Source: Paragordius varius | Taxonomy: Eukaryota > Animalia > Nematomorpha | Assembly: GCA_964247055.1 (NCBI GenBank) | Contig: OZ176052.1 | Location: forward strand, 4,154,001 to 4,218,000 | Length of the DNA stretch: 64,000 nucleotides | Reading direction: 5' to 3' | Shown: positions 1 through 64,000 of the stretch, piece after piece | Layout of the letters: every line of letters starts with the position of its first letter | Position numbering within the stretch: position 1 is the stretch's first letter | Made by a program: the position numbers and the translations under genes | The notes under the pieces: generated by a model | Databases searched by the model: none | What the model was told of the DNA's origin: nothing | Seen by the model: the letters and a program-made list of their open reading frames with translations, nothing else

Positions 1-3000
1 ACCCAAAACAACCAACATACACTCTATCTATCCTGATACTGTTTCGTGGTTCGGTGACGGATGGATGGAAAATAGAATAATGGGAAAATCTAATAAGACA
101 GTTGCATTAATTAAGCCAAGCCTAACATTAAACCGTCCAGCAAAATCTGTTTCGAATTAGTTCACACCCAAAACAACCAACATACACTCTATCTATCCTG
201 ATACTTTTTCGTGGAGGTTTCGGCGACGAATGGATGGAAAATAGAATAATGGGAAAATCTAATAAGACAGTTGCATTGGCCAAGTCTAAAATTAAACCGT
301 TTAGCAAAATCTGTTTCGAATTGGTTCACACCCAAAACAACCGACATACATTCTATCTATCCTGATACTGTTTCGTGGTGGTTTCGGTGACGGATGGATG
401 GAAAATAGAATAATGGGAAAATCTAATAAGACAGTTGCATTAATTAAGCCAAGCCTAACATTAAACCGTCCAGCAAAATCTGTTTCGAATTAGTTCATAC
501 CCAAAACAACCGACATACACTCTATCTATCCTGATACTGTTTCGTGGTAGTTTCGGTGACGGATGGATGGAAAATAGAATAATGGGAAAATCTGATAAGA
601 CAGTTGCATCAATTTAACCAAGTCTAACATTAAACCGTCCGGCAAAATCTGTTTTTAGTTCACACCCAAAACAACCAACATACACTCTATCTATCCTGAT
701 ACTGTTTCGTGGTAGTTTCGGTGACGGATGGATGGAAAATAGAATAATGGGAAAATCTGATAAGACAGTTGCATCAATTTAACCAAGTCTAACATTAAAC
801 AGTCCGGCAAAATCTGTTTATAGTTCATACCCAAAACAACCAACATACACTCTATCTATCCTGATACTGTTTCGTGGTAGTTTCGGTGACGGATGGATGG
901 AAAATAGAATAATGGGAAAATCTGATAAGACAGTTGCATCAATTTAACCAAGTCTAACATTAAACAGTCCGGCAAAATCTGTTTTTGGTTCATACCCAAA
1001 ACAACCAACCTACACTCTATCTATCCTGAGACTGTTTCGTGGTAGTTTCGGTGACGGATGGATGGAAAATAGAATAATGGGAAAATCTGATAAGACAGTT
1101 GCATCAATTTAACCAAGTCTAACATTAAACCGTCCGGCAAAATCTGTTTTTAGTTCATACCCAAAACAACCAACATACACTCTATCTATCCTGATACTGT
1201 TCCGTGGTAGTTTCGGTGACGGATGGATGGAAAATAGAATAATGGGAAAATCTGATAAGACAGCATCAATTTAACCAAGTCTAACATCAAACCGTCCGGC
1301 AAAATCTGTTTTTAGTTCATACCCAAAACAACCAACATACACTCTATCTATCCTGATACTGTTTCGTGGTAGTTTCGGTGACGGATGGATGGAAAATAGA
1401 ATAAGTGGAAAATCTGATAAGAGAGTTGCATCAATTTAACCAAGTCTAACATTCAACTGTCCGGCAAAATCTGTTTTTAGTTCATACCCAAAATCACCAA
1501 CAACACTCTATCTATCCTGATACTGTTTCGTGGTAGTTTCGGTGACGGATGGATGGAAAATAGAATAAGTGGAAAATCTGATAAGACAGTTGCAATAATT
1601 TAACCAAGTCTAACATTAAACTGTCCGGCAAAATCTGTTTTTAGTTCATACCCAAAATCACCAACAACACTCTATCTATCCTGATACTGTTTCGTGGTAG
1701 TTTCGGTGACGGATGGATGGAAAATAGAATAATGGGAAAATCTGATAAGACAGTTGCATCAATTTAACCAAGTCTAACATTAAACCGTCCGGCAAAATCT
1801 GTTTTTAGTTCATACCCAAAACAACCAACATACACTCTATCTATCCTGATACTGTTTCGTGGTAGTTTCGGTGACGGATGGATGGAAAATAGAATAATGG
1901 GAAAATCTGATAAGACAGTTGCATCAATTTAACCAAGTCTAACATTAAACCGTCCGGCAAAATCTGTTTTTAGTTTATACCCAAAACAACCAACATACAC
2001 TCTATCTATCCTGATACTGTTTCGTGGTAGTTTCGGTGACGGATGGATGGAAAATAGAATAATGGGAAAATCTGATAAGACAGTTGCATCAATTTAACCA
2101 AGTCTAACATTAAACCGTCCGGCAAAATCTGTTTTTAGTTCATACCCAAAACAACCAACAACACTCTATCTATCCTGATACTGTTTCGTGGTAGTTTCGG
2201 TGACGGATGGATGGAAAATAGAATAATGGGAAAATCTGATAAGACAGTTGCATCAATTTAACCAAGTCTAACATTAAACCGTCCGGCAAAATCTGTTTTT
2301 AGTTCATACCCAAAACAACCTACATACACTCTATCTATCCTGATACTGTTTCGTGGTAGTTTCGGTGACGGATGGATGGAAAATAGAATAATGGGAAAAT
2401 CTGATAAGACAGTTGCATCAATTTAACCAAGTCTAACATTAAACCGTCCGGCAAAATCTGTTTTTAGTTCATACCCAAAACAACCAACATACACTCTATC
2501 TATCCTGATACTGTTTCGTGGTAGTTTCGGTGACGGATGGATGGAAAATAGAATAATGGGAAAATCTAATAAGACAGTTGCATTAATTAAGCCAAGTCTA
2601 ACATCAGCCCGTCCGGCAAAATCTGTTTTTAGTTCATACCCAAAACAACCAACATACACTCTATCTATCCTGATACTGTTTCGTGGTAGTTTCGGTGACG
2701 GATGGATGGAAAATAGAATAATGGGAAAATTTGATAAGACAGTTGCATCAATTTAACCAAGTCTAACATTAAACCGTCCGGCAAAATCTGTTTTTAGTTG
2801 ACACCCAAAACAACCAACATACACTCTATCTATCCTGATACTGTTTCGTGGTAGTTTCGGTGACGGATGGATGGAAAATAGAATAATGGGAAAATCTGAT
2901 AAGACAGTTGCATCAATTTAACCAAGTCTAACATTAAACCGTCCGGCAAAATCTGTTTTTAGTTCATACCCAAAACAACCAACATACACTCTATCTATCC

Positions 3001-6000
3001 TGATACTGTTTCGTGGTAGTTTCGGTGACGGATGGATGGAAAATAGAAAAATGGGAAAATCTGATAAGACAGTTGCATCAATTTAACCAAGTCTAACATT
3101 AAACCGTCCGGCAAAATCTGTTTTTAGTTCATACCCAAAACAACCAACATACACTCTATCTATCCTGATACTGTTTCGTGGTAGTTTCGGTGACGGATGG
3201 ATGGAAAATAGAATAATGGGAAAATCTGATAAGACAGTTGCATCAATTTAACCAAGTCTAACATTAAACCGTCCGGCAAAATCTGTTTTTAGTTCATACC
3301 CAAAACAACCAACATACACTCTATTTATCCTGATACTGTTTCGTGGTAGTTTCGGTGACGGATGGATGGAAAATAGAATAATGGGAAAATCTGATAAGAC
3401 AGCATAAATTTAACCAAGTCTAACATCAAACCGTCCGGCAAAATCTGTTTTTAGTTCATACCCAAAACAACCAACATACACTCTATCTATCCTGATACTG
3501 TTTCGTGGTAGTTTCGGTCACGGATGGATGGAAAATAGAATAAGTGGAAAATCTGATAAGACAGTTGCATCAATTTAACCAAGTCTAACATTCAACCGTC
3601 CGGCAAAATCTGTTTTTAGTTCATACCCAAAACAACCAACAACACTCTATCTATCCTGATACTGTTTCGTGGTAGTTTCGGTGACGGATGGATGCAAAAT
3701 AGAATAATGGGAAAATCTGATAAGACAGTTGCATCAATTTAACCAAGTCTAACATTAAACCGTCCGGCAAAATCTGTTTTTAGTTCATACCCAAAACAAC
3801 CAACATACACTCTATCTATCCTGATACTGTTTCGTGGTAGTTTCGGTGACGGATGGATGGAAAATAGAATAAGTGGAAAATCTGATAAGACAGTTGCATC
3901 AATTTAACCAAGTCTAACATTCAACCATCCGGCAAAATCTGTTTTTAGTTCATACCCAAAACAACCAACAACACTCTATCTATCCTGATACTGTTTCGTG
4001 GTAGTTTCGGTGACGGATGGATGCAAAATAGAATAATGGGAAAATCTGATAAGACAGTTGCATCAATTTAACCAAGTCTAACATTAAACCGTCCGGCAAA
4101 ATCTGTTTTTAGTTCATACCCAAAACAACCAACATACACTCTATCTATCCTGATACTGTTTCGTGGTAGTTTCGGTGACGGATGGATGGAAAATAGAATA
4201 AGTGGAAAATCTGATAAGACAGTTGCATCAATTTAACCTAGTCTAACATTAAACCGTCCGGCAAAATCTGTTTTTAATTCATACCCAAAACAACCAACAA
4301 CACTCTATCTATCCTGATACTGTTTCGTGGTAGTTTCGGTGACGGATGGATGCAAAATAGAATAATGGGAAAATCTGATAAGACAGTTGCATTAATTTAA
4401 CCAAGTTTAACATTAAACCGTCCGGCAAAATCTGTTTTTAGTTCATACCCAAAACAACCAACATACACTCTATCTATCCTGATACTGTTTCGTGGTAGTT
4501 TCGGTGACGGATGGATGGAAAATAGAATAAGTGGAAAATCTGATAAGACAGTTGCATCAATTTAACCAAGTCTAACATTCAACCGTCCGGCAAAATCTGT
4601 TTTTAGTTCATACCCAAAACAACCAACAACACTCTATCTATCCTGATACTGTTTCGTGGTAGTTTCGGTGACGGATGGATGGAAAATAGAATAATGGGAA
4701 AATCTGATAAGACAGTTGCATCAATTTAACCAAGTCTAACATTAAACCGTCCGGCAAAATCTGTTTTTAGTTCATACCCAAAACAACCAACATACACTCT
4801 ATCTATCCTGATACTGTTTCGTGGTAGTTTCGGTGACGGATGGATGGAAAATAGAATAATGGGAAAATCTAATAAGACAGTTGCATTAATTAAGCCAAGT
4901 CTAACATCAGCCCGTCCGGCAAAATCTGTTTTTAGTTCATACCCAAAACAACCAACATACACTCTATCTATCCTGATACTGTTTCGTGGTAGTTTCGGTG
5001 ACGGATGGATGGAAAATAGAATAAGTGGAAAATCTGATAAGACAGTTGCATCAATTTAACCAAGTCTAACATTCAACCGTCCGGCAAAATCTGTTTTTAG
5101 TTCATACCCAAAACAACCAACAACACTCTATCTATCCTGATACTGTTTCGTGGTAGTTTCGGTGACGGATGGATGCAAAATAGAATAATGGGAAAATCTG
5201 ATAAGACAGTTGCATCAATTTAACCAAGTCTAACATTAAACCGTCCGGCAAAATCTGTTTTTAGTTCATACCCAAAACAACCTACATACACTCTATCTAT
5301 CCTGATACTGTTTCGTGGTAGTTTCGGTGACGGATGGATGGAAAATAGAATAATGGGAAAATCTGATAAGACAGTTGCATCAATTTAACCAAGTCTAACA
5401 TTAAACCGTCCGGCAAAATCTGTTTTTAGTTCATACCCAAAACAACCAACATACACTCTATCTATCCTGATACTGTTTCGTGGTAGTTTCGGTGACGGAT
5501 GGATGCAAAATAGAATAATGGGAAAATCTGATAAGACAGTTGCATCAATTTAACCAAGTTTAACATTAAACCGTCCGGCAAAATCTGTTTTTAGTTCATA
5601 CCCAAAACAACCAACATACACTCTATCTATCCTGATACTGTTTCGTGGTAGTTTCGGTGACGGATGGATGGAAAATAGAATAAGTGGAAAATCTGATAAG
5701 ACAGTTGCATCAATTTAACCAAGTCTAACATTCAACCGTCCGGCAAAATCTGTTTTTAGTTCATACCCAAAACAACCAACAACACTCTATCTATCCTGAT
5801 ACTGTTTCGTGGTAGTTTCGGTGACGGATGGATGCAAAATAGAATAATGGGAAAATCTGATAAGACAGTTGCATCAATTTAACCAAGTCTAACATTAAAC
5901 CGTCCGGCAAAATCTGTTTTTAGTTCATACCCAAAACAACCTACATACACTCTATCTATCCTGATACTGTTTCGTGGTAGTTTCGGTGACGGATGGATGG

Positions 6001-9000
6001 AAAATAGAATAATGGGAAAATCTGATAAGACAGTTGCATCAATTTAACCAAGTCTAACATTAAACCGTCCGGCAAAATCTGTTTTTAGTTCATACCCAAA
6101 ACAACCAACATACACTCTATCTATCCTGATACTGTTTCGTGGTAGTTTCGGTGACGGATGGATGGAAAATAGAATAATGGGAAAATCTGATAAGACAGTT
6201 GCATCAATTTAACCAAGTCTAACATTAAACCGTCCGGCAAAATCTGTTTTTAGTTTATACCCAAAACAACCAACATACACTCTATCTATCCTGATACTGT
6301 TTCGTGGTAGTTTCGGTGACGGATGGATGGAAAATAGAATAATGGGAAAATCTGATAAGACAGTTGCATCAATTTAACCAAGTCTAACATTAAACCGTCC
6401 GGCAAAATCTGTTTTTAGTTCATACCCAAAACAACCAACAACACTCTATCTATCCTGATACTGTTTCGTGGTAGTTTCGGTGACGGATGGATGGAAAATA
6501 GAATAATGGGAAAATCTGATAAGACAGTTGCATCAATTTAACCAAGTCTAACATTAAACCGTCCGGCAAAATCTGTTTTTAGTTCATACCCAAAACAACC
6601 TACATACACTCTATCTATCCTGATACTGTTTCGTGGTAGTTTCGGTGACGGATGGATGGAAAATAGAATAATGGGAAAATCTGATAAGACAGTTGCATCA
6701 ATTTAACCAAGTCTAACATTAAACCGTCCGGCAAAATCTGTTTTTAGTTCATACCCAAAACAACCAACATACACTCTATCTATCCTGATACTGTTTCGTG
6801 GTAGTTTCGGTGACGGATGGATGGAAAATAGAATAATGGGAAAATCTAATAAGACAGTTGCATTAATTAAGCCAAGTCTAACATCAGCCCGTCCGGCAAA
6901 ATCTGTTTTTAGTTCATACCCAAAACAACCAACATACACTCTATCTATCCTGATACTGTTTCGTGGTAGTTTCGGTGACGGATGGATGGAAAATAGAATA
7001 ATGGGAAAATTTGATAAGACAGTTGCATCAATTTAACCAAGTCTAACATTAAACCGTCCGGCAAAATCTGTTTTTAGTTGACACCCAAAACAACCAACAT
7101 ACACTCTATCTATCCTGATACTGTTTCGTGGTAGTTTCGGTGACGGATGGATGGAAAATAGAATAATGGGAAAATCTGATAAGACAGTTGCATCAATTTA
7201 ACCAAGTCTAACATTAAACCGTCCGGCAAAATCTGTTTTTAGTTCATACCCAAAACAACCAACATACACTCTATCTATCCTGATACTGTTTCGTGGTAGT
7301 TTCGGTGACGGATGGATGGAAAATAGAAAAATGGGAAAATCTGATAAGACAGTTGCATCAATTTAACCAAGTCTAACATTAAACCGTCCGGCAAAATCTG
7401 TTTTTAGTTCATACCCAAAACAACCAACATACACTCTATCTATCCTGATACTGTTTCGTGGTAGTTTCGGTGACGGATGGATGGAAAATAGAATAATGGG
7501 AAAATCTGATAAGACAGTTGCATCAATTTAACCAAGTCTAACATTAAACCGTCCGGCAAAATCTGTTTTTAGTTCATACCCAAAACAACCAACATACACT
7601 CTATTTATCCTGATACTGTTTCGTGGTAGTTTCGGTGACGGATGGATGGAAAATAGAATAATGGGAAAATCTGATAAGACAGCATAAATTTAACCAAGTC
7701 TAACATCAAACCGTCCGGCAAAATCTGTTTTTAGTTCATACCCAAAACAACCAACATACACTCTATCTATCCTGATACTGTTTCGTGGTAGTTTCGGTCA
7801 CGGATGGATGGAAAATAGAATAAGTGGAAAATCTGATAAGAAAGTTGCATCAATTTAACCAAGTCTAACATTCAACCGTCCGGCAAAATCTGTTTTTAGT
7901 TCATACCCAAAACAACCAACAACACTCTATCTATCCTGATACTGTTTCGTGGTAGTTTCGGTGACGGATGGATGCAAAATAGAATAATGGGAAAATCTGA
8001 TAAGACAGTTGCATCAATTTAACCAAGTCTAACATTAAACCGTCCGGCAAAATCTGTTTTTAGTTCATACCCAAAACAACCAACATACACTCTATCTATC
8101 CTGATACTGTTTCGTGGTAGTTTCGGTGACGGATGGATGGAAAATAGAATAAGTGGAAAATCTGATAAGACAGTTGCATCAATTTAACCAAGTCTAACAT
8201 TCAACCATCCGGCAAAATCTGTTTTTAGTTCATACCCAAAACAACCAACAACACTCTATCTATCCTGATACTGTTTCGTGGTAGTTTCGGTGACGGATGG
8301 ATGCAAAATAGAATAATGGGAAAATCTGATAAGACAGTTGCATCAATTTAACCAAGTCTAACATTAAACCGTCCGGCAAAATCTGTTTTTAGTTCATACC
8401 CAAAACAACCAACATACACTCTATCTATCCTGATACTGTTTCGTGGTAGTTTCGGTGACGGATGGATGGAAAATAGAATAAGTGGAAAATCTGATAAGAC
8501 AGTTGCATCAATTTAACCTAGTCTAACATTAAACCGTCCGGCAAAATCTGTTTTTAATTCATACCCAAAACAACCAACAACACTCTATCTATCCTGATAC
8601 TGTTTCGTGGTAGTTTCGGTGACGGATGGATGCAAAATAGAATAATGGGAAAATCTGATAAGACAGTTGCATTAATTTAACCAAGTTTAACATTAAACCG
8701 TCCGGCAAAATCTGTTTTTAGTTCATACCCAAAACAACCAACATACACTCTATCTATCCTGATACTGTTTCGTGGTAGTTTCGGTGACGGATGGATGGAA
8801 AATAGAATAAGTGGAAAATCTGATAAGACAGTTGCATCAATTTAACCAAGTCTAACATTCAACCGTCCGGCAAAATCTGTTTTTAGTTCATACCCAAAAC
8901 AACCAACAACACTCTATCTATCCTGATACTGTTTCGTGGTAGTTTCGGTGACGGATGGATGGAAAATAGAATAATGGGAAAATCTGATAAGACAGTTGCA

Positions 9001-12000
9001 TCAATTTAACCAAGTCTAACATTAAACCGTCCGGCAAAATCTGTTTTTAGTTCATACCCAAAACAACCAACATACACTCTATCTATCCTGATACTGTTTC
9101 GTGGTAGTTTCGGTGACGGATGGATGGAAAATAGAATAATGGGAAAATCTAATAAGACAGTTGCATTAATTAAGCCAAGTCTAACATCAGCCCGTCCGGC
9201 AAAATCTGTTTTTAGTTCATACCCAAAACAACCAACATACACTCTATCTATCCTGATACTGTTTCGTGGTAGTTTCGGTGACGGATGGATGGAAAATAGA
9301 ATAAGTGGAAAATCTGATAAGACAGTTGCATCAATTTAACCAAGTCTAACATTCAACCGTCCGGCAAAATCTGTTTTTAGTTCATACCCAAAACAACCAA
9401 CAACACTCTATCTATCCTGATACTGTTTCGTGGTAGTTTCGGTGACGGATGGATGCAAAATAGAATAATGGGAAAATCTGATAAGACAGTTGCATCAATT
9501 TAACCAAGTCTAACATTAAACCGTCCGGCAAAATCTGTTTTTAGTTCATACCCAAAACAACCTACATACACTCTATCTATCCTGATACTGTTTCGTGGTA
9601 GTTTCGGTGACGGATGGATGGAAAATAGAATAATGGGAAAATCTGATAAGACAGTTGCATCAATTTAACCAAGTCTAACATTAAACCGTCCGGCAAAATC
9701 TGTTTTTAGTTCATACCCAAAACAACCAACATACACTCTATCTATCCTGATACTGTTTCGTGGTAGTTTCGGTGACGGATGGATGCAAAATAGAATAATG
9801 GGAAAATCTGATAAGACAGTTGCATCAATTTAACCAAGTTTAACATTAAACCGTCCGGCAAAATCTGTTTTTAGTTCATACCCAAAACAACCAACATACA
9901 CTCTATCTATCCTGATACTGTTTCGTGGTAGTTTCGGTGACGGATGGATGGAAAATAGAATAAGTGGAAAATCTGATAAGACAGTTGCATCAATTTAACC
10001 AAGTCTAACATTCAACCGTCCGGCAAAATCTGTTTTTAGTTCATACCCAAAACAACCAACAACACTCTATCTATCCTGATACTGTTTCGTGGTAGTTTCG
10101 GTGACGGATGGATGCAAAATAGAATAATGGGAAAATCTGATAAGACAGTTGCATCAATTTAACCAAGTCTAACATTAAACCGTCCGGCAAAATCTGTTTT
10201 TAGTTCATACCCAAAACAACCTACATACACTCTATCTATCCTGATACTGTTTCGTGGTAGTTTCGGTGACGGATGGATGGAAAATAGAATAATGGGAAAA
10301 TCTGATAAGACAGTTGCATCAATTTAACCAAGTCTAACATTAAACCGTCCGGCAAAATCTGTTTTTAGTTCATACCCAAAACAACCAACATACACTCTAT
10401 CTATCCTGATACTGTTTCGTGGTAGTTTCGGTGACGGATGGATGGAAAATAGAATAATGGGAAAATCTAATAAGACAGTTGCATTAATTAAGCCAAGTCT
10501 AACATCAGCCCGTCCGGCAAAATCTGTTTTTAGTTCATACCCAAAACAACCTACATACACTCTATCTATCCTGATACTGTTTCGTGGTAGTTTCGGTGAC
10601 GGATGGATGGAAAATAGAATAATGGGAAAATCTGATAAGACAGTTGCATCAATTTAACCAAGTCTAACATTAAACCGTCCGGCAAAATCTGTTTTTAGTT
10701 CATACCCAAAACAACCAACATACACTCTATCTATCCTGATACTGTTTCGTGGTAGTTTCGGTGACGGATGGATGGAAAATAGAATAATGGGAAAATCTGA
10801 TAAGACAGTTCCATCAATTTAACCAAGTCTAACATTAAACCGTCCGGCAAAATCTGTTTTTAGTTTATACCCAAAACAACCAACATACACTCTATCTATC
10901 CTGATACTGTTTCGTGGTAGTTTCGGTGACGGATGGATGGAAAATAGAATAATGGGAAAATCTGATAAGACAGTTGCATCAATTTAACCAAGTCTAACAT
11001 TAAACCGTCCGGCAAAATCTGTTTTTAGTTCATACCCAAAACAACCAACAACACTCTATCTATCCTGATACTGTTTCGTGGTAGTTTCGGTGACGGATGG
11101 ATGGAAAATAGAATAATGGGAAAATCTGATAAGACAGTTGCATCAATTTAACCAAGTCTAACATTAAACCGTCCGGCAAAATCTGTTTTTAGTTCATACC
11201 CAAAACAACCTACATACACTCTATCTATCCTGATACTGTTTCGTGGTAGTTTCGGTGACGGATGGATGGAAAATAGAATAATGGGAAAATCTAATAAGAC
11301 AGTTGCATTAATTAAGCCAAGTCTAACATCAGCCCGTCCGGCAAAATCTGTTTTTAGTTCATACCCAAAACAACCAACATACACTCTATCTATCCTGATA
11401 CTGTTTCGTGGTAGTTTCGGTGACGGATGGATGGAAAATAGAATAATGGGAAAATTTGATAAGACAGTTGCATCAATTTAACCAAGTCTAACATTAAACC
11501 GTCCGGCAAAATCTGTTTTTAGTTGACACCCAAAACAACCAACATACACTCTATCTATCCTGATACTGTTTCGTGGTAGTTTCGGTGACGGATGGATGGA
11601 AAATAGAATAATGGGAAAATCTGATAAGACAGTTGCATCAATTTAACCAAGTCTAACATTAAACCGTCCGGCAAAATCTGTTTTTAGTTCATACCCAAAA
11701 CAACCAACATACACTCTATCTATCCTGATACTGTTTCGTGGTAGTTTCGGTGACGGATGGATGGAAAATAGAAAAATGGGAAAATCTGATAAGACAGTTG
11801 CATCAATTTAACCAAGTCTAACATTAAACCGTCCGGCAAAATCTGTTTTTAGTTCATACCCAAAACAACCAACATACACTCTATCTATCCTGATACTGTT
11901 TCGTGGTAGTTTCGGTGACGGATGGATGGAAAATAGAATAATGGGAAAATCTGATAAGACAGTTGCATCAATTTAACCAAGTCTAACATTAAACCGTCCG

Positions 12001-15000
12001 GCAAAATCTGTTTTTAGTTCATACCCAAAACAACCAACATACACTCTATTTATCCTGATACTGTTTCGTGGTAGTTTCGGTGACGGATGGATGGAAAATA
12101 GAATAATGGGAAAATCTGATAAGACAGCATAAATTTAACCAAGTCTAACATCAAACCGTCCGGCAAAATCTGTTTTTAGTTCATACCCAAAACAACCAAC
12201 ATACACTCTATCTATCCTGATACTGTTTCGTGGTAGTTTCGGTGACGGATGGATGGAAAATAGAATAAGTGGAAAATCTGATAAGACAGTTGCATCAATT
12301 TAACCAAGTCTAACATTCAACCGTCCGGCAAAATCTGTTTTTAGTTCATACCCAAAACAACCAACAACACTCTATCTATCCTGATACTGTTTCGTGGTAG
12401 TTTCGGTGACGGATGGATGCAAAATAGAATAATGGGAAAATCTGATAAGACAGTTGCATCAATTTAACCAAGTCTAACATTAAACCGTCCGGCAAAATCT
12501 GTTTTTAGTTCATACCCAAAACAACCAACATACACTCTATCTATCCTGATACTGTTTCGTGGTAGTTTCGGTGACGGATGGATGGAAAATAGAATAAGTG
12601 GAAAATCTGATAAGACAGTTGCATCAATTTAACCAAGTCTAACATTCAACCGTCCGGCAAAATCTGTTTTTAGTTCATACCCAAAACAACCAACAACACT
12701 CTATCTATCCTGATACTGTTTCGTGGTAGTTTCGGTGACGGATGGATGCAAAATAGAATAATGGGAAAATCTGATAAGACAGTTGCATCAATTTAACCAA
12801 GTCTAACATTAAACCGTCCGGCAAAATCTGTTTTTAGTTCATACCCAAAACAACCAACATACACTCTATCTATCCTGATACTGTTTCGTGGTAGTTTCGG
12901 TGACGGATGGATGGAAAATAGAATAAGTGGAAAATCTGATAAGACAGTTGCATCAATTTAACCAAGTCTAACATTCAACCGTCCGGCAAAATCTGTTTTT
13001 AGTTCATACCCAAAACAACCAACAACACTCTATCTATCCTGATACTGTTTCGTGGTAGTTTCGGTGACGGATGGATGCAAAATAGAATAATGGGAAAATC
13101 TGATAAGACAGGTGCATCAATTTAACCAAGTTTAACATTAAACCGTCCGGCAAAATCTGTTTTTAGTTCATACCCAAAACAACCAACATACACTCTATCT
13201 ATCCTGATACTGTTTCGTGGTAGTTTCGGTGACGGATGGATGGAAAATAGAATAAGTGGAAAATCTGATAAGACAGTTGCATCAATTTAACCAAGTCTAA
13301 CATTCAACCGTCCGGCAAAATCTGTTTTTAGTTCATACCCAAAACAACCAACAACACTCTATCTATCCTGATACTGTTTCGTGGTAGTTTCGGTGACGGA
13401 TGGATGCAAAATAGAATAATGGGAAAATCTGATAAGACAGTTGCATCAATTTAACCAAGTCTAACATTAAACCGTCCGGCAAAATCTGTTTTTAGTTCAT
13501 ACCCAAAACAACCTACATACACTCTATCTATCCTGATACTGTTTCGTGGTAGTTTCGGTGACGGATGGATGGAAAATAGAATAATGGGAAAATCTGATAA
13601 GACAGTTGCATCAATTTAACCAAGTCTAACATTAAACCGTCCGGCAAAATCTGTTTTTAGTTCATACCCAAAACAACCAACATACACTCTATCTATCCTG
13701 ATACTGTTTCGTGGTAGTTTCGGTGACGGATGGATGGAAAATAGAATAATGGGAAAATCTAATAAGACAGTTGCATTAATTAAGCCAAGTCTAACATCAG
13801 CCCGTCCGGCAAAATCTGTTTTTAGTTCATACCCAAAACAACCAACATACACTCTATCTATCCTGATTCTGTTTCGTGGTAGTTTCGGTGACGGATGGAT
13901 GGAAAATAGAATAATGGGAAAATCTGATAAGACAGTTGCATCAATTTACCCAAGTCTAACATTAAACCGTCCGGCAAAATCTGTTTTTAGTTCATACCCA
14001 AAACAACCAACATACACTCTATCTATCCTGATACTGTTTCGTGGTAGTTTCGGTGACGGATGGATGGAAAATAGAATAAGTGGAAAATCTGATAAGACAG
14101 TTGCATCAATTTAACCAAGTCTAACATTAAACCGTCCGGCAAAATCTGTTTTTAGTTCATACCCAAAACAACCAACATACACTCTATCTATCCTGATACT
14201 GTTTCGTGGTAGTTTCGGTGACGGATGGATGGAAAATAGAATAAGTGGAAAATCTGATAAGACAGTTGCATCAATTTAACCAAGTCTAACATTCAACCGT
14301 CCGGCAAAATCTGTTTTTAGTTCATACCCAAAACAACCAACAACACTCTATCTATCCTGATACTGTTTCGTGGTAGTTTCGGTGACGGATGGATGCAAAA
14401 TAGAATAATGGGAAAATCTGATAAGACAGTTGCATCAATTTAACCAAGTCTAACATTAAACCGTCCGGCAAAATCTGTTTTTAGTTCATACCCAAAACAA
14501 CCAACATACACTCTATCTATCCTGATACTGTTTCGTGGTAGTTTCGGTGACGGATGGATGGAAAATAGAATAAGTGGAAAATCTGATAAGACAGTTGCAT
14601 CAATTTAACCAAGTCTAACATTCAACCGTCCGGCAAAATCTGTTTTTAGTTCATACCCAAAACAACCAACAACACTCTATCTATCCTGATACTGTTTCGT
14701 GGTAGTTTCGGTGACGGATGGATGCAAAATAGAATAATGGGAAAATCTGATAAGACAGTTGCATCAATTTAACCAAGTTTAACATTAAACCGTCCGGCAA
14801 AATCTGTTTTTAGTTCATACCCAAAACAACCAACATACACTCTATCTATCCTGATACTGTTTCGTGGTAGTTTCGGTGACGGATGGATGGAAAATAGAAT
14901 AAGTGGAAAATCTGATAAGACAGTTGCATCAATTTAACCAAGTCTAACATTAAACCGTCCGGCAAAATCTGTTTTTAGTTCATACCCAAAACAACCAACA

Positions 15001-17334
15001 ACACTCTATCTATCCTGATACTGTTTCGTGGTAGTTTCGGTGACGGATGGATGCAAAATAGAATAATGGGAAAATCTGATAAGACAGTTGCATCAATTTA
15101 ACCAAGTCTAACATTAAACCGTCCGGCAAAATCTGTTTTTAGTTCATACCCAAAACAACCTACATACACTCTATCTATCCTGATACTGTTTCGTGGTAGT
15201 TTCGGTGACGGATGGATGGAAAATAGAATAATGGGAAAATCTGATAAGACAGTTGCATCAATTTAACCAAGTCTAACATTAAACCGTCCGGCAAAATCTG
15301 TTTTTAGTTCATACCCAAAACAACCAACATACACTCTATCTATCCTGATACTGTTTCGTGGTAGTTTCGGTGACGGATGGATGGAAAATAGAATAATGGG
15401 AAAATCTAATAAGACAGTTGCATTAATTAAGCCAAGTCTAACATCAGCCCGTCCGGCAAAATCTGTTTTTAGTTCATACCCAAAACAACCAACATACACT
15501 CTATCTATCCTGATTCTGTTTCGTGGTAGTTTCGGTGACGGATGGATGGAAAATAGAATAATGGGAAAATCTGATAAGACAGTTGCATCAATTTACCCAA
15601 GTCTAACATTAAACCATCCGGCAAAATCTGTTTTTAGTTCATACCCAAAACAACCAACATACACTCTATCTATCCTGATACTGTTTTCTGGTAGTTTCGG
15701 TGACGGATGGATGGAAAATAGAATAAGTGGAAAATCTGATAAGACAGTTGCATCAATTTAACCAAGTCTAACATTCAACCGTCCGGCAAAATCTGTTTTT
15801 AGTTCACACCCAAAACAACCAACATACACTCTATCTATCCTGATACTGTTTCGTGGTAGTTTCGGTGACGGATGGATGGAAAATAGAATAATGGGAAAAT
15901 CTGATAAGACAGTTGCATCAATTTAACCAAGTCTAACATTAAACCGTCCGGCAAAATCTGTTTTTAGTTCATACCCAAAACAACCAACATACACTCTATC
16001 TATCCTGATACTGTTTCGTGGTAGTTTCGGTGACGGATGGATGGAAAATAGAATAATGGGAAAATCTGATAAGACAGTTGCATCAATTTAACCAAGTCTA
16101 ACATTAAACCGTCCGGCAAAATCTGTTTTTGGTTCATACCCAAAACAACCAACATACATTCTATCTATCCTGATACTGTTTCGTGGTAGTTTCGGTGACG
16201 GATGGATGGAAAATAAATAATGGGAAAATTTGATAAGACAGTTGCATCAATTTAACCAAGTCTAACATCAAACCGTCCGGCAAAATCTGTTTTTAGTTCA
16301 TACCCAAAACAACCAACATACACTCTATCTATCCTGATACTGTTTCGTGGTAGTTTCGGTGACGGATGGATGGAAAATAGTATAATGGGAAAATCTGATA
16401 AGACAGTTGCATCAATTTAACCTAGTCTAACATTAAACCGTCCGGCAAAATCTGTTTTTAATTCATACCCAAAACAACCAACAACACTCTATCTATCCTG
16501 ATACTGTTTCGTGGTAGTTTCGGTGACGGATGGATGGAAAATAGAATAATGGGAAAATTTGATAAGACAGTTGCATCAATTTAACCAAGTCTAACATTAA
16601 ACCGTCCGGCAAAATCTCTTTTTAGTTCACACCCAAAACAACCAACATACACTCTATCTATCCTGATACTGTTTCGTGGTAGTTTCGGTGACGGATGGAT
16701 GTAAAATAGAATAATGGGAAAATCTGATAAGACAGTTGCATCAATTTAACCAAGTCTAACATTAAACCGTCCGGCAAAATCTGTTTTTAGTTCATACCCA
16801 AAACAACCAACATACACTCTATCTATCCTGATACTGTTTCGTGGTAGTTTCGGTGACGGATGGATGGAAAATAGAATAATGGGAAAATCTGATAAGACAG
16901 TTGCATCAATTTAACCAAGTCTAACATTAAACCGTCCGGCAAAATCTGTTTTTAGTTCATACCCAAAACAACCAACATACACTCTATCTATCCTGATACT
17001 GTTTCGTGGTAGTTTCGGTGACGGATGGATGGAAAATAGAATATGGGAAAATCTGATAAGACAGTTGCATTGATTTAGCCAAGTCTAACATTAAACGGTC
17101 CAGCAAAATCTGTTTCGAATTAGTTTACATCCAAAACAATCGACATACACTCTATCTATCCTTATACTGTTTCGTGGTGGTTTCGGTGACGGATGGATGG
17201 AAAATAGAATAATGGGAAAATCTAATAAGACAGTTGCATTGATTAAGCCAAGTCTAACATTAAACCGTCCAGAATAATCTGTTTCGAATTGATTCACATC
17301 CAAAACAACCGATATTTTATACTCTACCTATCCT
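1..17334. repeat. Tandem satellite DNA array, about 105 monomers of 165/164 bp (169 bp at edges), with higher-order repeats
   Basis: Unit acccaaaacaaccaacatacactctatctatcctgatactgtttcgtggtagtttcggtgacggatggatggaaaatagaataatgggaaaatctgataagacagttgcatcaatttaaccaagtctaacattaaaccgtccggcaaaatctgtttttagttcat recurs head-to-tail (e.g. starts at 1814 and 1979). It decays into unique AT-rich DNA at about 17334. No unique spacers, so not CRISPR. Confidence 0.98.
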
Positions 17335-18648
17335 AATGCTCAAAAGTAGCAGTTTCGTCATTACATCAAAAACATCTAATGCTATAACGCATTTTGCTTA
17401 TACACCTATCTCAACTGATTTTAAAATTGTCATTATAGCAATATATTTATTTAATGTTTTCTTATCCATAGTTGGCCCCAAAATTAGGGTAACTATATCA
17501 TACAAAAATAATAAATTTTAATCATAATCATATATAATATTGAGATATGGTAATGTTATTTTGTACAATCTTATTTTCGTGTCCTGTTAAAAAACAATTA
17601 AAGAAAAGAGCGATTTCTTTAAACCAAATTAAAAGTTATTGGCAAGATAAATAAAACTTAAATCTTTTGTTTGTTGCCAACTCTAATTTCCAAAAATTAA
17701 AATTATACAGACAAAACGTATTTAATTAAAGCAAATATTTTTTATAAGATTAATCATATTTTCTTAAGGGGTGTCCAAATTTGTAAAATTATACTCCAAA
17801 AATAATATTGTTCACACAAATATTCTGAATAAGTCTATCCAATAGGCAACGAATATGAAGAAATAAAATAATTACACCCACTTATATATTTGAATGCAGC
17901 ACGCCGGTTTTTTCGAGTTAAAAATACGACCCACGAAAGCATTTGTGTTGGGCACCCCTGTTTTAAACCATATAACTCTGCGGGTGTTGCAGGAATATAA
18001 ATGCGTGTTAAAACTATCATATTATATATTTTAAATTAATATAGGCTACGCAGGCGTTATATATTAAGTGTTATAAAAGAATTATTAATTGTCTTTTTAA
18101 AAAATATTTGTCGTTTAATTTTTGTTTTATCCGTATACTGGTAATTTTGTTATAGAATTGAAATATAATGTCCACAAAATCGGGAGGAGGGGGGTGGGGT
18201 GGTAACAAAAAAAACAATGATTAATTATGTATATGGAAGAAAATGTATCAGAATTATTATGGTTAGCAAAATTAGCGCCTATTATATCAATAAATTTGGT
18301 AAAAATTAAATGGCTCTATCCAAAAATTATTATTTATTCTATCATAAATAATAATTAAGAAGCTAAACAATTTTCACAAATTTAATTTGAAATTTAGGTT
18401 CCGAAATCGACAATATTTTGTTTAAGCGTATTCCCTGTAGCTGGTGGTTTCGATTCTGGTATATCATGGTTTGTGATAGTTTTTGTAATAATATCATGTT
18501 CAGGAAAATTATTTTTGCCTAGAGATTTTTGGTAATTCACAATTATAGGGTGATGCTTAATTGAAATATATGCAAAAAATTATTTTAAATTATTCATAAC
18601 AATCCAAGAATATTCATAATTTTTTTATCCCACGTATGATTAATAAAA

Positions 18649-19212
18649 TTAACACTTGGATACAACGTATTCATTTTAATCCTTCGATTCAAATTGGGGT
18701 AGTTAAATACCCCAGGCCTGTATAAAATTTAATTGTTTAAAAAATATACGAAGGAATCGAAACCATGAAATTTGCACTTATATAACATTAATAAACTGAA
18801 ATATATAAAAAATTTTTTCAAAAATACTTGATATTACTTATTTTAAGCTAAAACCGAAAGGTAAAAATTTCGTCAACGTGACATGTGTGAAATGGTAAAT
18901 TTAAAAATAAATAAACCGCTCCTTCTATTTCTATCAATGTTAGATGTAATTTAAAAAAAAATTAGCTTTTATTTTACCATTGATTTTATATGAAGACGAT
19001 ATTTTGCAAAATAAAAATGGCATCGAAGTAGTTTGACATGGAACTTTTTTTTCAAAACAAAATTTTATTTATATATTTTGGCATATTATAATTTATATTA
19101 GGATAGGAGCATAAACTTAAATTGGGACCGTTTCCTTCCGTAGTTTTTCAAAAATTTTATCTTTAATTTTGTCTGGGTTATTCAGATATCCCAATTTAGA
19201 TCAAAGTGTTGA
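18649..19212 (+). mobile_element. piggyBac-type MITE, copy 1
   Basis: Starts TTAA-CACTTGGATAC and ends ...tcaaagtg-ttga (right TTAA degenerate). Colinear with the copies at 35082, 59256 and 62976. Confidence 0.75.
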
Positions 19213-19539
19213 AAGATTCATTTATTAATCGAAAATTAAAATAATCAAAATGCGACCAAAGAATATGGAGATTATTATAGGAACATTGCAAAAAATATAA
19301 TCAAGAATATATATTTTCTGATAAAAAATTTTATCAGTATTTTTACTAGCCTTATGAATCAGTAAGAATAATATTACGAAACTTTAGTGCCCATTGATCT
19401 ATATCAAGAAATTCGCGCATACCACCTAAAAAATATGTTGATGATATAACAAAGCCTATAATATGAAATATTAATTTGAGCAGTCTATGATTTTTTTAAT
19501 GATTTTTAAGTTATTCGTCATACAAAACATGATATATTA

Positions 19540-19700
19540 ATGAAATTTATTAAAAAAATTAAGCTGAAATGCGTACAAATAAAAATATATATTTTAATTT
19601 TCGACTTTTATAGTAAAACGTTGCTATAAAAGTCGAAAATTAAAATATATATTTTTTATATTTGTACGCATTTCAGCTTAATTTTTTTAATAAATTTCAT
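19540..19700. repeat. Near-perfect inverted repeat (hairpin): arms 74 and 77 bp, 10-nt loop
   Basis: 19540-19613 is the reverse complement of 19624-19700 apart from one 3-nt indel; loop taaaacgttg. Confidence 0.92.
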
Positions 19701-19942
19701 AAATACAATGCGTAATTCCCTCAACTTTAATGATATATTAATATATATACATTTATTCATCAATATATATATATAATCCATGACTCTTGATTGACTGATG
19801 ATTAATTTTTTGTTTTTGATGGTATAAAATCATTAAATCATTATTTGCTAGTACAATTAAAATGTCTACGTAATTTTGTTTGCATAAAAATATTTTTATA
19901 TCTGTCACAATCATGATTTTTTTGCGCCTTTTTTGACTGAAA

Positions 19943-22900
19943 TTAATGCGATGCTTTGTATACTTTCATGGCTTCATTGTATGCATCTTTGGCCCGTTGT
20001 GAAGCTTCTTCCCATTTCTTATAAAAAAATAAAAAAGTAAGTTTTTAAAATATGTGAAAAAATCAATAAGAACCGGTATCGTTTTTTTAAAACAAAAACG
20101 CTTTCGTAATTAGTGCTTTATTAAATATTTGTTAAAATTTTTGATGGAAGGAAAAATCATTCTTTATTTTTTCTAACTATATATATGAAATCATTCGATC
20201 TTGTCCTTAAAATTTGTTATGTTTTATCCGCAACGATCAATATTTAAAAAAATTAAAACGTTAAAATTTGACTGAAAAATAATGGAACTGGAAGCAAATT
20301 TATTTTGGCAAAAAGATTCTTTGAAAACAGAATCGTTTGAACAAAAAACCAATTTTTTACCAAAATAATTGGTTTTAAACCAGGACCTTGTTCTGATTCC
20401 TCAAAAATTATAACCAAAAAATTCGTATAAATACTGATTTATCTGTAATTTTTCTCCACTCCTCACCACCTAATTTGGTAATTTCCACAATGGATGCTTT
20501 AGGGTATTTTTGTTTAAGGGATTCTCTATTTTCTTGTAACCATAAAAAGTATGCCGTGAGTGGGCGTTTAGGCATATTGGGATCTCTATCTTTTTTATCC
20601 TTTTTATTCTAATATATATACACATTGTTAAAAAGCATAATTATAATTAATAAAATTATATTACAATAAAAATTGAAATTATACGGATACGTTAAATAAA
20701 GACAACTTTTTTTCAAAAGACAACCATACTTAATTAAACATTAATTTTTTCTATAAAAATTATATAATAACATTAAATACATATCTGATTGTGTTAATAT
20801 ACATTTCTATTACCTAGTTTGCAATTTCAAGCAATGAGTTTTTTAAAAAAATTAAAATTTAAAGAGTATGGTTATCTTTTAGCAAAAAATAGTTATTTTT
20901 AGGTATTGTCCCTATATCAATTTTTACTGTTTATATCGTATGATATTAAAATATTTTTGATAATAAAAAATTTTTTTATTCCAATTATGATATTAAAAAA
21001 ATATCGTAATCTTGGCAATCAATTATTAATAGTGTTATAGAAGAGTAATATATTAACTCATATCTCATACATAATTAACCATGAATTATTTCCAAAAATT
21101 ATAATTTTTACCGAATAAATACACATATGACAAAAACAATTTATACTTTATGTCCTGTGGTAATAATAGTTGCTAATTTCTTGTTTGGTGGAGGAGCTTT
21201 AACAGATTTTGATTCTTTATGATGATTATGATTATTAGGGTTTTTAGATTTTGTTGGCCCTTTAATATGGTCCTTTTCGCCCTGACTATCATCCTGAGTA
21301 TTTTCTCCAGATCCAGTTTGGTCCGAAGTTGATGAATGAGATCGTTTTTTAGCAGATGATTTTTTATTATCTTTCTGTTTTTTGGTTGCAACGCCATCTG
21401 AATCATCTCCGCTGTTATTACTGCTACTCTCAGCATTGCTATCGTACCTAAAATTTAAGTGGAAAAAAAATTCATTTCACATATGTAGTATAATAAAAAT
21501 TTGTGTTTTTTTTTTCGTGGTAAAAAAACTCCCGAATATATGTATTATATCATTAGTTATATGAGTAAAAAGTTTAAATTAAGATAATAAAACAAAAATG
21601 AAGGCTTGCCTTTAATCGACTATAACTGAAAAGTAGAGCCTTATTTCAAATACATAAAAATAATCAGGATGAGTACATAGCTTATAGAAACTGTTTAATT
21701 TAACAACCCATATAGATATGATAAAATTAATTTAGGTAATTTAATTCGATTACAAGATCAAAAGAACGCAATAGGCTCCATAAAAAGCTCTAAATTATTG
21801 TAAAAAAAGATACAGTCAGCTACGCTTTCTTTACTGCTCCTAAAAAAGGCATCCTTATTTAGCCTCCCACTTATAAAAGCAGGCCGTTTTAGTGAAAATA
21901 AAGCTTCTAACTTATAACCAAGAATCTACTTTTATCATACTTTTAATAACGCCAAAAAAGTTTAAACATTGTAAAGAAATACACTTCACGTACGCTCTCC
22001 TCACCACTCCCAGGCGTGGCAAATTTTTTAATTTAACTAAAGTTTAGAGTAACTTTTAACCAAGAATCTATATATTTTTAAAACTTCTAGTAATTCCCCC
22101 TGGACACCAAAATTTTCTAAAAAATTGTGACGAAAAATTAATCATCCACTACGCTCTCGTCACTGCCCCCACACGAAAAAAAAATCTTGGTTTTCCTAAT
22201 TAAAAGAGGATCTGTTGACACTCGCTTCATAATTAAAGTAACTGTCCACTATTATCGTGTCTTAAAAACAGAATCTTCCGATCATTTACGAAAAAAGGAA
22301 AATCATTTTTGATTACTCTAATACCACATGTTCCCTCACCATTTTCTTTTAGAGTGACAAATTTATCAATATTCCAGCATTCCCCCCTTTTTTTAATACG
22401 TTGTAATAAAGTAAAATGGTAACAAAAATTACTCTTTAGCTACGCTCTCGTCACTACCCCAAGACAAAAAAAATCTTGGATTTCCTAATTAAAAGAGGAT
22501 TGGTAAAAATTGCTTCATAGTTACAGTAACTGTCCACTATTACCGTGTCTTAAAAACAGAATCTCCCGATCATTAAACGAAAAAGGAAAAATAACCATAT
22601 TTGATTACTCTATTGCCACGTTTTCCCCATCACAACTTTTTTTTAAAGAGACAAATCCATCAAAATTATAGTACTACCCCCCCCCCCTTTTTAATACTTT
22701 GTAATACAATAAAATGGTGACAAAAATTACTCTTCAGCTACACTCTCGTCACTACCCCCAGATGAAAAAAATTCTTTGTTTTCCAATTAAAAAAGGCTTT
22801 GGTGACACTCTCTTCATAATTACAGTAACTGTCCACTATCAACGTGTCTTAAAACAGAATCTCCCCATCATTTTAAACGAAAAAGAAAAACCATATTTCA

Positions 22901-25085
22901 CTATTCTATTGCCATTTGTTCCTCACCACTTTCTCTGAGAGACACAAAGTCATTAATATTTCTCGAAAGATAAAAACCAGCCCCTTCCCGCTTTTTTAAT
23001 ACTTTGTAATAAAGGAAAATGGTCACAAAAATTACTCTTCAGCTACGCTCTCGTCACTACCCCCATTAAAAGAATGTTGACACTCGATTCATAATTACAC
23101 TAACTGTCCACTATTTTTTCCGCAAGATAAAAACAGAATCTCTCGATCATTTAACGAAAACCACACAACTCTATTGCCACGTTTTCCCCATTACCACTCA
23201 CTTTTAGAGCGACAAAGTCATTAATATTTCTCTTAAGATAAAAACCCTTTTTAATACTTTGTAACAAAAAATTACTCTTCAGCTACGCTCTCGTCACTAC
23301 CACCCCCAGGAGGGGCAAAGTCTTGGTCCTCCTCTTCACTATCCTCGTCTTCATAATCCATTGCTGAGGCGGCGGCATTCCCCGTCTTTGATGATTTGTG
23401 GCGTTTACGTTTTTCTCCTTCCTCTTCACTGAGTATTTCATCCTCATCAATGTCATCGTCAGCCATATCGTAATCGTTTGTGGTATCATTCGACTTGATT
23501 TTGTTTAATTATAATAATTATTGTAGAGAATAATTACAGCAGTAAAAATTAATACTATACAGACCATATACGTTAAAACGTAAAGACAAATATATGTTTC
23601 TAAAAGAGAACCATTTACTTTTTTTAACATTGATTTTTCCGATATAAACTATATAATCTATTGATTGTATTACCAATTAACATTTATATTCCTTAATATG
23701 CAAAAAAAGGTGAATATTTTTAAAAAACACTAGTTTAAAAAAGTACAGCGGTCTTTAGCAAATTATTTTTATTAATGTTTTTACTTTTTATCTGTATGAA
23801 TTTTAAATTTACTGTAAATTAATATATAATTAAAATATATTATTATTTAAAAAAATGCAGTAAATTAGTACCAATTTTCCACCAATATTTCGGACAACCA
23901 AATTCTTGGTCTTTATGAAATCAAAAAGGCTCGTATATTCTTCTCTATATATATTTAAATAAAAAAATATTCAGTAAGATAAAACTTTCTATCATGTTTA
24001 AATACAGAGAGATTCCTACAAATTTTCATCATTATTCGTTTAAAAACAAAATAGATTATATTTTGTATACAAGACCATATGCTTCATAATTACAAAACAA
24101 ATTGTTACAATTACTTATGGGAAGAGAAATAAAAAAATACAGATTAAAAATTTATTAATAATTAATTGTTTAAATATTGCAACTACACATCCTTAAAAAT
24201 GCCATCTATTTAAAATAGAGTATCAAATATAAAATTTAGGTAATATAGAGATATTTAAAGACAAACATACTGAAACAAATATAGTTAGTAAAATTGTCAG
24301 CATGATTCGTGAAAAAACCATGCGTTAACAATAATTATATTATTAGCAAACAAAGTCCTATTGCCAACTTTCCGCGTGGTTTGCTGGGGCATGAAAATGC
24401 GCTAATCATTAGTTGTACACAAGAATATGTGTTACGTAAAAATATCGCCTCAGATTACCAGGAGATATAAATATCATGAATATAAATTACTTCGTGAACC
24501 GAAAACTCGAATTTGGAGTCCCCCTTTATAATGATGATGATAATTAGTAAAAAAATTTAATTTCAAAAACAAGCTAAATTTATTACAAAAAAATCATGAA
24601 AATAATTTTTGTATACAGATCCACTAAAATGACCCCCTTCCCATAATGAACTTTCAAAATAGACAGGGTTTATAAAGAAATTAACTCATGCTGACAATGC
24701 CTTTTTCCGGTTTTAAAATAAGATTCCATTTTGTATCTTTCATAATGAACCAAAAACATAATATAAAAATCGAATTATTTTTAATATCCAGGCGAACTTA
24801 TTATTAAGGAACTGAGAAGATAAAATTTAATTTTGTAAATTATTTAAAAGGGTCATGATGTGGATAATAACCCATGTATTTTTACCACAATCGTAGTCAA
24901 TATGAAAGGAAGGGGTTAACTGTACCCAATTCGCATACAATACATATCCCTTATAAATGATTTAAAACACAGTTTTAGGTTCAAAATTAAAATGTTTCAT
25001 GGTTTACATAGATCATATAATAATTGAATTCCATATAAACTTTGCAACGTTAAAAGCGTTCAAGTCCAACGTTTTATAAAACAAT

Positions 25086-25130
<45 letters not shown>

Positions 25131-28100
25131 TATTAAATTTTTGTGACAAATCAAAAAAAACTTTGCAATGTTGGAAAAAGTGTGTTCGGTCCCAGCCTTA
25201 GTAGCCACTTCAAAATCAAACGTCTTAGTAGCCGGTCCAGATGAGCGGGCAAAATTAACCGAGGCCACTTCATCAAAGCGGATAGAGAGGGGCGGTTTAT
25301 GCACAAACACAAAACATCGCTCAAGCGGATATAGGTATCCGGCTCCAGCCTTATACGAACATGAGATGCAAGACGAAGCACCGTTATGACTATGTATTAA
25401 GTATGTACAATAAAAAAAGATTGAATTTTATGTTAATTAGCATAAAAATAGTTTTATTTAATGTATATGTAGGGTGTAAACTAAAATTAATTAACATAAT
25501 TAATCAATGTAGTATAGAATGGCATTTTTGAGCAAAAAGATAGTTAAAAACTTAAGTTAAATTATTAAAGTTTAGGATATTTTATTTTATAAAAACCTAT
25601 ATAAATAAACTGGCATTATTCCCATTATAAAAATTGATTTTTTTATATTACAAAGCCACCTTAACTAATTAGCTTCGGTAAATACAGTATTTATTGCCAA
25701 TATTTACCTTTTAAAACTTCCAGGTACTGTGATTTTATTACCAGATAGCGCTTTAATTAGGCGACTGAATACTTCAAATGATTTGCCAGTCATTACATCA
25801 GTCAATTTACCGTCATATTTTTCCTTAATTTCTTCCCTAAAATTAAAAAATAGCTAATTCAAATAAAATTTATCGAAAAATTCAAATTTATAAATTAAAA
25901 CATAAAAAGTAAAACACTTTATTATTTTTTTAAAAACCATATTTTTATAACTTAATTATCAAAATCTATTTAGAATTAATAAACTCTAAATTGAATGTGT
26001 TACAAAACTTCTCAAACCTTATTTCATATCACAAATTAATGAGTTATATTCAATAAATTTTGCATTAAAAAATTTTATTTTTATCTTTTTTATGTTAAAT
26101 CTTTTAAATTTAATTTTTATTACAAAAATTTATCTTATAGTTCAAAAAACATACTCAGTAAGTGATAACTTCATTGTGATTTCTTCGTCTTTTTCGAACA
26201 ATAAAATAAGGAAAGGGTAACGAGTTTGTCCTTGTTTAATTGGTGGATCAAGACTTATCTTTTTGCAGTTTTAAAAAATACTTAAAACATTTTAAAGGAA
26301 AATAATCATAAAAATGAATGTAATATATGATGCAATTTTTGATAAAAATTGATCTAACTATATAATTTTTATTAAATAATGATTTTGTAAACACATATTT
26401 AACTATAACCATAATAAAAATGGCCGAATTTACGGTAGATGTAATTATTAATTTTTATAACAATGTAATTTTGCAAAATTCAAATACAATTCCATAAATA
26501 ATAAATTTAAATCAATTTTTGCAACACCATATCAAAAACAATCATATGAAAATCTAACATAATATCACAATTACTTACGACAAAAAATATTTGTCTGTGA
26601 TCTTTATGGGGTAAAACAAACAATCGAAGTATGGTAGTATAGGCAATTTTATAATCAAAAGTTTTCCCATGAAGTTGAGCAAATGTTGGATACAATTTGA
26701 TATCGTATCTCCCACTAAAATATCACAAAAAATTTAAAATATCCATTTTTCGCAAACAAAAACCAAGCATAATTTTTTTATATAAACATTAAACTATAAT
26801 TTCGAAACATATCGATTAAGTGTGTTATGATTTTTTTCGTTATTTGGAAACGAACGAAATGTTCGAGTTAAATATATTAAAGTTTAACCTTTCTTTATCA
26901 ATGATTGTGTTTTTTTACGTTATGTCTTTATATTATCATTTACATAACAAAACGATAATATACCAAAATATGCAATAATTTACATTAATTTAAAATATGC
27001 AAACCAAATAATAAATAATTAGTCAAATTTACAAATTATCAGAGAAAACATAAATTAAATTTTTTTAAATAAAAAAATATTTATATACCGAGGTGTAAGG
27101 CATTGCGCTTCCGAAAACGTGGCAATAGCATCACCAGTAGCCTGAATTACATTGGCTTTTTCCATCACTTTTTTGTGGAGAGTCTATAAATATGACAGGA
27201 ACATAATGGCATTTAACTATTTTTGATTAAAAAATCATATTAAACAACATGTTTTAGGCAAAACATTAAGAAAAACTAGAAGACACACACAATTTTGTTT
27301 TAAATTATGAAAATTATTTAATAAAACCACCTGCCTAATTCAGTAAACCCTATTTACAAAAGTTCTCAATCGGTTAAATTAATTATAGATAAAGACAAAT
27401 TTAAAAATGATTAAAAATGCTTTATAGGATGTACCGCCATTTTAGTGAATCCCCTTACAAATGATTTTGATTATATGTTTCAAAGATATATTTTGATTAT
27501 CCTCTAAAGATAAGATTAAAATGCGCTTTAGGAGTTTGTTTGTTTGGACATAAAATATTGATTTTAACAATAAATTGCATGGATTAACAATAATTTGATA
27601 TTTTAATTTTCATCATTTGTTTGCCAAAACAGGGTTTGATTTAGACTATCATAAAATAATGAAATCTCACAAAATAGATATTAGATTATATTTATTTGGA
27701 TTCTGTCGCTTATACTCAGGATCATAAGTGCCTTCATCAATATATTAACAATAAGTGTTAGATTTATGACCAATCAATAAGAATATATATATATATATAT
27801 ATTTATCAATGCCATTTACGGTTATATTAATCATTATTACTAAATGTAAAAAGTTAACCCATTTTTTAATAAAAATAATATAATCCAAGTTTTATACCAT
27901 TGTTTTTTTTATTACCTAATAACCTATGTAGCGGGTAATTTAAATTACCGGTAACATCCAATCTATTCCATTTAAATAGGTATCAGAGCTTAAAATTAAG
28001 ACGAATTATAAGACCAATAAACTTATAACAAACCCTTCAAATAAAGCTTTTACACCTCATTACTAAAAAACGTGAGAAAAATCAAAATGTATGTACATAC

Positions 28101-30454
28101 ACAATTTTTATCCAAAACACAATACTATTCAAGAGGCAATATTTTTAGTTTCCAACGCAACAGTTTTAATTGAAAAAAAATTGTTACATTTAAATGAAAA
28201 ATTATGTTGTTTTATAGATAATATACACCATTTACAGTTCAAATTCACCCTTGAACAATTCAAATTCACCCATAAACAACTCAAATTCACCCTAAAATAA
28301 ATTAGGTGTTTTTTAAGATTAAATATTATCTATATTTTTTTATATTTTTTTAATAAAAAAATTTTGTATTTAATCAAAATAATACTCAAAAAATAATAAA
28401 CTTTGCAATAAAAATATATTTAAATTTTAATAATGAGTAATATTAGACCAAAACGTCATAATTTATTTTTAGGGTGAATTTGGATTGTTCAAGGGTGCTG
28501 AATTTGAATTGTAAATGGTATACATAAAACCCTTCTTTATAAAAATTCATATTTACAGTAACAGGGTCGTCCTGTTCATCAGAGGTACCTCCTGTCGTCC
28601 CACTAATAGAGGGGACAAAAAATCTCATCTCAACCAACGAGATAGGGGCATCATCATCCTGTTGAAATTCCATCGTTAGTTCATTTTTAGCCGTCGTGCA
28701 ATGACTAACGTAATTAAGGGGGATTTCAAAGCACGTCGTTCGGTTATAACTAATGTATTCCTCTTTACTCACGGGTAACTCGAATGAAAGCATAGACCCT
28801 AAAACAAAATTGAAAATAATAAAAATTAAACTGAAATATAACATATAAATGCAATATAACATTTAGATTAATTTTTGTTTATATTATAACATTATTTGAT
28901 TGAGTTACACAATTGTTCAATAAGAGTAAAATTAATTAATTTGTTGTTTCCTAAACTTTGGAAAAGCATCGTGAGAAGATTCGTTAAAAGAAAACTATGT
29001 ATTACATAATACAAATTAAAAATATAAAAATGAATAATATTATGGATTAAATAAAATGTCTGTGTGAAATGATAATAAGATATGTCAATAAAAATAAAAT
29101 TACATGTAAAGGCAAATATTTTTTAAAAAGAAAGCCAGTTATAACTTTAAATGTTGAATATAATCTTTGTGATAACATCTAATTTTATTTTAGTATTCAT
29201 AAGTAACATTTATTAAAATTAGGGTTTATTTGTCTTTTACTGAATACATCTAGGTATAGATCTTTACAGTGAATTTTAATGGTTGCTTATTTTACACTAA
29301 AGTTGGGCGATTGGCAACACAGTAGTGTATGGAAAAATGAAAAAAATGTTAAATAAACAATAATTTCCCTTCTTTTTTTTCCATATATTCCTGTGTTGCA
29401 TAATACCCTAATATAGTGTGAAATAAGCAGCCATTAAACATACTATAATTAGGTATCATTTTATGATTAAAGTAAAAATGTAATAAACTAAAACTGAGAA
29501 AATTTAATTTTATTTATAAATTAAATATTTATTTTATAAATGAAAATATATCAATCGGTTATTTATTTAAGTATTTATATATATGAATTGTACCATTTGA
29601 ACGCATTTATTTTTTGACACAAAAAATGAATCTTAATTTGATGCTCAAAGTTATTAGTTTAATTTTTTTGCATCCATTTAAGGTTAATAATACATATAAA
29701 AAATTAAGAAATGTATGTTAAGTTTCTTACTCAAACTTATCTGAACCATTTAGTTTGAAACAAATTTTGAAACTAAATAACTGATTGCAATTTGGGTGTT
29801 TATTAAATAAATTTTTTTTTGCATATAATTTAAATAAAATTATTGGGAAAATATTTTTTAAAATCAACCTAAATTTTAAAAATATTTACTCACAAAAAAT
29901 TATTGCGTTAAACCAAAATTTTTTATCGAAACTGACCTTTTGGGGTTTTTGACGAAATTTTAAATTTGATTATCGATATTGATTAAGACTAGTGTATTAT
30001 TAAAAATACCCTTTTTAAAATTTCAAAATTTAAAGAAACATACTACCTTCAAAAATAGGTAATCCCCAATTATGACCCTTAACCGTATAATGTGCATCAC
30101 GCAATGTTAGGCTATAATTTTTGGAAAGATAATTTTGTACATTATCATAATCCTATCGTTATAACATAATATACTAATTTTGTAAATCCTGAGTATCTAT
30201 GAAAAATTCCGCCTGTAGTTTCAATACATAGACCAGGTCCATTTGCAAATTCAATCCATGATAAACTACCAATATCAGAAGGAACAAAATGATCCAATTT
30301 TCCCGTTTTACTATTTTTGAAAAAGATTCCATTTATTTGAAATTTCATTCTCCCAGGATTCTATAAATTTAGAAAACATATTATTTACCATAACACCCCT
30401 TATCTCCTCAAACAAATTATTATATTCAAGTACATTTGAATCGGTGTTAGTCAT
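19943..30454 (-). CDS. SSRP1: FACT complex subunit SSRP1 (about 710 aa, 14 coding exons)
   Basis: Exons in transcript order: 30454-30389, 30360-30175, 30152-30047, 28798-28557, 27183-27089, 26714-26579, 26258-26155, 25836-25708, 25389-25162, 23944-23872, 23493-23276, 21447-21147, 20608-20435, 20017-19943. All introns are GT-AG with matching phases; total 2133 nt. Hallmark motifs: [83 protein letters not shown], an acidic region and an HMG box ([15 protein letters not shown]). An alternative in-frame ATG lies at 30463. Confidence 0.96.
22130..23310 (-). repeat. Diverged tandem repeat (units about 240-300 bp) containing the SSRP1 exon 11 end and its donor site
   Basis: Motif aattactcttcagctacgctctcgtcactacccc at about 23271 (true exon end), 23031, 22725 and 22427, degenerate at about 22140. 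The intervening intron sequence (taactgtccacta, aaaacagaatct) also repeats. Confidence 0.88.
25086..25126. repeat. Compound (AC)n(TA)15 microsatellite in SSRP1 intron 9
   Basis: Direct reading. Confidence 0.9.
28222..28523. mobile_element. Foldback/MITE-like element with modular inverted arms, copy A (SSRP1 intron 4)
   Basis: Left arm 28222-28304 (ccatttac, then 3x caaattcaccc at 21-bp spacing, then taaaataaatta) is inverted relative to 28459-28523, with an AT-rich spacer. No TSD established. Confidence 0.6.
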
Positions 30455-30690
30455 TTGAACCATGTTAGTAAATGAATGAATAAATTTTGATTTTCAAAAA
30501 TTAAATAAGGCGCCAAGGTTTTGATTTTACTTAACACGTTAAAAGTCCATTAAAGTTTTATTAGTTGTTTGATTTTTATATATTATATTTTTATTTCAAT
30601 AATACACTAATCTAACCAGAAACAGCTCGCATCCCTAGTGCTTCAGTCTGTTTATCCAGTTTAAGATTTTTTTTACAAGTTCATGATATA

Positions 30691-30938
30691 TGTACCATTT
30701 ACAATTTATTGAACATTCAAATTGACCCTAAAAATAAATTATATATTATCGGGAACCCATCATTAATATAAATTATATCTATATTGCATATATTATTTTT
30801 TCAGTATTATTTAATTTTAATAAAATTTTAAAAATATCAAAAATCAAAGTAATTTTTAACTTTAAAAGCCACTTAATTTATTTTGAGTTAATTTGAATTG
30901 TTCGAGGGTGAATTTAAATTGTTCAAAAAAATGGTATA
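30691..30938. mobile_element. Foldback/MITE-like element, copy B (upstream of SSRP1)
   Basis: Same arm motifs as copy A (taccatttaca...caaattgaccctaaaaataaatta and taattta...agggtgaattt...aaatggtata), more diverged. Confidence 0.5.
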
Positions 30939-31629
30939 TTATAATAGCCATACTAAACAAGACCTAAAAACTGGTTTATTAAAATAATATATTATTTTTA
31001 AATGGTAAAAAGATTTATGCAGTAAACCTATTCGGCTGAACACAGTCACGGTTTAAATTTTTTAATATGAAACTTATTTTAATTAAACCTTGTCGAATTT
31101 TAATTAAAAGTTTTTTATACAATGAAAATGGTCAATGCTAATTTAACTGCCTCTGCCCTTATTAAACCTAAAGTAAGTAAGTTACCTGAATATGGCAAAG
31201 ATTTTATAAAAAATTTTAATTTCCATTTTCATATTTATTAAACGATTCTATGCCAACAATAATAATGCCCAAGCAAATATTTTAGATGCAAAAATCCATT
31301 CCAATCTCAAACCTGTAATCCTGGCACAAAACAATTAAATATAACTAAAAAAATATAATGCGAAAAATAGTATACGATTACCTTAAAATGGTTTTTTCTA
31401 GATAAATGCATAATTTCCAGTAATATACATAGTTATATTAATCAGTACACGATGATTATATTTGTAACCTTAACTGTATCATTAGAAACAACAGCCATTA
31501 GGCAATGAACTTAATTTTGATATTATTAAATATTGTTCATAAACACTTATATAAATAAAAAACCGTATATCTTATAATTTATATAGCTCCTGTTTAGAGT
31601 TTAAAATTTATACAAATTTACAAATAAAT

Positions 31630-34600
31630 TTATTCGATTTTCATCTTTTTTGGTTCATAACTATCATCTTGATCATTATCAATATGAATAGTTTGTGAAG
31701 CATTTGAAACATCAAATTTAGGCGTAAAAGATGGAATTTGCATTTCGTGTTCTAAATTTTTGGCATCCTGCTTGGCATTTTCAATTGTTTGAACGAAAAG
31801 ATTAATGAAATATTCAACAGAACAATGGGTATCATCATTAGCGGGGATTGGGTATGTTATATATCTAATAAATAATACAAATTTTAATAGATAATTTATT
31901 GTCTTTCTTTCCAGTTCAGTTCATCAAAACTTTCGGTTCCAATTTTACTTTTGAAATAGTTAATAATTAAAATCTATATTTTAAAAATTCGAATATTTAT
32001 TATGGCTTTAAACTCACAAAAGCCCATAATTCGGATCCAAACGGTTGCGGGTTCAATCCCTGACTGAATCATTTTAGAGCATAAGCACCACTGACAAATA
32101 ATAGATAGAAATAAATAAATTAAAAAAATAATTAATTGAACAATTTTAATTATTTAATGTTAAAAAGATATAATTGATTAAAACTGTTGCATACCTTTCC
32201 CATTCTTAAAATCTCATGTTAGTGTATGAAATTTTGTTTGATTTTTATAAACTAATAACCTGATAAATAAAGCAAATGCCTTCAATGACATTATGTTTTA
32301 TTTGGGGAAAAAATATATTATGGTCATGTTATTTAACGTAATGTGTAATCACAATCTGGATTGCGTTTATTGAAAATATTAATAACATTATTTAATTAAT
32401 TATCAATTATTAAAGTTGTATTTAAACGCTCTTCTAACTCATAACAATATTAAATTGCGGTTTATAAATAAATTGGTTTAAATATTTGTAAGTTTTTAAT
32501 TTTTAAATTTTTCAAAAAATAATTATACCCATTAACTTCCATTACCATTAGCCAGTATTATTATAATAAGAACTACTACTATAAAAAAATTAAATATTAA
32601 TCATGTAAATGAAATAATATAAATCGGTATCATAATATAATTATATACAATATTCACCAGATATCACACCCATATCCTACAAAATTAACTATAATCCTGA
32701 AAATTATTATTACATAAAACAGCTGACGCCAAAGGCGAATAAATAGTCTAAAATATCAAATATTTGCCCAACTATCATCGACACCCTTTCCGACACTTTG
32801 GTGAATAAAATAAAACCTATACGAACTCTTTATGTCAAACCTTATATCCACACACCAAATTATAGTAGCGCCCCTTAATAAATAAATTCTTCCGTATTGT
32901 ATTTCTAAAACAGAGCCTATAAATTTAGTTCATCTATTATTCATCATGCAATATTCCGATTTTTAATTGGGCGTACTTTCTTACACACTTTAACTAATTT
33001 CGGCATTTTTTATCCTTTTTAGTTTTTAGGAAAAGAGTCATGCTACGAATATTAAGTCATATATTATCCCACAATCGGGGCGATAACTACGGAGAAAATT
33101 AATTTGTTATAGTATGTATACTTACTCAGTTGAGCAATTAGTATCGACCAAAGCTATGCTTGGTATATTGGAGATTGCACAATCCCGTATAGCTGCATGT
33201 TGACGTTGTAACGTATCTTGACTGTGAAAGAAAATACAGAGATCGGGTAGCCGTATTTCCTCCTCTTGTAATACTACGAGTTTGGCTGTTTCATCTGCAT
33301 TGCGGAGTTCGGGAGATTCCAACAGCAATTGGTTTACGGATAGATCATTCCTTTACACAGACAGTTATAGAGTAGAATAAATAAATTTATTCTTTCAAAA
33401 AAATTTCTAAAATATTTTATAACTTAAATTTATCATATAATAGGCTATTTTAATGAAATTATTTTTTAAAAAATGGTTTTTAATAATTTTTTTAAAGAAC
33501 TACACTTTTATCTTTTTAAGCGTGAAAAATTCATTCAAAAAACATTACTTTTTCTTTAAAGCAAAAAAATGTTGTTTTTATAAATAGAGATGATACCTGG
33601 CATAAAATTTGTTGGCATTCAGAAAATTTCCCCTGGCCCACAACCTACAATGCGCATAAACTCCGGCATCGATTGCAGCCTTCTCCACTTTGTGTACGAA
33701 TTGAGGATATCGACATAGGAAAAGAATGATTCCTGATATATGAAACTAGATTAAACTATCAATATTTAAAAACATTTTTTTATGAATAATAAAATAGGTT
33801 ATATATACAGTTAATAAAAATAAATTTAGAAATGCACCTAATAGCAATCATTATCAGTGTCAATACAACAAACAATTATATATTACATTTTATAAGGCTT
33901 TCTTATAAACTGTAACAACATTTATTATATGTTCCGTATGTATTAAATGTAAAAAATAACCCTATTCGATTTTTCGTAAATTTTTATAAAATTATATTTT
34001 TGAAAAATATGCAACTATGCAGACAAAATATTTAAATAATAATCCAATTTATTTTTTCACATTTCATATAATGTGTACGAAGAATTTTTTAGGAAAATTT
34101 TCAAAGGATGATTTTTGTATAAATTATTTGCTAATATGAATTATAAGAATTTTTATAATTAATATATTTTATTATAAAAATATAAGGGTTATATGATTAC
34201 ACAAAAAATCGAAATATTATAATACATAACATATTCATAAAATATAAGCTAACAAAATCAAAAAACAGGCTAAGCTGTAAGTAAGGTAAAACTATTGAAT
34301 TTTATTTTCCTGAAAATTAAATTTAAACAAAATTTACTTGTTTGTCAATTATTGAATCAGGCCACAAAAAAATAGTACTTCAGGCATATAATTAACATAA
34401 GACAATAATTATGATTTACAAAAAGTATTATCCAATAATGAACGCAATCTTATATAAAATAATGAGTATTATAAGTTTGTCATTAGCAATGTATGAAATG
34501 AAAATATTGTTACCTTGACGTAAAGCAATCTCATATGTAACTTCTAAGGCTCGTTTCAAATGCGATACAGTATGGTCCAAATCAATGATATGCATGCCAA

Positions 34601-34748
34601 CACGGTCCCCATATAAATATGGTACCATATCTTGATGAATTAACTCCTTTTTATGCCCCATATACACCCGAGAATTAAATAACTCCTCCATTGAGTATTC
34701 AGGGATGCAAATATTTGACAATTTTCGAAATAAGATTCGAAAAACCAT
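31630..34748 (-). CDS. MRPS2: Mitochondrial small ribosomal subunit protein uS2m (about 276 aa, 4 coding exons)
   Basis: Exons 34748-34514, 33732-33597, 33350-33126 and 31864-31630; GT-AG, phases match, 831 nt. Motifs: ELFNSRVYMGH, PYLYGDR...IIDLDHT, RLPDLCIF, AIRDCAISNIPSIALVDTNC, ITYPIPANDD. The R/K-rich, acid-free N-terminus resembles a mitochondrial presequence. The start codon is less certain, because an AG 2 nt upstream could mark a further 5' exon. Confidence 0.92.
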
Positions 34749-35081
34749 GCCTATATATGTATGAACAAGAACAATGTGCCAATATTTTGTGGATTGTGCG
34801 GATCCGCACCAATTATATAATATGATAATAAAGAAACAGATTGTTTTGTTTTCAGACAGGTTAATCGAATTCGTAATATATAATGAAGACTTTACCATAA
34901 AAATACATTTTTTTATAAAAACATTCCATATAAATATCCAATTTATATAAAATAATGCCAAATTTATGACTAATTTGAATATAAATCATTATATAACAAA
35001 ATAAATATGTTTTTTGTGAATTCTAGTACCATTGCCCCACAAAAATGGCTTCGCGGGCCGCATTCGCAAAGTATATGGTAA

Positions 35082-35627
35082 CTAATACTTGGATAGAATA
35101 CATTCATTTCGGTTCTTTGATTCAAATTAGGATAGTTACATCGTTAAGGCTTGTTGAAAATAAATATTTTAAAAAATATGGAAAATATTGAAACCATGGC
35201 AAAAGTTTGTACCTATATAACATTAAATCGAAAATAAAAAATAAATTTCAAATATACTTGATATTACTTCAGAGGTGAAAAATGGTAAAAATTAGCCAAC
35301 ATGACAGCTTAAGCTAAATATAAAAATAATACAAATTTTACTTTTTCGTTTTATATCAATGTTAAATGTAAAAATAAAGTAAACTAAGTTTTAAGCTTAA
35401 AATCAAATAAAGACAATATTTTGAGAAAATGTTTTAAGATAAAAATGGCATCCAAGTAGTTTGATACGGAACTTTTTTTCCAAAACTAAATTATATTTAG
35501 ATATTGGCTTATATATATATTATGAGGATGGAATAAATTAAATTGGAACCGTTTTTTTAGTAGTTTTTTAAAAATATCAAATATTGTGTGGGGTAATCGG
35601 AAACCCCAATTTGAACCGAGGTGTTAG
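35082..35627 (+). mobile_element. piggyBac-type MITE, copy 2 (more diverged)
   Basis: taatacttggatagaatacattcattt...ccccaatttgaaccgaggtgttag, colinear with copies 1, 3 and 4; flanks degenerate (ctaa/ttag). Confidence 0.7.
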
Positions 35628-35869
35628 TAAATATAATAATTTTTATATAGTAAAAAGATTAACTAAATATTAAGTTCCATATTAGTGCCAAGATTTGAAA
35701 TGGCTTACATTATTTGTTAAAATAATTTTTTAACAAATGGTTCACCTGGATACAATCATATTGTGGTAACTAATGACCCTAGGCACGTTGAAGTCTACGC
35801 TTATTAGACATGGTGCCGAAAGTTGTTGTTGCTAAGGTCGATTCCGACTGATAAAACATTGAAAGTTTT

Positions 35870-36260
35870 GGAACCATTCTTAACACGCATGTTTTAGTAC
35901 CGAAAATAAAAAAGGTTAATTCGAAAAATTGATGTTACTTATTTTATGGATAACCCAGAAGGGGAAAATTTTGCCAACATGACATTATTCAGTAACTAAA
36001 TGGTTAAATGCAAATACACCACTTGTTTATATCTTAGTTATATGTGATTTTAACAAAAAATTGACTTTAGTTTTAACGTTCAGATCAAATAACACGTTTT
36101 GCAAAAATGTTGTAAAATAAAAATGGGATCAAATTAAATGTTAAATCAAAATTAATTTTATATAGATGTTTTGGCTTACTTATATTATTATTATTAAAAC
36201 AAATATATATTGCAGTATTTATTTAACATTTTAAGACCTTTTGTGGGGTAGTTTTTTATC
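35870..36260 (+). mobile_element. Highly degenerate partial relative of the same MITE family
   Basis: Internal motifs in the same order (ttgatgttacttatttt, aaaattttgccaacatgaca, gttttgcaaaaatgttgtaaaataaaaatgg); ends not recognisable. Confidence 0.35.
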
Positions 36261-38220
36261 CAGAAAAAAGTATCAAGGTATTAGGCCGTATTTAAAAATA
36301 TGCTTTCTTTAGCCTTTTAGGCGCATAATACAAAATATTCTTTAAAAATAAAATTTAAAAATTCTCATCTCAAACCTTTTCGCCCCCTTTTTTTACATTT
36401 TACAATCGCTAATACAATAGCTAAAACAATGTATATTTTAGCTGGAAAATATATATAATCAACTGTATAGTTTAGTTGCATATTATCAGCAAAAGCTTGA
36501 TTATTGATTTTAAAATCAGTTGATTACAATCGTGTTTGGGAGCTGTCCTAATAGAATCTAGAAGTCACAGACCTGTAAAAAAATATAAGCTTTTTTATCT
36601 AATACAGGAGAACAATGGTTGATAATTAAATTTTAACCAAAATACCTTCTAAAACATAAGAATAAGCTACGGATAAAAAAATGAATCGTGATGTTTAATA
36701 AATTCAAATTAAATATGCTCTGAGTCATTTCGTGTTAATCACTTTGGCGCATTTATAATTGATAAAAAAAATACCACTTTTGAATTTGCATGGGCATAAA
36801 CGTTTTCCAAAAATTTGCTTCAACTTCAATATTATTTATAATACATGTCACATTAAGAGGGGCTATAAGAGGCCAATTTTAAAAAGGGTAAATCACGTTT
36901 AGCGCTATTGCAAACAAAACAGTGTACACTGAAATTGAATGTTTCCACACATTTTCTGAATCGTGTTTTAAACTATATTCAAAAATATTATAATGGCGGG
37001 GAACTGAGGGCTAATTTTCAAAAAGGCTCAGTCAGCATCGACACATTTCAGAACATAAAAAAATTATTATAAAACTAAATAGGTTTTAACGTTTTTAAGG
37101 AACGTACTAGGAAAAATGTGTAAAGGCCATAGACAATATTTTATTAAAACTTTTTACCAAAAAACAGGTAAAAACTTATAACGTGGTAGTGTAATTGATT
37201 TTGGAATATAATGAAATATATAATCAAAATTTGTGATAAATCTTTGGCAAATGTTGTAAAAATAATGTATTATTTTATAAAGATCATGCTTCAGGCCTGC
37301 TTAACCAAATTCGCCTTTATAAAGCAATGTCCGTTTTAAGTAATTGATTTTAATGCAATCTAGAATATATCATAATTATCCAACAAACATTCAACTTTTT
37401 AAAAAATATGTTTTACATTGTTTTGCATTAAAAAAAAATTATAAAATATAAAGTAATTACCATGAAATTTGATAAAACTTTTTTTAATAACTATTCCTAA
37501 TTCATCATACTTATCATATATTATAGTAATCCCCTTTTCTTCATGTTATAAATGCTGCTAAAAAAATTCACAAAATGTTCGGAGTCCAAGAATTGCATTT
37601 AGTTTATAAAGAATTACCCCAATTATATAATATTTCCTTAATATACATTTTAAATTTTTGATCATATCATATCCATACTTCAACATATATATATTTATAA
37701 GTTAAAAAAATATTACTAAAAACACCCTATTTTAGTAGTTGTCCGCAAATTTCTTTGGCTCCATAATACATGTCCATCTATATGATATAATATTATTCTT
37801 CTCACGAAATATGCGGGTGTGCCATTAATTTTGTAAAGGTGTAATCAAATAATTATAAATATATAGTTAATCAATACTTGTAAAAATAAAGTATTTAGAA
37901 ACTAAAATAAGCAATTATAATTTTAATTTACAAATTTAACAAGAGTATCAGTGCGTAAGACATAAATTTTGAATAGGTAAAACTTTTATAATATATATTG
38001 TCATTTGTATGATATATAGATTTAAATCATTTATAATTCAGTGTTAGGCCTAATAGAATGACATAAATGGTTTATTAATTTATTAGCCAAGAATATAAAT
38101 TATTTATTGCATGATTTGTATTACGTGGCCTTAATTAACGCAATATGTATGCACCTTTCTCATTACCAATTTTGGGTAGGAAGTAATTTTTATTGCCAAT
38201 ATATTTAGTGTTGTTTAAAT

Positions 38221-41200
38221 ATGTATCCCTTTACCGATCGTAAATTCTTTATACCACTCTACATGATTGAATTGGTTATAATAATTTTGACAAACAGTTA
38301 CCTAATATACCTTATTCGTAATGACAGAGGTAGTAAACGCAATTTTTCATACAGTGTCCGATGCTTTTTTGGGTTACGCGCTTTTGGTGACTTATTCTTT
38401 GGTCTTGTATGTATCCCATTACACATTTACATCTCTTTTTTTAGTCCGACATTACATGTAACGACACAAGATGAGGAGAAAAGGATGTTGTTTGCTTTAC
38501 CAGCTTGTCGTAGGTTAGGCGCTCTGTGGTATCTAGAAGAAGCTGGAATTTATATAAGCTCCTACACAATCCTAGCGATTGCCATTAACCGATATCAAGC
38601 TATCCGTAAACCTTTTAAAATAATCACTGTAATATCCCAACAAAGCAAAAGACACGGTTGGCATCTCCGATTAAATAATAATCAACAAACATTAATTATT
38701 TATAACTATTGCGTTATTCTGGCAATCACTTTGCTGGCGCCAATCCCATTTTTGGTAGTGAGACTTCGTCACACTAATCCCGCAAATTTTTGCGTTTATA
38801 CACATAAACAATTCCTTAATCATCTCACCTATCTAATTGTTTTGGGTTAGTCAAATTATAGTAATAACAATACATTATGCTAGTGTTCAATTTTAAATTT
38901 CAGATTGAATTTGGCAATACCATGGCAGATGTGGTATTATATAATCTGCTAACATGGTTATAATAAAAATATGATACATTTTAACTGTAAATGTTTGAAT
39001 TTCATTTCAATTGGTCCGATTAATAAAAAATTTACAGTTATAAAATTGTAAAGCAATATTTTATAACTAAATGCATCATTGATTTGGCATATTCATTTTT
39101 CTGCGATCTAGAATCCAAATATCTGCCTAGTCATGAAATAATATTCCATGCATTTGTAGCATGGTGAAACTAGGAATTTAGGATAATGGATGTTTAATAT
39201 ATTACTTTTGACACTTTCAAATTAATTAAATTGGGAAAGATGCGTGGGCCTAATGTTATAAATGATATTATATGTCTATATATTACTCTAAAAATTAAAA
39301 CATTAGGAAAGTCTATTAGTTAAAACTAATTAAAAACCAATAAAATGCAGATTTGAAATTAGTTCTCTTTGATCATTTATTTTATAATTAGATCAAATAT
39401 TAGTGATAATATAAATTATGAATTAGAAGGGTGCTACTTTGCTATTTATATTAAAATGATAACCATTAAAAAACTTATATTAAAATCTTAAATATATTGC
39501 AGTATCAATTGTAAGTCAACTTGTTTATACCAGGTGTACTCATAAATTTTTACTGGTTTTTTGGTAAATAAACACGTAAATGTTATTCATAATATTGTTA
39601 TTCAGAATAATGTTAATCAGCTTATACGCATTAGACCCGCTCGAGTATTATATGAAGATCATGCTTGAAATGTTGACTTTTGCGGTAAACCGCTCGTCAC
39701 GCCATTTCGAACATCTTCGAAATTATTGAAGTGCTGCTCTACGAGCGTGTGCCAAATTGATGCGAGGTGATAGTCAGATAGCGTTAGGTCATGGCAGGAC
39801 TGCGGATAGGGAAAAATTTTAAAAAAGAATTTAAGTTGTCTTTTGATGATTGCTCTGTGTAAGACGGAATCATGTAATGAAAACTTTGCCATGTCTTCTA
39901 ACCCAACCCGGTCAATTTTCGATTAATGGGTTTGGGGATAGCGTTGGGCATTAACGGTTTCACTGGGCTTTAAAAGTCTATAATACAATAACGCTCTGGA
40001 TCCAATAGACACAGATTATAGTCTTTTTGCCAAAGCCATTTGGCCTTGATGTGGATGGACCAGTTGGCAATAATAAAAACCACGATGTTTTATGCCTTTT
40101 ACAAAAAATCCCACTTCTCATTACACTTCACATCGATGCAAAAATGATTTACTTACGTCAAGCAGGATTTCGCTTTGCGATTTTCGGTTCTTAGGATCTA
40201 TTTACCGAGTTCATTAGCCTTTTCCATTGCTCGTAAACGTCCACTGATTGGCTTTTACCTAAACGATGCTGATAAAATAAGAAAAACGCCACAATCTTTT
40301 TTTCAGGCACTCGACATGATTACTGAATGATAAAAATAAGCTAGTTTTGCTGGATTTAACATGTGTGTGGTCGTTTAATGTAGTGGGGTTTTGTCAAATT
40401 ATCGTCTGCATACTTTATGACGTTTTTTCTTAGTCAAATCGATATTGACTTATGTCTTCACTGTTAGACTTTTCTTACTGGTCATATAATTTGTTGTAAA
40501 AAATTAATCGGGATTGCCGATACCATAGCTTTTTTGAAACCATTTTGAATACCAAATTTTTTTAAAACCTCAATAATTATTTGCATTTTATATATTTGGA
40601 TTCTTGTAATATTAAGCTATCTGCAAATTTAAGAACCGGGTGTTAAAACAAATATTTATTTTTATATTACTAATATTAAAGCTACTCCGCTAAAATTAAA
40701 TTTCATATTTTTTTATTTTCTTATAATTTAGAAAAACCTGAAAATACAGTCTAATATCTTTTTCTGGTAAACACGGAATTAATTTTTTATGAATTCATCA
40801 TTGGTCATTATATATATGTGAAAAATCTTTTAGGCCATTATATTTGGCATAATATTAATTCAACACTTTTAACATGCCGAATTCATTAATTTAAAATATT
40901 ACTTTTCTGTTTATACAGATAAGATAAAAAAATCAATTACAAAAAGAAGGAACGGGCTAACTCAAAAAATATACCTGCACAATAATATGATATTTTAACA
41001 TTAATTTGATTTTTTAAATAAAAAGGTATAGCCATACCCTACATATCATCTATAATCCTATACACACTGATAATTCGTTTTATCCGCAGCTCTAGTAATT
41101 TAATACTACACACCACACCTGAATCAAATCAGATATCAGCACAAGGCCTACTGAATTCCGCTGTATCGGAGAAAAGAAAATCACGTTCCATTGTATTAAT

Positions 41201-41606
41201 TTGGTGTTTAATCGCTGCCTTTCTCATTTGTACCATACCACTCATAACGTTTTACCTTATTTCAGGTTGGCTTTTAACCGTAGTACCCGTTTATGTTGTT
41301 AAACGAGCCTTACATTGTTTAGCTCTTTGGTTTACAATCATTCGATGGATTAATCCATTGATAGTCATCATATTTGGTATAAAGAGTATAAACACTAGTA
41401 ATATTCTCCCACCTGGGAAAGATTTAACTAGAAAAATGAAAACGTTTCATAATATGCTACTTAAACAAATTACCACTATGAAAATATTTAATTGGACAAA
41501 AAGCGGTCCCACTACTAAACCAACTGTTAAAAATAACAATAATGGGAAAGTGATACTTCAAAACGCACAAAAATACAATTCCCCAATGACGTCCACCAAA
41601 CTGTAA
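38221..41606 (+). CDS. Rhodopsin-class (class A) orphan GPCR, paralog 1 (about 401 aa, 2 exons)
   Basis: Exons 38221-38845 and 41026-41606 (phase-1 GT-AG intron of 2180 nt). Seven hydrophobic segments: TM1 N (LTNSY), TM2 D..P (FGDLFFGLVCIP), TM3 C and NRY, TM6 CTIP, TM7 WINPLI. No internal stops. Confidence 0.88.
39530..40317 (-). mobile_element. Degraded mariner transposon remnant in the GPCR1 intron
   Basis: TA-CCAGGTGTAC terminus at 39528-39540 resembles the Mos1-type TIR. Minus-strand fragments resemble mariner transposase: LHDS..H, PYPQSCHDLTLSDYHL (cf. YSPDLAPSDYHL), QHFNNFEDV, LLKPSETVNAQRY, and a possible MSS start at 40317. Multiple stops, frameshifts and an internal deletion; second TIR not found. 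Confidence 0.85.
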
Positions 41607-44173
41607 TACTTTGACAAATGTTTATTTTATTCTATGTTTGTAATAATATGTATAATTTTTTTTGTAGTTATTGGTTTAAAAGGAGCCTGTAATTAGGTGC
41701 ATATATAGTTAACAGAACATTGGAAACTTAATTTATATATTTTTTTATATACAAAACATATTTTAAGGTGATATAAATTGTTTCGGAATCCGGCATAAAC
41801 TCGGACCATTAAAGCTTACAAAAATCCTTACCTTCGCTGCAATTGTTTAATCAATAAATTTATATCGACATAAAATTATCGAAAAAAGTAGTTTTTTAAA
41901 TAAAATATTTTAATTGGAGACCATAGATATGACGTAATCGGTTACTATTTAAAAACTTGGCATACAAGGGGTGGTCCTCAAAAGTTTGAATCTAAAACCA
42001 GGTTTATGTCAGAAATTATATATACTTAACAAAAATTTTGAACCGTGACTTGTTAGGACATTGGACACTTAGACTATCGTCTGGCTATGTCAGATTAAAC
42101 CTTATTGCACAATATTTCCAACATCACTGGTAGCCCTGGCGATACAAATCTTTAGTGTTAATTCAATTTAAGGCCTTCTTCTTGACTAATTTAAAAAAAC
42201 ACTTCAAACGGCAAAAATATATTTTAAAACATTCAATAATTTAAAATTATAAACGAAATTCGGAAGAGATGATTTATGAAATCAAATTATGCATAAAAAA
42301 TGTTGTTAGTAATCGGTGATCGATATCGTATATATTTAAAAAGAATACGCCACACTGTGAAAATTTTTAAGTAAAAATACAAGTTTTTGCATCTCAGAGG
42401 TTAAAATATGTAATAAGCAACCCAAAAATGATTATCGTAGAAATAAAACTACTCCTTATTACCAGCTAAGAAAAATGGAAAATCTATGCATCATAAAACA
42501 CATTTTTATAATTTATACCTGGGACTATAGTAAGTTAATATGGATGTTAATAGATCTTTTGTGGCGTGCGGATCAATATAATTAATGGTTCAAATTGTAA
42601 TGATATAAATAATGGTTTAAATTGGAAAGAAATAAATACCTTTAAACCACCGTGTTTGACAAATGTGTTCGGATCTGAACATAAATTTGAGAAGTTTACT
42701 TATGGACAATTCAGAATTTATTTTAAAATCACATAGCGTTTCATCAATACTGAAAGCTTTTTAATAAAAAGATCTTAGTATTTAGACTTGTTATATTAGA
42801 ATAATTATTTTGCTTTCAAAACCAATATCATTGGAGAGTAACATAATTTTTGTATTCATTATATTTACAGGAACGATCATACCTTAAAATACCATGCTTG
42901 AGGTTTTTATAAATCACCACTTAAAATATTTTGTGGATATGGGAAATTTTTGAAAATAATAATTAATTTTTTTAACTTTGAATTAGGAACTCTGTAATGG
43001 ACTACACATAAAAGTATAAAATATCACATATGCTTTCTTGAGGACAGATGCGTATTTTGCCTAAAAATGGCCATGAAATCGAATATATCTAAATAAATAC
43101 TAATTTACCAATCATTTTTTTGTTGCCCAGTGTTAGGCCATAATGTGCAGAGCGATTTTTTTAGTGTTATTACACAAAACTAAAACAACTTCATCCGTAG
43201 TTTATCCTTTTATACTTAAAATAAATTATATCGATATCATGATCATTAATCCTGTTAGTTAGGCTTGAGTGATTTCTTAATAATATTGGACCATTAGTAC
43301 GGTTGTGATATTTTATATATAATCATAATATAACAATACGGTAAAAATTTTATCTATAAGATTTCTTTATAATAATTGGACCAACAAATTACATATAATA
43401 GTTTCAATTAAAATCATTCCCAACATCAGATTTGGTAAATTTATAAATCAGGGGTGTTCAGTCTGCGGCCCGCGAAAAATTTGAAAATACAAATTGCAGG
43501 AATCTCAAAACACCCAGTAAAACTGATACTTCTTAAGCATTTTTTTTTTCGAAGAAGTCAATAAAATTGGCAACAAACTAGAAAAGGATGTTATATTGTT
43601 TTAGTTTTATGTTTGAATACTACTAAAACATGGCTATCAGTTATAAAGCAACAATGCGCTATAAGCCTTAGGACATCTCTGATCTAAAATATCGATATTT
43701 TGACTGGGAATGTGTATTCATTAATAACATTAAATGAATGTGAGGAAATTAATAACATATTTTAATATCCTTTGATACAACCAATCTCGTAAAAGATCTA
43801 TAAAAAATGTAAAAAGTTACACAATTTTAAATTTTAACTATGACTTTGGTAATATAAGTATTTTTAGTTTAAATAGATTTTGTTAAAAATATACTTAAAA
43901 GGTTATAAGGCCTTAATTATAATATATATTGAAACAACAAAGTATGATCTTCAAATTTTGCCGAAACGTTGGTTTTTAAATGAATTTAGAGTAATAATTT
44001 CTTTAATAATTTTGAAGGCTCTAACTTTGGTAAATTAAAATGCGAGAAACCGTCTTAAAACATTTAAAATGGTGTGTATAAAATAAACTTTTCATGGACA
44101 ACTATAATTAAAAAACTCATTATGATATAACACAAACTTTGATCTCTGAAATTATTATGTAGCTATTAATTTA

Positions 44174-45621
44174 TTATAATCTTGTTATAGTAGAGGGATC
44201 TGGCTTTAAAGTTGTTATTATATTATTAATATCATCTAGGTTTAAATTTTGTGTTGGTATGCAATTAGTAGAATTGGTTGATGTGGTACTTTTGATTCGT
44301 TTAATTCCCTCCAAAATATAGGTTGTGAGTTTTTTGACTGCCTTGAACCTTAATGGGTTCAAAGAATTCTGACTTTTTATACCAAATATAATTACTATCA
44401 ATGGATTTATCCATCGAATCATTGTGAACCAAAGAGCCAAGCTGTGCAAAGCCCGTTCAACCATATACTTTGGGACCTTGGTTAAAAGCCAACCCGAAAG
44501 AATGTGGAAAGTTACGATAGGCAAAGTACAAATGACAAACGTTGCAATTAAACACCAAATTAGCGTAATGGATCTCGATTTTCGGTTCTCAGATACGGCT
44601 GAATTCAAAAGACCTTGTACTGAGACTTGATTGCTTTCTGGTATACGCATCAGGCTTTTAGATCGACGGATGTAACGGATAATTAGACTGTACAAAATTG
44701 TGGATGTTACATAGGGTACGGCCATACCTGTCATATAAAATAGGCCTTTATGTAAACCCTTTTATAATATCTTTAAAATATTTAATAATCATATAGGCAA
44801 ATTAATTTACTACAAAAATATATCTACATGCTAAAACAATATATTGCTAAAAAATACCGAAATATATAATTTTACCCGATCCACAAAACGAATGAGTCAA
44901 TAAAATTATTCAAATTACTCTGTCAAATAATTTAGGACTAAAAAAGGCTTTTAGTGACTATTCTAATTTTAGGACCGTATAAATTTGTGTGATAATTAAA
45001 TTATATACCCAAAATTATCAGATAAGTTAGGTGATAAAAAAACTGTCTCGGCGTGTATGTACATGAGTTTTCAGCATCGGTATAGCGAAGTCGTACCACC
45101 AAAAAAGGAATTGGGGCTAGGGTCGCGATTGCTATAATACCACACAAATAGCAACTGATAGTCCTCTGTTGGCCGTTAAATCGAAACCGTCCGCTCCGCC
45201 TTTCACCTTGTGATAAAATAGTGATTATTCTCAAGGGTTGACGGATAGCTAGGAATCGATTCATTGCTATGGCTAACATGCTGTATGAACTAATGTATGT
45301 CCCAACCTCTTCAAGATACCACAGGGCTGCTGTCTCTCGACAAGCGCGCAAAGGTAATGATATCTGGCCTCTGCTTTGCCCCAGCGTTGGGCTCAAAAAG
45401 GACATGTAAATGTGCAATGGAATGCATACAACACCAAAGAATAAGTCACCAAAAGCGCGTAAGCTAAAAAAGCAACGTACGCTATATGAAAAATTGCGTT
45501 TGCTATTCCTATCACGGCGTATAAGGTAAAGCAAGTAGCTATTTGTCACAACTATGATAACTAATTCGATTAGATACAAGGAAATAAATGTTTTTGAAAT
45601 CTTTGATAAACCGAAATCCAT
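44174..45621 (-). CDS. Rhodopsin-class (class A) orphan GPCR, paralog 2 (about 388 aa, 2 exons)
   Basis: Exons 45621-45009 and 44727-44174 (281-nt phase-1 intron at the same position as in paralog 1, LG|MAVPY). Motifs FGDLFFGVVCIP, MNRFLAI, CTLP, WINPLI; open frame. Confidence 0.9.
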
Positions 45622-47296
45622 GTTACAAAATGGTAGACAAGAATTATTGTATAATATTTAAAGCTAAATTTTCCGCTGGGAAAGAACCTGTACTATATTT
45701 GGAAGAATGAGTAATGATTATTTCATTTATATATATTTCACACTAAATTATTTATTAATTTTGGGATCTATAAACCATTCCCCATATATTTTGTTTAATT
45801 GCAAGGATTTGCACCTCTAATAATATTTCATATAAATAATTAATAGGTTAATTAGGGATTTTACTTAAAGTAAAAGGAATATGGAATCTAAAAAAATGCG
45901 TCAATGAATTCAATTATCTGTCATTAACGGGTAAATTTTACATTGATGTTATTTTAATACCCTTTTTTACATTAATTTTTTAATCCATATCGTAAACATC
46001 AAAACACTGAATATTTTATATACAATAAATAATAATACTATTAATATATAGCAAATTATATATGGGACCTTTGTAAGCAACATTTTTACTTTCTGAGAAA
46101 AAAAGCTAAAACTTCGCGGTTTTTTTTATCCTGTGTAAATTTTATAAATTATGTAATCGTAAAATCTAACAATGGAATAAATAGAATGGAATGGGGAAAG
46201 ATGTTGGAAAACACATATGCTTTAACTGAAGTTAACTAGATAGTTTCTTTTCTGATTATTTACTAACATAAAATTTTTACAAATATTAAAATATTTTTTA
46301 TTCATTATTATCATATCTGTGGGTTTTAAATTTTTTACTAAACCTAATATGGGATATTAATAATCCAAACAGTATTTTTTTTATCACGCATTTTTTTTCC
46401 ATATATAACCCACGAAATTTATGAATTTAGAGTAAATTTATTTGTTCATTCCTTTGTAATTAGGTATGTATTATAAATTTTATTGTATATATAAGTCAAT
46501 ACTTGATCGTGCCATTGACAAGTTATTAGGCATTTTAGGCGAAATATTAAATACATGTGGTTTTCCCAGAATTTGACATAAATAATAAATAAGTCATATA
46601 AGATTCATATTTTCTCTAATTATAATTAACATAAAAGGTTTTGTTTGAAGCATTATTTTTTTATATATGCATGTATTGAAAGTTCCAAAAATTGACTTGT
46701 ATAAAAAGTTCAATATTTTTCACCCCTATGATTTTCTAACTTCCCAGAATTAACCGAAGTAAAAAGTATAAAGGGTGCTACTATATTGTAAATTATTCCA
46801 AATAATTCATAGATAGCTTGTTATCAAATTTTGTTCAAATATTTAAATTTCCAGATTCCTTAAATTTTATCAGTTTTCATCACACATATATCAACCGGTA
46901 GAGTAATAATAAAAGTACTTGAAAACATATTAATATTATTTGACATTTTTTATAAATAATTTTTAGGAATGTAACGCTTGACAATATATCTATAAATTAT
47001 TAAGTTTCTAAGATGGTCAATTAAGGTAAGATTTTTGAAACAAATTAAATACAAAGTTAACATTATATTGGGTGGTTTATTAGTGGTCTAGTTATATAAT
47101 ATTATATATAATATTTATTATAAACATGAGAATTATATTATTAAGGAATTTGACCAAGCTTAAATTCCTTTATATTTGCATTCTTTTCTTCATTCTAGCC
47201 ACACATACTCTCGCAAAGGTATAAATTACATATAATCTTATTATTTATTGATTTATGTTTAAAATTAGGTATTTTATCTATATAATTATTGAGTAA

Positions 47297-47537
47297 CAGG
47301 GCTTGGAACCGGGAAGAGAGTAGAACCGGAACTGGGGCGGTTCTTGGGTTAAAACCCGAAACAATCTGGCCTTTGTTATTATTTAACAAGGAACTGGGGT
47401 GACTCCTAAAATTTTAAAACCGCAATCGGGTTGTTCCTTGAGAAAGTAGGAACCGGGTTCGTTCCAACCAAACAAAACCGGTTTCTGTTAAAATCTAAAC
47501 TGGGTTTGTTTCCATGTGGTTCCAGTTCAAACCCCTC
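47297..47537. mobile_element. Possible hAT-type MITE with repeated aaccgg/ggttc subterminal motifs
   Basis: Begins cagggcttggaaccgg and ends ggttccagttcaaaccc(c)t as an imperfect TIR. GC-richer than its flanks, with many AACCGG-like words. No TSD found. Confidence 0.35.
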
Positions 47538-49067
47538 CTACAGGGTTGTCAGAACCCCTGGCAAGCCTGCTAAAATATAAACATAAATGATTTATGGTAC
47601 CTATTAAATATATATTGTGTATTCGTTTAATTTACATTTAAAAGTAGTCAATCCTTTTTTGTGAGTTGGCCCTTTTTAACTCTTTATGTCCGAAAAGGCA
47701 TGTGGCTTTTTTGTATGCCATTTGTTTATAAATAAAAATGATATTTAAATATTTTTTAGTTTCATAAAAAGAAAACTCGATTTTTTAGAGTCAAAATTGC
47801 CGTTGTAATTAATTTTTTATATAGCATAAATTATGATCAAAATATTTTATATCTTTAATACCACACCCATTCATCCAAATTTTTATTTTAAGCGACTCAC
47901 CTATAATAAACACTCTTCTTCCCTATATTCATTTAATAATTTAAATTTGGATTAACTGTTGTTAGGCGGGCTCTATAGATATGCCCCGTTAGACATTGGA
48001 TTAAACACTTATGGTACCTGCTTAAAAAATAAAATTATATATTATTAAAATTGTGCTATTTTAAATTTTAATGTATCCTCTTGTCTAAAATATTCATTGA
48101 TATATATTATATATAAATATAGTCAATTTTCAATGTTTTCCCTTTTTAAACATTGTCATAAACGGTCTTTAGATACCGTAATGTTTTTAGTATATGGTTT
48201 TAAAATGTAACATATTGGGCTAATCAGTTACAACTAAAAGTCTATTCGTCTTCTTTTTCAACCAGTTATTTAGAAAAACTGTTTTAAACAACCGGTACCC
48301 GTTCTAAAACAAGATGGTTTCGGTTTTATTATTATTCAGTCAGATGGTTTCAATGACGGCTTGACTTTATTTAATTTGGGAAAGCACCCTTAAATTTCTC
48401 ACAATGTGGATAAAATGTGACAAACATCAAGCATATAAATAATAATAATAAGTTTTGTGTTCTTTTTTAATCATGAATCTCAAGAAGATGATATAAATAA
48501 TACGAAAAAACATGACATCTCAAAATTTCAAAAAAATGTAAATTTGGAAAAATAATATTTTGAGGACGTTTGAAACAGCGATTCTATTTCATAAATCTGA
48601 AAATTTGGACTCATAACGGCTTCTCCTGAAAAAAATATAGGCTCATACAAATACATTATTAAATACATAATAATCTCATTAAAATTAAAGGATTTTTGGC
48701 GCGCGATTATATTTTGGCTTTTCCCTTCTTTTTAATTTTACTTTTAACCCGTTTGTTGAAATGGCATTTCTTATAAAAATATCTGCTGTTAATATATCCT
48801 ATTATTATATGTCATGAACTTTTAAAAATGTTTTCAACTCTATTAACCATCCTTAGTGTAAATTCCATAAGTTTTTAATGGTTTTAAAATTTGTTGTTAC
48901 AGTTTAAATATATAAATATAAAAAAGTGCAAAATATTTAAACCTAAAAGACCCTAAATAACTATATGTTTTGTCAATATCAGAAATATTGTTAATCGGAT
49001 TTGAATAATAAATTAAAAAAGGTTAGAAAGAAGGTTTATGTTTATTAGTTTACAATGATGGCAGTTA

Positions 49068-49070
<3 letters not shown>

Positions 49071-49104
<34 letters not shown>
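49071..49104. repeat. (TA)17 microsatellite just upstream of the first recognisable collagen exon
   Basis: Direct reading. Confidence 0.92.
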
Positions 49105-49107
<3 letters not shown>

Positions 49108-50163
49108 GAATGATAGAGCAATCAATTTTACATCCCAAGACCGGAGGATTGTAGAGGAAGGGATTGCACAAATTCAAGATGCTCTTGCATAGGTGAAAAA
49201 GGATCTCGATTACGTTAATTGTATTTGTAAATAACCTTAATTTCTTGTTTTTTTCACAGCCGATAATTTTTTATATCGAATAAATTACCAACTATTTTAT
49301 GTATAACCAACCAACTATTAAAATACATTTAACACCAATTAACTGTGATGTAATATTCTATTTTCTATTTACGTTCGTTAATTGACTATGTAATTCAACA
49401 ATCACTAATTTATGTCGATGGCAAATGTAATGTGCACAATTTAAATATTTTGTGCATATTATATAATGTTTTGAAACATTTGTGAAACACAACACAAATG
49501 TGCTAAAGATTTTTTGGAGATGACAAAAAAATCCAAATATTATCTAGGGTATCCCGGGAGCCCCTGGTCCACAAGGTTTTCAGGGATCCCTAGGAGCCGC
49601 TGGGGAATTCGAGATTGAAGGCATAAAAAGTCAAAAAGGTGAAATTGGTGCACTTGGTCCTATGGGACCTATAGGAGATCGGGTAAGATGTTACAACATG
49701 ATATTATTTTACAAAGTTAATTTTTGGCATTATGATAGATTTCATTTTCCTAGCAGTAATAAAATAGTTTGCATGACTTATTTTAGAGTGATCAATGATA
49801 TTTTATATTTTATTTCCCAACATTTATTAGGGTAAAATGGGAATACCTGGTTTTCCCGGTCTCAATGGAATTCCTGGAATACAAGGATCTCCTGGATTAC
49901 GCGGGTTCCCAGGCGCAGATGGTTGCAATGGAACCGACGTAAGTAGATTTCTCCTTAATATTAGGCCGGTTTTTTCCATACTGGTTTATGACTTGTATTT
50001 TTTGGCATAAATGATTTTGGAATATTTTATAAGCCCAATGCGCAAATTAAAAACGGTCTCTATTGGCTTATAATTAGGATAGCTTGTATGATTATAAAAT
50101 AATACTTTAAGCGTAATTATTAATTTAACTCTTTTATATCATAAATGTTCATTTGTTAAAGTT

Positions 50164-50166
<3 letters not shown>

Positions 50167-50250
<84 letters not shown>
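50167..50250. repeat. (AT)42 microsatellite in collagen intron 3
   Basis: Direct reading. Confidence 0.95.
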
Positions 50251-50253
<3 letters not shown>

Positions 50254-50907
50254 AATTTTTATGTATAATCAACATATATTTTATCACTAAAAATAATCCA
50301 TTTCAAACCATTTACGTTTTCTCATTAGCCATAAATATCTAAAGGAACATAGTATTTATTAACCTAAGAAACAAATAATGATATTAAAACAATATTTTTA
50401 CATATTTGCAGGGATTCATGGGTCTGCCAGGGTTACCTGGACAACCTCCAAGTCTTCTTGGCTTACCGGGAAATCCCGGTCTCAATGGTCTAAAGGGAGA
50501 TCCTGCTTTCGTAAGGAAATCTGCTGCTGGCCTTAAAGGTGATTTGGGACGTGATGGAATATCTGGTTTACCGGTATCTTATTATTATTGCATAGATTTA
50601 ATTTTACAATTTTTATATAAAAAAATATATATTTTTTTAGTTAATATTTGTTTAAATCACATAATGAAAATTTTAAATAATCCTGTTGACTTATTTTAAC
50701 AAAGGGTCTTCCTGGATTTAATGGTTCCATGGGCCCCAAAGGTGATTTGGGCGCCCCAGGATTCCCAGGTCCTATTGGAATAAAGGACCCCGAGGTGATG
50801 AATGAAATATGAGTATTGGTTTATGGGGAGAAAAAGGAGATTTGGTAATTTTTCATTAATTAATATTTTGACAAATTTTGTAAAACTAATTTTAAGTAAT
50901 TTCCCAT

Positions 50908-50942
<35 letters not shown>

Positions 50943-53900
50943 GGTCATGTTTAGGGTGATCACGGCCCTCCTGGAGCTCCAGGACCCCCCGGTGATTACC
51001 AATATCAACAAGGGGTCGGAAATTTGTTTGAGGGTCCTCGTGGTCCATCAGGAGATATGGGTTACCGTGGCGATGCCGGAGATAACGGTGATTCAGGCTA
51101 TGAAGATCCTATGGGAAAACCGGTATAAAATGATTTGACTCCAATGATTGACAAACATTTTACCTAAACTTAATTAAATATTAGAACTTTTTTGCTAAAT
51201 TATTCCTTTATTATTATGTTGCCAGGGTGTACCTGGATTACGAGGTGCCAATGGTGAAAAGGGCAATGAAAGACCTATCGGAAAAACGGTATACATTGGA
51301 AATTATTTGTAATTTATTTTTAAAAAATTAAATAAATTATATAAATTTAAACATCATTTTTAGGGAAAAGAAGGACGTGTTGGCCTATACGGACAATCTG
51401 GCCTAAAGGTATTAATTTAATATTGGATTATATTGTTAGTGTTTTATGACATTAACCGGCGATTATTTTTCGAAAAAATGGTCTTGCAAACTATTTATGA
51501 GAATGTAAATGTATCAAATTTTAAGCAATGTATTTTTTGAATCCATATTTCATATATTATGATTAATATAATTATATAACTTAGGGTGATCGAGGCGATG
51601 ACGGGTTTCCAGGAGTCGATGGTATATTCCAGGCGAAAATGGTTTGAGAGGTGGACCTGATGGTCGCCCTGGAATTTTGGGTCCTTCTGGCGTCGCTGGG
51701 GTATCCCCATTATTCACTATTTTACACCTGAAAAATTATAAATAAATTTATTTGTCCTAGTACTATTACGTAAAAATATTTATATTTAAATTATTCCAAC
51801 TGTATTGAAACCTTAATGTTTGTTGTATCTAATCTATGCAACGAAAATCAGTAATTTATAATATGCATATTTATTAAAATAGCAAATTAAAAATAGTAAA
51901 ATCACACAACTACTCGTTTCAAATGTGTGAAAAGTGAATTTTTTCAAGGAGATAAAATGAATGAACAAAAAATAATTTGTATATAATACTGTGTAATATT
52001 TTTGATATTTTTAATATTGCTGTCGTTTTTATCTTATATAATGTATTGGCATTTTTCAATATCAAAACCAAAATAAAATGCATTTTAGAGCGATATTGGA
52101 CGCGTCGGTCCACCAGGACCAGTCGGAGCTATGGGAATGCCTGGTCGCCCCGGATTTCCGAGCTTAGAAGGAAATCCGGTTTTCCATGTCCGCGCAGACC
52201 AATCGGTCCCGCAGGAGCCCCCGGTTTATTGGGTCACCCAGGATTACAGGGGGTTTCTTCCGAAAAAGGGGAACGTGGAGATTCCAGGTTACCGGGTATA
52301 ATTATTACTTAACTTTTTACAGTATGGGTAACTAATCATTGTGGCACATAGCATATACAGCAAAGAGCATTCATATTTGTGAATAATATGATAAAGTTAA
52401 AATTATAATTTTAAACACCAAAAAAATATGTTCTTTGTTTATGTGCTATCTGGCCATAATTAATGTAAAACTAGCAATTTTTACTCATTATATAATATGT
52501 GAATGTAAAATTTTTTGATTGCTATCATTAATCTAATGTATGCTGCTTCAAGGTATACCTGGAACTCAAGGACCTCCTGAATTTGGGGGCCCTGCTGGGG
52601 CCAAAGGCGAAATTTGAGATGTTGGCCTGCCTGGTCAAGGTATTATGGGGGCTCCAGGTATGGATGGGCTCCCGGGATTAGATGGTGTCCCTGGTGCCAA
52701 AGGAGAGAGAGGATATGACGGTCCACCAGGTTTGCCTTTTCACCTTGTAATTGATGTTAATTGTAAAAATAATTGTTAATCAAAGGAATATTATATGTTG
52801 CCAAGTATTTGTGGCAGATGGTTGTAATCAATGAGACTTTAAAAATTAATTTCATTTTAAAATGATGCAATTATGTAAGATTGGGGTATTTAGCACTCTT
52901 AAATATAAATTTCTATCTATTTTTTACATGATTTTTAAGGTTAATAAATTTATAATATATTTTGCAAAGGTTATTCTGGAGACATTATTGATGGTGTACC
53001 TGGACCTCTTGGTATTCCAGGCCCTAAGGGAGAATCCGGATACCCTGGATTAAATGGTCGACCTAGCCCAATGGGACCACCAGGTCAAAAAGGTAGGAAG
53101 CAATTTATGCAGAATAATCGAATTTTAATTTTATAATAGTTTTGGGAGACATTAATTTTTCTCAAATTATATAAGTATGATATCAAATCTAAAAAGAGAT
53201 GCGATTAAAATAAGATTATATCATTAGTTTGTATAAATGCTAGTTAATCTGTATTTAAGGTGACCCGGGAGGTACATGACAGAGGTCGTAAAGGAGAATC
53301 TGGATCTGCAGGTTTTCCCGGCAAACAGGGTGAACGTGGTTCTCCGGGAGATTTGGTGAAATAGGTCAGCAAGGCGATGATGGCGATGCCGGAATCCCAG
53401 GCCGACCGGGATGTTCCGTAATTTAATTGAAAAAAAATAAAACGAATGATAAAACATATACTATGCTATAAAAATTATTTAAAGGATAGCTCATTTTAGC
53501 CAATACTTAAAATTTTATAACGATTAAATTAAAATTATTTATTTTAAAGGGACAACCCGGTTTAGATGGATTAAATGGAATCCCTGGAACCAAAGGTGAA
53601 CCAGCTGTCATCGACTATTCTCGATTATAAAGTTATCGGGGTATAAATATCACATTAATTGTTCAGTTAAATTAGAATCTCTTAGGTTTAGTGATAAAAT
53701 TAGCAACTTGTTTTAATGATGGTCTATAATAATATAAATTTCAGGTGAGAAAGGAGATGCCGGATATCCTGGACTTGCAGGAGCCCCTGGAATGGACGGT
53801 CAACCTGGATTGCCGGGCCCACCTGGAATTGCTTTTGGTTCTTCACTAAATCTTAAAGAGCCGCAGGTATGGCTCTCATTCACGATATTTTATAAAATTA

Positions 53901-56900
53901 ATTACAATTTTAATTTTAATAATTTTATTTGGGGAAATAAATAAAACCGATTTATATATTCAATAATCTCCATAGATCTCATTCATTAAAAAAATTTTAA
54001 AGCTTCTAAATTTTGCTTAGTCTGATCTAGCATTAAGAGCATCATTAATCAACACAATTTTTTTTAAATGTTGATATCTCTTTTCCACAAACATTTTAAT
54101 TCGTGTTGGATATAGGGAGACGCAGGATCACCTGGAAGAGATGGTTTCCCAGGTTTATCTGGTCTCCCCGGTATGCCGGGCGCTAAAGGCGATCCAGGTT
54201 ATGCCATTGGTGACAGCCCAGGAATGGCCGGAGAACCCGGAAACCCTGGATTACCTGGGCTCGATGGGATGGCTGATGCACCTGGAGAACCAGGTAATTA
54301 TTGAAAATGTATTAAAAAATATAATTTTGTCAGAGGCTCTATTAAAATAATATCGTTTCATAGAGAAGTCACGATTTCTTATTGATTAAAACAAGCATAT
54401 TAATTGCTTGTACTGAGTTTGTATAAAAAATGCTTTTTTTAAAAAAAATATCTTACCATTATTGAAAATAATGAATAAACAATAAGTAATAAAAGGTTTC
54501 TTACATCTAAAATTTAATGTTGTATTAAAAAAGCCGAATTGGAAACTGATTTTGAAACGAGTCGGACCATTTTTAACCAGTCAAAAATTGATCCTAAGTT
54601 TTTACATTTTTTACCACTGTATAACATGAATATGAAAATGGAAAATAAAATGTAATGAAATGATATATTCGTTTTTTGCAGGGGAATTAATTGGCCGCGG
54701 ATTCCCAGGAATGCCAGGTCTTAAAGGTTTGCGAGGGGATGACGGTTTACCAGGACTCCCCGGCCTGCCGGGAGCAGATGGTCATCCAGGTTTAGATGGA
54801 CTCCCTGGGCCCCAAGGTAATCCTGGAGCTGACGCCATACCCAATATTGTCAAAAGGTATGCATTTTACCTTTATTTTTCAAGCTTATGTTGCCATAAAA
54901 AATGGTAGAATTTATTGTATGCTAAAAGTAGTGTGTCATATACATCATCCGTCAAACGTATATTTTGGATTACTAATAAAAAATACTATCGGAAGCATTT
55001 ACCAATTAACGGGCTAAGGAGTTCCCTGTGGTTTAATTCAAATGCTATAGATTATAATGGATATAATTCTCGTTTCTTTATCATATACACAAAAGTTTAT
55101 TCATGCTTTAACAATTTTAAATATCTGCCTAACCCATATTTATTTTTTGATAAACAGGTTTACCTGGACCAACTGGCCTTGACGGTTTCCCTGGCTTAAA
55201 CGGAGCCAATGGCGAAAGAGGGACACCTTGACTTCCAGGTCTTCGAGGATTCAAAGGTAATCCATTTTACCAACAATTTTTTCACTCCATTTAAGGTTGG
55301 ATACAGAGTTATAAAATGAACATTAATATCTGAATAACTTTCCCTATTTATTCGATTTATAAATTTCGATATTTCTGGTTTTAAGGTGAATTGGGAGATC
55401 CTGGTATAGCGAGTTCGGTACAACCCCAACCCGGTTTACCCGGATTTAATGGGTTAAGGGTGAACAAGGAGATCCAGGATATTCCGGATTAGACGGTATG
55501 ATTATTATATTTTTATGATTAGTCAATTTTGAATTATTTTGCCTAACAAAATTTTTGAGAGTTTGCAGTACTAATTTATATTTCTAGGGTTACCTGGAAT
55601 GCCTGGACTCCCTGGTGAAAGGGGATTCCCTGGACTGGCTGGCAAACCAGGTCTGCCCGGTGCACCTGGTATAAAGGGTGATCGAGGTTTAGACGGGTAT
55701 GGTGAGCCCGGAGCTTCTGGCGGAAAGGGTCCAGATGGGTTAGCAGGTTTAAATGCCGAAAATAATATCATAATTTTTTTATATTGTAAAATAGTAAATA
55801 AACGCTTTCACTAACGCATTTTTATGAACAAATATTTTAAATAATAACTTCGTTATGCTTGTTAAATTAAATAGCTGTTAATTTCTTGCTAAATATTTTC
55901 ATAGTGTGTTTTTATGTTACTATCAAGGCTGTAAACATTGTAAAACCGAATTCGTTAATGAATATTTGTATATATAATTCAATTTTTTCAAATTACTAAA
56001 ATACTTTTATACACCAAGGTTTACCTGGTTTCCCTGGCGGATAAGGAGAACGCGGCTTGCCTGGACCCAACGGGCCACAAGGTGCCCCTGGAGATAATGG
56101 AAATCCTGGAGCACCTGGCATCGATGGCCTACCTGGTCTACCAGGTACCCCTGGCTTAGATGGTTTCCCAGGATTACCTGGTCTTGCAGGTATATTTAAC
56201 ATTTTTTCTTCATTTGACTGCTGGAAATATATTTTTGGAAATTAAAGCATGCCGCATACGTTATAAATGTATTAGGTTGAAATATAACCCTATTATGTGT
56301 ATATATATATATATATATGCTGTTTTTGATGCATATATATATATATATATGTGTGTGTCTTTATTTACATTTTGTAACATAATGGAACTTCTAGGTCAAA
56401 AGGGATTAGGAGATGGTGGTACCCCTGGAACTCCAGGTCGCCGTGGGAACGATGGATTGCCCGGACTTAACGGACCCCGAGGTGAAAACGGATATGATGG
56501 CCAACCTGGGTTACCAGGACTCCCCGGGTTAATGGGTAAAATCTTTATTAAATTAAATTTTTTTATATGGTTTTATATTCTACTTTCAAATTAATTTTTT
56601 GGTAATTATTTTTGTAAAAAATATTATTTATTATAATTTTTATATTTTTATGGTTGAAAGGAGACAGTGGTTATCAAGGGTTACCCGGTCCCGGAGCTCC
56701 AGGAAAAGCAGGAGCTCCCGGCCTCCCCGGGGAAGCAGGGTACCTGGATACCCAAGTGCAAAAGGAATAGCTGGAGCAAATGGTATTTTATCTAGTTTTA
56801 ATCTGATATCAATGGTTTAATTGCTTGCAAATAATGATTAATAAAATTTATGATTTCAAGCCCTGTTAGTATGCTAAACGTCAAAAAAAGGATTTATATT

Positions 56901-57249
56901 ATAATAAACCATATTTGAATCATAAATTTTGCTGAGATGATTTAATTTTTTATTGAAAATTAATCAACATTACTGCTTTTAAATGGAAAATGACATAACA
57001 TAGCGCAAATATTTGATTGTAGGTTCTCCCGGATACAATGGCGCGAAAGGTGAGAGAGGAGATTCCTTCCCAGGTGCCAATGGAATGGATGGGGCCCCTG
57101 GTCTTCCAGGTTTAGATGGAGCCCCTGGAGTCCCAGGAATGACTGGATTAATTGGAGATCCTGGTCCATCTGGGACACCTGGAGCTAGAGGCCCTGCTGT
57201 AAAATATTTATTCCATTTTTTATTAATTACATAGCTAATATTAATAAAT

Positions 57250-57397
57250 ATATGGTATAGTAGGTAGGCGCCGGACTCTCACGCTGAGGGCCTGAGTTCG
57301 AACCCCGAAACTACGCATTTTTTCCAACGTCACTGCCAGCCCTGGGCATGTCCGAATACGATTTAAGTTCTTACCCTTTAAAAAAAAGAAAAAAAGA
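57250..57397 (+). mobile_element. tRNA-derived SINE-like element or tRNA-Glu-like pseudogene in a collagen intron
   Basis: A-box-like tggtatagtaggtagg, loop ctctcac (CTC anticodon-like), B-box gagttcgaaccc, a short body and an A-rich tail (aaaaaaaagaaaaaaaga). Acceptor and anticodon stems pair poorly, so it is not a functional tRNA. Confidence 0.55.
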
Positions 57398-59255
57398 GAC
57401 GCTAAACTGTATATATTTTTTTATACAATTTTGGAATATTTAAAACCATACTATCCAACGTTAAAGTAACTGTACTGTAGCGTAATGCTAATTTTTTTTA
57501 TAAATCATAAGTGTTGAGGCACTAAAGTAATCATATCGTTGGTTTAGGGTGATAGTGGAATAAATGGAGCGCCAGGTATACCTGGGGAAGATGGTTTCTC
57601 AGGTCCAAAAGGCGAAGTTGGTGCTGAAGGATTGCCAGGGATACCGGGTGCAAAAGGCTCATCTGGAGATACTGGCATAGCTGGTACACCTGGCCGAAAA
57701 GGAGAATCAGGTCTGAATGGGATGCCAGGTCTTGACGGTTTCCCTGGCTTGATGGGCGAAAAGGGAGAAGCAGGATTACCGGGAATGCGTAAGTGTAATT
57801 TGATCCCGCTTCATTGTTAAAAATAGTATGCGCGTATTGAAATAATTTTTGTTTACATTTATATCCTTTTCTTGTGTGTGCAGCCGATTTTGTGGGTGGC
57901 CCACCCGGAGCCGATGGCTTACCTTGATTCCCAGGACTTACAGGAGGACCTGGACAGCGAAGTGACGACGGGTACCCTGGCCCCGGTGGGGCGAAAGGGG
58001 AATTCGGATCAGACGGCTATTCTGGAGCGTCAGGAAAAATGGGAGCTATGGGTCCGATGGGGCCTCCCGGGTCCCAAGGAAAGCCTGGTTTACCTGGTAT
58101 TCCTGGTTCCTCTGTAAATGCCCGGGAAATCCCGGTTTACCTGGAGCCGATGGTGCACCAGGCCTAAGAGGCAAAATAGGTATGTAAAAGCCTAATTTTA
58201 TTTTATGTCACAATATTAATTTTTTGGAAAAATATGACTTTTAAACGCGATAAGAGTGTTTGGTGACGGAATAATCATATATTATATTGTTCCTATTTAT
58301 TTCAGGTGATCCTGGATATGATGGTAAACCCGGTGCACCAGGGTTTGCATACGATGGTGCTCCCGGAACTCCAGGAACCCCTGGACCAGTAGGGGATTCT
58401 GGTTTCCCCGGTCTTCCTGGGGAAACAGGACCGCAAGGAGCTCCGGGAGATGATGGCCTTCCTGGACTAAGCGGACTTAAGGGTCCAGCCGGAGAGCCTG
58501 GATTGTAAACCGCTTCAGCACCAGGTTTAATTGGTACCCCAGGTATGACAATATAACATTTTTTTAAACCGAATAATTATTTATAGAAACTTTAGTGTCG
58601 TTATTTTACTATTTTTTTCACAATTCATATAAAATTACCTATATGATTACTATCTTATAGGCCAACCGGGATCCAATGGATATCCAGGTGATAGCGGTTT
58701 TCCGGGTAAATAAATCTCGTACGAATTATGCAATATAAACCCATCAATCTAATCAATTTTACCATGCCATATTTTACCATTAATATTATTATATAAACAA
58801 AAAAAGTTATTTATAATGATTAGTTAAATGAAAAATAATTTTTGGCTTGTGAAATATCATTTTGTTTCATTTGGATAATTTTTATAATAAATTTTATCTT
58901 CAAATACTATATATACCCTTTTTTGAATATAATTAGGGCGAAATATGCGATCCCAAATTAAAAGATATGCTAGTTTTTGTTTGTGACATTTAAACAATGC
59001 AGAATAGTAGAGATGCCCTTGTTGCAATGGCATAAAATATCTTAGCTTTGACTAATTCTTTCTTATTCTTGTAAATAGTAGCGATATTTCTTCAAAGGGG
59101 CCAAGTCAGGGCTGACTGTATTAAAAAATTGTGTATTATGTGTAGTGTGTTTTGTTACAGTCGAGGTCGACTTTTTCTAATTTTGTAAATAACCCTCCTC
59201 ATAGGTTGCAATATTTAGTTTTAGTCGAACCATTATTATTTCACATATTTATATA

Positions 59256-59838
59256 TTAACACTTGGATACAACACATTCATTTTAGTCCTTCGATTCAAA
59301 TTGGGGTAGTTGGATACCCCAGGCCTGTTTAAAATCAAATACTTTAAAAAGTATGGAAGCGATCGAAACCATGGCAAAATTTTGCACTTATATAACATTA
59401 ATAAACCGAAAAAAATTTTATTCAAAAATACTTGATATTACTTATTTTGAGCTAAAACTGAAAGGTAAAAATTTAGTCAACGTGACATGTGTCAAATTGT
59501 AAAATTAAAAAATAATACAAAATAAACCGCTTTTTCTATTTCTATCAATGTTAGATGTAATTTATATAAAAAATAAGCTTTAGTTTTACCCTTAAAATTA
59601 AATAAAGACGATATTTTGCAAAATTTTTGTAAAATAAAAATGGCGTCGAAGTAGTTTGAGATGTAACTTTTTTTTCAAAACAAAATTTTATCATGATATT
59701 TTGGCATATTTATATAATTTTTATCAGGATAGAGGCATAAATTTAAATTAAGACCGTTTCCTTCAGTAGTTTTTTATAAATTTTCATTTAAATTTAGTCT
59801 GGGGTATTTAGATACCCCAATTTGAATCGAAGTGTTAA
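59256..59838 (+). mobile_element. piggyBac-type MITE, copy 3
   Basis: TTAA-CACTTGGATAC ... GAATCGAAGTG-TTAA: TTAA on both sides, 11-bp TIR with 2 mismatches, asymmetric internal inverted repeat. Confidence 0.85.
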
Positions 59839-59894
59839 TGGTATGCACTTGACCGCAACGCTTAAATTGTAAAATGGAATATAAATATTTATGT

Positions 59895-61728
59895 CAGTGA
59901 TACTCAACCCGCGGCCCGCGGGCCGCATGCGGCCCTAAGAGGGCTTTAAAATTGCCCTATGATCATATTGAGACTTAAATTATTTTTTTATTGATGTAGA
60001 CATAAACAAATTTTCGCTTATTTTAATATTAATTTATTTTCTTTAAAATTAATTTTGTTTTATTTTTTACCCAATTTAAAATGTAGAAAAATTTCCCTAC
60101 ATTAAAATGATTTCAAAATTTTGGCATACGTTGTTTCTCTGTATTCTATTTTCTTTTCTATTTTGAAAGTTTTATTCCATTGTATTTAAGCAAGCCTTTC
60201 ACCCAAACTTCCATATACATATTCTTTTCATTGCTATCCTGCATCAATTTTAATAACTTATGCCCATAAAATATTTTTAACATCAAGATCATTAAATTTC
60301 GACCTGTTTTTTTATAGCATAATTCAAATTATATTCCTATTTTTTTGAAAAAAATTACATAATATTTAAATATAAATTCAAAGGATGACATCTAATGGTA
60401 AAAAACGTAATTATCCGATGAAAATCGTTCCTTTATAAAAGAATGGGAAGAAAATTTTTTTGTCGTTTTAAATAAAAATGTAGTTACCTGCCTCATATGT
60501 AAGGACAACATAATCAACGAGATATATTTAAAATTTTTACCAATGAAGAATACACGAAAGAAATCGATTTTCTCGAAATAATTAGAACTTTTTACGATAA
60601 TAATGGTATATCTATGAAATTGGTTTCGATCTGCACAGATGGGCGTCCCTCTATGATTGGAAGAAACAAAGAATTTATTCGTCTTTGAAAAAACAAAATA
60701 ATTTGCAAATATTTTTTATTTTCCCTGCTTTATTCATCAGCAAAACTTGGTTTGCGTGTAAAAGATGAATCACCCAATTCAGTAACTAAAACATAGTGAA
60801 TATAGTTAACCACATCCGTGGCAGAGAATTTAACCTCCGTTTAAAACAACTTCTGATTATTAGCCTGTCTTTGCGACATTACTAAAATACAAGTCTTCAA
60901 GGGAGCAAAATAATAACCCAATTTGCTATTTAGATTTTTGTTTTTGAAAAAAATTAATAATATATAAACAAGATTATATAAAGACACTCCCATATTTTCC
61001 AACACTTAAAACGATTCATGAAGAAAATAAGGAATTTACTGCGGAGATTAATTTAATAACAGACAATCATTTAACATTTCTATCTAATGAGTTCAAATTT
61101 CGAGAAAGAAATATTTAAAAATTTCTTATAACTCGTTGTCATGGTATATGGATATATCCAATAGTAAGCAACTTGAACATTTCGGTTTTGATCAGGCGCA
61201 TATCATAGAATTCATAGATTATAAAAATTATTCTAATTCGGAGTCAATATGCAAGGAAATCGTAGCGAAGAAAGATGTGGGTTTTGGCAAGATGTGCCAA
61301 ATAAATATGAAAATATAAAAAATGTGCTCAAGTTGTCCTAACTGTTTTTCCCTCAACTTACACGTGTGAGACGGCATATTCAAAAATGAAATATGTCAAG
61401 AAAACATACATAAATCGCTTAACCGAATCAAATGGACGACATGTTAAGATTGGCCTGTCATGAGGCGAAACCGAATTCGTCAAAAATTATTGGTTAATAT
61501 CGAAATAAATGTTATCAAAATATTTAAATTTTTTAAACTAAATGGTGCAAAACGCGTTTTTTTCTGGATTTACATGCGATTTGCAAAAAATTCATTGTGC
61601 TGATTTAGATTTAAATATGTGCATATGTGTCAAATAGCTATGGAATATTTGCCATATTCAGGTTCATGGCCCTCGAAAAAAAAATATATTTTATTTGGCC
61701 CGTCAAATTTTTTTGGGGAGTACCACTG
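59895..61728 (+). mobile_element. Degraded hAT DNA transposon (Charlie/SPIN/Buster-like) with intact ends and 8-bp TSD
   Basis: TIRs CAGTGATACTC and revcomp CAGTGGTACTC; perfect 8-bp TSD ATTTATGT at 59887-59894 and 61729-61736; subterminal gcggcccgcgggccgcatgcggccc. Transposase fragments about 60390-61470: ENRSFIKEWEENFF..CLICK, LVSICTDGRPSMIG, CFIHQQNL, STYTCETAYSKMKYVK, with many stops and frameshifts. Confidence 0.92.
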
Positions 61729-62975
61729 ATTTATGTCATGTGTTGAAATTTAATATATGATAATAATCTCTTTTCATCCTAAAAAATATTAATATGGTCC
61801 TCCATTTCCATACATTGGTGTTTAAAATTTACATTTAAAGATTTCGCCATCCTTCTCTACACATTGTTTTTGCAAATACTCTTAATAACCAAATTTTTAC
61901 AAATTGATGAGTAGTAACGATCTCAATGTAAATATAAAATAAATTAAATAAAAAACGATTACCCTCCTAAAGCAAAATTATATACAAAAGTTGTATTTAT
62001 TATTTTTCTAAGTGTTGTAATACAGCATGCCTCAATATATTATCAAATACCCTAAAAAAATTAATTTTTTGAGAATACATTATCTTAAAAATAATTTCTA
62101 AAGTAATAGAGCGGTAAAGAGGTACCCAACATTGAAAAAATTTAAACTAAATCTAATAAAAATTGCAAAAAATTTACTTTATAATATTTAAACATTCAAA
62201 TTTCGGCTGATAGACACACATCAATTAATTTAGTCACGTAACCTATTAATTTATTTTTATAATAAAATGAGAAAAAAAATCATCGCCTCAAACTTTTTAG
62301 CGGCCATTTTTTTTAGATTTTCAAAACTTTATTACATTTTCCTTTTTATTAACGATAGCATTTAGGGTAGTTGTTATATCCCAAGCCTTAATCTTGTGAC
62401 TATTGTTTTGAGAGTTGTTTTTGTTTAAAATTAAATATCAAACATTGTTCTCCTCTAATTAGATGAAAAAGCTAATATTGTTTACAGTTTTGTTACTTCT
62501 AAAACACATCTGAACTAAAGAGCTGATTTCAATTAAAAATAAGGTATATGTTGGTGAAATATAGCATGAAAGCTTTTAATTAATTATCATGTAATCATTA
62601 AGTACCTATTGTATCAGCGATTAAAAAAATTTAAAGACAAAAATGGAAGTTTGCGATGAAGTTTTTTTTACAATTTAACATTTTTTTAAAAATATTTTGC
62701 GAATGCATGCGCCTTAAAAAATATTTTATATTGGGCCTAATACCTTAAATACTTTTTAAGATATTAAAAAAGCGCACCGAGATATAAATCTATCCTAAAG
62801 GGTATTAAAGTGCTAATAGCTAATGAAACAGGTAAATGTATTATAAAAAATGCGTCTCTCATTATAAAGTTTTAAAGTGTTTTAGCAGCAAATTTTAATT
62901 CGTAGAACTTATAATCAGCTGCTGGTTTATTTTAGACTATACGAGTTAGAGAACTGTGACAAAGGCCCATTTTAT

Positions 62976-63538
62976 TTAACACTTCGATTCAAATTGGGGT
63001 ATCTAAATACCCCAGACTAAAATTAAAGGATTTTATGAAAACTACTGAAGGAAACGGTCCCAATTTATATGTATGCTTCTATCCTAATCAAAATTATGTA
63101 AATATGCCAAAATTATAAAATTTTGTTTTGAAAAAAAAGTTCCATATCAAATTACTTCGACGCCATTTTTATGCAAAATATCGTCTTCATTTAATTTTAA
63201 GGGTAAAATTAAAGCTTATTTTTTATTTAAATTACATTTAACATTTATAGAATTAAAAAAAGCCGTTTATTTGGTATTATTTTTCAATTTTACCATTGAA
63301 CACATGTCACGTTGACTAAATTTTTACTTTTTGGTTTTAGCTTAAAATAAGTAATATCAAGTATTTTTGAATAAATTTTTTTTATATTCCCGTTTATTAA
63401 TGTTATATAAGAAGTTTTGTCAAGGTTTTGATCTCTTCCATATTTTTTAAAGAATTTAATTTTAAACATGCCTGGGGAATTTAACTACCCCAATTTGAAT
63501 CAAAGGACTAAAATCAATGTGTTGTATCCAAGTGTTAA
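62976..63538 (-). mobile_element. piggyBac-type MITE, copy 4 (inverted relative to copy 3)
   Basis: TTAA-CACTTCGATTC ... GTATCCAAGTG-TTAA; its reverse complement is colinear with copy 3. Confidence 0.85.
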
Positions 63539-64000
63539 TACAGGTGATGTTTGTTAATTAAATTTTAAACAAAAAATTTAAAAATATGTTACTTTAAGTT
63601 TTGGGGTAATATAATAATGGTCCAAACAAAATAACATGATAAAGTAATTATTTTATAGCCAAGAATAAGTCTTTTAATATCACATTTATTAAAAAATATT
63701 AATGATAAAACAGTTAAATTTAAATCTTTTAAAAAGTATGAATTTATGTGTAGCTAAAATTACTTTGTTAAAATTTTTGTTTTAGATATTAGCGTCAAAT
63801 TTATATATTTTCGCATATGAGCGCACCGGACTTTTCAGTTTAAAATAAGGTCCATGAAGCCATCTAAGGTACTCTCTGGCACTCATATATATTACAAATT
63901 TTCATAGCGCAATCTCGACATTTTTGCGTTTATAGAAGAACAAAAGTTTCAAACTTTCATATCCCACATCTTATATATAAATATTGATTTGCTTTCTATC

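What the first reader, a model, noticed from the sequence alone, without database searches (positions are those of the whole stretch)
30153..30174. 22-nt spliceosomal intron required in SSRP1
Seen: the - strand intron GTATATTATGTTATAACGATAG (22 nt). Retention gives ...[14 protein letters not shown] (stop). Removal gives YSGFTKL|[13 protein letters not shown], which aligns without gaps to human YDGFRES-EFEKLSDFFKTHY (recalled) and continues into VKGHNWG. Established: most animal introns exceed about 40-70 nt; introns this short are known mainly from ciliates, chlorarachniophyte nucleomorphs and dicyemids. Here it coexists with 0.3-1.8 kb introns in the same gene. Inference: an animal spliceosome able to excise about 22-nt introns without genome-wide intron miniaturisation. 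This is the strongest candidate for an undescribed system in the window.
Basis: partly seen in the sequence, partly recalled or inferred. Interest (0 to 1): 0.78.

Follow-up and report, generated by a model that had tools for sequence, protein, structure and literature searches.

The report
Real 22-base intron in hairworm SSRP1
A 22-base stretch in the only SSRP1 gene of this AT-rich, hairworm-type genome is almost certainly a real, extremely small intron, lying where a nematode has a 151-base intron; introns under 30 bases are published for only two other animal groups, but no RNA could be examined.

Summary
On the minus strand, 30174-30153 is a 22-nt GT...AG segment. Keeping it ends the SSRP1 frame at a stop. 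Removing it joins ...YSGFTKL to DYDNVQNY... with no gap against human SSRP1 and two full-length homologues. The only other canonical pair that restores the frame is an implausible 13-nt one.

A second tiny intron of 28 nt lies 186 nt upstream. The first three intron positions and phases match Trichinella SSRP1 exactly (53/151/50 nt there, 28/22/1248 nt here). The genome has one SSRP1 N-domain copy, so this is not a pseudogene beside an intact copy.

In eight CCT chaperonin genes of the same genome I found eight more GT-AG introns of 23-29 nt. All lie in the first ~70 codons, ahead of 380-710-nt introns. U1 and U2 snRNAs have canonical recognition sequences.

So this is a real U2-type micro-intron of a 5'-clustered class. 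The scan noted the same class many times elsewhere in this genome. Sub-30-nt animal introns are published only for myxobolid myxozoans and Dicyema. 5'-clustered microintrons of about 37 nt beside kb introns are published for flatworms.

I found no report for hairworms. No RNA evidence was reachable, so excision is inferred.

The parts
30389..30463 (-). SSRP1 exon 1 (25 codons from the ATG at 30463)
   Evidence: Translation. tblastn of P0009 residues 2-17 maps to 30436-30389.
30361..30388 (-). Intron 1, 28 nt, GTAAAT...TATAG, phase 0
   Evidence: Sequence. The junction gives EEIRGVM|NPGRMKF with no gap against P0009. Trichinella has a 53-nt intron at the same site.
30175..30360 (-). SSRP1 exon 2 (62 codons), N-terminal PH domain
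   Evidence: Matches human SSRP1 residues 19-78 at E=1e-8. Matches Pfam POB3_N positions 13-73 of 93 at 46 bits.
30153..30174 (-). Intron 2, the finding: 22 nt, GTATAT...GATAG, phase 0. Candidate branch site TTATAAC, with the branch A 16 nt from the 5' end and 6 nt from the 3' end.
   Evidence: Searches give the sequence and show it is the only plausible frame-restoring GT-AG pair. One search shows the gapless junction. One search shows a 151-nt Trichinella intron at the same codon boundary.
30047..30152 (-). SSRP1 exon 3 (35 codons plus 1 nt)
   Evidence: Translation. tblastn of P0009 and P0024 residues 80-118 maps here. On its own it is too short to be significant against PDB or Pfam.
28799..30046 (-). 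Intron 3, 1248 nt, phase 1
   Evidence: Junction [13 protein letters not shown]. Trichinella has a 50-nt intron at the same position and phase.
28557..28798 (-). SSRP1 exon 4 (SSrecog domain)
   Evidence: Matches human SSRP1 residues 127-169 at E=6e-13. Matches Pfam SSrecog at 57 bits.
20435..28556 (-). Rest of the gene: exons 5 onward with introns of 1373, 374, 320, 318, 318 and 1217 nt and more, down to the HMG box at 20581-20435
   Evidence: tblastn HSPs and junctions.

Best explanation
30174-30153 (minus strand) is a genuine U2-type GT-AG spliceosomal intron of 22 nt in the single SSRP1 (FACT subunit) gene of a hairworm-type (Nematomorpha) genome. It is an ancestral intron shared in position and phase with the nematode Trichinella, and it has shrunk to near the working minimum. 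It belongs to a class of 22-29-nt, very AT-rich introns (consensus 5' GTAWWT, 3' TTTAG or TATAG) that cluster in the first ~70 codons of genes, while downstream introns of the same genes are 0.3-1.4 kb. Inferred mechanism: recognition across the intron by a canonical U1 and U2. The branch adenosine would sit about 16-19 nt from the 5' splice site and only 5-11 nt from the 3' AG, which sets a floor near 22 nt. Shown here: the sequence, the frame logic, the homology, the conserved intron positions, the class in other genes, and canonical snRNAs. Inferred: actual excision in RNA, the branch point, and the size floor.
For: (1) The sequence and frames are as described.
(2) The junction is gapless against human SSRP1 and against homologues P0009 and P0024.
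(3) Only two canonical GT..AG pairs restore the frame, 22 nt and 13 nt. The acceptor is forced, because the exon-3 frame opens directly after the TAG at 30155-30153.
(4) The first three introns match Trichinella SSRP1 (L001) in position and phase: 53, 151 and 50 nt there against 28, 22 and 1248 nt here.
(5) A second tiny intron of 28 nt lies in the same gene.
(6) G000 has only one SSRP1 N-domain locus.
(7) Eight more GT-AG introns of 23-29 nt lie at the 5' ends of five of eight CCT genes. Each gives a seamless conserved chaperonin motif. They have 11-21% GC. Both in-frame ones carry stop codons.
(8) The donor GTATAT is also used by longer introns here: SSRP1 intron 5 and CCT introns of 57 and 84 nt.
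(9) U2 keeps the GUAGUA branch-binding box and U1 keeps ACUUACCUG.
(10) Chance estimate is about 0.002-0.016 per junction.
Against: No RNA or cDNA for this gene could be reached. The word search with exon 2 was blank. The representative search with exon 4 found no same-species or close-relative protein; the best match, by E-value, was a Trichinella protein at 46% identity, and no match exceeded 68%. Raw reads could not be examined, so an extra G at 30153/30152 in the assembly plus a 7-residue insertion is not formally excluded. Exon 3 alone is not significant against PDB or Pfam. The 5' site GUAUAU pairs weakly with U1. The proposed branch A lies only 6 nt from the 3' AG, closer than in model organisms.
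Confidence: 0.85

Rival explanations
1. Assembly error: one extra base (for example in the GG at 30153/30152) breaks a continuous exon. The true protein would carry a lineage-specific 7-residue insertion (VYYVITI) at this point.
For: 22 = 21 + 1, so deleting one G at the 3' edge would give an open frame (frames). Raw reads could not be checked.
Against: The segment starts with this genome's usual donor GTATAT and ends in AG. It lies exactly at an intron position shared with Trichinella. It has 23% GC against 31% in the flanking exons. The same frame-breaking pattern recurs 186 nt upstream and in five CCT genes. There is no long homopolymer of the kind where indel errors concentrate.
Confidence: 0.04
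2. The gene copy is a decaying pseudogene and the frame break is a real mutation, not an intron.
For: A frame shift with a downstream stop is what a pseudogene would show.
Against: It is the only SSRP1 N-domain locus in the 110.6-Mb assembly. All other exons found are open and conserved, through the HMG box and the exon after it. FACT is essential in eukaryotes (established knowledge).
Confidence: 0.02
3. Splicing uses the inner donor at 30165, giving a 13-nt intron and a 3-residue insertion (VYY).
For: It is the only other canonical pair that restores the frame.
Against: 13 nt is below any spliceosomal intron I know of (15 nt in some ciliates, from my own knowledge). Its donor GTTATA fits the local consensus less well. 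It introduces a gap against all homologues.
Confidence: 0.02
4. The segment is removed by a non-spliceosomal route: IRE1/tRNA-ligase-type cytoplasmic splicing as for the 26-nt XBP1 intron, DNA elimination, or translational bypass.
For: The size resembles the XBP1/HAC1-type intron.
Against: The boundaries are GT-AG, not the CNG|NNG loop motif. The position is that of an ordinary intron in Trichinella. Ten such segments in unrelated housekeeping genes share splice-site-like ends. U1 and U2 are canonical.
Confidence: 0.02

Closest known systems
Ultra-short introns of myxobolid Myxozoa (median 22-27 bp) and Dicyema japonicum (PMC13644364, Mol Biol Evol 2026)
   Same: They are animal GT-AG introns under 30 nt. 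22 nt equals the shortest published median. U2 is canonical. There is no polypyrimidine tract to speak of. A-rich residues lie at a roughly fixed distance from the 5' end, so they move away from the AG as the intron lengthens. I see AA at about position 16-19 in all ten examples here except one 23-nt CCT intron (sequences).
   Different: In those lineages nearly all introns are tiny and the genomes are reduced. Here the tiny ones are confined to the 5' ends, and the same genes carry 0.3-1.4-kb introns rich in repeats. The lineage is an ecdysozoan worm, which that paper's text does not name.
Flatworm microintrons (Opisthorchis felineus and other trematodes, cestodes and monogeneans; PMC6530080)
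   Same: There are two classes of intron length. The microintrons lie preferentially near the transcription start and cluster together, beside kb-sized introns. Annotation software with a high minimum intron length under-calls them.
   Different: The flatworm peaks are at about 37 and 90 bp. Here the class spans 22-29 nt, below the 30-nt limit. The phylum is different.
Orthologous intron 2 of Trichinella SSRP1 (GCA_001447755.1, JYDO01000247; L001 6297-6447)
   Same: It has the same codon boundary and phase, and so do both neighbouring introns.
   Different: It is 151 nt with a GTAAGT donor. The public gene model places a dubious 27-nt mini-exon inside it and duplicates the N-terminal half of the protein.
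Tiny introns of ciliates and chlorarachniophyte nucleomorphs (my own knowledge; ciliates also cited in PMC5014332 and PMC13644364)
   Same: The size range is 15-30 nt. In-frame members tend to carry stop codons; both in-frame examples here do.
   Different: Those are protists with uniformly tiny introns. This is an animal with mixed intron sizes.

Membership tests
U2-type GT-AG spliceosomal intron | GT at the 5' end and AG at the 3' end | tested here: met
   GTATAT...GATAG at 30174-30153.
U2-type GT-AG spliceosomal intron | Removal restores the reading frame and the alignment to orthologues | tested here: met
   The junction is gapless against human SSRP1, P0009 and P0024.
U2-type GT-AG spliceosomal intron | Position and phase shared with an intron in another species | tested here: met
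   Trichinella has a 151-nt intron at KDS|DFDR, phase 0. The flanking introns also match.
U2-type GT-AG spliceosomal intron | Branch site able to pair with U2 | tested here: inconclusive
   TTATAAC matches 5 of 7 positions of UACUAAC, but the branch A would be only 6 nt from the AG. U2's GUAGUA box is intact. The branch point was not mapped.
U2-type GT-AG spliceosomal intron | Excision seen in mature RNA | not testable with these tools
   No transcript-derived protein or contig for this gene could be found.
Sub-30-nt animal introns of the dicyemid/myxobolid kind | Length under 30 nt | tested here: met
   22 nt. Nine others are 23-29 nt.
Sub-30-nt animal introns of the dicyemid/myxobolid kind | Miniaturisation of nearly all introns (median under 30 nt) | tested here: not met
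   SSRP1 introns 3-9 are 318-1373 nt. Downstream introns of the best-covered CCT gene are about 380-710 nt.
Flatworm-type microintron architecture | Microintrons clustered near the gene start, beside long introns | tested here: met
   SSRP1 introns 1-2 and the CCT tiny introns all lie within the first ~70 codons (87 in SSRP1). The sample is small: 9 genes.
Flatworm-type microintron architecture | Length peak near 37 bp | tested here: not met
   The range here is 22-29 nt, with a few of 57-84 nt at comparable sites.
SSRP1 / Pob3 (FACT subunit) | POB3_N PH domain, SSrecog domain, Rtt106-like middle domain and HMG box, in that order | tested here: met
   Pfam finds POB3_N on exon 2 and SSrecog on exon 4. 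tblastn HSPs of full-length SSRP1 homologues cover residues 2-430 and the HMG box at 20581-20435. PDB hits are to human SSRP1.
Nematomorpha (source organism) | Long perfect palindromes in the mitochondrial genome (PMC6649704) | tested here: met
   The mitochondrial contig C44 near cox1 has spacer-free palindromes with arms of 131 nt (95% complementary) and 97 nt (99%), and arrays of 52-nt hairpins that are 98-100% complementary. I did not check whether they lie inside coding genes. The species was not determined.

The most novel reading that the evidence does not exclude
Hairworms would be a third animal lineage with spliceosomal introns under 30 nt, and the first in which they form a position-dependent class. 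Ancestral introns in the first ~70 codons would have been squeezed to a floor of about 22 nt, set by a ~16-nt distance from the 5' splice site to the branch point. Introns further down the same genes would have grown to kilobases by repeat insertion. Common gene finders and aligners use minimum intron lengths of about 20-40 nt (my own knowledge). Part of the low BUSCO completeness (71.6% in Gordionus) and of the reported 'rampant loss of universal genes' in Nematomorpha could therefore be an annotation artefact.
Probability: 0.4. Interest if true: 0.72.

Novelty: new variant of a known kind. Interest (0 to 1): 0.6.

Why it matters
If RNA confirms it, a free-living-stage ecdysozoan worm with a 110-Mb, repeat-rich genome removes 22-nt introns using an apparently ordinary U1/U2 machinery. 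That would separate extreme intron shortening from genome reduction, the setting in which it has been described in dicyemids and myxozoans. It would also provide a natural system in which tiny and kilobase introns are processed in the same transcript. That is useful for asking what sets the minimum intron length and why 5'-proximal introns behave differently.

There is a practical side too. Such introns are easily missed or treated as frameshifts by standard annotation. Gene-loss claims for this phylum should be rechecked with a lower minimum intron length.

Tried and rejected
(1) RNA or cDNA evidence. The word search with exon 2 was blank. The representative search with exon 4 returned no same-species or hairworm protein. 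The short top hits P0002 and P0003 turned out to be marine metagenome contigs.

(2) Reaching full-length transcript proteins through a long stop-free reference. None exists in the CCT loci.

(3) A wider survey of about 400 kb flanking the window.

(4) A homology-free scan for frame-restoring GT..AG pairs between open frames of 30 or more codons. It was too noisy to give a length distribution, so I replaced it with curated junctions in CCT genes.

(5) Exon 3 alone against PDB and Pfam. It was not significant because it is only 35 residues long.

(6) A third, in-frame 30-nt intron in exon 4. Considered and left open (see noticed in passing).

(7) IRE1-type intron, DNA elimination and the 13-nt intron. 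All considered and rejected (see rivals).

Exons were searched one by one by reference. Only short anchor peptides of about 15 residues were joined inside local scripts, to test frames.

Full report
OBSERVATION

The minus strand at 30174-30153 reads GTATATTATGTTATAACGATAG, 22 nt, exactly as reported. Upstream, the open frame 30360-30175 encodes 62 residues ending YSGFTKL. If read on, it gives VYYVITIGL and then a stop. Downstream, a different frame opens at 30152, directly after the TAG at 30155-30153. It encodes [35 protein letters not shown].

WHAT THE GENE IS

Exon 2 matches human SSRP1 residues 19-78 (E=1e-8) and Pfam POB3_N positions 13-73 of 93 (46 bits). Exon 4 (28798-28557) matches human SSRP1 residues 127-169 (E=6e-13) and Pfam SSrecog. 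A search of 1.84 billion representative proteins with exon 4 returned SSRP1 proteins.

I aligned two full-length homologues from that search, P0009 and P0024, to the window with tblastn. They trace the gene on the minus strand from 30436 down to the HMG box at 20581-20435, with a further weak match at 20014-19949. Junction analysis gives introns of 28, 22, 1248, 1373, 374, 320, 318, 318 and 1217 nt. This confirms that the tiny introns sit alongside long ones. The whole assembly (G000, 110.6 Mb, 44 contigs) has a single POB3_N locus, and it is this one.

IS THE 22-NT SEGMENT AN INTRON?

(a) Frame logic. The acceptor is forced, because the exon-3 frame is closed by TAG immediately upstream of 30152, and the next AG downstream would delete conserved residues. 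Only two GT donors restore the frame, giving 22 nt or 13 nt.

(b) Homology. For both homologues, residue 78 maps to 30178 and residue 80 to 30152. One residue remains for the one codon between them (30177-30175), so there is no gap. Against human SSRP1, exon 2 ends at about residue 80. The spacing to the exon-4 match is also gapless up to a separate 10-residue excess inside exon 4.

(c) Conserved position. The best hit, P0001, is a Trichinella gene model (GCA_001447755.1, JYDO01000247). In its DNA (L001) the first three introns lie at GFL|NPGK (53 nt, phase 0), KDS|DFDR (151 nt, phase 0) and within the G codon of IG|SVLEF (50 nt, phase 1). These are the same three positions and phases as the 28-, 22- and 1248-nt introns here. 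The public Trichinella model inserts a 27-nt mini-exon (LYICIAILD) into the second intron, and this is what first drew my attention to the shared site.

(d) A second case in the same gene. 30388-30361 is a 28-nt GTAAAT...TATAG segment whose removal gives EEIRGVM|NPGRMKF, gapless against P0009.

(e) Chance. With local GT and AG frequencies of 0.047 and 0.039, a canonical pair at exact boundaries has a probability of about 0.002, or 0.016 with one codon of slack. This happens twice in this gene, and at sites that carry introns in Trichinella.

THE CLASS IN THIS GENOME (my own small survey)

A six-frame search for the chaperonin family PF00118 found eight CCT-type genes plus HSP60; the 5' end of one of the CCT-type genes (on C7 near 4.73 Mb) was not among the loci I held, so the eight genes read at their 5' ends are seven CCT-type genes and HSP60. 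Reading their 5' ends and solving the junctions gave GT-AG introns as follows:
- 25 and 26 nt in L037
- 23 and 23 nt in L012
- 24 nt in L014
- 27 and 28 nt in L021
- 29 nt in L024

Each restores a textbook CCT N-terminal motif, for example PRGMDKM|I..., DIRSQN|VTA... and GPRAMLK|MLMDPVGG. All lie within the first ~70 codons. Two other CCT genes have introns of 57-84 nt at comparable sites, and the downstream introns of the best-covered CCT gene are about 380-710 nt.

The ten tiny introns, including the two in SSRP1, share several features:
- a 5' consensus of GTAWWT
- a 3' end of TTTAG, TATAG or similar
- 11-23% GC, against 31-43% in the SSRP1 exons
- an AA or AAA run about 16-19 nt from the 5' end (positions 12-13 in one of the two 23-nt L012 introns)

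Both in-frame members carry stop codons. The donor GTATAT of the 22-nt intron is also used by longer introns.

MACHINERY

The best U2 copy keeps the GUAGUA branch-binding box. The best U1 keeps ACUUACCUG at its 5' end. U12 gave only a sub-threshold match of 34 bits against a cut-off of 53. So nothing in the snRNA cores points to an unusual spliceosome. The published myxozoan study reached the same conclusion for U2 and for the U2AF1 and U2AF2 proteins (PMC13644364).

My mechanistic reading is an inference. I propose recognition across the intron, with a roughly fixed distance of ~16 nt from the 5' site to the branch, and a very short tail of 5-11 nt from the branch to the AG. For the 22-nt intron the candidate branch site is TTATAAC, with the A at position 16, 6 nt from the 3' end.

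SOURCE ORGANISM

Several observations point to a hairworm:
- GC is about 25% and the window is repeat-rich.
- The best SSRP1 match is a nematode.
- The mitochondrial contig has spacer-free, near-perfect palindromes with arms up to 131 nt (95% and 99% complementary). This is the published hallmark of Nematomorpha (PMC6649704).
- The published Gordionus genome has 26.9% GC and 64% repeats.

The species was not determined.

COMPARISON WITH WHAT IS KNOWN

A September 2026 survey of 51 animal genomes states that introns under 30 bp occur only in myxobolid myxozoans (median 22-27 bp) and Dicyema japonicum. Its text does not mention Nematomorpha. The two hairworm genome preprints I could read never use the word 'intron'. 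Combined searches for Nematomorpha with intron-length terms surfaced no relevant paper. The Current Biology paper on hairworm gene loss is not in the library, so I could not check it.

The two-class layout is published for flatworms: microintrons near the gene start, clustered, beside kb introns. There the peaks are at 37 and 90 bp (PMC6530080).

So this finding combines the size class of dicyemids and myxozoans with the layout of flatworms, in a new phylum. I call it a new variant of a known kind, not a categorically new system.

EARLIER NOTES OF THIS SCAN

Searches show that the same class was noted many times in other windows of this genome. They also pointed me to the hairworm identity, which I then tested on the mitochondrial contig. 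One note reports RNA support for a neighbouring gene elsewhere, which I could not test.

LIMITS

- No RNA and no raw reads were available.
Exons were handled one by one by reference. Only ~15-residue anchors were joined inside local scripts, to test frames.

VERDICT

The 22-nt segment is a real micro-intron with about 85% confidence. The novelty claim is trimmed.

Noticed in passing
window 28750-28779 (minus strand), inside SSRP1 exon 4: An in-frame, stop-free 30-nt GT...AG segment (GTTACC...CATTAG). Removing it would turn a 10-residue excess ([10 protein letters not shown]) into a gapless [13 protein letters not shown] against all homologues. It has 40% GC, like exon sequence and unlike the tiny introns. 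It could be a coding insertion or a third micro-intron; this is undecided.
   Followed up: partly
window 22121-23065, and copies at 22432-22455, 22730-22753 and 23035-23058 (minus strand): The intron after the acidic exon ending near 23277 contains a 298-nt tandem repeat (3.2 copies, 80% matches). Each unit carries a copy of at least the last 24 nt of that exon ([10 protein letters not shown]); whether the copies also carry the GTAATT donor that straddles the exon end was not checked.
   Followed up: partly
window 1-17284: A 165-bp satellite array with about 105 copies and 96% matches fills the first quarter of the window. It explains the flat 37% GC there.
   Followed up: no
G000 C3:257000-527000, and C2:11.95-11.99 Mb: U2 snRNA gives 46 matches, 35 over the Rfam cut-off. 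Many are degenerate copies clustered in a few regions. U1 likewise clusters on C6:565-633 kb. These may be snRNA variant arrays or pseudogenes.
   Followed up: no
G000 C5:10606517-10606667: The only U12 snRNA candidate scores 34 bits, below the 53-bit cut-off. The minor spliceosome may be lost or highly diverged, as in nematodes.
   Followed up: no
L001 6001-8830 (Trichinella, JYDO01000247): The public SSRP1 gene model P0001 duplicates the N-terminal 260 residues. It also places a 27-nt mini-exon (LYICIAILD) inside what reads as a single 151-nt intron. This is probably an annotation or assembly artefact.
   Followed up: partly
L007 53-314, 770-1472 and 4064-4257 (mitochondrial contig C44): Spacer-free palindromes with arms of 131 nt (95% complementary) and 97 nt (99%), and a tandem array of 52-nt hairpin units that are 98-100% complementary, lie next to cox1. 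They match the hairpin-rich mitochondrial DNA published for hairworms.
   Followed up: partly
window 50400-58500 (+), 38221-38850 (+), 44174-45621 (-) and 33100-34960 (-): Other genes in the window are a many-exon collagen (Gly-X-Y ORFs), two paralogous 7TM-receptor-like genes on opposite strands, and a mitochondrial ribosomal protein S2-like gene. I did not examine them for tiny introns.
   Followed up: no
window 28234-28297, 28470-28540 and 30862-30960: A 21-nt unit (ACAATTCAAATTCACCCTTAA, translating as FKFTLEQ...) recurs in tandem and dispersed in SSRP1 introns and upstream of the gene. It is probably part of a small repeat element.
   Followed up: no
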